DNA of 64,000 nucleotides. Source: a virus. The DNA is taken from the IMG/VR virus record IMGVR_UViG_3300033991_000123, positions 4,506 through 68,505 of that record, one strand, 5' to 3'. A model generated the notes under the pieces. It had not been told where the DNA came from. It worked only from the letters and a program-made list of their open reading frames with translations, and did not search any database. Positions within the stretch are counted from its first letter, which is position 1, and every line of letters begins with the position of its first letter. Positions 1-64,000 of the stretch are shown piece after piece. The position numbers and the translations under genes were made by a program.

Positions 1-362
1 CACTTTACCTATGCCGTACAATCGCAACTACACGTTATCTAGACGATACCGTACCTTACCAAAACTTCACTCAACCCAACCCCACTCCTCTATGCAAATA
101 CCGAACTTAACTGCACCGTACCTTACCATTACTTAACGTCACCGTACAATACCATACCTTTACTGGTCCAGACCATACAATACCCTGCCCAACCGCCACA
201 TATCATTACTTCACTATACCACTACATTATCTCGCCTAAATACACCTTTACTAAACTGCACGTCCCCATGCCTCCACAACACGTAACATTACTACGCCCT
301 AACATTACCATGCCTTGCCAAGACCTTACGGTACCTAACTATACTTTTACTCAACCTTACAG
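1..362 (-). repeat. Non-coding array of degenerate 5-nt units (minus strand NGY-NN, predominantly GGT/GGC/AGT + variable dinucleotide); candidate guide-RNA array; truncated at window start
   Basis: Plus strand parses as acc/act/gcc/aca/acg triplets separated by 2 nt (occasionally 3 nt), e.g. acc-gt-acc-tt-acc-aaa-act-tc-act-ca-acc-ca-acc; strong C/A skew; no credible ORF. Confidence 0.85.
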
Positions 363-367
363 AAATA

Positions 368-395
368 AGGTACCATTTATAGAGAAATGGTACCT
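368..395 (-). other. Perfect 11-bp hairpin between RAMP stop codon and array (processing/leader element or terminator-like)
   Basis: AGGTACCATTT (368-378) - ATAGAG loop - AAATGGTACCT (385-395). Confidence 0.75.
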
Positions 396-410
396 CGGCA
401 GAACCGCTAT

Positions 411-1055
411 TCAATCTAGCTTATATTTGAATCTTCCAAATCCTCCGTTCCGCCACTGTAAAAAACCTCCGTCTTCCGCGTAATTGAGCCATTCTACGAC
501 CAGATCGTGCAGAGAGTCTTCTAGGGGTCTTTTCAACGGTCCTCGAACCTCAAAGTCGAATGTTGATCCTGCCGGGATCATTTCAGAATTAGCGATACTC
601 ACCCGTTCGCCCTGCGCGGTTTGTCCCCGCAACGGTCGCGATAGGTGACCGATTTTTTCGCCCTTTGGCAGATGTATTATAATCTGCCGGGGGAAAACGA
701 AAATCGTTCGATCGACGGTTTTTTGTATCCCCGCCTTTGACACCTTCTCTTTGGTATTCAAAAATGCCTTTCTGCTCAACGTCCCCTCGAGCATGGCGCA
801 GGCCGCAGCCGCGCCCTTAAAATGCCCCCGAATCTGGTAATCCCAGATGATCGGTTGACCTTTTTCGTTTCTGGGGAAAACGGTCATCGTTTTTTCGATT
901 ACCTTTTCCGCTCCAATCGCCGCTACCTCCTCCTCGAGGCTCTGCGCATCGGGAGCTTTAGAAGCGATAAACTCCCGATGTATGTCGGGGCTGCCTGACG
1001 CGGAACCTAAAAGAGGTTCAATCAGCGTTGCCTGAACAAACATTCCCTTTTTCAT
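411..1055 (-). CDS. Stand-alone Cas7/RAMP-superfamily RNA-binding protein (214 aa)
   Basis: RAMP-like motifs in order: FVQATLIEPLLGS, GQPIIWDYQIRGHFKGAA, EMIPAGSTFDFEV, C-terminal Gly loop GGFLQWRNGGFGRF; ATG at 1055 preceded by GAAGGAG SD. Confidence 0.75.
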   Translation of the reverse strand: MKKGMFVQATLIEPLLGSASGSPDIHREFIASKAPDAQSLEEEVAAIGAEKVIEKTMTVFPRNEKGQPIIWDYQIRGHFKGAAAACAMLEGTLSRKAFLNTKEKVSKAGIQKTVDRTIFVFPRQIIIHLPKGEKIGHLSRPLRGQTAQGERVSIANSEMIPAGSTFDFEVRGPLKRPLEDSLHDLVVEWLNYAEDGGFLQWRNGGFGRFKYKLD

Positions 1056-1098
1056 GCAAACTCCTTCTGTAGGTGAGAGGAAATTAGAGTGAAGGGCT

Positions 1099-1172
1099 GG
1101 CAGTACCGTACCGGTTTCCCCGGTCCCCCACCCTGGCCGGTTACGTCCGGGTGTGTGGGTGCTCCCGCTGCC
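1099..1172 (-). ncRNA. Putative structured 5' leader (multi-stem junction) upstream of RAMP gene
   Basis: Minus strand pairs GGCAG/CTGCC, CCCAC/GTGGG enclosing CCGG-ACGTAA-CCGG, and ACCGG-GGAAA-CCGGT; GC-rich intergenic island. Confidence 0.45.
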
Positions 1173-1195
1173 CCTTGACACTCTAAATATTTTTG

Positions 1196-1582
1196 CTATT
1201 CAATTTCTTTCCTTTTATGAAAGCAACAACGAGGATCGTTGCAAGAGCAATTTATGTCGGCGATTATCTTTTCAATTTCCTTTGGATCGGTAGTCTCAGC
1301 GCCGACCGGCTCGTCCGGCCCCGGTAGATCGCATTCCTCGAGGTCGATCGGCGATATACCGAAAACCTTTCGGGGGAATTTAATTTGATTGTATTCCCCC
1401 GTGACGGCAACGGTCACCGTTCCATCCTCATTATAGGAATATATTATAACCCGATGTCCGGTTGTTTTTAGGAGATACAGCCTATCCGGAGGTAATAGTT
1501 TACCCAAATAGCGTATTATCTGCGGACGAGTTGATAGCCAATTTTCAAAATCCTGTGTGTCGATATCTCTAATTTTTGCCAT
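1196..1582 (-). CDS. Hypothetical phage protein
   Basis: 128-aa ORF with SD (GAGG), co-oriented in operon. Confidence 0.7.
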   Translation of the reverse strand: MAKIRDIDTQDFENWLSTRPQIIRYLGKLLPPDRLYLLKTTGHRVIIYSYNEDGTVTVAVTGEYNQIKFPRKVFGISPIDLEECDLPGPDEPVGAETTDPKEIEKIIADINCSCNDPRCCFHKRKEIE

Positions 1583-1593
1583 TGAATTCCTCG

Positions 1594-2343
1594 CTAGTGT
1601 ATGTGTGCCTTTTCGATCGATGATAAATTATCTTCCAAACCACACGCATTGCAGCGCATGGAACAAATGGATTGAGTTAATTCCTCGTCGGAGGACTCGA
1701 CCGTGCCTATTTTATGGCAAAATCGGGACTCTCCCGCCAAAACGTTTCCATGAGCATCAATGGAGGGGGTGCAGAAATAACCCTTTTTCCGCAAAAACGC
1801 CAATGTCGCCGTAAATGACCGCAACGAGTTGCAAATAGATCGTAAATTAAAGCAAAACGGTGACCGGCGAGACGCCGGAAGACGATTGTTTTTTGCCCGT
1901 CCTATCGGCGCAATCGTTGAAATGGTATTACAATATTGTATTTGCGGATGTATTATTTCCGCAATTTTTTTTGAATAATACCGATGATCGGCTGAAACCT
2001 GAATTACGATCGCTTGCTTTTTAGCAATTTTCAGCAGCGGGTGTTTTTGCTCTTTTAAAAACATTCCGTTCGAACAAATGGTAACAAACCAATCGCTCAA
2101 CAGGTTTAGAAAATCATATAGCTGCGGATGCTCCGTTGGTTCCCCTCCGCTCAATAGTATCGTGCGCGATAGGGGATATTTGTTCATGCGTTCGATAAAT
2201 TTAATCGTTTGCCTGAAAACCTCCATGTCCATGTGCTCACCGCGTGGCATCGCATCCTCCATGCAGTGCGGGCAACCCATGGTGCATTGCGTTGTCACTT
2301 TAACCAGCATCGGATTCACTATCCTTTTCATCGGGCAATTCAA
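1594..2343 (-). CDS. Radical SAM protein
   Basis: CxxxCxxC (CTMGCPHC), LSGGEPT, CSNG motifs, Cys-rich C-terminus; start may be 2331. Confidence 0.85.
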   Translation of the reverse strand: MNCPMKRIVNPMLVKVTTQCTMGCPHCMEDAMPRGEHMDMEVFRQTIKFIERMNKYPLSRTILLSGGEPTEHPQLYDFLNLLSDWFVTICSNGMFLKEQKHPLLKIAKKQAIVIQVSADHRYYSKKIAEIIHPQIQYCNTISTIAPIGRAKNNRLPASRRSPFCFNLRSICNSLRSFTATLAFLRKKGYFCTPSIDAHGNVLAGESRFCHKIGTVESSDEELTQSICSMRCNACGLEDNLSSIEKAHIH

Positions 2344-2656
2344 TCGTTTCGCAGGGAATATCCACTACAATTAGCTTGGGTTCCCCACCTCCCCACCGCT
2401 CGGCAATTGGATTTTCGGTTTCAGTCCATAGGTTTCGTTCTTTTAGTTCGGTCATCCATACTGAAACCGGCGGTCCTTCCGGAAACCAATTCTGGTCCAC
2501 GCCCAAGAAAACCGTGGAGACAACGATTTTCCTGATTTTAGTTTTTGCAACATGAATTTTGTTTTTTGCCCGAAAGTTGACCCACTCGAGAGGGTCATCG
2601 ACCGGCGTCGGATTATGGTTGGCGTCAAGAATGTAGAAAAGCGGCCTCATGGTCAT
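2300..2656 (-). CDS. Hypothetical phage protein
   Basis: ORF with VSTVFLGVD motif of a kind seen in phage proteins; ATGA overlap with upstream gene. Confidence 0.55.
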   Translation of the reverse strand: MTMRPLFYILDANHNPTPVDDPLEWVNFRAKNKIHVAKTKIRKIVVSTVFLGVDQNWFPEGPPVSVWMTELKERNLWTETENPIAERWGGGEPKLIVVDIPCETIELPDEKDSESDAG

Positions 2657-2952
2657 GACTTACTTACCTGTAGCACCGCTCCGTTGATTCGCATTGATTT
2701 GTGAGAGTTTGCCAAAATTTCACAATCGTGCCAAAATATTTTACATCTGGCATTATAATACTCAGTTTCCCTTTCTAGCTCGATCCGTTTTGCACATATC
2801 GCATCCGCCATGCGCGTTAAATTTGCGTGTTCTTCCGCCAGGGGTTTCGGCAAAATACAAAAATTTTCGTACTCCGTCGCCTCCTTCGCCTCCTCTGTTT
2901 TCTTGACTATTTCACTAGCAAGAAAATGGAGTATTTCATCTAGGTTTTCCAT
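2653..2952 (-). CDS. Hypothetical coiled-coil protein
   Basis: ATG at 2952 with GAGGGG SD. Confidence 0.65.
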   Translation of the reverse strand: MENLDEILHFLASEIVKKTEEAKEATEYENFCILPKPLAEEHANLTRMADAICAKRIELERETEYYNARCKIFWHDCEILANSHKSMRINGAVLQVSKS

Positions 2953-2972
2953 TTTGCCCCTCTTTGAGTATT

Positions 2973-3038
2973 TGGGCGCGGTAGGGATAAGCACGCTGTG
3001 CGTGCTAGCGGCCCTTTCGGGTGCGCAAACCGCGCCCA
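2973..3038 (-). ncRNA. Putative three-way-junction RNA in 5' leader of leftward operon
   Basis: 10-bp outer stem TGGGCGCGGT/ACCGCGCCCA, ACCC-GAAA-GGGC tetraloop hairpin, 7-bp AGCACGC/GCGTGCT hairpin. Confidence 0.55.
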
Positions 3039-3093
3039 TAGATGGATAGTATTCATAGTAGGAGGCTCCTTCGGCCTTTTCTCAATAAATAAT

Positions 3094-3122
3094 AAAATAC
3101 CATCAAAAAATAAATAATTCAA
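3094..3122 (-). promoter_or_regulatory. Sigma70-like promoter for leftward (RAMP) operon
   Basis: TTGAAT-17 bp-TATTTT with extended -10 TG. Confidence 0.5.
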
Positions 3123-3139
3123 GATAAAAAAAATAGGTA

Positions 3140-3168
3140 TTGACTATTATTTCAAATTAAATTATTAT
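3140..3168 (+). promoter_or_regulatory. Sigma70-like promoter for virion operon
   Basis: TTGACT-17 bp-TATTAT in AT-rich divergent intergenic region. Confidence 0.55.
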
Positions 3169-3171
3169 TAA

Positions 3172-3202
3172 TGTGGATAACTTGTGAATAACTTGTGGAT
3201 AA
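3172..3202 (-). promoter_or_regulatory. Three tandem DnaA boxes (11-bp period)
   Basis: TGTGGATAA (3172-3180), TGTGAATAA (3183-3191), TGTGGATAA (3194-3202) = reverse complement of TTATNCACA. Confidence 0.65.
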
Positions 3203-3473
3203 CCATCATTTAACCTATCGCTGCAAAAATGGTGCCTCTCATCTAAAAGAGGGGACGCAGGTGGATGGAAATATTGTGGCGTTCATAGGGAAAAACACGA
3301 TCGTCGTGCGGTGCGGCGATCGAAAATGTCGAGCGTGGAATGTTCTAAAATTCCAATTACCCGGCATCGATCTCGATCTGCGGCAGGCAGGGGTAACGCA
3401 AACGGTAATTGCTGATCCAAATATTGTATTCAAAAGCGCTCGGGCACCCGTGATTATCGACGAGGGGCAATAA
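3195..3473 (+). CDS. Small Cys-containing (possible Zn-ribbon) protein
   Basis: YRCKN and VRCGDRKCRAW; TAATG coupling to portal. Confidence 0.6.
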   Translation: MDNHHLTYRCKNGASHLKEGTQVDGNIVAFIGKNTIVVRCGDRKCRAWNVLKFQLPGIDLDLRQAGVTQTVIADPNIVFKSARAPVIIDEGQ

Positions 3474-5509
3474 TGGCTGATATGACGGAATCGGCCCGGA
3501 TAATTTCCGATTTTGAGGCTGCTGTTAAGGCGCATCAGGCCGATTTGACGCGGGCGTGGGAGGTTTGGGAGGCTTATTTCGCGGTATCCGGTGGTCAGTG
3601 GGAGAAATCGAAACGGGAGGATTTGCGGCAACAGGCCCGGCATCCCTGGCAATTCGACGTTCTCGGGCCGAAATTGGATACCCTGGCCGGTAGTCTATCT
3701 GCGGAACTCCCCGATTTTGATTGGTTGCCGGTCGAAGGTAATATCACCCAACCGATCGAGGCATGTCGCGAGCGGTATTACGGCGATAAGGAATTATTTA
3801 ATTACGATGACGTTTTGCTTCGAACGATCCGCGACGGCTGCGTACATAGCGGCTGGGTGCAACTAAGAGAATCGCAGCGATATCAAAAAACCGGAAATAT
3901 TGCGTTGGAGGTATGTCGTCCAGGCTATATTATCGCCGATCCGTATTGGGTGACGGACGATGATCGTAATCTAGAATGCCTATATAAGGTATACTATTTC
4001 CTTCCCGAACAAATCGCCTTACGATACCCAAAAAAATCAGAAGAAATCCGTCGCGCGATTCGCGATCGGAAGCAACACGGGCAACAATATAATTCGAATA
4101 TCAATACCGAATCCCGCGACGAACAGCAGCGAATGTATAAATCCGATGTTGGCGATCAATATCGGGTAATTGAAAAATTTTATACGAAAGAAACTGTTAG
4201 TGAACGGTTAATCGGCATGAAGGCGGATTTTGCAACCGGCCAAATGTCGGCAATCCCCTTTCCGGTTACGAAGGATCGGGCATTTCTTCAAAATTTTGCG
4301 CAAATAAACGGGATCGGATGGGATGACGTTTCGGTTGATGAGTATCGGGAAAAACGGCAGTATGTAAAAACAGTGACCGATTTAGACGACGAAGTTTTAC
4401 TGGAGGACGGCGAAACCCGCGAACAGGTGAATGGCCTTTCCTTCTTCCATTTTACATGCCAGCGTTTTTCCGGGCATGATAAAGGCATTGCAGAATCGAT
4501 TTTGGATTGCCAGCGGGTAATTAATGAAAAAGAATCGTATTTGCTCGAGTATATCGCCAAGGCGGGCGGCGGCAGTGAAATTTGGAACGAGGATTTATTT
4601 AAAAACCGTGATGCACGGGAACGATTCGTAAAAAACAAAAACAAATTTGGACATGTCGAGTTCGCCGATGTGGATGGAGTGCGGACCCCTCGAATCGCGG
4701 TGGAACCGGCTAATGTTCCGAGTGCTGTTTTTTCGGAAATTGCTCGAATGTACAACGAGACGCTGCCACTGGTGAGTCGCGTGTCCGATGCCATGAGTTC
4801 GATTAGTCAGAGTGAGGATAGTGGTGTTTTGTATGAACGCAAATACCAGATGAACCGCATTGCAAATGTGATGTATGATAAATTTGTCAAGCAACTGGTA
4901 AACAATATTGCTGAAGCCTATTATTATCAATTCCAAATTACCTACGGCGATGTGCAGCAGGATGTAAAAACTCGATTTGGCGGATCGATTACTATTAATA
5001 AGAAAGAAATGGTAGCGGGGTCAAAGGTTATTGTTAATGATGTTTCTTCATTGCCACGAGCGAAAGTGGTTGTTTCTGAGGCCAAATCCTCCCCTATTTA
5101 TATGTTGCGTAAAAAAATGGAGATGATTGAGATTATTAAAGCGGTTCCTCCAAACGACACGTTGCGCCTACAGGCGGCGCTAAAAATGTATTTCGAGAAT
5201 ATTCAAATGGCGGATGAAACACGGGCTGAAATGGAAATGGTTAATCAGCTCGAGATGCAAAAGGCCATGCTGCAACACATGACCGAGATAAGCGGGCTGC
5301 AAACACAAATTAAAAATAATCAGGTGCAGAGCACGCAAATGGATGCCATGCTAGCGCAAATGCAGATGCAAATGCAGGGACAGGGGCAGGGGCAGATGCA
5401 GGGGCAACCGGTATCCGCGCCCCAGGTCGAACAGCCGCAAATCGAGCAATTGCAACAGCCCGAGTTTGCGCAGCCCGAGCAATCGCGCATGGAAATGGCA
5501 ATGCAATGA
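3473..5509 (+). CDS. Portal protein (P22-like)
   Basis: 678 aa; GGQW...R motif, RDGCVHSGW, GIAESILDCQRVINEKES, Gln-rich C-terminal barrel; first large gene of head module. Confidence 0.8.
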   Translation: MADMTESARIISDFEAAVKAHQADLTRAWEVWEAYFAVSGGQWEKSKREDLRQQARHPWQFDVLGPKLDTLAGSLSAELPDFDWLPVEGNITQPIEACRERYYGDKELFNYDDVLLRTIRDGCVHSGWVQLRESQRYQKTGNIALEVCRPGYIIADPYWVTDDDRNLECLYKVYYFLPEQIALRYPKKSEEIRRAIRDRKQHGQQYNSNINTESRDEQQRMYKSDVGDQYRVIEKFYTKETVSERLIGMKADFATGQMSAIPFPVTKDRAFLQNFAQINGIGWDDVSVDEYREKRQYVKTVTDLDDEVLLEDGETREQVNGLSFFHFTCQRFSGHDKGIAESILDCQRVINEKESYLLEYIAKAGGGSEIWNEDLFKNRDARERFVKNKNKFGHVEFADVDGVRTPRIAVEPANVPSAVFSEIARMYNETLPLVSRVSDAMSSISQSEDSGVLYERKYQMNRIANVMYDKFVKQLVNNIAEAYYYQFQITYGDVQQDVKTRFGGSITINKKEMVAGSKVIVNDVSSLPRAKVVVSEAKSSPIYMLRKKMEMIEIIKAVPPNDTLRLQAALKMYFENIQMADETRAEMEMVNQLEMQKAMLQHMTEISGLQTQIKNNQVQSTQMDAMLAQMQMQMQGQGQGQMQGQPVSAPQVEQPQIEQLQQPEFAQPEQSRMEMAMQ

Positions 5510-5585
5510 TAATTTTTTTTTCATACCTATTCACTCGCCGAGGCGGAAGTAAACCCCCGCAGAGCGGTAACTATCGGAGTACGTA

Positions 5586-7088
5586 ATGGCTGAAGAGCTA
5601 CGGTACGAATCAGAAACGGCGAAAGCCGATGCGATTTCTAAATTTGACGAGTCAGCGGGCAATCCCGGCGATCTCGATCGAATCATGAATGCGCCAGTTG
5701 GTCCGGCGGTTTCCGCCGAGGCGGACATAACACCCCCGCAAAGCGGAACCGAAGGGAAACCGACCGGTGAGGCGGACGTAAAATCCCCGCAAACCGGCGT
5801 GATTACCGATCCGGAATCATGGGCGAAAGGGAAGGGATACGCTTCATTTGCCGAAGCGCGGAAAGCGTTTGATGAAAAGGAGGCGTTATTAAAACGTCAA
5901 CAACAGTTCATCCAGGACAAAATCAGCGCTCCGCCGCCAACGCAATCGGTAGATTACGAAAAACTACTACGGCGCAATCAGGAGTTGGAGCAATTAATTG
6001 CCGCTCAGAAACCGCCGCAAGGTGCCCCTCCCGGCCAAACAGCGCAAAAGCAAATACAGGTTACGGAAAATAAAATCGGAACGATTAAACAGGCGCTTGC
6101 CGCTAATTTGCAAAAAAAACGGGCATTGATCGCCCAGGTTCGCGAAGACCCGTCGCTACAATTAGACCCTGCGTTCATGGGTAAAAACAATGAGGTCGAG
6201 GAAGAAAAATTCAACCTCGATATGCAACTAGTTGAAGAGATGGGTTCGCTCCGTGAGTTGTACGACCAAAACTCAAAACAACTGACGGAATATAAAGAAC
6301 GGGGCGAAAAGGTCGTAGAAAATGAGCGGCGCAAGCAGCTTTATGAAGCCGAAATGGACGAAATAGATAGTTTCGTCGGCAATAAAGCGCATCCGGAATT
6401 TGCCTTTTCCGAAGGCAAGGATTCTCGAACGGTGGAGGTTGAATACGTGGCGTGGGCGAATAAGGTCGCTAGCGCGCTGTACGGCTCTGCCGTTAATATG
6501 GTTCGATCCGAAAAGGACCGCGAAGCGGTTGCGTATGCGCTAGATAAACTGAGTCAAAAAGACCCGGAAATAATTAACGCCTGCACCGCTGCCGGAATAC
6601 CGGTTGAACCGACCGAGGATATCCGGAAATACCTTGATGTATGTGAACTTTTGGATCATCGGGATGGTGTCAAGAAAAATCCCATAACAGGCGTGAAAGA
6701 GCAACAGTACCGCGTCACGCGAAACCAGCAAACCGGCCAATTTGAAAAAACGCCGGTACGATTTCCATCCATTGAGGATGCGTATGTGCATAGGCTTGCC
6801 GTTGACGGTGAATATAATAAACGGATCAAGGATGCCTATACGCGAGGCGGTAAGGATATGTTGGTCGCGTCTCAAAAACGCACGCAAGCCCCGGTTACGC
6901 TTGATAACGCCGGTGGGGCGAGCGGGGTAGATGTCGGTCTTGCACTGTCGCCGCAACAGGCCATAGAGACGTTATCGAAAATAGACGAGAGCGAGGCGTT
7001 CCGGCGCAAATTGGCCGGTGATCCGAGTTTGTGGAATCAATACGAAAAGGCGATGGAAGTCGTGAATGCCGGAGCGCGGGCAACGTAG
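5586..7088 (+). CDS. Putative capsid scaffolding protein
   Basis: Acidic coiled-coil protein between portal and capsid. Confidence 0.55.
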   Translation: MAEELRYESETAKADAISKFDESAGNPGDLDRIMNAPVGPAVSAEADITPPQSGTEGKPTGEADVKSPQTGVITDPESWAKGKGYASFAEARKAFDEKEALLKRQQQFIQDKISAPPPTQSVDYEKLLRRNQELEQLIAAQKPPQGAPPGQTAQKQIQVTENKIGTIKQALAANLQKKRALIAQVREDPSLQLDPAFMGKNNEVEEEKFNLDMQLVEEMGSLRELYDQNSKQLTEYKERGEKVVENERRKQLYEAEMDEIDSFVGNKAHPEFAFSEGKDSRTVEVEYVAWANKVASALYGSAVNMVRSEKDREAVAYALDKLSQKDPEIINACTAAGIPVEPTEDIRKYLDVCELLDHRDGVKKNPITGVKEQQYRVTRNQQTGQFEKTPVRFPSIEDAYVHRLAVDGEYNKRIKDAYTRGGKDMLVASQKRTQAPVTLDNAGGASGVDVGLALSPQQAIETLSKIDESEAFRRKLAGDPSLWNQYEKAMEVVNAGARAT

Positions 7089-7156
7089 TACGGAAATGCA
7101 CAATGGATGCTAAAGGAAACAATTAGAATATAAATTACCTTTAGCAAGGAGTTTTT

Positions 7157-8410
7157 ATGGGTATCGGTGTACTTGCTCCAACTGCATTGGATGCGAATAG
7201 TTTACGAGTAGGTTTTGACAAATCGTTGCGGATGAAGTCGGTTCCGGAGGATATTTATACCGCCCTGTCGGGGCTGTATAAGGCGCAGAGCGAAAGCCGG
7301 AGCATTCCAAACGCCATTTACATGACCATCGAAGCCGAAGCGCTTGCGGGGTCGAATAGCGCGGTCGTGACAATGAAGAAGCCGCTTACGGGTGCCGGAG
7401 TTTTCGGCAACGCGGTCGCGATCGGAAACGAAGAGCGCCCGATTACGAAATCACTGCGGATGTATCGGAATAACTGCCGGAAAGTGATCACGACTCCGGG
7501 ATACGGTATTCGCAAACTCGACGCGGACTACCTGAAATTGTATCCGCAGCATATCGAGGATTTGTCCGTCTGGAACAAAGAAGAAGAGGGTTTGGAAATC
7601 CGCATGGCGTTTTTGCAGACATGGGGTTATTCCCTTACGTTTGGCGACACCGCCGCGATCTGCGCGCAAAACTGGAATCCGAATATTTTCGTGTGCGGTC
7701 TTCCGATGCGGTCATGCAGCCCCGTTTATTCGGCCAACGTCGCGACGTACACGACAAACATCGTGAATACGGTCATTGCGGCGGGCGGCGGCTCGATCCT
7801 TCCCACGATCGGGCAAACGCTGAATCAGCCGAACCTGTCGAACCTGTCGAATTTCGCCCTCGAGCGGCGGATTGAACCGCTCAATATCGCGGGCCTTCCG
7901 GGCGGCAAGGGATTCGTCGTTACGATTTCGGAGCGTCAGGCCGCGTATATTAGCGATCCCGCGTGGTCGCAGCGCAACCCCGGATCACTGATCCGCCGGG
8001 ATCAACTGCCCGAAAAAACCGCCAACTGGCCGGGCGTAATCGGGTCGTACAAAGACCTGTTGCTCGTTATCGACGTGCGGCAGCCGACACTAGTGCCGAC
8101 CGGTTCCAGTGCTCCGTTCGGCCTGTCCGCCGGATATTTGTGGCCGGGCGATATCGATCAGCGGTACCGGGACGACCGGGACGTTTGCGATACGTTTTAT
8201 CTCCACGGCAAAAACTCGGTATGCAAGTGGGAACCGGAAAAACTGCATCACATCACGCAGGCCGACGATTACGATAATGTAATCGGACATGGCACGGCGA
8301 GAGTGTGGGGTCACAGGATTCCCATTTACGATCAGGCGGTCCCGAACATGGGATCGTATGAGTATTGGGGTGGAGTCCTGGGTATTTGCAGACTGCCGGA
8401 CTACGTATAA
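7157..8410 (+). CDS. Major capsid protein (N4-gp56/DUF4043-like)
   Basis: 417 aa, strong SD (AGGAG), biased codon usage, LTGAGVFGNAVAIGNEE motif, followed by terminator. Confidence 0.7.
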   Translation: MGIGVLAPTALDANSLRVGFDKSLRMKSVPEDIYTALSGLYKAQSESRSIPNAIYMTIEAEALAGSNSAVVTMKKPLTGAGVFGNAVAIGNEERPITKSLRMYRNNCRKVITTPGYGIRKLDADYLKLYPQHIEDLSVWNKEEEGLEIRMAFLQTWGYSLTFGDTAAICAQNWNPNIFVCGLPMRSCSPVYSANVATYTTNIVNTVIAAGGGSILPTIGQTLNQPNLSNLSNFALERRIEPLNIAGLPGGKGFVVTISERQAAYISDPAWSQRNPGSLIRRDQLPEKTANWPGVIGSYKDLLLVIDVRQPTLVPTGSSAPFGLSAGYLWPGDIDQRYRDDRDVCDTFYLHGKNSVCKWEPEKLHHITQADDYDNVIGHGTARVWGHRIPIYDQAVPNMGSYEYWGGVLGICRLPDYV

Positions 8411-8428
8411 TCTAAAGTTGTTTTTCAG

Positions 8429-8458
8429 GCTGGTGACTTGTATGGTCACCAGCTTTTT
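8429..8458 (+). terminator. Rho-independent terminator
   Basis: GCTGGTGAC-7 nt-GTCACCAGC followed by TTTTT. Confidence 0.8.
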
Positions 8459-8484
8459 ATGTAAAACCTAACGAAAGGTGTGTT

Positions 8485-9270
8485 ATGCTTTCCGGTTCCG
8501 AATTGGCTCTTGATAAGGCACAGATCGAACGATCGACGAATCGCCGCGCGGCTGTTATCGCTAAGGGCGGTTTAATGGGGTATAAATTCATCCGTTTGAA
8601 ATTAAACAATATTCGGAAACGAAGAGTTTCGGGAGTTGACGTTTTGCGGGCCGTGGAATTCCAAAACAATGAAATGGGTGGAATTATCGATTACCATTTA
8701 GAGCTAAGTGGCGGTGATTTGGATTTTGATTATCGGCCCGAGTTTGGCATGTATCTGTGTGACATGCTGGATACCGATCGTAACCGGCAATTTCTGGCGA
8801 CTCATTTTGAGTATAAATTTTGGGATATTATCGAAAAATTCATATTCGAGGATGTGGAAGCTCGTTATCAAAAAATCAAAGAGGAATTGTTAAACAAACT
8901 CCCCGTTGAATCCGATCAAAAAACCGATGCGCAGAAATTTTGGGATGAAGTGCGGGAACACGAGGAAAAGATGCGCCGGATGACCAGAGGAGAAGAATCG
9001 CCGACGAAACCGGATGCGCCGAAAACGTTTGAAACGGATACTCCCCCTGATACGCAGGCAACGGCCGCATTAACAGCAACGGTGCAGCCGAAAAAACGAG
9101 GTTGGCCCGCCGGGAAACCGCGACCCGCATACAAGCTGACAAATGGAAGGCGGATAGAAATAAAACAAAAATTGAACGCCCCGCAACCAGAGCCGGAGGT
9201 TAGCGACGCATTGCGGTTTGCGCCCGCCCCGGAGGCTCACGGTGTAGGGGTTGGAGTGAATGCGCCCTAA
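8485..9270 (+). CDS. Hypothetical protein
   Basis: 261-aa ORF, KKRGWPAGKPRP AT-hook-like segment; start may be 8575. Confidence 0.65.
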   Translation: MLSGSELALDKAQIERSTNRRAAVIAKGGLMGYKFIRLKLNNIRKRRVSGVDVLRAVEFQNNEMGGIIDYHLELSGGDLDFDYRPEFGMYLCDMLDTDRNRQFLATHFEYKFWDIIEKFIFEDVEARYQKIKEELLNKLPVESDQKTDAQKFWDEVREHEEKMRRMTRGEESPTKPDAPKTFETDTPPDTQATAALTATVQPKKRGWPAGKPRPAYKLTNGRRIEIKQKLNAPQPEPEVSDALRFAPAPEAHGVGVGVNAP

Positions 9271-9962
9271 TGGCTACCACGAGTGAACTATTGACGATTT
9301 TGCAGGAGCAATTCAAAGGCTGGAACGTTGACGGTCCTCGAGGGCTCCTGCATTATCTGAATACCGCCCATCGCATTTTACGGCAATCCGATGCCGAACA
9401 AATGGTATACATTGACGAAGCAACCGGCAAGCTCCCCTATCTGACGACTGTTGCCGGAACGTACAGTTATTCATTGCCGGATAATTGCTGGAAGTTGTCA
9501 GGAGTGTTTGTCGAGCAGGGTGTAAGCTCGGAACTATTGGACCCGTATGGTTCGACGGATTACGGGTTTCGGGTTTCCGTCTCTGGCAAGGTCGAATGGC
9601 ATACGTTTTCGGGCACTATCTACCGGCGGGTACTGCTCGTGCGTTCATGGCCCTGCACTGAAACAACGAACGCCCGTCTTGTGTTTATGGGCGATCCTGG
9701 CGATTCGACGGCGGTGTATAATATCCGATATTTCAAAAAAGCGACCGATATCGTTTCGGATTCGATTCAAATCGATATCGAACCGCCGCACGATGAAACG
9801 ATACTCATACCGGCGGTTTGCAAACTCATTGAGGGGGTGCAACACGGAAATTACCTCGAAGCGAGAAAGGAAATTTTGACGGTCTGGAAACCGCTGTATT
9901 GGAAAGAAATGAACGGCGGAGAACAGGGATTGGATACGGACACCGACGATCGGGGTTACTAG
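9270..9962 (+). CDS. Putative head-tail adaptor (tail tubular protein A-like)
   Basis: Position after capsid; LTTVAGTYSYSLPDN motif typical of adaptor proteins. Confidence 0.6.
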   Translation: MATTSELLTILQEQFKGWNVDGPRGLLHYLNTAHRILRQSDAEQMVYIDEATGKLPYLTTVAGTYSYSLPDNCWKLSGVFVEQGVSSELLDPYGSTDYGFRVSVSGKVEWHTFSGTIYRRVLLVRSWPCTETTNARLVFMGDPGDSTAVYNIRYFKKATDIVSDSIQIDIEPPHDETILIPAVCKLIEGVQHGNYLEARKEILTVWKPLYWKEMNGGEQGLDTDTDDRGY

Positions 9963-11059
9963 TGATCCATTATACAATCGGTGTGGGCGGAGATTACGCT
10001 GATTTTAATTCTGCGGTAAATGCACTGGCCGCTATTTTATGGCCTGGATTAACGGATGATTACGAATTTGAGGTTATTTCGAATCTAACCAATTCAACCG
10101 CATATTCCGGTGGTGTTGTTTATTTAAATTATCACACAGTAAAATTTTACTCCTCGGTGCCACATCTCGGCAATCCATTAAAAGGCAATATAATTACTTG
10201 TACACGAACGGCTACTATTGCAACAGCACAATCGGTCGAAGGGCGGGGAACGCTGATTTTTGAAGATTTGTATTTTAAAGCTAATCCGGGTTTTGGTTCG
10301 GAACTTGTTAGAATTCAAGTTGCCATGGAATTCTTTGAGTATATTCAATGGAAAACAAGGAAGACTGTAATTAAAAATTGCATGTTTGATGGGAATGGAA
10401 CAGCGCAGATATCTTTAAAATGCGCAAGTGCGGAATATTCGCTCTGGGAGTTGTCTAATTTGAAAATTTGGGGGCATCAATTTTGGGGATTAAATTTTGG
10501 ATATTCAGGAATTCTTGTTAATCCTGGAGAAACATCAAAATTTATTGAAAACGTAATAATTTTTAATGATGTCAATGGTTCGGTCGGAATGTTAAGTAAC
10601 GGTCTAGGGGATTCGGGGGGTGACGATACCTATTATAAAAATGTAATTTCGTGCCGAAACGGGGCAACCGGATCGGATTGGTTTACAGGGATGCAGGCTG
10701 CGCGTTGTATAGTTGATAATTGCGCTTCATCCGATGCAACATGCCCGGTAACGTTCGGCTCGAATAACCTACGCAACATAGTAACCGTTAATGAATTTGA
10801 ATCACTCGACGATACCAATCCGAATTTCCTTAAACTGAATAACGGGCAACTTGTCGCCGATCCTATTGCCGAACCCGATCGCGGAGTTAAACCGCTTCGG
10901 GTTCGATTTACCGGCAATATCGATTACGTATGGCCGTCCGGACAAATATATAATGCCGGAACAATCCCCGCTCTAACTATAAACGATATCGCCGGAGCAC
11001 AGTACGGTAGATACGGTTATTATCCCATTGGTTGCCATAATGCGGAGATAGTCTACTAA
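9962..11059 (+). CDS. Virion protein, beta-helix-like, ending in the N-terminal strands of a PKD domain
   Basis: GTG start coupled to upstream stop; YTIGVGGDYADF start, IKNCMF/IENVII repeats, VADPIAEPDRGVKPLRVRFTG. Confidence 0.6.
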   Translation: MIHYTIGVGGDYADFNSAVNALAAILWPGLTDDYEFEVISNLTNSTAYSGGVVYLNYHTVKFYSSVPHLGNPLKGNIITCTRTATIATAQSVEGRGTLIFEDLYFKANPGFGSELVRIQVAMEFFEYIQWKTRKTVIKNCMFDGNGTAQISLKCASAEYSLWELSNLKIWGHQFWGLNFGYSGILVNPGETSKFIENVIIFNDVNGSVGMLSNGLGDSGGDDTYYKNVISCRNGATGSDWFTGMQAARCIVDNCASSDATCPVTFGSNNLRNIVTVNEFESLDDTNPNFLKLNNGQLVADPIAEPDRGVKPLRVRFTGNIDYVWPSGQIYNAGTIPALTINDIAGAQYGRYGYYPIGCHNAEIVY

Positions 11060-13191
11060 TGGGCCGCAAAAACTATCTCCCTGGATCAAATGAATCCGAT
11101 CGGAAAATGATCGAATTCAATCAAAATTCATTTGCCAGCGGTTTGATCCAGGATTTCCCCGCCTCACAAATCCCCGATAATGCAATTGCGGAAGGTAAAA
11201 ACGTAGTAGTTTATCCGAAAGAAATCCAGGGGCGGCTTGGAACCACGCTGTATTCTACGGTTGAATTACCTCCCCTTACCGGCAAAACCGGATTGGTTGC
11301 AATTAAAACCGGTTACATCATAACGTGTACGAGTAATATTTTTACCGACGATGACGTAGGCAATTACTGGGTGTGGCCCGGCACCGAAACAACCCATGAA
11401 GAAATCATTCGCTATATAAACGGCACGCATGTCGAAGTCGCGACTAGTGGCGACCGCGTTTTGACTACCGGTTGTTATATGCGCGGCAAGGTAAATTTAT
11501 GGAAATTTCATTCCGTTCAAAATGTATGGTTATTTTTGCTCGGTACCGAATTTTGGATTGCCGATCGCGATATCACCTCATTTACGCTGGTGCCCGTTAT
11601 TTCCCTTGGTTATACGCCGTTTAGTAGTGTAAGTCAAGCCGAAGAGTTTGATAATCAATCATGGATAGTATTTAATAGCGCGGGTCATTGGCACATAACG
11701 TTTTATCAAAACATGTGGCTGGCGTGGAAGAGAAACATTCCAATTCCAAATATCTATATTCCGGAGATTACCGGCAGCGGGTCGTATGAATATGGGTATA
11801 TTTATTCGGTTGCACGGCTTACGGAAATGGGTATTTTCATTGATCGTCTAACACCCTCAAAAATCGAACTTGAAACGGGGACGAATACCTGGAACGATAA
11901 ATACGAGGATTGGAGCGATATAAACGTTTCAGCGCCAATCTCCGCCAGTTCCGGTCAGGTAATCGGGCCGTTATTTCTTCCGATAATCAGTGGCCCGGAT
12001 GATATCGAATATCAACATCACCTAACACATTATCCAATTTATCGTACATGCGACAAAATTAATAAATACCAATCGGGACAATATGAAGCGGTTTTAAATA
12101 ACCCGCAACGGTTTGTTTGGGCGAAGGATTTGCGCATTTGCGGGGCGATGTTTGCCCGTAAATATAACGGCCATATCTTATGCCGGTACGGGCAATTCGA
12201 AGAGGCGGATATCGGCAGCGTTGTGCAGTGGGAAAACGGCGATCGTGATACTATAATAGATTACATCGCGCCGGATGACGTGGTTATCGATCATGTAATG
12301 TATTACGATATCGATACCGACTATATGGCCTGCGCAATTGGAAATGGTCAGGTTGTTCGGGCATCGCAAAGCGGCACGACGGTAACGCGCACGCACGGGA
12401 ATACCTTTAGCGCGAACGATGTGGGCGAAACGATTACGTGGTCTACCGGATACCGATCGTATATAGCTGCATACATTTCCGCTAACGAGGTGACGGTATA
12501 CGACGATAACGATCGCGTATCGCAGGGGTGTACATTTCGGCCTACTCACCGTCATTATTATGATATTGTGGATGATGATACGCTGAAAGCGCGAATTCGT
12601 GATTTATCGTGCCGCAACAGGTTTTTGCAGCCTATGCCTGAAGTAAATGACGGTATTGTCGTACCGGGGTTTGTAATTACTGCACGGCGTGGCGAAAAAG
12701 ACGTTTATTATTGTGCGTGGGAAAATTATCATGAATATTTGGCAAGTTTTTATAATCCTGCCTACCAGTTAAGTTCGGCTATTAAAGACCCGATTCAAAA
12801 ACTGTTAAAACATCCGAATCGATTTACGGCGTTGTGCCAGAACAACAAAACATGGTTTGGACCAATAAATCTTTCCGAAGAGGTTGTTCTGGAAGAAGTA
12901 AACGTTATCGTGCCGCTATTGAGCGGTATCGATGTCCTGGACGCTGCCGTGGGATGTTTTGATTTTGGTTCAATACAGGAAATTGATAACGGAATGTATG
13001 TAATGCTTACTTCGGAACCGAGTGGCGTTGGATTGCGGCGTTTTAATGGCATGAGTTTTGGTCCGAACGAATTGGAGATTCCTAAATTCGGACATACCAC
13101 GATTCAAACGTTATTGGAAAAGTTGCAGAAGGCTACCGCCTCAATCTACGATGCCATTGCGGGGTATATCGTGTGGGGAAGGGATAAGTAA
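11059..13191 (+). CDS. Putative tail nozzle/tubular protein B-like structural protein
   Basis: 710 aa; FASGLIQD...IPDNAIAEGKNV N-terminus typical of podovirus stabilisation/nozzle proteins; TAATG coupling. Confidence 0.55.
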   Translation: MGRKNYLPGSNESDRKMIEFNQNSFASGLIQDFPASQIPDNAIAEGKNVVVYPKEIQGRLGTTLYSTVELPPLTGKTGLVAIKTGYIITCTSNIFTDDDVGNYWVWPGTETTHEEIIRYINGTHVEVATSGDRVLTTGCYMRGKVNLWKFHSVQNVWLFLLGTEFWIADRDITSFTLVPVISLGYTPFSSVSQAEEFDNQSWIVFNSAGHWHITFYQNMWLAWKRNIPIPNIYIPEITGSGSYEYGYIYSVARLTEMGIFIDRLTPSKIELETGTNTWNDKYEDWSDINVSAPISASSGQVIGPLFLPIISGPDDIEYQHHLTHYPIYRTCDKINKYQSGQYEAVLNNPQRFVWAKDLRICGAMFARKYNGHILCRYGQFEEADIGSVVQWENGDRDTIIDYIAPDDVVIDHVMYYDIDTDYMACAIGNGQVVRASQSGTTVTRTHGNTFSANDVGETITWSTGYRSYIAAYISANEVTVYDDNDRVSQGCTFRPTHRHYYDIVDDDTLKARIRDLSCRNRFLQPMPEVNDGIVVPGFVITARRGEKDVYYCAWENYHEYLASFYNPAYQLSSAIKDPIQKLLKHPNRFTALCQNNKTWFGPINLSEEVVLEEVNVIVPLLSGIDVLDAAVGCFDFGSIQEIDNGMYVMLTSEPSGVGLRRFNGMSFGPNELEIPKFGHTTIQTLLEKLQKATASIYDAIAGYIVWGRDK

Positions 13192-14645
13192 TGCAATACA
13201 TACAATCCGTACTATGGGAATTTGGTGATGGCCGTACCAGTACGGAGCTTAATCCTGTACACACGTATGCAATGCCAGGGCGGTACAAATGGTGGTTAAT
13301 CGTTACCGATCTTTTCGGCAATACAATAATTACGTTTGGACTAATTCGCGTTTATGATTGGGATTATTCCGCAGCCGATTCCCTGCATGTCGCCGATACG
13401 GATAAGTGCTATCGTTTTGCGATGGCCCCTAATCAGGGGGTTGGCGCGGCAGTATGGCATGGGGATCAATGGCTATGGCCGACGGCGTACACCGGTACGT
13501 GTAAGGGGTTTGACGCGGGCGGAAATACGCTGAGCTTGGTTTTGAATAATGGCAATGGCCGGTTTTATCGAATTGGTGTAAAGGATGTTTGGCAGGATCG
13601 GGTAGGCGCGTATGGCGGCAGCGATATCCCATGCTCCTTTAAATTAAAGGAACATGTCGCGCCTCCGGGTGAGTATCAGGAAATCGAGCATATCGAATCC
13701 CATATACACATGCGCCCCTTTTGGGAGAAAAATCGATCCGAATCCGGTTTTACTTCAGAAGGGTTTTTGTCGAATTACGCGCTTGGTTTGCAGATGTATG
13801 AAAATGGCGAACCGACAACGCCAAGCGCGAAGCTGCAACAAGTACCCCGGTATGGCGATTATGTTATGCGTGAGCGCGTGGAGGCTCGCCGCCTACAACT
13901 CGAGGTGTTGATAGACGTTTCTTCGTGGCGTTGCATCATGGCGCAGCAGCGCATGGTTGGTATTGATAAGGCAGCGGGACCGGATTTTGATTATCCAAGC
14001 GAAACAAATTGGCAATATGAATTTCGTACGCCGGATTTGTGGTTATCGCGTGATAGTGCCCGCCCCACGCTGAACAGGGCAACCGGTAGCAATTTTAGCG
14101 GCACCCATGACGTTTTTGGAATCGGACCGGACGGGTATTCGAATACGGCATTAAATTTTGCTGTTGGGCAAGGGCTATTTGCCACGGGATGCGCGTTGCT
14201 TGCGAGTGATTTTACCCTCAGTTTGTGGGTTGGCAATATCGGGCCAACGCCAATTACCCTGTGGCGAATGGATGTCAGTGACGGCAATACATTGACGATA
14301 CGTTTAGTGTTAATCGGCGCAACGTATGCAATCCAATGGAACGACGGAACAACCGGCGACACGCGGACGCTTTCGTGGAATGGCGTCGGATGGGTGCATA
14401 TCGCGGTAGAGCGTAATGGGGTGACGTTACGGGTATTTGAAAATGGAGTGCAGCTTAGCGCTACGCCTATGATTGACGCGACGCTTGGGTATGGCGGCAC
14501 CGTTTATTTCGCTGAAAACTCAATTTGCACGATATTTGACGTGAGGCGCGTTGCTCGAGCGATAAGCGCGGCGGCGCTCGCATATTATTATGACGATGTT
14601 GTAAACAATAACGGCAACGGCGGCCTGTTACCAATACGCCGATAG
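13191..14645 (+). CDS. Virion protein with N-terminal PKD-domain part and C-terminal LamG/concanavalin-A-like domain
   Basis: WEFGDGRTSTELNPVHTYAMPGRY; DFTLSLWV...WVHIAVERNGVTLRVFENG. Confidence 0.75.
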   Translation: MQYIQSVLWEFGDGRTSTELNPVHTYAMPGRYKWWLIVTDLFGNTIITFGLIRVYDWDYSAADSLHVADTDKCYRFAMAPNQGVGAAVWHGDQWLWPTAYTGTCKGFDAGGNTLSLVLNNGNGRFYRIGVKDVWQDRVGAYGGSDIPCSFKLKEHVAPPGEYQEIEHIESHIHMRPFWEKNRSESGFTSEGFLSNYALGLQMYENGEPTTPSAKLQQVPRYGDYVMRERVEARRLQLEVLIDVSSWRCIMAQQRMVGIDKAAGPDFDYPSETNWQYEFRTPDLWLSRDSARPTLNRATGSNFSGTHDVFGIGPDGYSNTALNFAVGQGLFATGCALLASDFTLSLWVGNIGPTPITLWRMDVSDGNTLTIRLVLIGATYAIQWNDGTTGDTRTLSWNGVGWVHIAVERNGVTLRVFENGVQLSATPMIDATLGYGGTVYFAENSICTIFDVRRVARAISAAALAYYYDDVVNNNGNGGLLPIRR

Positions 14646-14653
14646 GAGGATGT

Positions 14654-15565
14654 ATGCCTGTTTTTGAAAGAACGGTTAATTTTTTTACCGCACTTGGCAT
14701 TGAAGGTATTCAGGCTGTCGAATACAATAAAAACATGTATGCGTTCGGCGGATTTAATGGAGCGGTATATAGCGGAGCTACATTTTTTTCACCGAACGGC
14801 CAAGATGTAAGTGTAGTCAACGCAAATAACGATGCCACTTCATTTACCGCCCGCGCCCATCATCGCGGTGTAGTTCATGATGGAAGAATCGCGCTTGTGG
14901 GTGGCTACAACGGAGTGGCGGCGTTTTCCGATGTGTGGCTGTACGACAACGGATGGACGCGGGTATGCACCAATTTTGGAAGGGCATTATTCGGGCATGC
15001 GTTATACTCATACGACAATCGGCTTTTCGTGGTCGGCGGAACCGATGGCACGAATGAATATGGCGAATGTTGGGCGTCGTATGACGGTACGAATTGGCGG
15101 CAACTCGTGTCGGGATATTCTCTTTTACAGCGGGCGTTTGCCGGATATTGCGTATACGACAATAAAATGTGGTTAATCGGAGGGTGGGACGGAGCGGCGG
15201 CGATTAGTGACTGCTATTGCTCCGTCAACGGTATCACCTGGGAACGGCAGGAGCTTCCCGCAGATTTTCCCGCGCTTTTGGGTCATACGGTTACGGTTTT
15301 CGATAATAAAATGGTATTGATTGGCGGCGGCACCGCGTATTCGCAACGCGCAATTAGCGGTGTCGGCGGCAATTTGTGGTATTCGTTCCATGGTGCCGAA
15401 TGGATCAGGGGCGCGGATGATTTGGAGTTTTCACGGGCGTTTCATGCCGCATTCGCGTATACCGATAAACAGCGTCTTGTTGTTTCGTGCGGAACCGACG
15501 GGACTAATCGGTATGCCGATATCTGGCAAACTCGAGGTTGTGAATTTTTAACTAGGGCGTGGTAA
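14654..15565 (+). CDS. Kelch-repeat beta-propeller protein
   Basis: Repeated YDNKMWLIGG...W motifs. Confidence 0.8.
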   Translation: MPVFERTVNFFTALGIEGIQAVEYNKNMYAFGGFNGAVYSGATFFSPNGQDVSVVNANNDATSFTARAHHRGVVHDGRIALVGGYNGVAAFSDVWLYDNGWTRVCTNFGRALFGHALYSYDNRLFVVGGTDGTNEYGECWASYDGTNWRQLVSGYSLLQRAFAGYCVYDNKMWLIGGWDGAAAISDCYCSVNGITWERQELPADFPALLGHTVTVFDNKMVLIGGGTAYSQRAISGVGGNLWYSFHGAEWIRGADDLEFSRAFHAAFAYTDKQRLVVSCGTDGTNRYADIWQTRGCEFLTRAW

Positions 15566-15738
15566 TGCAAAATATTCCGTTATCGTTTGATCCATCGAGC
15601 AAGGATCAAGCGCGGATTAACCGGGAATTAACGGAGGTTATCCGTCAGTTGTGGAAGCGAATGGTTTCGGTCGAAAAGCAATTAGGTGAAGCTATCGCAA
15701 CTATTAAGAAATTAAATATTACGAAAGAGGACCGCTAA
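15565..15738 (+). CDS. Small coiled-coil hypothetical protein (57 aa)
   Basis: TAATG-coupled ORF MQNIPLSFDPSS...KEDR filling the gap. Confidence 0.55.
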   Translation: MQNIPLSFDPSSKDQARINRELTEVIRQLWKRMVSVEKQLGEAIATIKKLNITKEDR

Positions 15739-15748
15739 AGGAGGCTTT

Positions 15749-16084
15749 ATGGGTGGATTGAATGCCGAATTTCCGTCACAGGTAAAAATTCGCATTGAGG
15801 ATAAGTGGCTGGATGACTACAGGGATGTTGATAACGCTTGTGTAGATGTGCGCGATCTGGATTCAACGAATGTCGGCAGGCGAATGAGGCCGCGCGGAAT
15901 TTTAATCGGATTGAACCGGGTCGATGCGACGGCGACCACCGCGACGGTTAAGGGTGTTCTGTGGGATGAGAATAAGGCGCAGGCGGACACTTTTACGCTG
16001 GCGATCGGTGTCGTTCATCCGCTGGCATTTAGATTCATTTATGCAAACGGCACAACCGGACGTTGGATTAAGGTGCTTGGTTAA
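15749..16084 (+). CDS. Hypothetical virion protein
   Basis: AGGAGG SD; 111 aa. Confidence 0.7.
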   Translation: MGGLNAEFPSQVKIRIEDKWLDDYRDVDNACVDVRDLDSTNVGRRMRPRGILIGLNRVDATATTATVKGVLWDENKAQADTFTLAIGVVHPLAFRFIYANGTTGRWIKVLG

Positions 16085-16101
16085 TTAATAGAGGATACAC
16101 T

Positions 16102-18183
16102 ATGAATACAGTTAGTCCGCTAAAGGCATTTGTCGATAAAATGCGGCAAAAAAACACGGTTCCGGTAAATGGCGCAATGCCAAAAAACCTGTATGCCACG
16201 CCGATTTATTCGCGGTATGTTGGCAATACGGGGATGGGGAATGACGGTGCCGTGCAGCCCCAAAATCCGGCCGCGATGATGAATACCGCCCAGGGGCCGC
16301 GCGTGTTGCATGAAGGTGAAGATCTTTATCAACAGCAATCCGGCGCGGTAAACGTTGTGCCAGCGGAAGCCTCCATAACGCCCGTTAATGGTGCCATGGC
16401 CCGTGCCGTCAGTGGTTTGCCTGGATACGCTATGGGGGGGACGGGGATTCTTCCTGTACCGAGGGCGCTGAAGGGACCACCTTCAATTACCGCTCCAAAA
16501 CCAGCGGAACAGCCGTTGCAATTTGCGCCTACCGGAGGCACTCCGCCGCAAGTGACAAAACCGCAACCGACGGATACGCCACTACAATTTGCCCCACCTT
16601 CATCGGGGATTACAAAGCCGACGCCGACGTATGAGCCGTTGCAACTTGCGCCAACTACCGGACTAGAGCCGGTATCTACTCCCCCGCAAGTGAAAAAGGA
16701 AGAGCCGCCAATAGAGGCGCTGCAATTTGCGCCAACTACGCAAACTGCGCAGCCGTCACCGTACGAACAATATGGCACGGCACTTGGGAAATTGAGCGGT
16801 TATATGGAAGGCGGTTCTCCGGCGTTGAAGGCCATTCAGGATAAATATTTATCTGACCTCAAGGCCACACAAGGGGTATCGCAGCGGATGACCGGGTTTG
16901 AATCGGCACAATCAGGAGCCGCCCCGGAAGTGGCAGCGGCGCGGCAGGCTATGGGCCGGGCGGTATCGGGTGCGCAATTATCCGAAGCGGAATCACAAAT
17001 GGCTGCGAACGAAATGCAGCAGATGGAACAAGCGGCGAAGGATGTTGCGTCTATTGGTTTGGCGGGCGCTCAGTATGAAACCGGCAAGGAGCAATGGGAA
17101 AAAACGTTTGGGCAGACACAGCAGCAAATTGATTATACGCAAGGAATGGAAACAATAAAAACATTGATGGCCGCTGATCCAGGGATGGGACCGGAAACCA
17201 TTAAATCGATAAACGATATTGCCAAAAAGTTTGGATTTACGTTTGATGCAAAATCTTTAACTACCGCCGGAAATTCCACAAAGTTTGCAATCGGAATGGA
17301 TCTTATAACCAAGGGTGTTGCGTCCGGCATGACGGCGGCGGAAATTAAAGGCTCTCTGACCGCAATGGGGGTATTGGATGTGATGGAAGCCGCGTTTCCT
17401 AACGGCGGTATTGACGCGATGGTTGGAAAAATGTCAACCAATGCAATAGATAAAGAGTGGGCTGATATTGAATCATCTCAAATGTTTAAAGGGTTAAGTG
17501 ATACCGTGCAAAAACAATATAAAACCGTATGGACCGTAATGAAGCTCGGTGGCGGCACGGATTTAATTTCAATTGACGAAAACGGCAATATTGTATTTCA
17601 TCTTGATAAATTGCCGGGCAACAAATCGGGAGAAACGTTACCTCCGGAACAAGGGCCGGGTTCCGCCGTAGGCGACCTATATATTGGTTCGGATGGTAAG
17701 ATTTATAAAAACGAAGGTAAGGGCAAAAAAGGTGGTTTAATTGATCCGGCAGGGTTGACCAAAAAAGACCTTGTTGGAAAAACCTCCGATGACCCTGTAG
17801 TGCAAAATGTCATGAAGAATATGGATTTGACATCTAATCCAAAATCGCTATGGGGTACCGGGGATGCAATCATGGGAACCGGGAAGCTCATAAAGATAAA
17901 AGACCCGGCCGACCCTACCAAGGAAATACTGGTTACGTATGATAGTAATTACAGCAAAAAAACAGGTAAAAGTTTAAAGGACATTTCCCTTTGGGATGCT
18001 GCCAAGGGGGCTGTCAAGGGTGCTGTCAAGGGGGCGATTGCAGGTGGTCCGAGTGGGGGCGCGGCCGGAGCAATTGGTGGTGGATTGGGTGGGGTGTATA
18101 ATACCATAAAAGAGCCTGGTAGCGTAGGCGTAATGGTCTTTACAACACTTGATGGTCGCAAAATAGAAATTGAAGCTGGATAG
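16102..18183 (+). CDS. Putative DNA ejection/internal virion protein
   Basis: 693 aa; Pro/Thr repeats (PLQFAPT), Ala/Gln-rich helical middle, Gly-rich hydrophobic end. Confidence 0.6.
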   Translation: MNTVSPLKAFVDKMRQKNTVPVNGAMPKNLYATPIYSRYVGNTGMGNDGAVQPQNPAAMMNTAQGPRVLHEGEDLYQQQSGAVNVVPAEASITPVNGAMARAVSGLPGYAMGGTGILPVPRALKGPPSITAPKPAEQPLQFAPTGGTPPQVTKPQPTDTPLQFAPPSSGITKPTPTYEPLQLAPTTGLEPVSTPPQVKKEEPPIEALQFAPTTQTAQPSPYEQYGTALGKLSGYMEGGSPALKAIQDKYLSDLKATQGVSQRMTGFESAQSGAAPEVAAARQAMGRAVSGAQLSEAESQMAANEMQQMEQAAKDVASIGLAGAQYETGKEQWEKTFGQTQQQIDYTQGMETIKTLMAADPGMGPETIKSINDIAKKFGFTFDAKSLTTAGNSTKFAIGMDLITKGVASGMTAAEIKGSLTAMGVLDVMEAAFPNGGIDAMVGKMSTNAIDKEWADIESSQMFKGLSDTVQKQYKTVWTVMKLGGGTDLISIDENGNIVFHLDKLPGNKSGETLPPEQGPGSAVGDLYIGSDGKIYKNEGKGKKGGLIDPAGLTKKDLVGKTSDDPVVQNVMKNMDLTSNPKSLWGTGDAIMGTGKLIKIKDPADPTKEILVTYDSNYSKKTGKSLKDISLWDAAKGAVKGAVKGAIAGGPSGGAAGAIGGGLGGVYNTIKEPGSVGVMVFTTLDGRKIEIEAG

Positions 18184-18193
18184 GAGTATTATT

Positions 18194-18526
18194 ATGGGAG
18201 TAGAAACAGCGGCATTAATGGGCGGTAATATTTTGGGGTCGTTAATCGAAGGTGGGGTAAATCTTTACATTTTCGAACAGCAGAAAAAAATGGCGGGGGA
18301 GCAGAATCGGATGCTGGGCCGTCAGTACGAACAGGAGCGCACAGACAGGCTGGCAAGTGAACGCTGGCAACAGAATTTTGCGAAGGACCAGCAGGCATTT
18401 ACCGAGCATCAACAGAATTTAGCTAACATGCGTTCCTGGGCGAAAGATTTCGAAAACACAGTCAACCGGAACCAGGAATTGAAAAATAATCTGGTTGCAA
18501 TTTGGAATAAATCGAGGAGTGGGTAA
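18194..18526 (+). CDS. Putative small ejection (pilot-like) protein
   Basis: Gly-rich hydrophobic N-terminus then Gln-rich coil; AGGAG SD. Confidence 0.55.
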   Translation: MGVETAALMGGNILGSLIEGGVNLYIFEQQKKMAGEQNRMLGRQYEQERTDRLASERWQQNFAKDQQAFTEHQQNLANMRSWAKDFENTVNRNQELKNNLVAIWNKSRSG

Positions 18527-18527
18527 T

Positions 18528-19844
18528 ATGCCGCAGCAAATCGTACAGGTTGATTATTCTCCGTTGCAGGCCGCTGGCCGGGCTTTTGGGCAAATTCCCG
18601 GACAAATCGCGTCGGGCATCGCGCAATATGAAAAGTCGGGCAAAATAAATGCCCGCAATCAACAGTTGTATAACGAGGCGGTTAATTTCTTTAATCGTGC
18701 CGGTGTTGATTATGACCCGGAATCGTTGCGGCCACAACCCGGAGAAGAAAATTACGAGGAACGGGCGAAAAAAGCTACTGTTCCCGTGGTGGGGCAATTG
18801 GCCGCGCGAGGGGTTGATGTAAAAGCGCTTGTTGATAAACTCAAAGCGCCTACTATCGCGTGGGATCAAATCGATTTGCTTCTGAAAACTCAGGCGGGAC
18901 AAAAACGGCAGGAAGCGATTACGACGGCCACGGGCGCGGCACTGGGGCCGGGCCGAGCCATGAGTGAAGCGGAAGTTGGAGCCATGGGCATTTCAAAATT
19001 ACCGGCGGAACAGTATGCGGCAATGCTTACTGAACCGGCAACTTTTGGCCGCGTGTTTGGCCGTCCCGCCCCTAAAACCGAGTCTGAATTTTACGGTCGC
19101 GCAGCCGAGGAATTTGGAAAATTACCCGACGTTTCAGCGGAAGATATCGCGGCGAATCCTTCGTTTGCCTTGGCGCAAAAACAATTTGGCGCGAGAACCG
19201 AAGAATCGAAATACGCTGCGGCGCAGGATGAAAAAACCCGGCAAATGCGCCTAAAGATGGCAATGGATATTTGGGATAAAGTCAAGGCAGGCAATAAAGT
19301 TTATAAAGCCGGAACCCTGGTTGATAAGCCCGAGTTTTACGATATTTTCGAAAACCCCGAAGTGTATTCAGTTGAAACCGGTGTCGCCCCACGTGCTCCT
19401 GGTGGGCGTGGAACCGATAGGGATCGAATTCCGGCATCACTCGAACAGGCTAACAGGGCTGAAACGCAGCTTAATCAGTTGCGTAGCGGTCGCGATATGC
19501 TCGGAAATAAAATCCCCTATAACGAAGATGAGTACCGCGCAAAACAGAATGAAGTTGCAATGTGGAAGTTGGCTGGCGATCTAGAGGTGAGAGATAAAAC
19601 GTTTGACGAAGCCTACACCATGGCAACCCGTGCGATTGATATAAATATGGTTATCGATGAAGCAAAGCCAAACGAACCGGTCGTTTATGATGAAAGTGGA
19701 AAAGTACAGGGGTTGAACTGGGCTAACGCAAAGGTCCGCCAAGGTTTAATTGCGGCCGTTTTGGCCGGTGGTACTGCTGCCGATGTTTTGTCAACCATGC
19801 GTAAATTGCGAGGGTTGAATCCGCCGCGATTAGTTGCCCCTTAA
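18528..19844 (+). CDS. Putative ejection protein
   Basis: VDYSPLQAAGRAFGQIPGQIASG N-terminus, Ala-rich helical; GAGGAG SD. Confidence 0.55.
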   Translation: MPQQIVQVDYSPLQAAGRAFGQIPGQIASGIAQYEKSGKINARNQQLYNEAVNFFNRAGVDYDPESLRPQPGEENYEERAKKATVPVVGQLAARGVDVKALVDKLKAPTIAWDQIDLLLKTQAGQKRQEAITTATGAALGPGRAMSEAEVGAMGISKLPAEQYAAMLTEPATFGRVFGRPAPKTESEFYGRAAEEFGKLPDVSAEDIAANPSFALAQKQFGARTEESKYAAAQDEKTRQMRLKMAMDIWDKVKAGNKVYKAGTLVDKPEFYDIFENPEVYSVETGVAPRAPGGRGTDRDRIPASLEQANRAETQLNQLRSGRDMLGNKIPYNEDEYRAKQNEVAMWKLAGDLEVRDKTFDEAYTMATRAIDINMVIDEAKPNEPVVYDESGKVQGLNWANAKVRQGLIAAVLAGGTAADVLSTMRKLRGLNPPRLVAP

Positions 19845-19865
19845 ACCCAGGCGATAAAAATAATT

Positions 19866-22800
19866 ATGGATTATTTAACTGATCTCGAAAAACAAATTGC
19901 GCAGTCGATGGGTTACGCTCCGGAATCGGGTGAATCAACGCCCGAACCGTCCATACAAGAACCGGGTAAGAAATTTACATTTACACCGGGTGTATTAAAG
20001 TGGGAAAATACGATCAATCAACATTTGCAGCAACAGCCAAATGTAGATTCCGATCTCGTAAAAGCGGTGATGCAACAGGAGTCGGGTGGACAAAACGTGA
20101 CCTCGCACGCGGGTGCGCATGGGCCTATGCAGCTAATGCCCGCTACCGCAAAGCGGCTCGGTGTTGATATAAATAATCCGGAAGAAAACGTCAAAGGGGG
20201 CATTTCCGAGCTATCGCAACTTTTAAAAGAATTCGGTGGTGATAAACGCAAGGCCCTTGCTGCGTACAACTGGGGCGGCGCTCGTAAGGCATTTAAAGAA
20301 CATCCGAACGATTGGGAAAATTATTTACCCGAAGAAACAAGTGGTTATTTACAAAAAATCGGCGCAATGGTTAGTCTTGGGAAGCCCCAAAACATTGAAG
20401 AAATTATCGCCCGCTCAATGGGTCTTGAGTTGCCGAAGGAAGAAGGAGCGGCGGCACCGGTTACGCCCGAAACCGATTCTGGATTTCAGCAATATTTGCA
20501 AAAGTACGGTGTGAAAGATTTTGGTGATCCTCGCAGTCATTACGATTATTATGCCGCGTATAAAGCCGGTGCGATTCCGCAAAAGTGGTCTGAAGCACCC
20601 GCAGCGGATCGACAAGAAGATGTGGCACAGGGTCGATTTGCCCCTGGTGGAGATATGCAGGGGGCTTCTCCGGATCAATACATGTGGCCTGATGAGTATA
20701 AACTACAAGGGCATCCAATACCGCCCCGTGCCCCCGATCAAATAAATATAACACAACCGAAAGCTCCAAAAATACCCGAGCGCATTCCGCTTGATTTCAC
20801 CAATTACGGGAAAGACCCTTCCGAAATAAAGCCTCCGATGCCGGACGTTACCACGGAGGAGGGGTTACGGCAAAGCGTAAAAGAGGCCGGTCCGATTGAT
20901 GCTTTTTTTGCGGAAATGGGTCATGCCATGTCGTTCGCAAGTGATACGGACGCCGATAAAATCAGGCAAGAGCTATTTCCAGCTTCAGCAACGGTAGGCA
21001 CGGGTGTTGGGATGGTTGCCCCCGCGTTGATCCCAGGTGGTGTATTTACAAAACTGGCAAAATTGCGTAAGATCGCCCAGGTTATCGGTAAATACGGCAA
21101 GGCGGGTAAAGCGGCTTTTGATGCGATGAGTCGTATGTCGATAACAGGCGGTGATTATGCGGTTCGAAATCGAGACGCGCTTTTTTCGAATGATCCTGCG
21201 GTGCGCGAAAAGGCCATCAAGGGGCTAGTTGCCGCCCTGGCCGCTTCCGGTGCCTCTGTAGCGCCGGAAATTTTAAAAAGCGGATGGTGGCAACCGATTT
21301 TGCAGGGGCTTACCGCTGGCGCTACAAACGTCGCCGCGCAAAAGGTAACAGGGGAAGACCCTTTATCTACGGAAGCGGCAGCGAGTACAATTTTTCAGAC
21401 GGTTTTGTCTGGTGTGTTTGGGCTAGGGATGGCGAAATCTGGCAAGCCAAGCATTAAAAAAGGCGAGGGCGAAGCGTCGATAATTCCCGAAAAGTGGGAA
21501 GGGGCGGCAACGCCGGAGGAGATGGGGGCGCGGCAACGTGGGGTTACCGAAGCATCTGTAAAACAGCAGAACGAGCAATTTCAACAAGAGGCGCAGCAGC
21601 GATTTGCGAAAGAAGAAGAAAGTGCGGCGGAAATAGCGCAAAGGGTTAAGGGTATTGAAGAGCAACAACGACAGAGGATGAGGGAAACCTTTTCGTTGTC
21701 AGAGGGTCGAGAGGCACGACGAGCGACCGTTGAAGAGGGCATGTATTCGGCTCCGCCTTCCGAAGAGCAGGTTTTAGTTAATCAGATTAAAGAAAAATAC
21801 GGTGATGCTCGACCGACAAAAAACCAGGTGATGCAGGATTTTGGAGTAGGAAAGCGCGAAGAAGCGGCAGCGCTAATAAATAAAGCGTATGGTTTACCAC
21901 AACAACCAGAAGGAGGCTTAAATGTACAGCAAGAAGAAAAAGGGCGGATGCAAATAGCTGATGTTCCACGTGAACAAACAGTATCGGAGCCGCCGAAACC
22001 GGCGGCTCTTGCTACCCCTGAACCGCAACCAATGGTGAGTGGAGTTGAGGGCAAAAATATAACTGTAGAAAATCCTGATCCGCTTCTTGGGGAATTGGGT
22101 TTTACAAAATCAAATAAAAGTATTGATTTTGATAATGTAGATAAAGATTTATCGACGGGAACAATTTCTGATGGATCAATTGCCGTAGTAGATTTAACCA
22201 ATTTAGGGAAACTCAATAAGGCCGTTGGGCATGATGAAGCGGATAAAATCATTAAAGAGGTTGTATCAATATTGAATAAACATATCGATCCGCTTGGTTC
22301 GCCAACAACGCAAATTCGTAAAAATAGGACCGGCGGCGACGAGCTGACTATTATCGCTCGTAATATTGCTCCCGACAAGTTGGATAATGTCCTCTATGCC
22401 GCTAGAGATGAAATCGATGCTTTTGTTGCAAATAAAGAAATCGATTTTCATGGAAGAAAAATAAGGCTATCGCAACTTGGGCATGCCAAGGAAGACGATT
22501 TGGTTACCGGATCAATGACTATCGATCCGGGTGTTGCGGGAATTAAAGAATTTGAAAGCGCAAAAGGGGCTGCTATTGTTGCCGATAAGCGGTCATACGC
22601 TCATGCGGCAGAGAGAAAAAGGGCGGCGGCGCAAAAAAGTCTTGAAAATGGCGTGGAATTTGTTTATAATACAGAGGAGGGGCAATACCGCCAATTACCC
22701 GCCGTGGTTGGCAAAATAATTAAAGAAAAGATTCGTAATGGCGAATGGGATGCAAGCGCACCCTACGGAGTTCTGGAACAAAAAGCCCTTGAATTAATAA

Positions 22801-25607
22801 ATAAAGGTGGAACCTATGAGCGTATCCGACCGGTACAGGCATCAACACAAAGAGGTGATGCAAGAATTATCGAAAATAGGGTTCCGCCCGAAATCTCCGA
22901 ACCCGCAGCAGCCGCCCAGCGTGCCCCCGAGCCAGTTTCAGCAGCCACAACCGCCGCAGAAGCCCCGCGAACAGAAGAAAGCCGCATAGGGGTTTATACC
23001 CCAAAGCCAGAACAAATTGAGCCTGCGAGGCCCGTTCCGGTCGCAACGGAGGCGAAAGCCGAAGGGAAAACGAACCAGGAACAGGCCCGGGCTATTGAAG
23101 CGCCCGAAGAGGGTAAGCGCTTAACTCCTGGCGACGTGAAACCTGATGAAGAGCCGAACCCGCAACTAATGGGCGGCGTCTCCCCTACCAATTTGCCGAA
23201 GTACGTCCAGCATTTCAATATTGAAAAATCGCCGGATATGGATAATCGGCTTTTGCTGGCGAAGCAAGCCGAACAATATGCCCCGGTAATCCAGGCGGCG
23301 CGAGATGTGCCGGTGCGGCGGTGGGATGAAGTTACACGCCTGTCGCAGCAAACCGGCGTTTTGGCCCGAGGTATCAACCGGCGGGTTGGAAAAGCGTTAA
23401 GCGATCGCGAATTGCGGGCAATTAACGATCATCTCGAGCAAGTGACGGACGATTATAAAAACGCATTAAAACAGTTTGAAGGGCAAAGGGCACAAGGGAA
23501 AGTTACCGATAACGATCGCATTGCTCTAGCTGAACTGGCAAATTATCATGCTTTCGTTTTGGCCCAAGCTACCGGAGCGAATTCCGAAGCTGGGCGTGCG
23601 CTTGCTATTTTACGCCAAATTCGCAACGCAAAAAATCAGGCGGAATCCCTGGCTGACTTATCAGAACAAATCAAAAATGGCGGGTTTGACGATAAGGATA
23701 TTACGAAGCTGGTAAATTATATTAATAAATCGAAAGACCTGTCCGCTATCAATAAAGCGCCGTATTGGAAAAAAACACTTAATTCGATGTATGAGATTTG
23801 GTTGAATTGGGGGTTGTTATCGAATCCCGTAACGCATACGGCCAATATCACTTCAAACGCGCTTACTTCCCTTATTCGTACCGCAGCCGAAAAACCGGTT
23901 GCCACACTGGTTGATCCATTTGTAGCCCGCATACAAAAACGTAAAACCGAACGGTTTATGGGTGAAATTTTCCCCGAAGTACAAGGGCAACTCACCGCTA
24001 TTACAAGAATTTTTGGGGCCGGGAAAACCGGGCTTGATCAGGGCGGCATCAAAACGATGATCCGGGCGATCGGCAGGGAGTTCGAGCAAGTGCAAGGAAT
24101 GTTTGGCGAAAAAATTGAATATCCTGCACAAATAAGGGGGCTCGCCGGTGAATTAATTCGTGGTCCCGGCAATGCTTTGCAAGCAGGAGATTTGGTTTTT
24201 AAGAAAATTGTTTACGAAGGTGAAGTTTTATCGCGAGCATACCGACAGGCCAGGATTGAGGGGTTGCGGGGTGGTGCCTTTAAGCGTCGCTCGGAGGAAC
24301 TGGTTAAAAAAGTCGCCGATCCGGCAACGGAAGATAAAATAGCCGCGCAGATACGCAGAGCGTCGATGCAGGAGGCGCAGTACCGCACCTATACACAGGC
24401 GCTTGGTAATATTGGCAGAAATATAATGCGTACGCGAAATGCTATCCCAGGCGCACGATATATCGTACCGTTTATTCGTACCCCACTTAACATTTTAAAA
24501 TACGGTTTGGAGCGTTTGCCGGGAACTGGCTACTTAACATTATATAAAAAAATTACAAGCGGGGAAATAAAAGGTGCCGAGATTTCCGACCAAATAGCAA
24601 AGTTGATCGTCGGGCACATAATGGCGATTCCGATGGTACTAGCGGCCCGTGCCGGAATAATCACGGGGTCGGGGCCGGAAGACAAGAACGAACGGAAGGC
24701 GCTCGAGGCGTCCGGTTGGCAACCATACGAATTTAAGCTCCGTGATTTGGCATATAGTTTTCGCCGTCTCGAACCCCTAGCCACGATATTAGGAATCGCC
24801 GCCGATTTTGTTGAAATAGCCCGTGCCACAAAGGATGAAGATAAGTTATCGGGACTTGCCGCCCAATTGGCCGGATCGATTGCAAAAAACATTACTAGCA
24901 AAACCTTTACCGAACAGGTCGCGCAATTTTATAGCGCAATCCAAGACCCGGAACGATATGGGACGGGATTTGTCAAGCGATTTGCTACGTCTTTGGTGCC
25001 CGGTGTTGTTCGCGGCGTCGCGCATTCAATGGACCCGCGCTATCGGGGCAAAGAGACGTTAGGAGAATACGTACAATCGGTAATTCCCGGAAAAAGCCAG
25101 GAACTTCCACCCAAACGCGATGTGCTTGGCAAGGAAATCGAAAAGGAAGGCGGCTTTTTGTGGAATTTCGTTGTGCCTATTCGGGTACGGAAAAACAAAA
25201 GTAACCCAGTTTTGGGTGAAATAAACCGGTTGCGCGTGCCCTTGTCGATGCCGTCAAAAAAAATATACGGCCAGGAATTAACAACAAAACAGTTTGACGA
25301 GTATGGGAAAATCGCGGGAGAACAAACGTATAAATTATTGGAGAATTTGATCAATAGTCCATCATATAAAAATATGAACGACAATTTGCGCTCGGAGTTT
25401 ATCAAAAAAAAGGTTGCTACCGGACGCGATCAGGCTCGAAAAATACTGAGCGGCAAATATAAATTTTCAGCGATATCCAATATTGACAAAGCTCTTGAAC
25501 GTCAAGGTTACACTGGCGAAGAGTTGCGTCAGCAACGGGAGTTGTATTTGAAAAAAATGGGAATATCAGTCGATGAAGAAGAAGATCGTACAAATTATGC
25601 CGAATAG
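19866..25607 (+). CDS. Large polyvalent ejection protein: SLT lytic transglycosylase + GGDEF-like domain + C-terminal large-polyvalent-protein-type helical region
   Basis: AVMQQESGG / GPMQLMPATA / ALAAYNWG; VVDLTNLGKLNKAVGHDEADKII...RTGGDELTII; PFIRTPLNILKYG, ITGSGP. Confidence 0.8.
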   Translation: MDYLTDLEKQIAQSMGYAPESGESTPEPSIQEPGKKFTFTPGVLKWENTINQHLQQQPNVDSDLVKAVMQQESGGQNVTSHAGAHGPMQLMPATAKRLGVDINNPEENVKGGISELSQLLKEFGGDKRKALAAYNWGGARKAFKEHPNDWENYLPEETSGYLQKIGAMVSLGKPQNIEEIIARSMGLELPKEEGAAAPVTPETDSGFQQYLQKYGVKDFGDPRSHYDYYAAYKAGAIPQKWSEAPAADRQEDVAQGRFAPGGDMQGASPDQYMWPDEYKLQGHPIPPRAPDQINITQPKAPKIPERIPLDFTNYGKDPSEIKPPMPDVTTEEGLRQSVKEAGPIDAFFAEMGHAMSFASDTDADKIRQELFPASATVGTGVGMVAPALIPGGVFTKLAKLRKIAQVIGKYGKAGKAAFDAMSRMSITGGDYAVRNRDALFSNDPAVREKAIKGLVAALAASGASVAPEILKSGWWQPILQGLTAGATNVAAQKVTGEDPLSTEAAASTIFQTVLSGVFGLGMAKSGKPSIKKGEGEASIIPEKWEGAATPEEMGARQRGVTEASVKQQNEQFQQEAQQRFAKEEESAAEIAQRVKGIEEQQRQRMRETFSLSEGREARRATVEEGMYSAPPSEEQVLVNQIKEKYGDARPTKNQVMQDFGVGKREEAAALINKAYGLPQQPEGGLNVQQEEKGRMQIADVPREQTVSEPPKPAALATPEPQPMVSGVEGKNITVENPDPLLGELGFTKSNKSIDFDNVDKDLSTGTISDGSIAVVDLTNLGKLNKAVGHDEADKIIKEVVSILNKHIDPLGSPTTQIRKNRTGGDELTIIARNIAPDKLDNVLYAARDEIDAFVANKEIDFHGRKIRLSQLGHAKEDDLVTGSMTIDPGVAGIKEFESAKGAAIVADKRSYAHAAERKRAAAQKSLENGVEFVYNTEEGQYRQLPAVVGKIIKEKIRNGEWDASAPYGVLEQKALELINKGGTYERIRPVQASTQRGDARIIENRVPPEISEPAAAAQRAPEPVSAATTAAEAPRTEESRIGVYTPKPEQIEPARPVPVATEAKAEGKTNQEQARAIEAPEEGKRLTPGDVKPDEEPNPQLMGGVSPTNLPKYVQHFNIEKSPDMDNRLLLAKQAEQYAPVIQAARDVPVRRWDEVTRLSQQTGVLARGINRRVGKALSDRELRAINDHLEQVTDDYKNALKQFEGQRAQGKVTDNDRIALAELANYHAFVLAQATGANSEAGRALAILRQIRNAKNQAESLADLSEQIKNGGFDDKDITKLVNYINKSKDLSAINKAPYWKKTLNSMYEIWLNWGLLSNPVTHTANITSNALTSLIRTAAEKPVATLVDPFVARIQKRKTERFMGEIFPEVQGQLTAITRIFGAGKTGLDQGGIKTMIRAIGREFEQVQGMFGEKIEYPAQIRGLAGELIRGPGNALQAGDLVFKKIVYEGEVLSRAYRQARIEGLRGGAFKRRSEELVKKVADPATEDKIAAQIRRASMQEAQYRTYTQALGNIGRNIMRTRNAIPGARYIVPFIRTPLNILKYGLERLPGTGYLTLYKKITSGEIKGAEISDQIAKLIVGHIMAIPMVLAARAGIITGSGPEDKNERKALEASGWQPYEFKLRDLAYSFRRLEPLATILGIAADFVEIARATKDEDKLSGLAAQLAGSIAKNITSKTFTEQVAQFYSAIQDPERYGTGFVKRFATSLVPGVVRGVAHSMDPRYRGKETLGEYVQSVIPGKSQELPPKRDVLGKEIEKEGGFLWNFVVPIRVRKNKSNPVLGEINRLRVPLSMPSKKIYGQELTTKQFDEYGKIAGEQTYKLLENLINSPSYKNMNDNLRSEFIKKKVATGRDQARKILSGKYKFSAISNIDKALERQGYTGEELRQQRELYLKKMGISVDEEEDRTNYAE

Positions 25608-25643
25608 AGATAGGATTATTTTAACCTAAAAGGAGAAACTATC

Positions 25644-26207
25644 ATGGCTACGCTTTTAGAGTTGGCGCAGGAAGTAGAAACTACGTATCAGGGTTCGTTG
25701 AGTAATTCGGTTGTAGTGTGTCGCCCGCAAATGGGACAACCTTTAAGTGACACGAACTATCCGTTTTATAGAGAAACGGGTAGCGTCGATGAATTCGCCC
25801 AATCTGGGCTTATTCAGGGATACATTATAGTTAAAGCGAAAACATCTTCCGCTGGCGATATCTCAATGTTGCAAATCGGATGCGTAAAGCGCCAAAATAA
25901 CAATAACGCGGAATTAACCACGGAAGGTAGAAAATTTTTAGATGATTACAAAAAAAGTTACCGTCCGTTTGATACTGAGGACGGATCGTTGTGGACCCAT
26001 GTTTTGAATCATTTCGCGACTACCCGGAACTTGCGATTTGTTGTAAAGATCGATGCAATTACCGGCACTCCGGCCAGGGGGCGGGTAAATGGTTTGCATT
26101 TGGTTGGCGATGGAATTACCGATACGACGGCCTATAATGAATATTGGGCATTTGAAGCGACGGCCCCTTATGACACACCGGGAAATATTAAATCGTGGAA
26201 GTATTAA
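25644..26207 (+). CDS. Hypothetical protein
   Basis: AGGAG SD, 187 aa. Confidence 0.7.
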   Translation: MATLLELAQEVETTYQGSLSNSVVVCRPQMGQPLSDTNYPFYRETGSVDEFAQSGLIQGYIIVKAKTSSAGDISMLQIGCVKRQNNNNAELTTEGRKFLDDYKKSYRPFDTEDGSLWTHVLNHFATTRNLRFVVKIDAITGTPARGRVNGLHLVGDGITDTTAYNEYWAFEATAPYDTPGNIKSWKY

Positions 26208-26218
26208 TGAGGTAATTT

Positions 26219-27802
26219 ATGGCTATACGCACATGGAGTAGTGCCGGTTCTACCGACATGAACGATGGAGCAAATTATTCTGGCGCGGGCGCTTTGCTGG
26301 CTACAGATGATTTAGTATTTGATGGCACATCCGTTATAAATGCAACGGCAACGGCGGGGCTATCGGTACAAAGCGTTTCCATCGTTGCCGCATATACGGG
26401 CGCTTGGTCTATTTCCGGGCAAACGCTTACCGTCGCACTCGGATTTTCGGATGACGGGGGCGGGGGTACGCGGAATTATGGGAATGGGATTACGGCGAAC
26501 GGGGCGAGTTCAACGGTACATTTTGGAAGTACGCTCGGGGCGGTGACGGCAACGAGTTGCGTGTTGACGATGAACGGTACTACGGCGATGGTGTTGGATG
26601 ATGATAAGGGGATTACATTCAAATCACTGACGCTTGGGGTGGCTGCGGTTGTAACGAGCAGTGGTGGGGCGCAAAGTACATTATCATTTGGAACAGGAGC
26701 CCCATTAACAATAGGAGCTAATGCAACATTTACAGTTAATAGAGCGCTTTACGTAATTACAACAGGCGGAAATGATATTCATAATATTGGTATTGGTGCA
26801 ACATTTAATGGCACCGCACAGATTGATTGGCAATTAAATGGAGGTGCTATTGGTGCAAATGTTCCTGCAATCACATACACTGGTAGCGGTACACAAGTTT
26901 TTAGAGTTTCTTCCTCCGGAACGCAGGGTTTTACTTTTACAGGTCATCAAAATTATGGAACTGCTACAGTAAGATTTCGCGGAAATCAATCAGGTGCAGT
27001 AACATTAACATTTAATTTATCTACATATAATTTAATATGCGGGACATTCCAGTTTGGCAACGATGCTGCTGTGACGGGAACTGTTGTTTTAAACGCAGGT
27101 TCCGGCACACATTCCGTATCGGTTTTCGACGGTGCAACTGTTAATGGAAATTTAGGCACAACTAATGTTAACCTTCAATCCTCCCAATGGTCCTGTTCCG
27201 GCAGTTGGACCTTTGGTTCCAATCATACCGTCAATCCCGGCACTTCCACCGTCACCATCACCAACACTTCCACCGTCACATCAAACGGTAAATCCTTCTA
27301 CAATTTCGTTATCAACGCCGCAGCCCGCACCATTACCCTTTCGGGTGCTCTCACCATTGCTACCGGCGGCACTCTCACAGTAACCGCCTTTACCGCTTTT
27401 GCCGGTAACCAGTATATTATCTTCGCAGGTTCCGGTTCTATCAGCATCGCAACCGCAGTTTCAAACCGTCTCCGCACCGCCGTTGCGGGCAGCACGATCA
27501 CCTGGACTACTGGCACGAACATTTGGACCATTCCCGCGTATACGGCTAATGATTGGGGCGGTGACGCCTCTGCGGATGTCGCATGGCGCTCTTCAACGCC
27601 GGGAACCCAGTATCGCATTCTCGCTCCCGCTGGCGTTGTGGTGAGCAATATGAATCCGCAAGACAATCTGAACTCCGGAACGGACATCAACGCGATGGAT
27701 GGCACCAGCAGGGACGGCGGCAATAATATTGGTTGGCTGTTCCCGGCAGGCGGGAGTGCAAGAATTTCGCGTTCTCGAATAGCTATTTCGACGGGAATAT
27801 AA
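26219..27802 (+). CDS. Putative fibre/adhesin-like beta-solenoid protein
   Basis: Gly/Thr/Ala/Ser-rich beta repeats, DGGNNIGW near C-terminus. Confidence 0.65.
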   Translation: MAIRTWSSAGSTDMNDGANYSGAGALLATDDLVFDGTSVINATATAGLSVQSVSIVAAYTGAWSISGQTLTVALGFSDDGGGGTRNYGNGITANGASSTVHFGSTLGAVTATSCVLTMNGTTAMVLDDDKGITFKSLTLGVAAVVTSSGGAQSTLSFGTGAPLTIGANATFTVNRALYVITTGGNDIHNIGIGATFNGTAQIDWQLNGGAIGANVPAITYTGSGTQVFRVSSSGTQGFTFTGHQNYGTATVRFRGNQSGAVTLTFNLSTYNLICGTFQFGNDAAVTGTVVLNAGSGTHSVSVFDGATVNGNLGTTNVNLQSSQWSCSGSWTFGSNHTVNPGTSTVTITNTSTVTSNGKSFYNFVINAAARTITLSGALTIATGGTLTVTAFTAFAGNQYIIFAGSGSISIATAVSNRLRTAVAGSTITWTTGTNIWTIPAYTANDWGGDASADVAWRSSTPGTQYRILAPAGVVVSNMNPQDNLNSGTDINAMDGTSRDGGNNIGWLFPAGGSARISRSRIAISTGI

Positions 27803-27804
27803 TT

Positions 27805-28803
27805 ATGGCGCTGGACCTTGGGGAAACATGGGTTGATTTGGGGAGTCCTGACGCAACACAATTTAATGTTTTTGCCGTGGCTTCGCTTGGAGGCTCGGTT
27901 GTGGTTGCGGGAACAGGTCCGGATGCGAAAATTTATCGCTCTAGCAACTACGGGTTAAACTGGGTAAATTTAGGTGCACAGGCCGGAGAACAGTCAATAT
28001 ATTCCCTCGCCTCGCTCGGGGGAGGAATAGGATTGGCCGGGACATGGCCGTCGGGGAAAATACTACGGACCACGAACTATGGGATTACGTGGACGGATTT
28101 AGGCAGTCCCGATCCAGGAGAAATATACGTTCTTTCTCTTGTTTCACTCGGGGGAGGAATAGCGTTGGCCGGAACGGCTACTAATGGGCATATTTATCGG
28201 TCTACTGATTATGGCTTAACGTGGGTGGATTTAGGCAGCACCGGAGAATTTGGAATATATTCCCTCGCCTCGCTCGGTGGTGGGGTAGCGTTGGCCGGGT
28301 CAGCGACCAGTGGCGTATTGTTTCGGTCTACTGATTATGGCGCGACGTGGGTAAACATGGGTTCCCCAGGATCAATGTCGTATATGTTCGCTCTTGCCAA
28401 TCTTGGGGGTGGAATTGCATTGGGCGGCGGGATGCAAATTTTCATGGGTGCGTTTGATAAAATGATACGATCCACAAATTACGGTTTAACGTGGACGGAT
28501 TTAGGCAGTCCCGCCGGTGATGTATCCATCAGCGCTCTTGCTTATCTTGGTTATGACATCGCAGTTGCAGGAACAAGCGCAAATGGGAAAATATTACGAT
28601 CAACAGACCTTGGGGCAACATGGGCGGATTTGGGTCCACAATATGGGGAAATGACCATAGAAGATATAGCGTATGTTAATAACGGAATAACGGTTGCGGG
28701 TACAGCCGCGAGTGCGAAAATATTACGATCGGTCGGCCATTTACCCGTAGTTATTCCAAAAAGAATTTTACAATCTCGTATTAAAATAGCGGGTGGATTT
28801 TAG
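27805..28803 (+). CDS. Asp-box (BNR) repeat beta-propeller protein
   Basis: About 7 repeats of RSTDYGxTWxDLG, visible also at DNA level. Confidence 0.8.
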   Translation: MALDLGETWVDLGSPDATQFNVFAVASLGGSVVVAGTGPDAKIYRSSNYGLNWVNLGAQAGEQSIYSLASLGGGIGLAGTWPSGKILRTTNYGITWTDLGSPDPGEIYVLSLVSLGGGIALAGTATNGHIYRSTDYGLTWVDLGSTGEFGIYSLASLGGGVALAGSATSGVLFRSTDYGATWVNMGSPGSMSYMFALANLGGGIALGGGMQIFMGAFDKMIRSTNYGLTWTDLGSPAGDVSISALAYLGYDIAVAGTSANGKILRSTDLGATWADLGPQYGEMTIEDIAYVNNGITVAGTAASAKILRSVGHLPVVIPKRILQSRIKIAGGF

Positions 28804-28812
28804 GAGGCATTT

Positions 28813-29328
28813 ATGGGTAGCAAACCTATCGATAAAACATTTGACCTTAAACCGGGCTGGCAAAAAGCAATTTTAGCGTTATGGGAATCGGGCGCGACGG
28901 ATGAAGAGGTCCGTGCGTGGATTCAAAAGCAACGCGGGTTTATTAACGATTACATTTTCGATTATTGGCGCGAAAATGTTCCTGAGTTTGGCAAGGTATA
29001 TGAAAAGGGGCAAGTGCTTAAAAAGGCATGGTGGATGCAGCAGGGCCGGGAGAATATCGGCAATTCCCGGTTTAATACTCCCCTATTCATGCGTATGCTG
29101 TTTGCCACATGCGGCATCCGTGGCGAACCGAAAGTTGTCGAAAACCGCAAATATAGCGCAATTGATTTAAGCCAGCTTGGAACTGACGATTTGGAATCGC
29201 TGCAAAAAATAATGGAAAAGGCTAAAAAGAAAGAACAAGAACAAGCGCAACAGGAGGAGTACGGAGAAATAGCCAATGCTCGCATCGCAGTATTTAGAGG
29301 CGGCCGTAAGCAGCGGTCTATCGCTTGA
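28813..29328 (+). CDS. Terminase small subunit (putative)
   Basis: Immediately upstream of TerL; WW..QGR...FNT motif as in P22 gp3-like proteins; IDLSQLGTDDL. Confidence 0.65.
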   Translation: MGSKPIDKTFDLKPGWQKAILALWESGATDEEVRAWIQKQRGFINDYIFDYWRENVPEFGKVYEKGQVLKKAWWMQQGRENIGNSRFNTPLFMRMLFATCGIRGEPKVVENRKYSAIDLSQLGTDDLESLQKIMEKAKKKEQEQAQQEEYGEIANARIAVFRGGRKQRSIA

Positions 29329-31339
29329 TTTTATAGAGCGGGAAATTGCTCGACGGAAGCACTATAATTTTATAAAGCATTTGTGGGTCGGCAGCGATCA
29401 ATTTATTGATGGCCGACATATCCGAATCATTTGCGATCGGATCGATAAGGCTATTGAGGATTTTCGACAGGGAATTTCCACGTTTTTAGTAATTAAAGTA
29501 CCATTTCGGCATTCAAAATCAACAATCGTTTCCAGGTATTTACCTCCAAATTTTATAGGAAAATTTCCGGATAAAGAAGTTATGGTCGCCACATATTCGG
29601 CTTCGCTATGCCGCACGTTTTCACGATTTTCCCGAAACATCATGCGCAGCGAGGAGTACCAATGGCTATTTCCGGACGTGCAGCTTTCTTCTGAGGAGCA
29701 ATCGGTTGATGTATGGGGTATTGAAGGGCGGCAAGGGAAGGTTCATTGGCTAGGTATCGGCGGATCGATTACCGGCAAAGGCGGTTCTCTTATTATTATC
29801 GATGATTTTTTCAAAGGTCGCGAGGAAGCCGCAAGCGAACTGGTCCGAGGAAAAGTTTGGGATTCTATCATTAATGAACTACTCACCCGTCGCGCCGATC
29901 CCTGTATTTCGATTATCCTGGCGACACCCTGGCATTTGGATGACCCGTTTGGGCGCATTAAAGAACAAATGCGACTGAGTAGCAGTTTTCCGCAGTTCGA
30001 AGAACTGGTATTTCCCGCAAAAAGCGAAGCCTATCCGACTGGATACCTATGGCCTGAAAAGTTCGGGGCGGAATGGTATGAATCGCAGTTTGCTACCCTG
30101 GGGCCATATTACGCGGCGGCACTATTGCAGTGTGATCCGACTCCGCGATCAGGAAATATGTTTCGGGTAGATAAATTAAAATTTTACAAATCGCCGCCGG
30201 ATGATGTGCAGTGGACTCGAGGGTGGGATCTGGCCTCGAGTGAAAAAAGCCGCACGTCCAGCGATCCGGATTATACCGTGGGAATTCGCTTGGGGGTGCG
30301 CTGGATCGCTTCCGGGGTTGAGGGGCAAGCTATCCCCATTCTGTATGTTGATGATCTCGTGCGCGGCCGCTGGGAGGCGCTACAACGTAAAAATATTATT
30401 CGAGACAATGCGATTGGTGATGGAGACATTAACCTGGGCGTGGAGTCGTTTGGCGGGTTCAAAGATGCCTATACTGAAATGAGCCAAATTTTAGCCGGAT
30501 TGCGTATCGTTAAAAAGCTGCACATGCCCGGCGATAAGGTTTCAAAATGGGCACCGCTCGAGGCGGCATTCGCGGCCGGGAACGTTTATTTGCGAGAAGC
30601 TCCCTGGAACCAGGATTTCATTCAAGAGTTTTCCGTCGCCCCAGATGGAAAGCACGACGATATCGTGGATGCCCTATCCGTGGCGTTTGCCCTGCATAAT
30701 CCGGGCATCAAACAGGTGTGGCCGTCGTTTGCCGCTATTCACACAATTAAAATGGAGATTCAATGGGATCAAGTTGGCCCTTATTCGACGGCGCACGTAG
30801 GGGCCTTATCGCTACAAAAGGATTTGAGCTTAAATTATTTGGGTGGATTGTGGGATGATAAACTGCAAAAGCTATACGTGTATGGCTGTTTATCCTGGGC
30901 TAGCTGCAATCAAACCGACGTGGTTGAAAAACTGGTTGCAGCAATGAAATTGGATAAATTTCGATTGGATAAATTGATTGGTTCTGAAAATATGTTTTCG
31001 CAAAATGCGTGGGAGCATTCCGTAGCCCGGCAAATCAACCGGCAGATTAAAGATAAAAATCTCCCCGAAGCGGTGACGGTCCGGGAACCATTGCACTTTA
31101 ATTTTTATGGGGCGATTCAGCAGGGAGAAGAGTTGTTCCGGCAGAATTCAATCCTATTAAATAATGATCTGGTCGATGTCCATCGGCAATGGAGATCATG
31201 GGTAATTTCGAAGGGCAAACCCGCTACGGAGGATTGTGGTTATTGCGAGGCGTTATGCCTCATTATTGCCGAATTAAACCGTAAAAAGAAAATAACTATT
31301 GCGGAGCCAAAACAAAAAGATTATATTAAAATAGTATAA
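29276..31339 (+). CDS. terL: Terminase large subunit with C-terminal extension
   Basis: Walker A-like PFRHSKS, GGSITGKGG, IIIDD, TPWHLDD, GWDLA, DPDYT, HDDIVDA. Confidence 0.9.
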   Translation: MLASQYLEAAVSSGLSLDFIEREIARRKHYNFIKHLWVGSDQFIDGRHIRIICDRIDKAIEDFRQGISTFLVIKVPFRHSKSTIVSRYLPPNFIGKFPDKEVMVATYSASLCRTFSRFSRNIMRSEEYQWLFPDVQLSSEEQSVDVWGIEGRQGKVHWLGIGGSITGKGGSLIIIDDFFKGREEAASELVRGKVWDSIINELLTRRADPCISIILATPWHLDDPFGRIKEQMRLSSSFPQFEELVFPAKSEAYPTGYLWPEKFGAEWYESQFATLGPYYAAALLQCDPTPRSGNMFRVDKLKFYKSPPDDVQWTRGWDLASSEKSRTSSDPDYTVGIRLGVRWIASGVEGQAIPILYVDDLVRGRWEALQRKNIIRDNAIGDGDINLGVESFGGFKDAYTEMSQILAGLRIVKKLHMPGDKVSKWAPLEAAFAAGNVYLREAPWNQDFIQEFSVAPDGKHDDIVDALSVAFALHNPGIKQVWPSFAAIHTIKMEIQWDQVGPYSTAHVGALSLQKDLSLNYLGGLWDDKLQKLYVYGCLSWASCNQTDVVEKLVAAMKLDKFRLDKLIGSENMFSQNAWEHSVARQINRQIKDKNLPEAVTVREPLHFNFYGAIQQGEELFRQNSILLNNDLVDVHRQWRSWVISKGKPATEDCGYCEALCLIIAELNRKKKITIAEPKQKDYIKIV

Positions 31340-31377
31340 AAAAAATACTATTTTGATTAAAATAATATACGCGGAAT

Positions 31378-31731
31378 ATGGTACAGAATAAACCAGAACA
31401 CCGTCACGTCGATTGGCGAGATTTAAATCTAATCCCCCGGTTAGTTTCAATCGTTTTACCCGACCAGAATAAAGTTGTAGGAACCGCGTTGTTTTTTCAC
31501 AACAACGAAGGCGGCGCTATTTTATGGGATATCTATATTGAACCCGAATATAGACGGCAGAAATTTGCATCTCATTTATTGGCTGCGGCTAAAGAAATGT
31601 TTGCCAAAATAGAAACCGATTGGAAAAGCCAAGGGGGCCATGATTTATGCATAAAAAATGGTTTTCGGTCACGAAAATTCGATGGGTTGCGACTGATTTG
31701 GGAGAAGGTTGAAATTAAAAAGGAGGAATAA
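31378..31731 (+). CDS. GNAT family acetyltransferase
   Basis: IYIEPEYRRQKFASHLL motif A. Confidence 0.75.
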   Translation: MVQNKPEHRHVDWRDLNLIPRLVSIVLPDQNKVVGTALFFHNNEGGAILWDIYIEPEYRRQKFASHLLAAAKEMFAKIETDWKSQGGHDLCIKNGFRSRKFDGLRLIWEKVEIKKEE

Positions 31732-31732
31732 C

Positions 31733-31891
31733 ATGCCCGCGAAGATTGAAAAAATGGATGGCGGTTATAAGGTATCTACACCGAATATGGTGCATGCAAA
31801 AAAGACCACGAAAGAAAAGGCAAAAAAACAACAGCGACTATTAAACGCGATCGATCATGGTTGGCGACCAACCAAAACGGCGGGGCGATAA
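31733..31891 (+). CDS. Small basic phage protein
   Basis: AGGAGG SD; AKKTTKEKAKKQQRLLNAIDHGW. Confidence 0.7.
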   Translation: MPAKIEKMDGGYKVSTPNMVHAKKTTKEKAKKQQRLLNAIDHGWRPTKTAGR

Positions 31892-32580
31892 TGTTTCCGT
31901 CCGGTGTGATAGTCAGCATCCAACCTCACCCACAAAGTGCGTTGAGTAATCCCGCATCGATAATCGCGATTGCCAGAGAGTGCACTACGTGGGCAAGTGC
32001 CCTGCGGATTGAGGGCAATAACGTTTCGATTGTCGCCGATTCTGTAAAAATCCCGATCATTGGTTTGCGTAAAACAAAAATTAACGCGCTCAATACGTTA
32101 ATTACCGCACGTATTGAGGAGGCTAAGACAATAGCGGAATTCGGCGCTCACTACGTGGCTATGGAATGCACTGATCGATGCGATCCCGAACGTATAGGGT
32201 GGAGTGTTAGTTTCGGCATCAAAGTCATCGCCGATGTGGCGGATGTTGAACATGCCATAATGGCTGAAGAAATGGGTTGTGTCGCGGTAACAACCGCGCT
32301 ATCCGGGTATATAAATAAAGTAACGCACTCGTTCGTTGGGCCGGATATCGCCCTGGTTGAAGCGTGCGTAAAAAAGGTTAAAATACCGGTGATCGCCGAG
32401 GGGCGGTACTGGACTCCAAAGCAATTAGGGGAGGCCCGAGATGCGGGAGCGTATGCCGTGTGTGTGGGAGCCGCGATCACTGATCCGAAAGTACTTACTT
32501 TACATAACAAAATTTGTTTTGATGGATCGTGGAAGGACTTGGCAAAAAATGAATATCGAGACCTTGAATATACCAGATAA
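31891..32580 (+). CDS. nanE: N-acetylmannosamine-6-phosphate 2-epimerase
   Basis: IVSIQ, PIIGLRK, TALSGY, PVIAEGRY, VCVGAAIT motifs. Confidence 0.85.
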   Translation: MFPSGVIVSIQPHPQSALSNPASIIAIARECTTWASALRIEGNNVSIVADSVKIPIIGLRKTKINALNTLITARIEEAKTIAEFGAHYVAMECTDRCDPERIGWSVSFGIKVIADVADVEHAIMAEEMGCVAVTTALSGYINKVTHSFVGPDIALVEACVKKVKIPVIAEGRYWTPKQLGEARDAGAYAVCVGAAITDPKVLTLHNKICFDGSWKDLAKNEYRDLEYTR

Positions 32581-33313
32581 TTTTAAATTGCTTGCGTTAG
32601 GCAGCGGCAATTTTGATCATCATGATGATGGATGGGTAAATCTTGATTACACATTTGAAACAACCAAAAGTAAAAGAAACTGGGATAACATTGATATTAA
32701 GCACAACCTTATGTGGGCGCGCCCCCTTCCGCTGCCTGATAACCGGTTTCGTGGTGTTTATACCGAACATGCATTAGAGCATTTGACGGAAAGCGCCGTC
32801 GGGTATACAGTCAAAGAGGTTTTTCGTATTTTGCAGCCGGGTGGAACGTTTCGAATCGCCGTGCCTGACGCGCAGCGATTTTGGGATATTGTTACTGGTA
32901 TAGACCGTGTAGCCGAGGAATTTCCGTCAGTGTGGCGACCAAAATATCAAATAAACACTAAGGAACAGGTGTTTTTGGATGCACTGCTTACCCCGTTGCG
33001 GGGCACCATTACCGACCAAGAGGTTCAAAAAATAATATCTACAAATTCAATGCACAATGCATTAGCAATTTTGCAGCGTCGAATGGGCGAAATAACAGAG
33101 CAGTATCAAAGCGATCACCCGGGGGCACATATTTCGTGGTGGGATTACGATAAGCTCTCATTTTTATTGGATACCTATGGGTTTGTTGATATATCAAAAC
33201 CGTTAGCTCGAAATGAATCCCGGTATAAGGCGTTTCGCAAGGGATATATCGATCGAACCGCGTTTAAATGTACGATCAGAATAGAAGCGAGCAAGCCGTG
33301 CCCGAACGAGTAA
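32549..33313 (+). CDS. SAM-dependent methyltransferase
   Basis: LALGSG, GWVNLD, EHALEHL, RILQPGGTFRIAVPD. Confidence 0.85.
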   Translation: MNIETLNIPDNFKLLALGSGNFDHHDDGWVNLDYTFETTKSKRNWDNIDIKHNLMWARPLPLPDNRFRGVYTEHALEHLTESAVGYTVKEVFRILQPGGTFRIAVPDAQRFWDIVTGIDRVAEEFPSVWRPKYQINTKEQVFLDALLTPLRGTITDQEVQKIISTNSMHNALAILQRRMGEITEQYQSDHPGAHISWWDYDKLSFLLDTYGFVDISKPLARNESRYKAFRKGYIDRTAFKCTIRIEASKPCPNE

Positions 33314-34134
33314 TGATAGTCGCGGAAATCGGTTGCAATCACATGGGATCGTTCGAAGTTGCCAAACGAATGATCGAAGAAGCAAAGGCATGTGGTTGTA
33401 ATTATGTCAAGTTTCAAAAGCGACATCTTGGCAGTATCTCTAAAGAGATTGCGGAAAAACCATACATTAGCGAGCACTCATTTGGCGATACGTACCTTGA
33501 CCATAGGGCCGCGCTCGAGTTTAACGGGATGCAATGGAAAGAACTTCAAGCGCATGCGGAGCGCGTAGGCATTGGTTTTTTTGGCACAGCGTTTGACCTA
33601 GAATCCGCTCGTTTTTTGAGTAATTTATCAGTGCCGTACCTTAAAATTGGTTCGGGACAGATTCGAGATTTAGAATTTTTAAGAGCTGTTGCCGAAATCG
33701 GCAATCATCCGCCGATTGTCGCGTCAACGGGCATGTGTACCGTCGATGATATTTTTAATATGTTTACATCGTTTGACGGCAAGGTAGAAATTTTCATTCA
33801 TACTACCTCTTCGTACCCATGTCCGGAAGATGAGGTTAATTTGAGGGTAGGGTTACAATATCCCTATGTGCCGTGGGGTCTATCCGGCCACTATATTGCC
33901 GGTAATGGGGCCATTGAAGCCGCCGCCGTAGCGCTTGGGGCTGTGTATATTGAACGTCATTTTACACTTGATCGCACCTGGAAGGGAACGGATCAGGCCG
34001 CATCCTTGGAGCCGGTAGGAATGATAAATGTGGTAAAGGCGATACGCATTGTGGAACGGGCGCTTGGGGATGGAATTAAACGAATTATGCCAAGCGAAAT
34101 GCCGGTGATAGAAAAGTTAGGGTTGAGTAAGTAG
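33313..34134 (+). CDS. neuB: N-acetylneuraminate synthase family (NeuB/SpsE-like, lacks C-terminal SAF domain)
   Basis: IVAEIGCNHMG, VKFQKR, LKIGSG, STGM, HTTSSYP, GLSGH, IERHFTLDR. Confidence 0.9.
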   Translation: MIVAEIGCNHMGSFEVAKRMIEEAKACGCNYVKFQKRHLGSISKEIAEKPYISEHSFGDTYLDHRAALEFNGMQWKELQAHAERVGIGFFGTAFDLESARFLSNLSVPYLKIGSGQIRDLEFLRAVAEIGNHPPIVASTGMCTVDDIFNMFTSFDGKVEIFIHTTSSYPCPEDEVNLRVGLQYPYVPWGLSGHYIAGNGAIEAAAVALGAVYIERHFTLDRTWKGTDQAASLEPVGMINVVKAIRIVERALGDGIKRIMPSEMPVIEKLGLSK

Positions 34135-34136
34135 GT

Positions 34137-34706
34137 ATGAGGATTTTAGTCGCTTGTGAATTTAGCGGTGTGGTTCGTGATGCTTTTTTAAAAAAAGGCC
34201 ACAATGTTATGTCTTGCGACTTGTCGCCGACAGAAAGACCGGGGCCGCATTATTGTGGCGATGTGGAGCCGCTACTTAAACAGCGGTGGGATTTATTGAT
34301 CGCTCATCCGCCATGCACATTTTTATGCAACAGTGGTGTGCGTTGGTTATATGAGATACCTGGCCGATGGGCGAAAATGAAATTAGCTTCTCAATTTTTT
34401 CTTAACTGTCTTAATGCTAATGCCGAGTTTGTGTGTGTTGAAAATCCGATTCCACATAAACATGCAAAAAAAATTATTTGCAAACCGTATAATCAAATTA
34501 TACAACCGTGGCAATTTGGACACGGAGAAACAAAATCAACTTGTCTGTGGTTAAAAAACCTTCCGCTTTTGCGACCAACAAAAGTAGTTGATGGACGATA
34601 TCATCGAATACATGAAATGTCTCCTGGTTTAAATCGTTCAAAATTACGTTCAGTTACTTACGAAGGAATTGCAGCCGCATTTGCTGATCAATGGGGTGAT
34701 TTATGA
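34137..34706 (+). CDS. Short phage-type DNA cytosine methyltransferase-like protein
   Basis: ILVACEFSG, IAHPPCT, VENP, QPWQFG, RSVTYEGIA. Confidence 0.7.
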   Translation: MRILVACEFSGVVRDAFLKKGHNVMSCDLSPTERPGPHYCGDVEPLLKQRWDLLIAHPPCTFLCNSGVRWLYEIPGRWAKMKLASQFFLNCLNANAEFVCVENPIPHKHAKKIICKPYNQIIQPWQFGHGETKSTCLWLKNLPLLRPTKVVDGRYHRIHEMSPGLNRSKLRSVTYEGIAAAFADQWGDL

Positions 34707-35029
34707 GTAAAATTCGTTTTTTCGACATCGACAATACAATTTGCCAAACGAACGGGACCGATTACGAAACCGCCGCGCCGATTGCGGAGCGTATTAAAAA
34801 AATCAACGCCCTTTATCGTGCCGGTGATCGGATTGTATACTGGACGGCTCGAGGGGCGCTTCTTGGCCGCAGTTGGACTGAAATGACCAAGCAGCAGCTT
34901 TATAATTGGGGGTGTAAATACCACGAATTGCGCGTGGATAAACCGTTGTATGACACATTCGTGGATGATCGTAATTTTAATGCAGATGTTTTGGATGATT
35001 TAAAAATATGGGAAAAAATCGTCAAATAG
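34703..35029 (+). CDS. HAD-family phosphatase (capsule-biosynthesis phosphatase-like)
   Basis: FDIDNTI, WTARG, KP..DTFVDD. Confidence 0.85.
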   Translation: MSKIRFFDIDNTICQTNGTDYETAAPIAERIKKINALYRAGDRIVYWTARGALLGRSWTEMTKQQLYNWGCKYHELRVDKPLYDTFVDDRNFNADVLDDLKIWEKIVK

Positions 35030-35193
35030 ATTTATCGAAAAAATCTATAGATTGGCTGGAAAGCAATCTGTTTACGTGTGATTGGCAAGGAGCGGAAGCA
35101 AAGAAAATGGTTCTTTTGGAGTTGTTGCGAAGAGATCCGAATTATAAACCGATATTAAAGCGAGAAGGCGCGGTTCGGGAGATCGATGAATAA
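35008..35193 (+). CDS. Hypothetical small protein
   Basis: Fills gap with overlaps to both neighbours. Confidence 0.4.
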   Translation: MGKNRQIDLSKKSIDWLESNLFTCDWQGAEAKKMVLLELLRRDPNYKPILKREGAVREIDE

Positions 35194-35974
35194 AGTTTGC
35201 ATTACAACCGTTGTGGATGAACACTATGCCGCATACATACCGTTGTTTTGTTGGTGTGTAAAACAGGTATACCCGGCGTATTCATGCAAAATTTTTACTC
35301 GCAATATTGACGTTATTCAGAATTTGTTTTTAAATACTGAGTTTATCCCGTTGTTTGAAGATTTTCCTCGTTATTCATATAATACAATTGCTCTGCGGTT
35401 TGTTATTCCGCCAAAATATTTCGATAAATTCGATTATGTTTACGTAACCGATATTGATATGATGATTATGCCGGAACGCATAAGTATTGAGGATTTTCAT
35501 TGCGGGGAAATGGTTTCTACGGGACTCCCCTATTCTAATTCCCTCCGTAATGTGCATCACTACGCCGGATATCAATCGCTCAGTGGGCTGCATTTCGCTT
35601 CTCGGGCATGGTTTATGAAAACCGAAGCCGAACGCCTAAAATATTACGATTTATTGCAGCGCGGCTTAGTAGGGTTGTATCGGGAATACGATGGTATAAT
35701 GCTCTATCGCATGGCCCGAAATAGCGGTCTGGGGATACCTAAAAAGTATAAACTCAAGAAACGGCACCACGGCATTCATTTAGGGAATTTTAGATTGTAT
35801 AACACAAGGGAAGCGTGGGAATCACGGATACCGCCTGAATACAGATCGCAATGGCAATCCTGGGAGTGTGATCCGGAATTTAGCGAAATAATAAAACATT
35901 GTCGGATAAAAAATAAAATGCTTGATAATCAACTGACTACCCTTCACGATTTTATTAGGAACCCCGGTATATGA
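35186..35974 (+). CDS. Putative GT-A glycosyltransferase
   Basis: YVYVTDIDM DxD motif; cluster context. Confidence 0.6.
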   Translation: MNKVCITTVVDEHYAAYIPLFCWCVKQVYPAYSCKIFTRNIDVIQNLFLNTEFIPLFEDFPRYSYNTIALRFVIPPKYFDKFDYVYVTDIDMMIMPERISIEDFHCGEMVSTGLPYSNSLRNVHHYAGYQSLSGLHFASRAWFMKTEAERLKYYDLLQRGLVGLYREYDGIMLYRMARNSGLGIPKKYKLKKRHHGIHLGNFRLYNTREAWESRIPPEYRSQWQSWECDPEFSEIIKHCRIKNKMLDNQLTTLHDFIRNPGI

Positions 35975-36720
35975 AAACAATCGGCATCATCACCGCTCGA
36001 GGCGGATCAAAGGGAATTCCCGGCAAAAATATTAAATTGTTTGCCGGGAAACCTTTGATCGCTTGGACCATCGAAGCGGCGCGAAGCGCGTATATGCTGG
36101 ATTATGTAATCGTATCTACCGATAGCCATGAAATTGCGGCAGTGGCCCGTCAATATAAGGCCGACGTTCCGTTTATCCGCCCAGGTTATTTAGCCAAAGA
36201 CGACACGCCGCACATAGACGTTATTTTGCACGCCTTGGATGAAATAGGGTATGATCGGTTTACTCATTGCTGCCTATTGCAACCAACCTCTCCCTTGCGC
36301 ACCTCAGACGATATTGACGAGGCGTGTATTTTGGCGAGCAAGCGTAAAAGCAAAACCGTTGTAAGTGTTTCTGAAAACCGTCAATATCCGCTTATTTTGC
36401 CAAGTGCCGTTTTTGGGTATCTTATTCGCCCTCGACATTTAAAACAACGCTATTTACCGCGACAGGCCATTTTGCCGCGCAGCTTTATTAATGGGGCAAT
36501 TTACGTAAATACTATCGAACAGCTACTTAAAAAACGTTCTGTGTATTCGTGGCTTATGTGCGGTTATCCGATGCCCCTGGAACGGTCTATGCAAATCGAT
36601 ACACAATTAGATTTTGATATCGCTGAATATCTGATGATAAAAACCATAGACGCAAAAGAACATAAAACCGAAGCAATAGCGCAAGGTCAGCAAATTCAAT
36701 CTGATTTTTTATTTTTATGA
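35971..36720 (+). CDS. neuA: Acylneuraminate cytidylyltransferase (CMP-NeuNAc synthetase)
   Basis: ITARGGSKGIPGKNIK, VSTDS, LQPTSPLR, NGAIY, QIDTQLDF. Confidence 0.92.
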   Translation: MKTIGIITARGGSKGIPGKNIKLFAGKPLIAWTIEAARSAYMLDYVIVSTDSHEIAAVARQYKADVPFIRPGYLAKDDTPHIDVILHALDEIGYDRFTHCCLLQPTSPLRTSDDIDEACILASKRKSKTVVSVSENRQYPLILPSAVFGYLIRPRHLKQRYLPRQAILPRSFINGAIYVNTIEQLLKKRSVYSWLMCGYPMPLERSMQIDTQLDFDIAEYLMIKTIDAKEHKTEAIAQGQQIQSDFLFL

Positions 36721-37256
36721 AAACACGCATAAGTATTGGAAAGCACACCTACGGTGAACCAAGGATATACGGTAAATCTGCGCATTGTATAATTGGCAAA
36801 TTTTGCAGTATCGGGGAAAATGTGCGAATAGATATCGGTAACGAACATAATCCCAAAAACATTTCAACATTTCCGTTTAACGTAAAATTTCCGGAGATAG
36901 CCGGGCATATAGAAACTCATCCTGTATGTAGGGGCGATGTCATTATTGAAAATGACGTGTGGATAGGTTTTGATGCCATCATTTTAAGCGGTACTCATAT
37001 TTATAATGGGGCTGTAATAGGTGCAAATTCGCTCGTGCGCGGTGATGTTATGCCGTATACGATTCATGCCGGTACGCCTGCGGAGTTTAAGCGGTATCGG
37101 TTTCCATCCGACAGGGATAGGGGCATACTGCAACTAGTGCAATGGTGGGATTGGCCGGATGAATTATTGTTTCGTAAGGACGTTATGGAAATACTCATGG
37201 GTAATGATGTGCAGGCATTATATAAGTTTTGGGAAAGGCATTTGCCGCATGCTTAA
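36717..37256 (+). CDS. CatB/Vat-like hexapeptide O-acetyltransferase
   Basis: IGKFCSIG, IENDVWIG, GAVIGANS, QWWDWP. Confidence 0.88.
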   Translation: MKTRISIGKHTYGEPRIYGKSAHCIIGKFCSIGENVRIDIGNEHNPKNISTFPFNVKFPEIAGHIETHPVCRGDVIIENDVWIGFDAIILSGTHIYNGAVIGANSLVRGDVMPYTIHAGTPAEFKRYRFPSDRDRGILQLVQWWDWPDELLFRKDVMEILMGNDVQALYKFWERHLPHA

Positions 37257-37917
37257 GGTAATCGTGTGTGGCTATCACACAGAAGATGAACAGTTGCAAA
37301 AATGTTTTGATTCGATTAGGATGCAAAGTAAAGAATACCATTTTGTACTTTCTCTTGATCCTGATTCACCGCAACGCAGGTATTTATTAAAAAATACTCG
37401 TTGCGCCATTGATTCTTTTCCGATATTATTGCCGAATGATGTTATTGTTTGTATTGATGCCGATGATTGGCTTATCGATGAAGATACCTTTCGAATCATT
37501 CATGATGCATACGAAGAAAATCCGAATCTCTTACTTACCTATGGCAGTTATGTAAATCTTAGTAGTAATAAGCGGGGAAAATTCTGTGGCGAATATCTTC
37601 CTGACGAATCGTTTCGAACGTCCCCCTGGCGGGGTAGTCATTTGAAAACTTTTAAATACAAATTATGGCAAGCGCTTCCGAAAACGCAATTACAGTGGGA
37701 TAATGGTGAATGGTTCAAATGCTGCGCGGATCGGGCCATGATGATCCCTATGATGGAACTGGCCGGACACGATCGGATTAAATATATCGATATGCTTTTG
37801 TATTGTTACAACGATTTAAACCCTGAATCGGTGTGGAAAACTAATCGAGAACTAAGCCTTAAAACCAGGGATTTTATTGCGGCTCGATCGCCGCTACAAC
37901 GACTCGAGACAATATGA
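37249..37917 (+). CDS. Glycosyltransferase family 2-like
   Basis: CIDADDWL, SHLKTF, YCYN. Confidence 0.8.
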   Translation: MLKVIVCGYHTEDEQLQKCFDSIRMQSKEYHFVLSLDPDSPQRRYLLKNTRCAIDSFPILLPNDVIVCIDADDWLIDEDTFRIIHDAYEENPNLLLTYGSYVNLSSNKRGKFCGEYLPDESFRTSPWRGSHLKTFKYKLWQALPKTQLQWDNGEWFKCCADRAMMIPMMELAGHDRIKYIDMLLYCYNDLNPESVWKTNRELSLKTRDFIAARSPLQRLETI

Positions 37918-38666
37918 GCGCATTACCAAAGGTAAGCATTGTAATTACCTTGTATAATTATCACGATTATATTTTGAATACGATTGAATCTTGTTTAGCG
38001 CAGGATTATAAGGGTGAAATTGAGGTAATTGTAGTGGATGACGCCAGCACCGATCTGGGACCGCAATGGGTACAACGAGTTTATGGCGATAGAATCAAAC
38101 TGATCAAATTTGAACGTAATTGCGGGTATAGCGTTGCCAAAAACGAAGGCATCAAAATGAGCAGCGGGGAATTTATCACCACGATTGACGCTGACGATAT
38201 GCTCACCGACGATAGTATCAGTATTCGCGCCCAGATTCTGTTAAAACAGCCGGACGTATCGGTGGTTCATGCCTTGGCCTGGGTAATCAAGGGAGAGGGA
38301 GATCGGGTTTATTGGACTAAGCGATATCGGAAAATTCATGTAGCGCAAAACCGGAAAATCCATGCGCAAACAGTAATGGTTAGGCGGTCGATATATACAA
38401 AATACGGAATGTATGATGAACGGTTACGATCACGCGCTGATAATGAAATGTGGTGGAGGTTGCAAAACGTGGCGCGTATAGGTGATCAGTTTTATTTTTT
38501 GGAACAACCTGTAGCGTTTTATCGCAAGCATTCAGCTTCAATGGTTGAATATCGGAAAAAACATCCGTTATACAATTTGACGGTTTCAACGATTTTGGAA
38601 GAGCAAAAAAACATGCGCCTAACCCAGGGTATCACGCGCGAAAATACGAGGTTTTTAAAGCGATGA
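37914..38666 (+). CDS. Glycosyltransferase family 2
   Basis: VSIVITLYN, VVDDASTD, AKNEGI, IDADD. Confidence 0.9.
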   Translation: MSALPKVSIVITLYNYHDYILNTIESCLAQDYKGEIEVIVVDDASTDLGPQWVQRVYGDRIKLIKFERNCGYSVAKNEGIKMSSGEFITTIDADDMLTDDSISIRAQILLKQPDVSVVHALAWVIKGEGDRVYWTKRYRKIHVAQNRKIHAQTVMVRRSIYTKYGMYDERLRSRADNEMWWRLQNVARIGDQFYFLEQPVAFYRKHSASMVEYRKKHPLYNLTVSTILEEQKNMRLTQGITRENTRFLKR

Positions 38667-39403
38667 TGAAATTTAAACATTATATTGTGACCAGGTTTAA
38701 CATTGGCTTGTATCAATTGATAAACGTTGATCCGCAAAAATGGTTTAATGAGCGCATTAAGGTTTTCGCCGATATTACTGTTCCATCAATACGCAAGCAA
38801 ACATGCCAAAATTTTGAATGGGTTCTGCTTTTTGACCAGCAGACCCCGACCGATCATGCGCGTAAAATGAAAAACGTTCTCGAAAGCATTCCAAATGTTC
38901 GCAGCCTATTTCTTTCGCTGCCGAAAGATTGGGTATTTAAAAAATATAGCGAGCGGGGATCGGTTACGGCTAATTATACTCCTCTCGTAAAATATATACA
39001 GCCACAAAGCAAGTATTCTCTACAAACTCGTCTTGATAACGACGACGCCCTGATGCCTGATGCCGTTGAAAAAATCCAAATGAACGTCATAACGGCTAAA
39101 AACCGTTATATCGTTGATATCCGACTAGGATATATTTTAGATACACTAAAAAAGCACGCATTTAACGCGGTGCATCCGATCGGATCGCCATTTCTGAGCC
39201 TGTTTCAGACAAATAATAAAAATACAATTTCAGTATATAATAACATGCATCGCAGCATGGTAAAGGATGTTCACGTGCGTACAATTAATGAGCGTTTATG
39301 GGTAATGCACGTACATGGCAATAATGTGTCGAACCGAGTATTTGATTGGATGGCGCAAAAACAAATTAACTATAACGAATTATTGGGGACGATCACACAA
39401 TGA
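38663..39403 (+). CDS. Putative rhamnosyltransferase-like glycosyltransferase
   Basis: HYIVTRFN, PSIRKQTCQNFEW, TRLDNDD. Confidence 0.75.
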   Translation: MMKFKHYIVTRFNIGLYQLINVDPQKWFNERIKVFADITVPSIRKQTCQNFEWVLLFDQQTPTDHARKMKNVLESIPNVRSLFLSLPKDWVFKKYSERGSVTANYTPLVKYIQPQSKYSLQTRLDNDDALMPDAVEKIQMNVITAKNRYIVDIRLGYILDTLKKHAFNAVHPIGSPFLSLFQTNNKNTISVYNNMHRSMVKDVHVRTINERLWVMHVHGNNVSNRVFDWMAQKQINYNELLGTITQ

Positions 39404-40125
39404 TTTTATTATCTAAAGAAGAATTTATCGCAACAAAGTCAAGTGACACGCTGGCTTTATTAGGTTCCGGCTATTCCATTAATTCGATATCAAGATTTGG
39501 ATGGGAGTATATTATTAACGAATGTGACTCAATCGCGTTTAACTATTTTTATAAATATAAACGAATCGATATTATCCCTACGTATTATTTGATTGATGAA
39601 CATGGAGTAAACCCAAAAAAGATTACTCCAAACACAACCGCCCAGGACGTAATCGATCATGTTCGCGCAAAGTATTTGATTATTAAAAATCGCAATAATC
39701 CAAACGAAATAGTAAACTATGCCCGAGATCACGAGGTTTTCAAGCAGTCCGGAATAATCGTCAATCAGTTGCATAAAAATGGTAAATATGAGGATTTGGA
39801 TAAGGATTTTTATTCTGACGGGGTTTATTCGGGCAAAAGCTGTATTTTCAATGGTATACATTTGGGTATTTGGAATAATTATAAACGTGTCATTTTATAC
39901 GGTGTAGATTTGTACGATATGCGTTATTGCTGGATGCCCTACAACGAGGAATGGGAATGCGTAACCGTTGATGGAAAAAGCATGCACGACCAACACCCAC
40001 AGGCTATCGCAATCGTTGAACGAATGGCTGCTATTTCACAAAGATATCCGGGAACGGAATTTTGTATTCATAATCCACGATCACTACTAGCGGGAGTATT
40101 ACCGTTGTGGAACGTGTTTCAATAG
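39400..40125 (+). CDS. Putative nonulosonate (sialyl)transferase-like protein, Maf/DUF115/GT29-42-like fold
   Basis: ALLGSGYSIN, IAFN, ILYGVDLYD. Confidence 0.55.
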   Translation: MILLSKEEFIATKSSDTLALLGSGYSINSISRFGWEYIINECDSIAFNYFYKYKRIDIIPTYYLIDEHGVNPKKITPNTTAQDVIDHVRAKYLIIKNRNNPNEIVNYARDHEVFKQSGIIVNQLHKNGKYEDLDKDFYSDGVYSGKSCIFNGIHLGIWNNYKRVILYGVDLYDMRYCWMPYNEEWECVTVDGKSMHDQHPQAIAIVERMAAISQRYPGTEFCIHNPRSLLAGVLPLWNVFQ

Positions 40126-40856
40126 TAATCCCTAATTTTAATTGCCCGTATCTATGGGCGGCAATACGGTCCTGTGTGAAACAGACATACCAAAATCTCG
40201 AAATAATAATTGTCGATGATGCATCAACAGACAGAAGCGGTTTAAACTGCGTGCAGGAATTTAACGATACCCGTATACGATTCATACAAAGAGAAACAAA
40301 TGGGGGTTCTGCCGCCGCCCGTAATACCGGGATTCGTGCCGCAACCGGTCAGATTATTGCTTTTTTAGACGCCGATGATATGCTTATGGAAAACTCCGTC
40401 GCAAAACGAGTGGCCATATTACAACGATTTGCTTTTGTTGGTATTGTTTGCTCGTATACGTACGTTGTCTATGGTGAGTGGGCGGTAAAGCACTACAAAA
40501 AATACCATGAATGCTATGCCATTAAAGAAGGCAAATTGGTTCCGTCTCCTACGGGAATGATTCGAAAATCACTTATCGATCAATACGGCTTTTTTGATGA
40601 AAGAATTTGGTTTAATGAAGACCGCGAATTTTGGGGACGCATGATTGTAACCAATAAAATCCCGACGATTAAATTGGCAATTCCAACGGCATATTATCGC
40701 AAACACGATTCAAATAAATTAAGCACCATGCACAACGCCGACATGCTGGATAAATTAAAAACCAATGATATAATTCCATTCTGGAAAAACTTCGAATACC
40801 TTTCTGACGCGAGTGATGCGTTACAGCTTATTAACATTTTAAAAACGGATGAATAA
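40107..40856 (+). CDS. Glycosyltransferase family 2
   Basis: VSIVIPNFN, IVDDASTD, ARNTGI, FLDADD. Confidence 0.9.
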   Translation: MERVSIVIPNFNCPYLWAAIRSCVKQTYQNLEIIIVDDASTDRSGLNCVQEFNDTRIRFIQRETNGGSAAARNTGIRAATGQIIAFLDADDMLMENSVAKRVAILQRFAFVGIVCSYTYVVYGEWAVKHYKKYHECYAIKEGKLVPSPTGMIRKSLIDQYGFFDERIWFNEDREFWGRMIVTNKIPTIKLAIPTAYYRKHDSNKLSTMHNADMLDKLKTNDIIPFWKNFEYLSDASDALQLINILKTDE

Positions 40857-41794
40857 TGCGCGTATTATTTCCTGATATCTCAAATCCCTATGGTGGCAAG
40901 GGATGGTTTTTACACGGACTTGTCGCCAAGTTAAGGCAGATAGGCGTACAGGTAACACATGATGCGCATGATGATTACGATGTTAGTTTGGAAAATATAC
41001 GAATACGAACCAAAACCAAACGGCCAATTGTAGTGAGGCTTGACGGTGTATACCATGATACTTCTATTCCGTGGGCCGAGAAAAACGCGAGTTTGAAAGA
41101 TGCGGCGGAACGAGCAACGGCAATCGTGTGCCAAAGTGAATACGGTAAACGAATGGTACGGGAATATTTAAATGCCGACGAATCTAAAATATCAATTATT
41201 CATAATGGTACCGATTTGAACGCAGAAACGATCGATCCCGAATTAACCCATCAACATAATTTTGTTGCCCTGTCGGTATGGCGACCACATAAGCGCCTCG
41301 AGGACATTATAAAAGCATTTTTGGTTGCCGATATCCCCGATTCCTGTTTACGAATTTTGGGGAAAATGGGTGCCGGTATGACCGATGATATTTATCGATA
41401 CGCTTCCGATCGGGTTGTTTTTATGGGTCAAATTACCGATAGGCCACGCTTGCTCGGTTACCTGAAAACCGCTACAGCCATGATACATCTATGTTGGTTT
41501 GATTGCTGCCCCAATTCAGTTGTAGAAGCGATCGGACAGCGATGCCCGGTAATTTGCAGTAATGAAGGCGGCACGCATGAGCTTGTAGAACCGAGCAACG
41601 GGATAGTGTTGCCGCTTGATCGGCAGTATGATTTAAAGCCGGTCGATTTGTATCAACCCCCGCCCGTCGATATTAACAAGGTGGCGGAAGCCATGCATAT
41701 TATTGTCCGAGTAAAACCACCCATATTTAATTCTCATGTTGATATTAACCGCACGGCGGCGTTTTATAAAAAGGTGTTTGAATCGGTGCTATGA
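40856..41794 (+). CDS. Glycosyltransferase family 4
   Basis: IIHNG, HKRLEDII, CCPNSVVEA, GGTHELV. Confidence 0.88.
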   Translation: MRVLFPDISNPYGGKGWFLHGLVAKLRQIGVQVTHDAHDDYDVSLENIRIRTKTKRPIVVRLDGVYHDTSIPWAEKNASLKDAAERATAIVCQSEYGKRMVREYLNADESKISIIHNGTDLNAETIDPELTHQHNFVALSVWRPHKRLEDIIKAFLVADIPDSCLRILGKMGAGMTDDIYRYASDRVVFMGQITDRPRLLGYLKTATAMIHLCWFDCCPNSVVEAIGQRCPVICSNEGGTHELVEPSNGIVLPLDRQYDLKPVDLYQPPPVDINKVAEAMHIIVRVKPPIFNSHVDINRTAAFYKKVFESVL

Positions 41795-41824
41795 AACCTT
41801 ATCATGCTAAAAAGGATATAAAAA

Positions 41825-42547
41825 ATGAACATATTAACCTCGGATTCGTTTCGCAGTAAAAAGCAACATTCAAAACTTGCCATATTCGGAACAGGTTATT
41901 CTATCAATTATATCACTCCTGATCAATGGGTTAAAATAGAAACCTGTTATGATACCTTGGGAATAAATTGGATGCTTAAATTAAAAAAACCTATGACATG
42001 GTATATTGTCAGGGAACAATGCGCTACCCCGAAAAGAATTGAGCCGGGACATACCTTAAATGATTTTATTGAATTGATGGCTTATCAAAAAAATGCATGC
42101 AAAATTGTTAAGGATATAGGATATCAAAAAAACAATTATCAACATGCAAAAAATATTAATAATTATGAAGGTGATGGTTATATTTTCAATGAGATACGAT
42201 ATGAATGCGATGTCAAAAGTTTTAAACATTCCGATATGTTTAAGGAAGGAATTCATCATGGACGGGGAACTATATGGGATGCATTGCATTTTGCGATTCA
42301 AATGAATTATGAAGAAATAATTTTTGGCGGTATTGATCTTTATGATAATAGATATTTTTATCTCGGTTATGATGAAATTTTAGAACAAGTAAAAAACGAA
42401 GGAAGAGATCAAAATAGTCCCCATCTTCTTTCTAAGAGAACCCTTAAAATAGTTCAAGATACTATTGAATATTATAAACTTCCGATGGCAACGATTAATC
42501 CAAAATCCACGCTAAACACAATAATGCCTGTTTGGAATGAAACATGA
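41825..42547 (+). CDS. Second nonulosonate-transferase-like paralog
   Basis: AIFGTGYSIN, LGIN, IIFGGIDLYD; colinear with 39400-40125. Confidence 0.55.
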   Translation: MNILTSDSFRSKKQHSKLAIFGTGYSINYITPDQWVKIETCYDTLGINWMLKLKKPMTWYIVREQCATPKRIEPGHTLNDFIELMAYQKNACKIVKDIGYQKNNYQHAKNINNYEGDGYIFNEIRYECDVKSFKHSDMFKEGIHHGRGTIWDALHFAIQMNYEEIIFGGIDLYDNRYFYLGYDEILEQVKNEGRDQNSPHLLSKRTLKIVQDTIEYYKLPMATINPKSTLNTIMPVWNET

Positions 42548-43503
42548 GAACGAACCCCTTTGACGCAATTTATAAACAATGTAATTCAACGGATTATTTA
42601 TTGAAATTAAAAAATCCACTCGTTTTTCCGAGGTGTTTGGATATAGAAGTTACTAACCGTTGTAATTTACAATGTTTAATGTGTCCAACCGGAAACGGTA
42701 TGAGCAAAAGAGCAACGGGTCAAATGTCGGGGGATATTTATTTAAAAATAATAAATGAAGCTGAAAAGTATAATGCCGCTATTCGATTTATTCGTTGCGG
42801 AGAACCCACGCTTCATAAAACACTAATTGATTTTATTAAATTGGCAAAAACAAAAAATATTCTGTGTCACTTGAATACGAATGGCGCGATACTTACAGAA
42901 AATTATATAATCAAAATACTAAATTCCGGATTGGATAGTATTAAATTTTCCCTACAGGGGATTAATTTGTTTGGGTATAACGAAATGCGGTTAGGTGGAA
43001 ATTATAATGCTATAATAAATTCAATAAAAACCCTTTATGCCTTAAGGGGTAATGAAAAAAAACCTTATATACATATTTCAACAACCGTTACCTGCGAAAA
43101 ACAAAACGAAATAAAACAGTTTAAAAAAGAAATGAAGAGCTTTTGTGATTTAGTTACCGTGGGCAAGACTGTTCTTGATTATATAAATATAGAAGAAACC
43201 ACTCTTGATGCGGCTAAAAAAACAATTCTTGCCAATTTAATGCGCAAAGAATCCGTCAATAAAATACATCCCCATTGCCCAGAAGTATTTGATAAACTGT
43301 CTATTGATTGGGACGGTTCAGTTACCGCCTGTTGTTGGGATTATAACAGGTATATGTTAATAGGGTATATTGGAACGCACTCATTGAAAGAAATTTGGGA
43401 ATGCAAAAAACTTAATGCGTATAGAAATATTCTTTACAATATGAATCACGATAGTCTTAAATTGTGTAAAAATTGTTACGATTATATAGAACTTAAACAT
43501 TGA
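42544..43503 (+). CDS. Radical SAM/SPASM-twitch protein
   Basis: CNLQCLMC, GEPTLH, NTNG, CC..D, CKNC. Confidence 0.88.
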   Translation: MRTNPFDAIYKQCNSTDYLLKLKNPLVFPRCLDIEVTNRCNLQCLMCPTGNGMSKRATGQMSGDIYLKIINEAEKYNAAIRFIRCGEPTLHKTLIDFIKLAKTKNILCHLNTNGAILTENYIIKILNSGLDSIKFSLQGINLFGYNEMRLGGNYNAIINSIKTLYALRGNEKKPYIHISTTVTCEKQNEIKQFKKEMKSFCDLVTVGKTVLDYINIEETTLDAAKKTILANLMRKESVNKIHPHCPEVFDKLSIDWDGSVTACCWDYNRYMLIGYIGTHSLKEIWECKKLNAYRNILYNMNHDSLKLCKNCYDYIELKH

Positions 43504-43572
43504 AAGAACGGTGCCGCACTTGTCATTGCGGGTAGAAGCAATAAAAACTCAAAAACCACAAAGGGGTTTATC

Positions 43573-44682
43573 GTGAAACGATGTATAAAATGCTTAAAAC
43601 CAAACACTCTGCCGGGGGTTGTTTTTAGCGCGGATGGAGTTTGCCCAGCTTGTGAGCGTTTTGAAAATCGCAAAAATATAGATTATTCAAAACGACGTGA
43701 ATTTTTAACTCGTCTCTGCGATGAGTTTCGGAGGACAAATGGAAAATACGATTGCATTATCCCTGTTAGCGGCGGCAAGGATTCGTATTTTCAAACGTAT
43801 CTTATGACTCAGGTTTATAAAATGAATCCATTACTGGTATGCGTTACCGATCCGTTTGAGCATACCGGCGCGGGAACGCATAACTATCAAAACCTAGGCC
43901 GTGCGTTTGGATGCGATATGATAACCCTTACCCTGAATCCGGAGTTTGTCGCAAAATCATCCGTTGCAACATTCCGGGAACTTGGTTCGACCAACTGGGC
44001 GGTAGATAAAGCGATTTATGCGTGGCCGCTGAACGTTGCTCTTGAAAAGGATATACGGTTAGTTGTTTACGGTGAAAACGTCGCATGGGAATATGGGGGC
44101 ATGAATGCCGAAGATACGTACAATGCAAACAAACAGATCAATAACGATGTGGTTAAAGGTGATGGCGAGGAAATCATTAAACTATGTGATCCGGAGCAAA
44201 AAAATTATAATGCACTACGCTATCCCAGCACCACAATGTTTGATATGTCGGGAGTGCAAGCTATTTACGCCTCATATTTTTACCCCTGGAATGATTTAAT
44301 CAATGTAGCGGAAGCGGAAAAATGGGGATTCCGTTGCCTTGGCGAGGAGTGGAACCGCCAGGGGTTTTTAGACGATTACGCGCAAATCGATTCGGTTGGA
44401 TATCTCTTCAATTATTATTTAAAATTTATGAAATACGGCATCGGTCGCGTTGTCGATATCGGGAGCCGGTGGGTTCGATACGGCAAAATAACCAAGGAAC
44501 AATTGGCTGCGCAAATCGAACATAAGGAAGGCCGTCAAGACGATCGTATAGTGCGTGACTTTTTGCGTGTCACAAACCTGGGTCGCGAAGAGTTCCTGAA
44601 AATTATGTCAAAATGGTGGAATTACGACATTTTCGAAATCGATCATTGTGGCGGTTGGCACTGGAAAGACCCAATTTTGTGA
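43573..44682 (+). CDS. N-acetyl-sugar amidotransferase (PP-loop, PseA/WbpG-like)
   Basis: CIKC...CPAC, YDCIIPVSGGKDS, YGEN, KFMKYGIGR. Confidence 0.85.
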   Translation: MKRCIKCLKPNTLPGVVFSADGVCPACERFENRKNIDYSKRREFLTRLCDEFRRTNGKYDCIIPVSGGKDSYFQTYLMTQVYKMNPLLVCVTDPFEHTGAGTHNYQNLGRAFGCDMITLTLNPEFVAKSSVATFRELGSTNWAVDKAIYAWPLNVALEKDIRLVVYGENVAWEYGGMNAEDTYNANKQINNDVVKGDGEEIIKLCDPEQKNYNALRYPSTTMFDMSGVQAIYASYFYPWNDLINVAEAEKWGFRCLGEEWNRQGFLDDYAQIDSVGYLFNYYLKFMKYGIGRVVDIGSRWVRYGKITKEQLAAQIEHKEGRQDDRIVRDFLRVTNLGREEFLKIMSKWWNYDIFEIDHCGGWHWKDPIL

Positions 44683-45854
44683 ACGAACACTTATTAAATA
44701 TGATCCCGCTGTTTTTCGGGCGGATCGGCTCATGGTGGATAGACCGAATGGCGCTTGCTGAATTTTGCTGCAATCGTGACTTAGAATCAGTAAGCGCCAT
44801 TCATATTGGCATGACAAATGTTTCACGTGAAACTATTTGTCAACGCTGTACCATGTTTGGATTTCCATATGAGCAAACAGATGACGAAATTGTTACGGTA
44901 ATGTTTGGTAAACCGATCCACATCATTATATACGAACGTGAGCGCAAACAATATCTAACCGGTGGTATTTACGGAGAGTGGGTACGATGTAGCGATGAAC
45001 GCGCTGCGGAGCTACGAAACAAAAATCCGTATATGACCGCTGCTGGCATGTGGAGAGTTCCTTATTCGCAGACCTTTCCGGCCGAATATTATTTGCCGTA
45101 TTGTCCGGGATTCGTACTGGATCAAATTGTCCCAGGATGGTTCCAAACGATTAAACATAGGCCGTTTAGCTGGGGGATAAACGATCATTTTTTTGATGAG
45201 GCTCGAGCAAAAAACGGCGTAGAGTTATTGGCTCAGTTGTATGAATGCGGGCGTAAGGCCAAAATTGATCACGCGATGTTTATCGGCTTTGGAACATTAC
45301 TTGGGGCTATTCGCCACGGCGGATTTATCCCGAACGACCGCGATATGGACATGTGTATTTTGGCTGATCGTATATCCGTTGACGCCGCGCTTGCATACAT
45401 TGAGGCGTGCCAGGCTGCGGGACTAGGTGAGCACCGATGGCGTGCGCCGGAGTTCCGGGCGGATACAGGGATGCCATTATGGTTTTCGCTGGGGCCAAAA
45501 AACCCTGTGTCCGAATCGGGAGTTAAATGCTGTCAATGGTTTTGGTTTAAGCATGGTGGTTACTGGTGGCATAGTAAGGGCGCTCAGTGGATATCCCCAA
45601 GCAAGTTTAATCCACACAAAGTAGCGTACACACAATCCGACGCCGCGATCGCCAAAGGGATACCGGAAGGATGCGTTAATCGATTAGTCGAGCATAATTT
45701 CTTAGGGCTACCAGTTTTGGTACCGAGCACGGCCGGAAGATGTCTTGATGAATGGTATCCCGGTTGGCCGGTCCCTCGAGAGGGTGCCAGCGCCCATACA
45801 TATCATTTGGTGGTAGGTAACTGGCATGATGAACGAACTTGGCGCGTTAGCTAG
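44679..45854 (+). CDS. LicD-family nucleotidyltransferase-fold protein
   Basis: GTLLGAIRHGGFIPNDRDMD; GTGA overlap start. Confidence 0.8.
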   Translation: MNEHLLNMIPLFFGRIGSWWIDRMALAEFCCNRDLESVSAIHIGMTNVSRETICQRCTMFGFPYEQTDDEIVTVMFGKPIHIIIYERERKQYLTGGIYGEWVRCSDERAAELRNKNPYMTAAGMWRVPYSQTFPAEYYLPYCPGFVLDQIVPGWFQTIKHRPFSWGINDHFFDEARAKNGVELLAQLYECGRKAKIDHAMFIGFGTLLGAIRHGGFIPNDRDMDMCILADRISVDAALAYIEACQAAGLGEHRWRAPEFRADTGMPLWFSLGPKNPVSESGVKCCQWFWFKHGGYWWHSKGAQWISPSKFNPHKVAYTQSDAAIAKGIPEGCVNRLVEHNFLGLPVLVPSTAGRCLDEWYPGWPVPREGASAHTYHLVVGNWHDERTWRVS

Positions 45855-46338
45855 TCGTATTTTAACTCAAGGGGCCGACGAATATGCGTGGACAAATCAT
45901 TTACCTATGGCGAGGTGGACTATGGATGCAGCAGCAAGGGAATTTTTATATGGCCGCGAAAGCAGCACCTTGGGGAGAATTGCTCTTTTTTCCGGGCGTT
46001 TCGACCGGCCGCATATCGGACATATAATTCAAATTATGAGGCTAGGTCAGCGGTTCAGTCGTGTGGTTGTGCCGGTGCTAGATTATCCCGAACAACGATA
46101 CCCGGTACAATACCGGGTGCAGATTTTGTCCGAAGCGCTTGCGATGGCGCGGGGCAACTATTCGATTGTTTCAAATAAGTGCCATTTTGCGAAAATTACT
46201 CGAGAAGAGGCCCTCGAGTTTGAGTTTGATGTTTATGTTGGCGGAAACATTGACTGTATTCGGAATATGGAGCAGCTTGGATTTGAAACCTTGTTTGTAT
46301 CTCGAGCGTATGATTACAGCGCATCGGCGGAGCGGTAG
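45826..46338 (+). CDS. HIGH-motif cytidylyltransferase (TagD-like)
   Basis: SGRFDRPHIGHI. Confidence 0.75.
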   Translation: MMNELGALASRILTQGADEYAWTNHLPMARWTMDAAAREFLYGRESSTLGRIALFSGRFDRPHIGHIIQIMRLGQRFSRVVVPVLDYPEQRYPVQYRVQILSEALAMARGNYSIVSNKCHFAKITREEALEFEFDVYVGGNIDCIRNMEQLGFETLFVSRAYDYSASAER

Positions 46339-46340
46339 TA

Positions 46341-46766
46341 TCAATATCTGGTGAAACCAGTTCCGCATCCCTTTTTAAACGAACCCTTGGGGATGAATTT
46401 AAATAGTTCAAACGCGATAGGATTGTCCGCCCAACAAATCCCCACAAACGCGCAGCGGGGATCTATTTTCGCCATCCAATCCCGCTGGTCCTTTTCCAGG
46501 CGACTAGCGGGCATTGTGTTGCCACGAACCTCTTTGACTTCCACCGCGCGGTATAGTGGGTACTTGGTGGGGCCTATTTGGACGCATTCGTAGCCGGTAT
46601 AATCGGCGACGCCTCCGCCTCCACGGCAATTGATAACGGTTGGTTTATTGAGGTACACAACACGGGTTTCCGGTTGAGTCCGAACCATAATCCAGCCATT
46701 TTCTCGAAACCATTGTTCGGCTAGCTGCTCCCCTACGCTGCCTTGCGAATATGGGCGCGAGGACAT
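46341..46766 (-). CDS. PD-(D/E)XK nuclease, RecU/Holliday junction resolvase-like
   Basis: GEQLA, VADYTG, AVEVKE, Q..WM. Confidence 0.65.
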   Translation of the reverse strand: MSSRPYSQGSVGEQLAEQWFRENGWIMVRTQPETRVVYLNKPTVINCRGGGGVADYTGYECVQIGPTKYPLYRAVEVKEVRGNTMPASRLEKDQRDWMAKIDPRCAFVGICWADNPIAFELFKFIPKGSFKKGCGTGFTRY

Positions 46767-46906
46767 ATTCGTTCTATCCTCCGCATCTCGAGTTGGAGTT
46801 CTGCCAGAATTTTTTTACATCGCTTGCTGGCGCGTCTGGCTTTGCATTGATTAGCGTGCAATTTGCCGCGTAGGCGGCCCAACTGCTCCAATAATGGTGG
46901 GTGCAT
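46733..46906 (-). CDS. Small basic hypothetical protein
   Basis: ATG 46906 with GAGG SD. Confidence 0.4.
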   Translation of the reverse strand: MHPPLLEQLGRLRGKLHANQCKARRASKRCKKILAELQLEMRRIERICPRAHIRKAA

Positions 46907-46972
46907 AGGTGCCTCGTAGTTGGTTTTAAAGATGCATTTCGGATTATACAGTCTTGGTAAAAAGGGGTCAAG

Positions 46973-47005
46973 AAAAAAATAAAGCCGCCCCAACTGGAGC
47001 GGCTT
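46973..47005 (-). terminator. Rho-independent terminator downstream of integrase/attP
   Basis: AAGCCGC/GCGGCTT stem; T-tract follows on minus strand. Confidence 0.6.
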
Positions 47006-47133
47006 AACTTGAGTGAATGCCGTAGCGCAAAATAGCGCAAAATAGCGCAAAAATGTTCCGGGTTGGTCCTGCTTGGTCGTTGGTTTTTGAGGAATTTGAT
47101 GAAATTTCGCGGTTTTTGAGGTAACGCACTATC

Positions 47134-47172
47134 TTTTGAGTCCAGTACGTCTACCAATTTCGTCACTTCGGC
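47134..47172 (-). pseudogene. 5' half of tRNA-Leu(CAA), ending at anticodon loop (attP identity block)
   Basis: GCCGAAG-TG-ACG-AAATTGGTAGA-CGT-A-CTGGA-CTCAAAA, then no TCCAG 3' anticodon strand and no T arm. Confidence 0.85.
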
Positions 47173-47180
47173 ACAATAAA

Positions 47181-47193
47181 AATCAATAACTTG
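47181..47193 (+). promoter_or_regulatory. IHF binding site
   Basis: AATCAATAACTTG matches WATCAANNNNTTR. Confidence 0.7.
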
Positions 47194-47246
47194 CAGACTT
47201 ACCTTTCTTCCGTCAGCCCCCCAATAGCGCAAAATAGCGCACTTTT

Positions 47247-48515
47247 TCATGTTTCTGCCCCCGACACTTCCGACAAACGAGATTTGTACGCTTGACGAAT
47301 GACGAATTGTACGTCGCTTAACGCCATGCCCTTTTCCTGTGCCATTGCAAGCAATCCTTGTACCAATTCCTCCATTCCCTCCGGAATCGCTTGCGTGGTC
47401 CCGGCAACTGAGCGCTGACGGGCTTCGTCGATCACATCATACGCCGCACTAACAGCGCTTGAAGAATGTCCCATATTACGCATCGTTGCCGCAAAATCTG
47501 CACCTTCCACGCTCTTTCTAGTGCGATACGAATGCCGATGATTGTGCGCTTTAAACCGGCAGTATTTTTTATTGCCGGTTTTTATAGCGTATTTATCCGC
47601 CCAAATTCTAATGGAATGGGAAAAGGAATTTTTTGTAACCACTCCACCATATTTTCCGCGAAATACGATATCGTCGTTTTTGCCGCTAGTAAAATATTCT
47701 ATCCACAACTCTTCTAAAACAGGTTCCATTTCAGGATCATAAAAAACTACCTTGGCCCGGTTTTCTTTGAGGTCGTTAGCTTGGAATGTAATTTTACGCT
47801 CCTTTCTGTTGATTCTGGACCAACGCACGCCTTTTAATTCCCCTGGCCTTAACCCGGAATAAAAACACATCATCGCGGGACAATATAAATGTTTTGGAAA
47901 TGTCGCGACCATCGGCAGAAACTCTTCCGTCGTAAGAGAGACTGCTTCGTAATCATCAAAACGGCGGAGTTCTTTCGCCAGTTGGTCGGTTTTCCCGCAG
48001 CATCGGGTCAGCGGATTAAATGAAACAAAGCCTTCATCGATTCCCCAATTAAATATTCGAACGCCATATCGCATTATTTTTTTTACGCTTTTTGCACCTA
48101 ATTGCGTATGCTTCCAAGCTCCGCGTTTTGGGGTTTCTATCGGGGTGCGGATGGCAGCAAGTAGCCATTTTTTAAAATCAGTTTTATCGAACTGATCGCA
48201 TCGATAGTGGCCCCAACGGCGGATTAATATATCTACATAGTACGCATTTGAGGTGGCCCTAGTCAGGGGAACCAAATAATCGTCTCGGTATTTTGCAGCT
48301 AATTCCCCAAAAGTTAAATCGGGGTTCTGCATGTGCTTCGCTTTAATCCCAAGAACGTTAGTAAGTCCGCTACTTTCAAGGAGCCGTTTGGCACAGAGCT
48401 GGTCGTACAGCTTTTGCGCCTCTTTTTTTGGTAGGTATTTGTTGTGAGACTTCCCCAACTCATCCCGCCAAAAAACCCGAAAAATACCATCCTTATACGG
48501 TGTTATGCTAGCCAT
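47247..48515 (-). CDS. int: Tyrosine integrase
   Basis: SGLRPGEL (R), HNHRHSY (HxxR), MGHSS (H), AAYD (Y). Confidence 0.92.
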   Translation of the reverse strand: MASITPYKDGIFRVFWRDELGKSHNKYLPKKEAQKLYDQLCAKRLLESSGLTNVLGIKAKHMQNPDLTFGELAAKYRDDYLVPLTRATSNAYYVDILIRRWGHYRCDQFDKTDFKKWLLAAIRTPIETPKRGAWKHTQLGAKSVKKIMRYGVRIFNWGIDEGFVSFNPLTRCCGKTDQLAKELRRFDDYEAVSLTTEEFLPMVATFPKHLYCPAMMCFYSGLRPGELKGVRWSRINRKERKITFQANDLKENRAKVVFYDPEMEPVLEELWIEYFTSGKNDDIVFRGKYGGVVTKNSFSHSIRIWADKYAIKTGNKKYCRFKAHNHRHSYRTRKSVEGADFAATMRNMGHSSSAVSAAYDVIDEARQRSVAGTTQAIPEGMEELVQGLLAMAQEKGMALSDVQFVIRQAYKSRLSEVSGAET

Positions 48516-48565
48516 GCGTATCCTTTCCAAGTGGCAAGGACCGCGAAACATAACGCGCTATCCAA

Positions 48566-48594
48566 AATATATAATAGTAGCTGCAAAAAATCAA
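48566..48594 (-). promoter_or_regulatory. Putative integrase promoter
   Basis: TTGATT-17 bp-TATATT. Confidence 0.55.
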
Positions 48595-48830
48595 GACCGT
48601 ACATAACGCTTATAGGTCGTCATCCAGCGATCGATTGTTTCGGGTCGCCAGTACATCGCCGATTGGGATATTCGGAAATCCGGCGGCGGTAGTTTTCCTT
48701 GGCGAATCCATTTAAAAATCGTGTGTACGGCGGGTTTTCCGTCTTCTGTGGTACAATCAAAATAAATCGCTAGTCGCCGCACTGTAAAAAGCTGTTTGTT
48801 TTCTACGGATTCATTTTCTGTTTCCACCAT
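48591..48830 (-). CDS. Excisionase / AlpA-like HTH protein
   Basis: TIFKWIRQGKLPPP...WRPETIDRWM, adjacent to int. Confidence 0.75.
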   Translation of the reverse strand: MVETENESVENKQLFTVRRLAIYFDCTTEDGKPAVHTIFKWIRQGKLPPPDFRISQSAMYWRPETIDRWMTTYKRYVRS

Positions 48831-48833
48831 ATT

Positions 48834-49532
48834 TCACCTTCCCGTGAAACTCGTTTTTTTTAATATCTCGACCCTGATTCCGGGGGCCTCAAACGTTCCT
48901 CCTCGCTCCTTCGCGCGGGCGATTAGTTTTTTCTCGTTCAGGTCAACGAAGTGCGTTTCGCCGGATACCATGCACCATTGAAGAAATATTTTTAGATTGT
49001 CGCAATGTACATGCGGGTCGTCAATCTGTCGCACCCCCCTTTTAGAGTCCCGGTTTTCGGGCGCGATGTACGGAGCAACCAGCATCGCGGCCTGACTGGT
49101 ATACATATCGGCATTTTCGGGATCAATTTCGGCTAATTTTTCGAGGTCTACCCGTTGTCGTTCCACCTCCTGCGCTGCCTCTTCCTGTTGTATGCGTTGC
49201 CGCTCCCTGTTCTCTCGCTCCCATTTTGTAAGCCCGTCCTGGAGGATTTTTTTATAGTGTATTATTTTTCCTATTCGCTCCCTGAATGGCTGTTCTCTTT
49301 TTTCAACCATTCCTTGCAACCTTTTAATTTGCTCCTTAAAATCCGCGACCTCGAGCTCCAATTGATGCTTTAAATTAGTTTCGAATTTCTGCAATTCGTT
49401 GCCGAGAAATCGGGAATTCGTTGCCTGTGGTTCGGTTTCAATGTTGTATTCAATGATGGTAGATAGTAAAAAATCATCTACCGCCAATAGAGCGCGAGCG
49501 CCCGTTTCGGTGAACAGTTCGGTTAAATCCAT
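48834..49532 (-). CDS. Coiled-coil protein of recombination module (Gp157/Gam-like, uncertain)
   Basis: Long coiled coil, C-terminal APGIRV. Confidence 0.5.
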   Translation of the reverse strand: MDLTELFTETGARALLAVDDFLLSTIIEYNIETEPQATNSRFLGNELQKFETNLKHQLELEVADFKEQIKRLQGMVEKREQPFRERIGKIIHYKKILQDGLTKWERENRERQRIQQEEAAQEVERQRVDLEKLAEIDPENADMYTSQAAMLVAPYIAPENRDSKRGVRQIDDPHVHCDNLKIFLQWCMVSGETHFVDLNEKKLIARAKERGGTFEAPGIRVEILKKTSFTGR

Positions 49533-49533
49533 A

Positions 49534-50172
49534 TTATACCGCCTTTAGTAAATTGTGCGCTGACTGAAAAACAATCCAATCCTCCGGATGGTTTTTACGC
49601 TGTTCGGGATGAAATCGATTTTCTTCAAATCGTACTGATTCCCGTATGATAATTTTATTTTTTGTTAATTCTGGAAACACCTCCCGCAACAAAACCTCGT
49701 ATGCGGCGGTTTGGTAATCCCAGTAATCCATTTCAGCCGTTGCGGTTTTCCAATCCACCAGCAACAGTTCATTGTCCATTTCGAACACCGCATCCAACGT
49801 ACCGGCATAGTGAAACCGCGTACTACATAGCGGATACTCCACCAAAAATCGTCCTTCCTCATCGGTCGCGACCGAATAATTGCTTCGCAATTCGCGCCAC
49901 TTATGCCATTGCTCGATGTAGGTGTCAAACGGCTCCGGGAAACTGATGGTTTTTCCCGCTAAAATACCCGCTATAATTGCGTGAAATCCCTTGCCGAATA
50001 CGCGGGCACTTTCGTTGTTCTTGAAAAAATTTCCCACAATCGGAACGAATGCGTCACCACGTTTCACCGCGACTGATGATAATATTTGAGTTACCGATAG
50101 AAGACCAGCCCCTTTCCATAGATATGCGTGCAGGATGGGGTCGAATAATAAATTAGGATATTGTTTGTACAT
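49534..50172 (-). CDS. PD-(D/E)XK exonuclease (phage recombination type)
   Basis: SVTQIL, YAGTLD, LVDWKT, QTAAY. Confidence 0.8.
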   Translation of the reverse strand: MYKQYPNLLFDPILHAYLWKGAGLLSVTQILSSVAVKRGDAFVPIVGNFFKNNESARVFGKGFHAIIAGILAGKTISFPEPFDTYIEQWHKWRELRSNYSVATDEEGRFLVEYPLCSTRFHYAGTLDAVFEMDNELLLVDWKTATAEMDYWDYQTAAYEVLLREVFPELTKNKIIIRESVRFEENRFHPEQRKNHPEDWIVFQSAHNLLKAV

Positions 50173-50536
50173 TTTCTAAACAATCCTCCTGTAGTTCTTC
50201 CGTGGGTATGGGTATCTCTTTTACAAGCGCCTTCGTGTCCGTACGATACCATGATTTTTTGTTTTGCATGAAATCATAAATAATGATACATTCGATAGGG
50301 CGCTTGTCCGTTTTGGCGGTGATTTTTTGGTTAATCTCTTCAATCGTTTGTTCGATTGTCTGAATTGTTTTTTTAATTTTTCTACGTTCCATTCTATAGC
50401 TTTGTTTTTTTTGTTCTATGGTGGTAAAACAATCTTTTTTAATATTTGTTAAATCGCTCAGTTTTGTTAAATATTGGCGCACGGTATACTCATCTAACGC
50501 GCAATCTAAATCCAATGTTTCTGTTTTTTGTCGCAT
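50153..50536 (-). CDS. Hypothetical protein
   Basis: 127-aa ORF with GGAG SD. Confidence 0.65.
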   Translation of the reverse strand: MRQKTETLDLDCALDEYTVRQYLTKLSDLTNIKKDCFTTIEQKKQSYRMERRKIKKTIQTIEQTIEEINQKITAKTDKRPIECIIIYDFMQNKKSWYRTDTKALVKEIPIPTEELQEDCLENVQTIS

Positions 50537-50537
50537 T

Positions 50538-51605
50538 TTATTTCTCCTTGGTTTGCAGTGCTTGTATTACTTTTTGCTGCTCTGTAACCGGCACATCCCC
50601 CGCGCTTGGAATTCCAAATGTTGCAAATAACCAATCGTTTGCTTTAGCGACGCTTAGGGTTTTTGTGGCGGCTATGGAATAAAACAGCTTTGCGAAATCG
50701 CTAACCGTTTTTAATTTTTGATTGATATCACGTACCGATGTCGCTAATGTTTCCGGAGTGGGAGCGGGTGCGGGTGGTACGGAAGTTTCGGCCGAAGGTT
50801 CCGCTGGTGGTACAATCACGGGTTCCTCTATTTTTATTTCGGTTAAATTAACCGTGGGTTTGGATTGTTTTTTTTCCACTCGAAACGCCTCGTCGATCGT
50901 CGTGTCGCCGTCTTTGATCGCGGTATAAACACCGATCAGGTCTTCGATTTCCGTCACTCCGATATCCTCGAGGGAGGGTTTTTGGCAATAAGCCAAAATT
51001 TCCTCCACGCTCACGGACATTTTGGCAAACGCTTCCGTCATTTGCTGGCGTCGTTGCGCCGTTGTTTTTGCGTTTCCGAGCGCGGTTTTTTTTGCTTGAT
51101 CGTAAATCGATTTAATATAAACTCGAGGGATAGCCTTAAAAATCGCGTTGCGAAAAGCGATTGAACAGGCGGCGTTTTTAGTTACGGCAATCATATCCTC
51201 CGAAAAGGTCCGGCCGTTCTTATCGCAAATTCGCCGGGTTATCTCAATCGATCCGCCGATGTTTTTTTCAACGTCAAAAAAGAATCCTTGCGCCGTGACA
51301 AACCTGTCGTTTTCATCTATTATCCGTGCTCCGTAGCGTAAATTTCCCCAGGAACAGGCGCAAATTTCAGCCAACCGAACGCTTTCCCCTTCGATGTACT
51401 TCACCGTTCCGTCCGCGTTTTTACGTTTTAGTTTATAAAAACACGATGCGGCTGTTTCTTCGTCCATCACCGCCATTGTCAGCGCTTCTTGACGGAATTT
51501 CGCGATCGATCGCGGATATTTTTTCGCCGTCGCGACCTGAATATCAATTTCCGCCCGATTAATCTGTTCGATCGCTGTCGAACTAGCTACCAGTAGTTCA
51601 TCCAT
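50538..51605 (-). CDS. Putative ssDNA-annealing recombinase
   Basis: EIDIQVATAKKYPRS, IEGESVRLAE; adjacent to exonuclease. Confidence 0.6.
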   Translation of the reverse strand: MDELLVASSTAIEQINRAEIDIQVATAKKYPRSIAKFRQEALTMAVMDEETAASCFYKLKRKNADGTVKYIEGESVRLAEICACSWGNLRYGARIIDENDRFVTAQGFFFDVEKNIGGSIEITRRICDKNGRTFSEDMIAVTKNAACSIAFRNAIFKAIPRVYIKSIYDQAKKTALGNAKTTAQRRQQMTEAFAKMSVSVEEILAYCQKPSLEDIGVTEIEDLIGVYTAIKDGDTTIDEAFRVEKKQSKPTVNLTEIKIEEPVIVPPAEPSAETSVPPAPAPTPETLATSVRDINQKLKTVSDFAKLFYSIAATKTLSVAKANDWLFATFGIPSAGDVPVTEQQKVIQALQTKEK

Positions 51606-51801
51606 TCAAAACCTCCAAATCGTTTAAGTGAAAGAGAAAAAAACCGATTTTATGTATTTTTTTTGGAACCGGCAATTGAAATAATTGTGATCCAATTGGA
51701 ATAACCTCAAGTATCTTTCCCTGATACTGGTTCATCCTCGAATTCCAATAAATAGGGGATTTCCGTTTGAGTTTTTTGATCCGGACCTTGATCTTTGTCA
51801 T
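51598..51801 (-). CDS. Hypothetical small protein
   Basis: GGAGG SD; overlaps neighbours. Confidence 0.55.
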   Translation of the reverse strand: MTKIKVRIKKLKRKSPIYWNSRMNQYQGKILEVIPIGSQLFQLPVPKKIHKIGFFLFHLNDLEVLNG

Positions 51802-52363
51802 GCATACCTCCGTGGCGAGTTAATCGTTTGGTGCGAAGGATTTGATTATATCGCAATAAATAGTGCAGTAGATATCCGGGCATCGATACGTCGGTTTTAT
51901 ACGCCTTCTCGAACCCAGCTAGCCAGTGATCCACGATCGGCGACCATGTTTTAGGCCTCCCGAAGGCTGCCCATTCATCGATCGACATCGGGGTAGTACT
52001 ACCCAGGGGGTCGGTGGCGACCAGTCCTTGGCGGTGCCATTCCGTTAGTTCAGAGAGAAATTCCATCATTGCACGAAACTCCTCGCTCGACCCGGCCCCC
52101 TCGACCGTTTTTTTCCAGGAGTTTTTTTCTGCCTCAGCTTCAATCGTGGCAATTTCCTTCTCGATCATCCCGGAGATGTTTTGGGGGATTTTGGGTTGTT
52201 CTTGAAGTCGCCGAATAATTTCTCGAGATTTTCTCTCTCCAATTTTTGCGAACAGATCACGAATACCGCGATCTACAAGTTCCGGCAACTCCCGTTCGCG
52301 CATCAGCGCGATTTTGGCGCATAACTCAGTTTTCCAATCACGGGTTGCCATGTCGGTGATCAT
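51707..52363 (-). CDS. Hypothetical protein (possible helicase loader, by position)
   Basis: Directly follows replication initiator with ATGA overlap. Confidence 0.5.
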   Translation of the reverse strand: MITDMATRDWKTELCAKIALMRERELPELVDRGIRDLFAKIGERKSREIIRRLQEQPKIPQNISGMIEKEIATIEAEAEKNSWKKTVEGAGSSEEFRAMMEFLSELTEWHRQGLVATDPLGSTTPMSIDEWAAFGRPKTWSPIVDHWLAGFEKAYKTDVSMPGYLLHYLLRYNQILRTKRLTRHGGMHDKDQGPDQKTQTEIPYLLEFEDEPVSGKDT

Positions 52364-53103
52364 TCACCACCCCCGGATAGGTAATTCGTCATTTTTACGC
52401 GCGGGTTATTGCGAGCATACCGTTCCCAGGTGATGATGCAACATCGCCAGGATTTAATTTTATTGCCGTGTTTATCCACCCATCCAGACTTACCGTAATG
52501 AGCAATAAAAGCCTCCGGGTCTATGCCGTTTTGCCGGGAGTCACAATACTGTCGAACCTCCTCTATCGTCGGAGGTATGGTTTCCGTATCGCGATGGCGT
52601 TTGCGCTGTTTAAGCTCTGTTGATGAATCCACTCCAAGTTTTGCTAAATCTGCCTCAATTTTAGCCATATTATTAATATTTAATATTTCTTTTTCTTCTC
52701 TTTCTTCTCTTTCTTCTCCTTCTCTAGATGTGTCCACCCGTTGTCCTCCCGTTGTCCTCCCGATGTCCAAACTCTGTCCTCCCGTTGTCCTCTCACCGTT
52801 ATAAAGCTCCCAATTTAAAAGAGTTATAATGGTGTATCGGTTGTCCGATTTCAAGCCTATAATTTTCAAATGAGAGAGTTTTTCCAAACGGTTGCGAATT
52901 GTGCTAGGTTTTTCCTTTAAACGAGACGCCAAAGAATAGCGTCCGACAATGACTTGTCCTGGTTCGAGGCGTACACCATAAACAAATGATGGTTTGGCTT
53001 GTACGTGGACTAAAATCCACAAAAAAAGTTGGCATAAACCCGCGTTATACATCAATAAATTGTCCTGTATTTTACGCCACAACTTAACGTAGCCGCGATA
53101 CAT
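52360..53103 (-). CDS. Phage replication initiator (O-like)
   Basis: GYVKLWRKI N-terminal wHTH, internal iterons, C-terminal PPTIEEV...FIAHY...GW...IKSW. Confidence 0.8.
   Translation of the reverse strand: MYRGYVKLWRKIQDNLLMYNAGLCQLFLWILVHVQAKPSFVYGVRLEPGQVIVGRYSLASRLKEKPSTIRNRLEKLSHLKIIGLKSDNRYTIITLLNWELYNGERTTGGQSLDIGRTTGGQRVDTSREGEEREEREEKEILNINNMAKIEADLAKLGVDSSTELKQRKRHRDTETIPPTIEEVRQYCDSRQNGIDPEAFIAHYGKSGWVDKHGNKIKSWRCCIITWERYARNNPRVKMTNYLSGGGE
52731..52796. repeat. Replication origin iterons: six 11-bp units (TGTCCTCCCGT consensus) beside a pyrimidine tract and AT-rich segment
   Basis: tgtccacccgt tgtcctcccgt tgtcctcccga tgtccaaactc tgtcctcccgt tgtcctctcac inside the initiator gene. 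Confidence 0.75.
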
Positions 53104-53367
53104 TTAAACACGTCCGGGGATCGATAGTCCACGTTTTTTTAATTCGGATTGAACTAGCGAAACCGCTTTTTTGATGTGCGGTTCGAGCCATGCCGGGCAT
53201 GGTTTATTACCTAGGCAGTAATCCGCAATTAAATAGCGTTTATACTCCCGGACGCCTTTTCGCTTGTGTTTGGAAGTGGCGGTATATTTATTTACGAGTC
53301 TCGTTACCAGGGTATAATAGGCCCTCGGTGCAACCTCGATCGTAATATCAAACAGGTCGTCACGCAT
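53104..53367 (-). CDS. Small basic protein, Cro-like by position
   Basis: First gene of leftward replication operon, divergent from 53547. Confidence 0.5.
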   Translation of the reverse strand: MRDDLFDITIEVAPRAYYTLVTRLVNKYTATSKHKRKGVREYKRYLIADYCLGNKPCPAWLEPHIKKAVSLVQSELKKRGLSIPGRV

Positions 53368-53412
53368 AAATTTTCCGTATTATAGATTGTTATGGGTGAG
53401 TATAAATAAGTA

Positions 53413-53441
53413 TTGACTTTTATTCATCTGTATGGTATATT
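53413..53441 (+). promoter_or_regulatory. Sigma70-like promoter
   Basis: TTGACT-17 bp-TATATT with extended -10 TG. Confidence 0.65.
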
Positions 53442-53546
53442 ATATAAAATACTATTCTGAATGAAACAGAATAATTTAGTTTTAAAATAATATAAAAAAT
53501 ATATTATTTCAATAGTTTTAATATTTTTTTAAAAGGGGATAGGTAT

Positions 53547-53999
53547 ATGATAAAAAAGACGCCAACGGAGCGGGTAAAACAGCTAATAGAAAAAATAATC
53601 ACACAAAAAAGGCTGCACAATACCATCGGCGTCAGCAAGTGGCTGTCGAAGGGTAAGAACCCCAATTATCTTAATGGATATCTTAAGCAGAATACAAAAA
53701 ATTTGTGGCCGTTCATAGACCGGCTCATCGAAGATAAGGAGGATTTAAATATTTATTTTGACAATCCAGTTTTGGAAAAAGAAAACAAGGATATGGAGAT
53801 ATTGCGGGCGGAGCTTCGGCAATCGCGCGAACAAATAATAGTACTTGAAAGGGAATTAGAGCACGCAAAGAAAATGGTAGGGGAAAAACAAAAAGAGTTT
53901 AATGATTTATATAAAAGCAATTTACAGTTGATGAAAGACCAAAGCGATTTAACCCGACAGGTTTTAGCAATCGTCAATAAATCATCGGTAAAAGGATGA
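53547..53999 (+). CDS. Putative repressor (HTH-like N-terminus + coiled coil)
   Basis: Only plus-strand gene in the region, divergent across an AT-rich operator region. Confidence 0.5.
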   Translation: MIKKTPTERVKQLIEKIITQKRLHNTIGVSKWLSKGKNPNYLNGYLKQNTKNLWPFIDRLIEDKEDLNIYFDNPVLEKENKDMEILRAELRQSREQIIVLERELEHAKKMVGEKQKEFNDLYKSNLQLMKDQSDLTRQVLAIVNKSSVKG

Positions 54000-54347
54000 T
54001 ACCGTTCCGGTTTCTTTCCATTCTTTAAGGGCGGCTTCTGTCGCCCATTGGGCAATTCTGTGCCCAATGGACTTGTAATCCCGCTTATGTGCGCGGCACA
54101 ATCGATTAAATTCTGTAGCGGTAGAATCCGCCACACTAATACAAATATTACAATTACCATTTGATTTTTCTCTATCTTTTTGATAGAGAAATTCGCAACC
54201 CTTCTCTTTTATCATTGAGAACGCTTGCTTTAATCCCCATTCGATGCAGCGACTTTGCAGACCGCAATGCATATCTCCGTCATCGTCAACGACGCGCTGT
54301 ATGTTTTGTTTATTTTCTACTGAAATTCTAATTGTTAATCTCATCAT
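53982..54347 (-). CDS. Possible tandem ribbon-helix-helix protein
   Basis: RLTIRIS and NICISVA beta-strands each followed by helices. Confidence 0.4.
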   Translation of the reverse strand: MMRLTIRISVENKQNIQRVVDDDGDMHCGLQSRCIEWGLKQAFSMIKEKGCEFLYQKDREKSNGNCNICISVADSTATEFNRLCRAHKRDYKSIGHRIAQWATEAALKEWKETGTVSSFYR

Positions 54348-54871
54348 ACGTACCTAAATAATGCCGAAAAGCGCTGTGATCCATAGCGTATGTCGCCAAT
54401 GGGTTTGAAAGAAAATCTTTCATACAATCCCACCAACCCGGGGACACACGTTACCCAGGCCGTTTTATAGTTATTTTCGAAAACAATCCCGGCCGCGCCG
54501 TTCATTGTTTTTTGCAAAACATGGTAGGTGGTTTTTTTATTCAGTGACCTATCTAGACGAAGCCCCCCGATTTCGCATGCCGGGAGCATGGTATCCCGGA
54601 GCGTAATAGTGGGGGTAAGTGCCTGAAGATAGCGATAAATATTTTGATTTGAAGAAACCAGCGCGGCCGCCTCGATGGGTAGCTGCTGAATATAGGTTTG
54701 TTTTTTAATTACCCGCGCAACCCCTACCACGCTATTGTTAATCCTACATAATATATATATCGATTGATGGCGATACGATCTTTCGGTATTGTCAACATCT
54801 AATCCTAGCTGTTCGATTTTACTCGAGACTAAAGGGGGAAGTTGCCTCCCATCAATGACAAGCAGATCCAT
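54344..54871 (-). CDS. GNAT-fold acyltransferase, LuxI/FeeM-like
   Basis: VVGVARVI, LPIE, CEIGGL, LVGLYERFSFKPIG. Confidence 0.55.
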   Translation of the reverse strand: MDLLVIDGRQLPPLVSSKIEQLGLDVDNTERSYRHQSIYILCRINNSVVGVARVIKKQTYIQQLPIEAAALVSSNQNIYRYLQALTPTITLRDTMLPACEIGGLRLDRSLNKKTTYHVLQKTMNGAAGIVFENNYKTAWVTCVPGLVGLYERFSFKPIGDIRYGSQRFSALFRYV

Positions 54872-54882
54872 TTTTTTGCTTT

Positions 54883-55323
54883 CTATTTTATTTTCTTGTG
54901 CTTTAATGTACTGCGTTTATTGGGTACGATATTTTCTCCAAGGAGTTCTTTTAAAAAACCGATTGTTTCTTTTCCGGTTTTTTTGTTGCTTTCATTTACC
55001 TTCAAGAAGCTATTTTTATTTTTAATTAAATCCCAAATTCCCGCCCGTTTAAGTAAATTAATGAACGCAAAGAGAATGTTTTTGTTACGGCTCCAACGCT
55101 GCTCTTCGAAACCGTAATCTAGGTAGGAAATTTTGTTTTGGTACCTATATTCTACGGGACATAAAACGTACCCCGTAGGCTCTCTTTCTAACACGATACT
55201 GATTGTCTTTCCAAGGATAGTTTTATACGCAGTAATAGAATTCGGACTGCTGTCTATTTTCCAACCATACGACGTTCCGCTTTCCAGTAAAGATGCAATT
55301 GTGTCTTGATGGGATTGTCTCAT
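54883..55323 (-). CDS. Hypothetical protein
   Basis: AGGAG SD. Confidence 0.65.
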   Translation of the reverse strand: MRQSHQDTIASLLESGTSYGWKIDSSPNSITAYKTILGKTISIVLEREPTGYVLCPVEYRYQNKISYLDYGFEEQRWSRNKNILFAFINLLKRAGIWDLIKNKNSFLKVNESNKKTGKETIGFLKELLGENIVPNKRSTLKHKKIK

Positions 55324-55340
55324 AAATAAATCAATCTCCT

Positions 55341-55727
55341 TTAATATTCTCTGATTTCGATATACCTTTCCTTACTACTTTCTTTGGTCACTTCGACCAT
55401 TTCAAACTTCACCCTTCCATTATCTTTCAGCACATCTAAAAATTCTTTGAGAACTTCACGGGCTTTCCCTCTCACCTCTTTCTCTTCTTTTGAAAAAATG
55501 GTTAAATAAACGGTTCTTTTTTCTCCTTTTTCTTTTTTCAGCCTCCTTCCGCCTTTTGGGATTTTTAAATAGTAGAAACACCCCTGCGTCACGGCAAACC
55601 GGTTTTTCGTTTCGGCCATAAACTCCGAATAAGGACGGTTTGGATTTTCCATTATCCACGTCCTGATCTCTTCCCTCTCACTGTCTGTAATATTGGTTTT
55701 TTTGACCATATAGACCGCAGTCCTCAT
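55341..55727 (-). CDS. Hypothetical protein
   Basis: 128-aa ORF. Confidence 0.65.
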   Translation of the reverse strand: MRTAVYMVKKTNITDSEREEIRTWIMENPNRPYSEFMAETKNRFAVTQGCFYYLKIPKGGRRLKKEKGEKRTVYLTIFSKEEKEVRGKAREVLKEFLDVLKDNGRVKFEMVEVTKESSKERYIEIREY

Positions 55728-55743
55728 GGTTGATGCGTTAATA

Positions 55744-55836
55744 CTAGCTAGATTTTTTATTTAAAGCAAATAGCACGGTGAGCACAACATACAGAACTAG
55801 AACCACCGCATACACTACGGCTATTAATAGTTCCAT
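55744..55836 (-). CDS. 30-aa single-transmembrane peptide
   Basis: MELLIAVVYAVVLVLYVVLTVLFALNKKSS with GGGGG SD-like sequence. Confidence 0.5.
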   Translation of the reverse strand: MELLIAVVYAVVLVLYVVLTVLFALNKKSS

Positions 55837-55918
55837 AATGACCCCCAGGTATTTTGATTCGAAGAGACAATCGAAGAGGTTGAAGCGGGCATATATCGCT
55901 CCTTGGTTGAGAGTTTAA

Positions 55919-55947
55919 AATATAATTGCATATTATCGTTTATGCAA
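55919..55947 (-). promoter_or_regulatory. Sigma70-like promoter
   Basis: TTGCAT-17 bp-TATATT. Confidence 0.55.
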
Positions 55948-56075
55948 GAAAAAGGTGTATAAGCTATTGTTTTTAATCATCCTCTTATTTTAATTAATTT
56001 ATTTGCATTACTACCATGGCACATATTATATTATTACCGGTCACAGTGTGTCCATATATATCGCTGGTTGAGAGG

Positions 56076-56112
56076 ATAAGGGGTCAATTTTCGAGTTGGC
56101 CCCTTATTTTTT
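56076..56112. terminator. Terminator hairpin at end of early operon
   Basis: ATAAGGGGTCAA/TTGGCCCCTTAT stem followed by T run. Confidence 0.7.
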
Positions 56113-56117
56113 GGTTA

Positions 56118-56408
56118 TTAAATACGGCGTAAGTTATTATAAACGGTGTCAACGGTTTTAATAATCTCCTGCAAAACATTTTCTATACAGTTTTCTCGAT
56201 CTTCTTTAGTTGGGTTTATTTTGAAGCGATCATCCCAATCATCGACATATTTCGCGGCAAGTTCTTTGCACGTGGAAATATCCTGTTCGCTCAATGTGGT
56301 GCCTTCAAAACCACTCCCTAGTATTACTCCGATTGCTTCGGCCCCCGCGTCAGTTACGTAGCCGTTCCAATCGCGAGCTTTCAACATGGTTTCTTTAAGC
56401 CAAGCCAT
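56118..56408 (-). CDS. Hypothetical early protein
   Basis: AGGAGG SD. Confidence 0.7.
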   Translation of the reverse strand: MAWLKETMLKARDWNGYVTDAGAEAIGVILGSGFEGTTLSEQDISTCKELAAKYVDDWDDRFKINPTKEDRENCIENVLQEIIKTVDTVYNNLRRI

Positions 56409-56438
56409 AAGTCCTCCTGGTTAATATTATATTCTAGA

Positions 56439-57137
56439 TCAATCATTAATTCCGTAATTCATTTCATCATTCATCCGTTTCAATTCGCGTGCCTGGGTTT
56501 TAGCCGTTGGTTTCGGAGCATAATTGCCGCAATCGCCGAAACAATACGAGTCGCATTGATAGCAGTATCCCGGTCCGTGGGTTTCCGGTGGTTCCGGTTC
56601 CCTGGGCGTCGCATGTTTGGTTTTCGCATCGGCGATTTTTGAAAGGATTTCTTCATCCGATTGATCTCGATTATCGACATCGTGTTCGGTTGTGAGAAGC
56701 TGGCGGCAAGCGGCCAGGATAACAATATCGGCTTGTGTGATATCGCCATTCCATTCAACGTTGCTGTAATCTCCCCATCCGCGCGAAGAAAGGAAAATCG
56801 TACCGCGATTGCGCTCGATACGCGCCTTTTCTTCCGCTTGTTTCTGCTCTTTAGCATCGGCGGCGATTTTTGCCGGATGTTTAATCCATGCGTCATCGTC
56901 GCCCGCCCATAGTCCATTAGAGTTGTCGCCAAGACGAGTGTAAGCCTCGGTCGGAATATCAGACCAACGTTGCGCTTTGACCGCATCGGCGGATTTGGCT
57001 TTAATTGCGGGATCGGTGATTCCAAGCAGCGGTCTTCCCTGATACCACAACGTGCCGTTGTTTTTAATTTCTATTGCAGTTGCGGGTACTCGCAGTTTTT
57101 CTATTCCGTCTCTTACAATATGCAGACATCCTTTCAT
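56439..57137 (-). CDS. Hypothetical early protein with C-terminal Cys cluster
   Basis: AGGAGG SD; CYQCDSYCFGDC. Confidence 0.7.
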   Translation of the reverse strand: MKGCLHIVRDGIEKLRVPATAIEIKNNGTLWYQGRPLLGITDPAIKAKSADAVKAQRWSDIPTEAYTRLGDNSNGLWAGDDDAWIKHPAKIAADAKEQKQAEEKARIERNRGTIFLSSRGWGDYSNVEWNGDITQADIVILAACRQLLTTEHDVDNRDQSDEEILSKIADAKTKHATPREPEPPETHGPGYCYQCDSYCFGDCGNYAPKPTAKTQARELKRMNDEMNYGIND

Positions 57138-57170
57138 AAGTCCTCCTGTTTTGGTGGTTATTTCATCATG

Positions 57171-57554
57171 TTAATACAAGGGTGCGTTTACCGAGCATTT
57201 CCATACCCGGCAAGGGATTTTGCAATGCACTGCACTATGCGCGCGCGGCCAATCCTGATCAAAGAACCAAAACGGTTGTTCTTCCTTCCCTTCAGTTAGT
57301 GTACAGGTGGATTTTGGTACGCTTCGATACAGGGACCCGGAAAACGAAATGCAACATTTGCCGATATAAAAACTGCCGCCGGTTGAGGTTTGAATTTCCC
57401 AACCATCTTCTAATCGCCATATATACGAAACGCGGCGTTTTGTACCATCGGCAAAAATTATTACGTCGCCGGTTTCTATGTCGGTTGAAGATTCAAACCA
57501 TGATTTGCGTTCTTCATGAATTTTCGCGTTTTTTGGGTCATTGAGAGAATACAT
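57171..57554 (-). CDS. Hypothetical early protein (DUF4121-like)
   Basis: GGSFY, SGS, FWFF motifs; GAGG SD. Confidence 0.6.
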   Translation of the reverse strand: MYSLNDPKNAKIHEERKSWFESSTDIETGDVIIFADGTKRRVSYIWRLEDGWEIQTSTGGSFYIGKCCISFSGSLYRSVPKSTCTLTEGKEEQPFWFFDQDWPRAHSAVHCKIPCRVWKCSVNAPLY

Positions 57555-57575
57555 AAACTACCTCTTTCTATTCAA

Positions 57576-57761
57576 TTATTTTAATTTAAGATTTTCCTCT
57601 TTAACCGCATACCAGGGGGTATCCGTTGGTTCCAGGTAGTATCCGTAACCGGATTCGCTATAGGAAATTGAAGTAACAGCGACAATTTTTCTTTCACCTA
57701 TAAATACCCCGTAGTCATTGGTGTAGAGAACGTTATCGCCAGCGTTAAATTTTGCGGGCAT
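57576..57761 (-). CDS. Small SH3/KOW-like protein
   Basis: FNAGDNVLYTNDYG; duplicated leader. Confidence 0.65.
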   Translation of the reverse strand: MPAKFNAGDNVLYTNDYGVFIGERKIVAVTSISYSESGYGYYLEPTDTPWYAVKEENLKLK

Positions 57762-57773
57762 AACTACCTCTTT

Positions 57774-57971
57774 CTATTCAATTGTGATAAAACCTACTTT
57801 GTTTCCGTTGCTGTCGCGCAATGGGCAAACATAGGGCGGCGATTCAAGGGCCGGAAAACCGTCCATAATACCCCCGGCGATATCTGCCGCCCTATTGATA
57901 ATTCTCGTTAGTTCGCCGGGATTGTCGGTAAAAGCGGCATTTCCGGTTTCAATGCTGATAGTAATTTTCAT
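57774..57971 (-). CDS. Small phage protein
   Basis: IETGNAAF...LRDSNGNKVG motif. Confidence 0.7.
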   Translation of the reverse strand: MKITISIETGNAAFTDNPGELTRIINRAADIAGGIMDGFPALESPPYVCPLRDSNGNKVGFITIE

Positions 57972-57984
57972 GGCATGCCCCTTT

Positions 57985-58146
57985 CTATGCATTTAATTTT
58001 TTTAAGATTTTACGCAAAAGAATAGTCGCGGTTTTAACATCACGAATTTTTTTTCGGATATCCTTATTTGGTTTAAGAATTGGTTTTTTTTGCTCTTTTA
58101 ATTTTCGACGCAAAATATGCCGAAATTGTTTTTTTTGAGGTTTCAT
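57985..58146 (-). CDS. Lys-rich small protein (53 aa)
   Basis: Open frame MKPQKKTIS...KKLNA filling the gap. Confidence 0.4.
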   Translation of the reverse strand: MKPQKKQFRHILRRKLKEQKKPILKPNKDIRKKIRDVKTATILLRKILKKLNA

Positions 58147-58150
58147 GGTT

Positions 58151-58324
58151 CTATTTTTTTTCCTTTGTTTTTTCCTTGATGTATAGATCTATCCATTGAG
58201 ATAGCGCGTGATTGATTTGCCGTACCAATGTGCGGCTTTCATCCTCAGCTATTTTTTTCATCGCGGCGTGAATTTCCTTGGTGATTCTTAAATAAATTAT
58301 TACCTTGTTTTCGCTTTCATTCAT
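58151..58324 (-). CDS. Arc-like ribbon-helix-helix protein
   Basis: IYLRITKEIHAAMKKIAEDESRTLVRQI. Confidence 0.7.
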   Translation of the reverse strand: MNESENKVIIYLRITKEIHAAMKKIAEDESRTLVRQINHALSQWIDLYIKEKTKEKK

Positions 58325-58382
58325 GGTGATTCCTTTAAATAATGTTATTAAAGTAATGTTACCGCACACAAGCAAACCCCTT

Positions 58383-58829
58383 TCAGCAGTTTTTTACTTC
58401 ATCGGAATAGACCAACTGATAATCATAATCATTCGGCCCGGTTTTCAAAACAAATACGGACTCTTTCTCTCCATAGAATTGATCGATATCGATAATGGGA
58501 TATTTTCTATTGGCGAAACCGCGAAGCCAACTGGAGTTTTTCCGTTTCAATTTCGCCAGTGGCTGAACTATCGGCGATAAACCAAATTCTTGCAGGACCA
58601 ATTTCCGGCAATCTACCGGAAGAATGCCAAATTCGATTTTCTTCCCATTGTGGTTTCCAGGCTGGCCGGAACCATGTTGACCAAATCCTTGCGGGTGAAA
58701 CGGACGTTCGGACATGCCAACGCAAGTATAAAAGCGCTTTCCCGAAACCGTTTTTTCAACATAATCGAAATAAACCGTATACCTATCGGCAGTTTTCCCT
58801 CCGTTGTCGTAAATGGCTAAAATGTTCAT
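58383..58829 (-). CDS. Hypothetical early protein
   Basis: YDNGGKTADRYTV motif. Confidence 0.7.
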   Translation of the reverse strand: MNILAIYDNGGKTADRYTVYFDYVEKTVSGKRFYTCVGMSERPFHPQGFGQHGSGQPGNHNGKKIEFGILPVDCRKLVLQEFGLSPIVQPLAKLKRKNSSWLRGFANRKYPIIDIDQFYGEKESVFVLKTGPNDYDYQLVYSDEVKNC

Positions 58830-58873
58830 ACCGGCACCCTCTTTCTATTGATTTAAGATTCCATATAGGGCAA

Positions 58874-59098
58874 TTATGTTTTCCCCAAGCGCAAATCTTT
58901 AATACAGCGTTCAATATCGCACTCATGACACTGCACGATAAACGATTTCGATCCATATGTTTTTAGCCATATACTCACCAATGGGTGTATGGATTTGCTG
59001 ATATGAGTTATTATTCGCGGTCCTTCGCACCTATCAAATTCATCAATAGTCGATTGCATCAAAATATCGCCCCCGTAATAACATGAATATTTTTTCAT
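58874..59098 (-). CDS. Hypothetical early protein
   Basis: Shared leader with GAGG SD. Confidence 0.6.
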   Translation of the reverse strand: MKKYSCYYGGDILMQSTIDEFDRCEGPRIITHISKSIHPLVSIWLKTYGSKSFIVQCHECDIERCIKDLRLGKT

Positions 59099-59143
59099 AA
59101 TGCCTCTTTCTATTCGTTTAAAATCCCATGCATTACTCCATGA

Positions 59144-60088
59144 TTATTTGGTAATTTCGATCTTATTTTCCATCGCTTTCGCGATTGCCGTTTTTGAGAA
59201 TCCAAGCTCGGTGAGTAATTCCGTTAATTCCTCCAATTGCTCTTTCGCAAGTATTTTAATATATCTATTCTCAGAATCGCTTTCGATTCCCCATAATCCG
59301 CTGGATTGAATAGTAAATGAAACGCCGGTTTTTGTCATTGTGATTTCAGCTTCGGCATGAGTGCCGAAAAATCCCCATTGCCCGGCAATAAGTGCTTCCA
59401 TGCGCTTAAAGTCTTGTAGGCCGTATTTCTTATATTCTTTCGTTCCGGGTTTTTCCCCGCCCGCATACGGTTTAAAAAAGCGGTATGTTCTCCCTTTGTT
59501 CGGGAAATCAACGTTCCCGCTGATTTCAATCGTGTGCATTCGGCGTACTTGGTTTAATTCCCATTGCTTCCTATCGGCATTTTCCGGGCAAAAATCTTCC
59601 GGGCAATCGATGCGCTCTTTTAGTGCGTCAATTATCCGCTGGCGCTTATAAATAGTATCGCAATATTCTCCCGTTGCGCGATTTATAATCCAATTATCGT
59701 GACTGTCGGTATACTCACCGATACAAGAAGTGTCCGGGCTTTCGTCCGTTTCGGTAATGATCTTAATTTGATTAATTACTTTTTTCGGTTTCATAATAGT
59801 GGATTCCTTTTTCGGTTTAAAAGTCCGTTCAACGTTGTTCCTCTGGTATTCAATGTTCCTCTGGTATTCAATGTTCCTCTGGTATTCAATGTTCCTCTGG
59901 TATTCAATGTTCCTCTGGTATTCAAAGTATCCAACATTAAAAGCGATCGGGTCATTGCGCCGTATCCAAGGGCCGTATTTTGCCCTATCTGGTACCCGGC
60001 CGCCATTGGTCTGCATATCGTCGTCTGGTATTCCTATCTCGGTTAGATATTCCTCATACTGTTTTTTAGTAACCATAATATCCTCCAT
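59144..60088 (-). CDS. Hypothetical early protein with (EYQRNI)x5; possibly two genes fused (internal start 59794)
   Basis: 314-aa ORF, internal AAGGA SD + ATG. Confidence 0.6.
   Translation of the reverse strand: MEDIMVTKKQYEEYLTEIGIPDDDMQTNGGRVPDRAKYGPWIRRNDPIAFNVGYFEYQRNIEYQRNIEYQRNIEYQRNIEYQRNNVERTFKPKKESTIMKPKKVINQIKIITETDESPDTSCIGEYTDSHDNWIINRATGEYCDTIYKRQRIIDALKERIDCPEDFCPENADRKQWELNQVRRMHTIEISGNVDFPNKGRTYRFFKPYAGGEKPGTKEYKKYGLQDFKRMEALIAGQWGFFGTHAEAEITMTKTGVSFTIQSSGLWGIESDSENRYIKILAKEQLEELTELLTELGFSKTAIAKAMENKIEITK
59836..59925. repeat. Perfect 18-bp tandem repeat x5
   Basis: TGTTCCTCTGGTATTCAA repeated 5 times with no spacers. Confidence 0.95.
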
Positions 60089-60100
60089 ATTGTAAAGTAA

Positions 60101-60919
60101 TTATGCGATTGTTCCGGCGTACCGCCATTGACCGTTGATTTTTTTAAACGTGATCCATGTAGGATTCCCGTTTTCATCAGTGGAATACGGTTCTCCGATT
60201 TGGATTGTATCGGCGCTCCATTTATGTGGCGGGAGAACGTTTATGGCGTATTCGGTGATATCATCGCTTACGATATCACCGATTGAAAGAAATTTTGTTA
60301 AGTCTTTTTTCGATTCATGCCATTGCGAAAGTGTTTTAATGGGGGAATCCGGATAAAAGCCATTTTGTTGTAAAATCTCGGTTATTTCCGCGATTACATC
60401 GGCATTAATTGCCTTTTCCGTATCCAGTTTTCCGTCAAGTATAAACCATGCCCTGCACAATGCTTCTAGGGTTTCCCTAGCTGCTTTCGGCCGGTTATAA
60501 ATCGCCCGGTCAATGTCTTCTGGTTTCGTGATCGCGATAGGTTCTTCGATATTTGTATCAAGGAAACTAGAGAATACTTCCGCGATATAGTCTTTGATGT
60601 CGTTACGATCGATGCCGGATACGGTTAAATCGTATCCATACAATAAATCCCCGTGAACGGTAACAATATGCCGGGACCATCCATCATAATAGCCATCATC
60701 GTTCAAGTGGTGAAATTCCGTTTCGAAAACCAATTTTTTTGAATCGCATTTTTCAGGAATCAGCTTCGTTCCGGAATCGAATCCGGAACCATGCGGCGCT
60801 TTATCCATAAGATCCTTGATCGTTTTTTCGTGGATATCCACGAAATTGGATGTAGGATTGTTCTTTTTCAGGTATTCAAGGGCCATTACGCAGCTAAGTA
60901 AATTTTGATATAGTTTCAT
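60101..60919 (-). CDS. Hypothetical early protein
   Basis: PHGSGFDSG motif; AGGAG SD. Confidence 0.7.
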   Translation of the reverse strand: MKLYQNLLSCVMALEYLKKNNPTSNFVDIHEKTIKDLMDKAPHGSGFDSGTKLIPEKCDSKKLVFETEFHHLNDDGYYDGWSRHIVTVHGDLLYGYDLTVSGIDRNDIKDYIAEVFSSFLDTNIEEPIAITKPEDIDRAIYNRPKAARETLEALCRAWFILDGKLDTEKAINADVIAEITEILQQNGFYPDSPIKTLSQWHESKKDLTKFLSIGDIVSDDITEYAINVLPPHKWSADTIQIGEPYSTDENGNPTWITFKKINGQWRYAGTIA

Positions 60920-60950
60920 GGTAACTTACTCCTGTGGTGATTAGTTTAAA

Positions 60951-61256
60951 TTATTTCACGATATCGATAACGGTTCTTTGATCCATTATCCCGGAATCGA
61001 TGCCGGGCAATGTCAACAACTGGTACGCCGTAGTGGTAAGCGCGTACGGATATCCCATAAGGGATTGATCGTAACACCATACCGTACCGGAAAGTATTTG
61101 CCAATAAAAATCGATTTTGGAATCCGGGTGCTTTGCGATTAGCTTCAGAGTTATTTCATCAATCCATGGTTGCGGTATCGCAAAATCGTAAATTTCTAGG
61201 CCACACAATTTCGCGGCCCGGTCTTTTGGTATCGGAGCGCTTTTAATGATTTCCAT
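60951..61256 (-). CDS. Hypothetical early protein
   Basis: AGGAG SD. Confidence 0.65.
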   Translation of the reverse strand: MEIIKSAPIPKDRAAKLCGLEIYDFAIPQPWIDEITLKLIAKHPDSKIDFYWQILSGTVWCYDQSLMGYPYALTTTAYQLLTLPGIDSGIMDQRTVIDIVK

Positions 61257-61288
61257 GATAGTTATCTCCTTTGGTTAATTAGTTTAAA

Positions 61289-61675
61289 TTACTCGTTCAG
61301 GAACTGTTCGGCGATATCTCCCCAAGAAGAGAGAATCCATCGCTCCGATACGTGATTAAATAGTATGGTGGTGGCGTATGTATCCCCCATGTTGACATAC
61401 GAATAATGGGGATACTGATAATTGTCCCAATTTTCCTCCGAAAGTGTTTCGATGCCATAGCCGCCCATAATCTCATTAATCATTTCCAGCTTGATTTCGA
61501 TGTTGTCGGGCAAATTGAGGCATGCCCGCACCCATTTATACGTATTCGGATACTCCTTTTCGAGGAAATCGAAAATGTATTCCGATAGATCCCGTTTATC
61601 CCGGATCACGGTTAAAATCCGGTTTGCCTTATCGGCATCGATTCCGCACAAGGTAAGTTTTTCAACGGTAAGCAT
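61289..61675 (-). CDS. Hypothetical early protein
   Basis: GYGIE, YVNMGDTYATTI, SSWGD motifs. Confidence 0.7.
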   Translation of the reverse strand: MLTVEKLTLCGIDADKANRILTVIRDKRDLSEYIFDFLEKEYPNTYKWVRACLNLPDNIEIKLEMINEIMGGYGIETLSEENWDNYQYPHYSYVNMGDTYATTILFNHVSERWILSSWGDIAEQFLNE

Positions 61676-61700
61676 GGTAGGTATCCTTTCGTTAAAGCAG

Positions 61701-61726
61701 AAAAGCGGGGGATTGAATCCCCCGCC
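61701..61726 (-). terminator. Rho-independent terminator
   Basis: GCGGGGGA/TCCCCCGC stem, U-tract on minus strand. Confidence 0.7.
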
Positions 61727-61752
61727 GGTTTGAGCGATTGCCGTTAATTGGA

Positions 61753-62751
61753 TTAATTAACAGCGGCTAGAATCCGGTCAATTGATCGCGGTACCGAAAC
61801 GACCGGCCGCATGATTTCCTTTCGCGGGGCGCTTTCCGTTAATTCAAGGATTGTTTCAAGCGCTTTGGTTTTCCATGCATCGCCGGACCCGAAGACGGCC
61901 GATTCTTCCCGCAATTGTTCGATTGAAAGCTCTTCCTTGCCATCGGTGCGCCGTACGGTACGATAGTGATCGCTCCAATTGGTCATGGCATTATACAAAT
62001 TAACCGCAGTCCCTTTGATTTGCGGGAAAGCGCCATTATCGTTTGACTCAAACAAATTGGCGATTTGGGCGGCATTGTTTTTTGTTCGGGTTGAATCCCG
62101 CCAATCGGCACCAAGAACCCGGTCAAACGTCGCGGCGATTGTTTTGCCATCGATGCGCCGGACTGCAAGCTCGTTCAGTTTTGAGGAAACGACCTGAAGG
62201 GATGCATTGATCCCGGCGGCCGCATCGATTGCCGTTGAAAGACGCCCGGAAGCATTCGTGGTATGCTTTGTTTTGATTGCATCCCCGCCCCGTTCATTTA
62301 TGGCGTGGGTAAGCGTATTCCGGCAAACGACCCGGATTCCGGTATACTTGAGGATATACGATGTGCTGCCGTCGTGTCCCTGTGTCGCCAGGAGATAGCT
62401 TTTCGTAATATCATCGGTACCGGCGATGCGGATATCTGATGGTAGTTTGGCTAGTGCCCAAACCCGTTTTCCACCATCAAGGCACCCGGCCGTCTCATAG
62501 TGCGCGCCCGCCGAATTGATGATTTTATCGATATGGGCGCCCATTGCCTTGTTCTGAATAGGCGCGAAAACGGAACCAACGGAACCGAGAAAGCCGTTGT
62601 TGTCGTCCCGGAAGATTCCCCATGAATCGACGGGTTGCCCGGTAATCGGGGAAGTGAACTGGTGTTTGCTTACGGACCAATTGAGTCCGGCCTTGTCCAT
62701 TGCTTCGCTCCATGTCGCGGCCGTTCCCTTGCTGCTTGTAAAAATTGACAT
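61753..62751 (-). CDS. DUF932 / TIGR03299 phage-plasmid protein
   Basis: AGLNWSV, PIQN, ETAGCLDGGKRVW, HDGS, RVVCRNT, KHT. Confidence 0.85.
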   Translation of the reverse strand: MSIFTSSKGTAATWSEAMDKAGLNWSVSKHQFTSPITGQPVDSWGIFRDDNNGFLGSVGSVFAPIQNKAMGAHIDKIINSAGAHYETAGCLDGGKRVWALAKLPSDIRIAGTDDITKSYLLATQGHDGSTSYILKYTGIRVVCRNTLTHAINERGGDAIKTKHTTNASGRLSTAIDAAAGINASLQVVSSKLNELAVRRIDGKTIAATFDRVLGADWRDSTRTKNNAAQIANLFESNDNGAFPQIKGTAVNLYNAMTNWSDHYRTVRRTDGKEELSIEQLREESAVFGSGDAWKTKALETILELTESAPRKEIMRPVVSVPRSIDRILAAVN

Positions 62752-62820
62752 AACGGTATCCCTCCGTTGAAAGTGAATTAATTTTTGGCGTTATCGCCGT
62801 TAATTACAATAAGAATTGCG

Positions 62821-63093
62821 TCAATAAGCATGTTTGCCGTCACTATAGACATGTATCCGTAGTATACGGCCCGTTTGATGCATGTAATAATAGGTAGGGG
62901 GTTCATTGTGATTGATCCTTTCAGGAAAAGTATTGATTCCACAATGATTCAACGTTAGCAATTGCGCTTTCATCGACGATTGCTGCCGTTTCGATGCGAG
63001 TAAGCAGTCGGCAATCGTGACGGATTTTATCTGCGATTTCCGCCCGTTTGGCGTAATACGCTTCGATTGCCGTTCGGAGCTTGTCGGTATCAA
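62821..63093 (-). CDS. Hypothetical early protein
   Basis: 90-aa ORF in co-oriented run; start uncertain. Confidence 0.45.
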   Translation of the reverse strand: MIPTSSERQSKRITPNGRKSQIKSVTIADCLLASKRQQSSMKAQLLTLNHCGINTFPERINHNEPPTYYYMHQTGRILRIHVYSDGKHAY

Positions 63094-63103
63094 TAATCAT
63101 GGA

Positions 63104-63346
63104 TTATTCCCCCGCCGGAAGCGATACGTCGCGAATATAGTCCGCACCTGATGCTTCAATAATCCCTATGAAGTGTTCAAGATCCTGTGCAGGGCAAAGG
63201 AATCTTCCGCCCCCGCAACGGACTAGAAGCAACTGCAAGCGATTTGTGGCGATGATTTCCGGCAGGTCTCCGGTTTTAAGGAATCCCCCTTGTGCCCGGA
63301 TTTTCTTAGTGATCGCTTGGGAAAGCGCCGTTTTTGTTTGGTCCAT
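63104..63346 (-). CDS. Hypothetical early protein
   Basis: ATG 63346 with GGAGG SD in duplicated leader. Confidence 0.65.
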   Translation of the reverse strand: MDQTKTALSQAITKKIRAQGGFLKTGDLPEIIATNRLQLLLVRCGGGRFLCPAQDLEHFIGIIEASGADYIRDVSLPAGE

Positions 63347-63430
63347 GGTATCCCTCCATGTTAAAGGTTTTTCTCCAACATGCATTATTGTGCTCATTGT
63401 ATAATTCCGCGCGCGGGCCCGGTTTCGGCG

Positions 63431-63763
63431 TTATGTTTTCCATGTTTCAGGGTGATTCCACGATTCACGCAATTCTTCGGCGGTGTGTATTTTTCTGCCA
63501 GACTTGACGGGATTCCCGAAATTGCACGTGCCAATTATATGGCCTTTGCTTGTACTTACTCCACCAGCCAGCAAATGACATCCTTTTTCGAGTTCAAATT
63601 CGTGGCCGCATATCCTACATTTAATTCTTATTCCCCAGTTATTGGTTTCGGGCTTATCGCATACGCCGTCAATCCAGTCAATTGCGTCGCGTAAAATTTG
63701 TTTAGCGGTGGCTTCGGTTTCTTCGCGGGTAATTCTGCGCTTTGCCTCTTCTGTCGTAATCAT
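63431..63763 (-). CDS. Zn-ribbon-like early protein
   Basis: CRICGHEF...C...C...H; GGAGG SD. Confidence 0.65.
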   Translation of the reverse strand: MITTEEAKRRITREETEATAKQILRDAIDWIDGVCDKPETNNWGIRIKCRICGHEFELEKGCHLLAGGVSTSKGHIIGTCNFGNPVKSGRKIHTAEELRESWNHPETWKT

Positions 63764-63806
63764 GGTATCCCTCCATGTTAAAGGTAAACAAATAGGTGAT
63801 ACTTAT

Positions 63807-63835
63807 AATATAATCATTTTCTAGACAAATATCAA
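63807..63835 (-). promoter_or_regulatory. Early-region sigma70-like promoter
   Basis: TTGATA-17 bp-TATATT with AT-rich upstream segment. Confidence 0.6.
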
Positions 63836-63902
63836 CAAATATTTTAAATTAATTAAAATTTTAATTGGAACGGGAAGCAAGGGAGGGGAGCGCCAGTATA
63901 TA

Positions 63903-63963
63903 GTAATAGTGACCGCACATTGAATGATGAGGAATACGTTTCAGTTCAAGGGGTCACTATTAC
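63903..63963. other. Long imperfect hairpin
   Basis: GTAATAGTGACC/GGTCACTATTAC outer 12-bp stem with inner TTGAA-TGA/TCA-G-TTCAA stem. Confidence 0.6.
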
Positions 63964-64000
63964 CGTGATAGAATATATATGTTGGCGACATGCTGGCAAT

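What the first reader, a model, noticed from the sequence alone, without database searches (positions are those of the whole stretch)
1..1055. Phage-encoded lone Cas7/RAMP protein plus GGY-NN pentamer RNA array: candidate non-CRISPR RNA-guided system
Seen: a 214-aa gene carries the ordered RAMP motifs (first beta-strand EPLLGS, IRGHFKG helix, EMIPAGS, C-terminal Gly loop WRNGGFGRF). It is followed on the same strand by an 11-bp hairpin and at least 360 nt of 5-nt-periodic non-coding DNA, where a conserved triplet (GGT/GGC/AGT/TGT) alternates with a variable dinucleotide. No cas1, cas5, cas6 or cas8, and no repeat-spacer array, lie in the window. Established: Cas7-type RAMPs polymerise along guide RNA with a fixed number of nucleotides per subunit. 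Inference: each subunit grips one GGY and displays NN, so the dinucleotides jointly spell a gapped target code, for example to silence a competing phage or host gene. From memory this resembles the recently reported viral 'VIPR'-type architecture, which should be verified rather than taken from me.
Basis: partly seen in the sequence, partly recalled or inferred. Interest (0 to 1): 0.95.

Follow-up and report, generated by a model that had tools for sequence, protein, structure and literature searches.

The report
Phage VIPR system with giant guide arrays
A sediment phage carries a lone Cas7-like protein gene followed by about 2.1 kb of five-base guide-RNA repeats, which makes it a large new example of the VIPR RNA-guided DNA-silencing systems first described in 2026 preprints.

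Summary
Window 411-1055 (-) encodes a 214-aa protein whose model is a single-domain Cas7/Csm3-type RAMP (VIA Z 12.5). A hairpin and a C-poor pentamer array follow on the same strand.

The array is far larger than the window shows. In the 68.5-kb phage genome it runs 1,338 nt. Two small ORFs follow, then a second 805-nt array. Together they hold 404 units in 86 blocks.

The rhythm is not a plain 5 nt. Blocks of about five G-Y-N-N-N units each start with one extra G, so they are 5k+1 nt long and the long-range period is 5.20 nt. The same 5.05-5.2-nt G-anchored arrays adjoin homologues in 74 of 83 viral loci and 62 of 80 bacterial-genome loci, against 0 of 249 control segments from the viral loci.

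This is the published VIPR architecture (bioRxiv 10.64898/2026.04.26.720920), probably its "staggered array"/YNNNG variant.

Sequence links to the SUSP1 Vipr are weak, no accessory gene is recognisable, and I found no targets or RNA data.

Verdict: real, a new member of a known kind. This scan has already met similar VIPR loci on other DNA.

The parts
411..1055 (-). vipr: 214-aa stand-alone single-RRM RAMP (Cas7/Csm3-like). It has a thumb hairpin (about residues 136-160, motif R140-P-L) and a G-loop (Q200-W-R-N-G-G-F-G-R-F).
   Evidence: ORF. AlphaFold2 model with pLDDT 81.2 and pTM 0.77. Foldseek PDB top hit is type VII Cas7 8z4j_J at E 6e-8. VIA-align top hit is Csm3 9g9a_D with Z 12.5, rmsd 3.5 and 155 aligned residues, and all 50 listed rows are CRISPR RAMP entries. 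No Pfam, PHROG or PADLOC family. The family has 2,857 proteins at E<=1e-3.
367..396 (-). Terminator-like hairpin between the vipr stop codon and the array.
   Evidence: 12 pairs (4 G-C), 6-nt loop, then ATTTCTGT. The one homologue read here (L010) lacks it: its array starts right after the stop codon.
1..362 (-). Gene-proximal 362 nt of vrRNA array A. The whole array is G000 3535-4872 (1,338 nt, 56 blocks) and continues 970 nt beyond the window start. Outside the window, on the same strand, lie orf84 (G000 3272-3526), orf174 (G000 2751-3275), array B (G000 1956-2760, 805 nt, 30 blocks) and an ASCH/DUF3850 gene (G000 1538-1951).
   Evidence: GT lag-5 z 9.4. Period 5.20 nt with power 12.5. Viterbi and anchor parses. 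Extent. Only short ORFs cross the arrays: 40-71 aa in window 1-483 and 51-88 aa in the arrays outside the window. No Rfam family, hammerhead included.
1056..1195 (-). 140-nt leader upstream of vipr with a visibly G+C-rich core. Its role is unknown; it may be a promoter or 5' UTR.
   Evidence: Sequence. RNA fold -52.5 kcal/mol, z -2.29 against 200 shuffles. No Rfam match.

Best explanation
This is a VIPR (Viral Interference Programmable Repeat) system of a temperate, direct-terminal-repeat phage from sediment.

PROPOSED MECHANISM. The arrays are transcribed on the vipr strand into C-poor, largely unstructured RNA. Vipr protomers bind one pentamer each. They grip the fixed G and pyrimidine and leave the variable bases exposed, so they assemble head-to-tail into a Cas7-like filament. 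Every block opens with one extra G (G + about 5 x G-Y-N-N-N, so 26 nt or another 5k+1 length). That G resets the register. It most likely marks the boundary between about 86 abutting short guides, which I take to be the 'staggered' arrays of the VIPR paper. The ribonucleoproteins then bind gapped complementary DNA in competing phages, satellites or prophages and silence transcription.

SHOWN HERE. The RAMP fold. The array anatomy. Family-wide co-occurrence of the gene with a 5.05-5.2-nt G-anchored array. Hypervariable block contents. A modelled head-to-tail self-interface.

INFERRED FROM THE PUBLISHED SUSP1 SYSTEM. Transcription, RNA binding, processing at block borders, DNA targeting and silencing.
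For: FOLD. Single-domain RAMP: VIA Z 12.5 to Csm3, all 50 listed rows are CRISPR RAMP entries. Foldseek gave 178 PDB matches at E<=0.001, led by type VII and type III Cas7. The BFVD top hit is a 47%-identical phage protein that its record names 'Cas system-associated RAMP superfamily protein'.

ARRAY. 404 units in 86 blocks. Block size is 4-7 units in 68 of 86, with variance 2.6 against 17.4 for random slips. 75 of 84 junctions are +1 nt. Self-identity peaks at lags 26, 5, 31 and 21.

FAMILY ASSOCIATION. In 71 of 83 viral loci the 320 nt directly downstream has a spectral peak above 6 at 5.15-5.20 nt, and 3 more loci have the peak upstream. In 70 of the 71 the signal is carried by G on the gene's strand. 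Controls from the same loci: 0 of 249 segments exceed 6. In an independent set of one genome per species, 56 of 79 testable loci have a downstream peak and 6 more only an upstream one.

GUIDE-LIKE VARIABILITY. Only 2 pairs among 69 blocks share 3 or more consecutive variable triplets (null mean 0.59).

LINK TO THE PUBLISHED VIPR. hhalign of the family profile against SUSP1 Vipr gives probability 70%, E 4e-5, over 170 columns end to end. Both share the G-loop xWRxxxFGRF and the thumb motif R-P-[LI]. By my reading, the SUSP1 contacts to G2 and Y3 (R138, W178, R179) have counterparts R140, W201 and R202. The G1 contacts H17 and D177 are replaced by S18 and Q200. That fits an array where G2-Y3 are fixed and G1 is free.

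CONTEXT. A complete virus record with direct terminal repeats, carrying portal, terminase and integrase genes. No cas genes and no CRISPR array.

SELF-ASSOCIATION. A three-copy model scored ipSAE 0.56, against 0.01 for the best of 3 controls. The runs agree in at least 42% of contacts and partner pLDDT is at least 71. In calibration, 20 of 30 solved homo-pairs and 1 of 23 single chains reach the mark. The interface is asymmetric, as a filament needs. Cas7 filaments are solved, so this pass may reflect likeness to them.

LITERATURE. YNNNG, NNNGG and NNNNG repeats and staggered arrays are named in the VIPR paper. WGT/NN motifs next to Vipr-like folds are named in bioRxiv 10.64898/2026.10.21.760802 (passages read).
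Against: The sequence link to the characterised Vipr is weak. Profile against profile, only 27 G-loop columns align (probability 41%, E 2.8e-4). The family HMM finds nothing in the SUSP1 genome at E<=10. tblastn did not reach SUSP1.

No accessory (vap) gene is recognisable. None of 9 neighbouring ORFs recurs beside the gene in 83 homologous loci. orf174 has no relative at all.

There is no invariant 3' tail, pseudoknot or ribozyme between guides.

A terminator-like hairpin separates the gene from the array, so co-transcription is not assured.

I could not see figures S16-S18 or data S4 of the paper. The equation of these blocks with 'staggered arrays', and the type I-VII assignment, are therefore unverified.
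Confidence: 0.85

Rival explanations
1. It is a sister system that only looks like VIPR. The RAMP and pentamer RNA form a complex, but they read targets by a different code (three variable bases per unit) or act on RNA rather than DNA. The published mechanism would then not transfer.
For: Only G-Y is fixed. The first position of internal units is as variable as N4 and N5: G 88, A 74, T 58 and C 14 of 234. Blocks of about 5 units would specify only about 10 bases under the NN rule. Profile-to-profile similarity to the SUSP1 family is limited to the G-loop.
Against: The VIPR paper already places YNNNG and NNNNG repeat systems inside VIPR on Vipr phylogeny. The thumb and G-loop motifs are shared. 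The conserved helical insertion with K33 resembles the SUSP1 'bundle' that holds the skipped target base.
Confidence: 0.1
2. The arrays are not guides against targets. They are decoy or sponge RNA that soaks up Vipr proteins, the phage's own or a competitor's, or long scaffolds without sequence-specific targets.
For: [quoted passage not shown] The 2.1 kb of array is far more than the four vrRNAs of SUSP1.
Against: Block contents are almost all different, which a sponge does not need. The array sits beside the phage's own vipr gene in nearly all relatives.
Confidence: 0.03
3. The periodic tract acts as DNA (iterons, a packaging or replication element, or bent DNA near the genome end), and its place next to a RAMP gene is incidental.
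For: Array B begins about 1.9 kb from the left end of a genome with direct terminal repeats.
Against: The same G-anchored 5.05-5.2-nt arrays adjoin the gene in 74 of 83 viral and 62 of 80 bacterial-genome loci, on the gene's strand, against 0 of 249 controls from the viral loci. The strong strand asymmetry (8% C) points to a transcript.
Confidence: 0.02

Closest known systems
VIPR systems with 'staggered' vrRNA arrays and alternative YNNNG/NNNNG repeats (bioRxiv 10.64898/2026.04.26.720920, Methods and legend of fig. S18). WGT/NN motifs are also named in bioRxiv 10.64898/2026.10.21.760802.
   Same: A lone small RAMP in a phage. Long tail-less arrays of abutting pentamer guides on the gene's strand. 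Only part of GGY is fixed. [quoted passage not shown] That fits the +1 register shift at each block.
   Different: I could not see the figure or the type table, so the match is by wording only. At 2,143 nt (404 units, 86 blocks; 3.1% of the genome) the arrays are very large, and they are split by two orphan ORFs. No vap gene is recognisable.
Type II VIPR of Escherichia phage SUSP1 (KT454805.2: vipr 28474-29061, vap1 28031-28471)
   Same: A protein of about 200 aa with the N-terminal strand MKxxxIKxT, the thumb motif R-P-[LI] and the G-loop xWRxxxFGRF. G-anchored pentamers lie on the gene's strand. It is phage-borne.
   Different: SUSP1 has four separate vrRNAs of about 100 nt, each with 11-12 strict GGYNN units in one register plus a structured tail (my reading). 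Its spectral peak is at 4.95 nt, not 5.2. It has a vap gene. Its G1 contacts H17 and D177 are S18 and Q200 here.
CRISPR type III and type VII backbone subunits (Csm3/Cmr4/Cas7)
   Same: The best structural matches: Z 12.5-10, one RRM with thumb and G-loop. A head-to-tail oligomer is modelled.
   Different: No CRISPR repeat-spacer array. No Cas5, Cas6, Cas10 or Cas1. The RNA unit is 5 nt rather than 6. Sequence identity is 9-17%.

Membership tests
VIPR (Vipr + vrRNA) | Stand-alone minimal RAMP: a single RRM core with a glycine-rich loop and a thumb, and no second RRM | tested here: met
   214 aa. The model's secondary-structure elements read as one RRM with a thumb hairpin at 136-160 and a G-loop at 197-208. 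Csm3/Cas7 are the top hits, Z 12.5.
VIPR (Vipr + vrRNA) | Sequence or profile homology to described Vipr proteins (SUSP1, X1U2U4 lineage) | tested here: inconclusive
   hhalign against the single SUSP1 Vipr: probability 70%, E 4e-5, 170 columns. Against the SUSP1-family profile: 27 G-loop columns only, probability 41%. The family HMM found nothing in the SUSP1 genome. The paper itself needed 8 PSI-BLAST rounds and structure searches.
VIPR (Vipr + vrRNA) | Adjacent tandem pentanucleotide repeats with fixed GGY (or related YNNNG, NNNGG or NNNNG) and hypervariable remaining positions, at least 4 units | tested here: met
   404 units. G2 is fixed by the anchor rule. Y3 is T or C in all but 11 of 404 units. 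The other positions vary. Block contents are nearly all distinct.
VIPR (Vipr + vrRNA) | The gene-array association is conserved across relatives | tested here: met
   74 of 83 viral loci and 62 of 80 genome loci have an adjacent periodic array, against 0 of 249 control segments from the viral loci. Many of the viral loci are close relatives from one metagenome, so they are not independent.
VIPR (Vipr + vrRNA) | Non-CRISPR context, mostly in viruses or proviruses | tested here: met
   A virus record with direct terminal repeats. Portal, terminase and integrase genes. No cas genes apart from a distant Cas4-like exonuclease, and no CRISPR array.
VIPR (Vipr + vrRNA) | An accessory vap gene next to vipr ('typically' present; six vap families) | tested here: inconclusive
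   No Pfam or PHROG DNA-binding, nuclease or helicase hit among the neighbours. None recurs in 83 homologous loci. The vap families are defined in supplements I could not open.
VIPR type II (SUSP1-like) | Discrete vrRNAs of 9-16 in-register GGYNN units, each capped by an invariant structured 3' tail | tested here: not met
   Blocks hold 4-7 units in 68 of 86 cases, with a +1 shift between them. There is no recurring tail element and no Rfam structure.
VIPR (Vipr + vrRNA) | vrRNAs are expressed and co-purify with Vipr | not testable with these tools
   The single run listed as holding this DNA is a DNA run of a sediment metagenome.
VIPR (Vipr + vrRNA) | Targets follow the 1-nt-skip (xNN) rule in other mobile elements | tested here: inconclusive
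   Only four tests were run and none was informative. Collection scans accept exact matches only.
CRISPR-Cas class 1 effector | A repeat-spacer array plus Cas5, large-subunit and Cas6 partners | tested here: not met

The most novel reading that the evidence does not exclude
This large Vipr clade may use a different grammar from the published one. It has at least 1,478 clusters at 50% identity and occurs from gut Clostridia to Planctomycetota. In this reading each 5k+1-nt block (G + n x G-Y-N-N-N) is a separate mini-guide of about 26-31 nt. All three variable bases of a unit are read, because the G1 pocket (H17/D177 in SUSP1) has been lost (S18/Q200 here). One phage would then carry about 86 different guides, a CRISPR-array-sized repertoire without an adaptation module, working by a decoding rule not yet described.
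Probability: 0.3. Interest if true: 0.7.

Novelty: new member of a known kind. Interest (0 to 1): 0.4.

Why it matters
VIPR is a newly described route to programmable DNA recognition and a proposed ancestor of CRISPR effectors. This locus adds a complete phage genome from sediment, with very large guide arrays (404 units). It belongs to a clade whose arrays share a conserved 5k+1 block design and fix only two bases per unit.

That clade is abundant and has not been characterised experimentally in anything I read. Its decoding rule, the processing of its abutting guides and its targets are open questions, and a compact two-part construct (vipr plus a few blocks) could answer them.

As a discovery it is not new. 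The kind is in print, and this scan has met several similar loci.

Tried and rejected
SELF-TARGETING. I tested 54 blocks of 5 or more units against the phage's own genome with the arrays masked. The rules were NN with 0-3 skipped bases and NNN with 0-2. There was no excess over shuffled unit order; for example NN1 gave 13 matches against 15.0 +/- 2.9.

IMG/VR PATTERN SCANS (exact matches only).
- The 8-unit block under xNN gave 12 loci, about the chance number. Other blocks were not enriched in their flanks.
- Two adjacent blocks joined under xNN (20 fixed bases) gave 0 hits.
- One block under NNNx (21 fixed bases) gave 0 hits.
- Three patterns cannot exclude targets. I did not scan metagenome contigs, and I did not try NNN with 0 or 2 skips.

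CODON TEST. Stop triplets are not depleted among the 404 variable triplets: 27 observed against 24.5 expected in sense, 19 against 20.9 in antisense. Units are therefore not in-frame codons under a contiguous NNN reading.

RELATIVES OF THE PHAGE AS POSSIBLE TARGETS OR HOST CLUES. The portal protein found nothing in genome contigs. The terminase found nothing in viral contigs. There are no tRNA genes. The host is unknown.

RNA EVIDENCE. No RNA holder was listed; the only run is a DNA run of a sediment metagenome.

A FALSE NEGATIVE OF MY OWN. A GT-at-lag-5 detector found an array in only 1 of 83 homologous loci, and in none directly downstream of the gene. That was a flaw of the detector, because the relatives I read anchor on G followed by C or A rather than T. 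The spectral test replaced it.

OTHER NEGATIVES. There are no Rfam families in G000 1-6000, ribozymes included. The array RNA is not more structured than shuffles (z -1.57). orf174 is an orphan; the atlas gives only phage hypotheticals and a lambda Ea47-like lead.

Coding was considered for the tract and rejected. A 5-nt rhythm cannot keep a reading frame, and the ORFs that cross the arrays are 40-88 aa.

CLOSED SOURCE. The type table, figures S16-S18 and data S3-S4 may bear on type assignment and on the 'staggered' architecture.
Full report
WHAT IS THERE

The window is bases 4506-68505 of a 68,505-bp virus record with direct terminal repeats. The record carries portal, large terminase, a 1,913-aa internal virion protein with a lytic transglycosylase domain, and an integrase. 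The only sequencing run listed as holding the locus is a DNA run of a sediment metagenome.

On the minus strand, window 411-1055 encodes a 214-aa protein. It matches no Pfam, PHROG or PADLOC family and no PDB sequence.

It belongs to a big unnamed family:
- 2,857 proteins at E<=1e-3 among the 90% clusters; the nearest is 59% identical.
- 1,478 representatives at 50% identity.
- 546 of 580 matched stretches in IMG/VR encode a relative.
- 174 of 257 matched stretches in one-genome-per-species bacteria encode a relative. The named records include Oscillospiraceae, Lachnospiraceae, Eggerthella, Prevotella, Bacteroides, Phycisphaerae, Chitinivibrionales, Gemmatimonadales and Saccharibacteria.

FOLD

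An AlphaFold2 model built on 35 family members has pLDDT 81.2 and pTM 0.77.

- Foldseek against the PDB gives 178 matches at E<=0.001, led by type VII Cas7 (8z4j_J, E 6e-8) and type III Csm3.
- The Foldseek-independent search puts Csm3 9g9a_D first (Z 12.5, rmsd 3.5, 155 aligned residues). All 50 listed rows are CRISPR RAMP entries.
- In BFVD the top hit is a 47%-identical phage protein whose record calls it 'Cas system-associated RAMP superfamily protein'.

The chain is a single RRM with a long beta-hairpin (residues 136-160, the thumb) and a glycine-rich loop before the last strand.

THE ARRAY

GT recurs at lag 5 far above chance in window 1-362 (35 against 9.4 +/- 2.7, z 9.4). Yet Fourier power at exactly 5.00 nt is at background. 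The reason is a regular register slip.

Reading the whole genome shows that the tract continues 970 nt beyond the window start (G000 3535-4872). After two small ORFs, a second array follows at G000 1956-2760.

An anchor-chain parse gives 404 units in 86 blocks:
- 75 of 84 block junctions are one base longer than a unit.
- Block size peaks at 5 units and is 4-7 in 68 of 86 blocks. Its variance is 2.6, against 17.4 if slips fell at random.
- The unit that opens a block has G before the G-Y anchor in 68 of 86 cases, against 88 of 234 inside blocks.

The simplest description is G + n x (G-Y-N-N-N), so blocks are 5k+1 nt long. This explains two things. Self-identity peaks at lags 26, 5, 31 and 21. 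The spectrum has a sharp peak at 5.20 nt (power 14.4 for array A, 12.5 for the window part, 0.3 at 5.00).

The variable triplets differ from block to block. Only 2 pairs among 69 blocks share three consecutive triplets. The strand is 8% C, and the RNA is not predicted to fold better than shuffles. No Rfam family, hammerhead included, lies in G000 1-6000.

DO RELATIVES HAVE IT?

My first detector, GT at lag 5, found nearly nothing (1 of 83 loci). The relatives I read anchor on G followed by C or A rather than T. A motif-free test gave a clear answer.

- In 71 of 83 viral loci the 320 nt just downstream of the gene has a spectral peak above 6, always at 5.15-5.20 nt.
- In 70 of those 71 the signal is carried by G on the gene's strand.
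- Three more loci have the array upstream.
- None of 249 control segments from the same loci exceeds 6; their maximum is 4.6.
- In an independent, more diverse set of 80 bacterial-genome loci, 56 of 79 testable loci have a downstream peak (5.05-5.20 nt) and 6 more only an upstream one.

Many of the viral loci come from one metagenome and are close kin, so those counts overstate independence. The genome set is one genome per species. SUSP1's own arrays peak at 4.95 nt. The 5k+1 block design is thus a trait of this clade, not of VIPR as a whole.

WHAT IS KNOWN

bioRxiv 10.64898/2026.04.26.720920 (I read Results, Discussion and Methods sections 18, 20, 26 and 27) describes VIPR:
- a minimal phage-borne RAMP (Vipr);
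- usually an accessory vap gene;
- vrRNAs of 9-16 YNNGG repeats with a structured tail;
- DNA recognition by the NN bases with one skipped target base;
- seven types;
- 'staggered arrays with overlapping vrRNAs', and alternative NNNGG, YNNNG and NNNNG repeats.

The fig. S18 legend says that vrRNAs derive from positions overlapping by 1 nt, so that the end of one marks the start of the next.

The cryo-EM companion (sections 5 and 6 read) shows one protomer per repeat. G1 is read by H17 and D177, G2 by R138 and W178, and Y3 by R179 among others. The filament has five subunits per turn when DNA is bound.

bioRxiv 10.64898/2026.10.21.760802 (passages read) lists non-canonical motifs, including WGT/NN, next to Vipr-like folds.

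A third preprint, 10.64898/2026.10.15.759431 (passages only), concerns SUSP1 and its satellites.

LINK TO THE CHARACTERISED PROTEIN

I located the SUSP1 locus in KT454805.2. It has a 195-aa gene and a 146-aa gene flanked by GGYNN runs with tails. The 195-aa protein carries the published residues at 9 of the 10 positions I checked; position 175 is V, not T.

- The family profile aligns to it end to end with hhalign probability 70% and E 4e-5.
- Against a 28-member SUSP1-family profile only the G-loop aligns (27 columns, probability 41%).
- The family HMM finds nothing in the SUSP1 genome.

Read directly, both proteins share xWRxxxFGRF in the G-loop and R-P-[LI] in the thumb. By that reading, the G2 and Y3 contacts are kept here (R140, W201, R202), while the G1 contacts are S18 and Q200. 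This matches an array that fixes G2-Y3 and frees G1. It is inference from an approximate alignment, not a tested result.

A three-copy model gives a head-to-tail interface: ipSAE 0.56 against 0.01 for the best of 3 controls, at least 42% contact agreement, partner pLDDT at least 71. In calibration, 20 of 30 solved homo-pairs and 1 of 23 single chains reach the mark. Solved Cas7 filaments may explain the pass.

WHAT DOES NOT FIT, OR IS MISSING

- No vap gene is recognisable. The neighbours are a 128-aa ORF and a radical SAM gene upstream, orf84 and orf174 between the arrays, and an ASCH/DUF3850 gene after array B. They have no DNA-binding or nuclease family hit, and none recurs beside the gene in 83 homologous loci.
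- orf174 has no relative in 5.8 billion proteins.
- There is no recurring tail.
- A terminator-like hairpin sits between the gene and the array.
- No RNA data exist.

TARGETS

I found none. No rule gave self-matches above shuffled controls. Three exact-match pattern scans of IMG/VR gave chance-level hits or none. The variable triplets show no depletion of stop codons. The phage has no close relative in the collections I searched and no tRNA genes, so the host is unknown. These tests are too few to count against targeting.

VERDICT

The locus is a VIPR system. Most likely it belongs to the published but uncharacterised variant with abutting, register-shifted short guides and only G-Y fixed. It is a new member of a known kind.

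Earlier notes of this scan describe similar GY-NNN or 'punctuated' VIPR arrays on other genomes. None is a sequence relative of this protein.

What remains open, and would be worth a bench test, is whether the 5k+1 blocks are separate mini-guides read by a three-base code.

Noticed in passing
window 1594-2343 (-) and 42544-43500 (+): Two radical SAM genes. Both give weak matches to prokaryotic viperin (pVip) models in PADLOC (E 1.1e-7 and 2.2e-10). The first lies two genes upstream of vipr on the same strand. The matches may reflect only the shared radical SAM core.
   Followed up: no
window 35186-43500 (+): A run of ten ORFs, eight of them 240-262 aa and two of 312 and 319 aa. Three hit GtrB-like or other glycosyltransferase PHROGs and the last is the second radical SAM gene noted above. 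A heptose isomerase-like gene lies just before the run (34703-35026). Together these look like a large glycan-modification cassette, unusual for a 68-kb phage.
   Followed up: no
window 59836-59925: A perfect tandem repeat: 18 nt x 5 copies at 100% identity. It may be iterons or a repeat inside a coding gene.
   Followed up: no
G000 1538-1951 (-), outside the window (L002): An ASCH/DUF3850 gene starts right after array B (Pfam E 1.1e-26; its PHROG family is named 'RNA-binding protein'). It does not recur in 83 homologous loci.
   Followed up: partly
window 1056-1195 (-): A visibly G+C-rich 140-nt leader upstream of vipr in a 45% G+C genome. Its predicted RNA structure is modest (z -2.29) and it matches no Rfam family.
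   Followed up: partly
L010 5395-5805 (+) and 52 other homologous viral loci: In a gut-phage clade of homologues, a conserved 136-aa cysteine-rich (zinc-finger-like) ORF sits about 200 nt upstream of the vipr homologue on the same strand. It is a possible accessory gene of that clade and is absent from this phage.
   Followed up: no
protein P0067 (328 aa): One homologue carries a precomputed ParB-like nuclease domain (PF02195) in the same protein. This hints at a fused accessory function in part of the family.
   Followed up: no
window 49537-50172 (-): A PD-(D/E)XK exonuclease that matches Cas4 models (E 1.2e-7) and a phage exonuclease PHROG family. It sits in the replication/recombination module, 49 kb from vipr, and is probably unrelated to it.
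   Followed up: no
JAGCAN010000001.1 (L100, L101): One 86-kb contig of an Oscillospiraceae MAG holds two copies of the vipr homologue about 48 kb apart, with the same match statistics (52% identity, E 4e-63).
   Followed up: no
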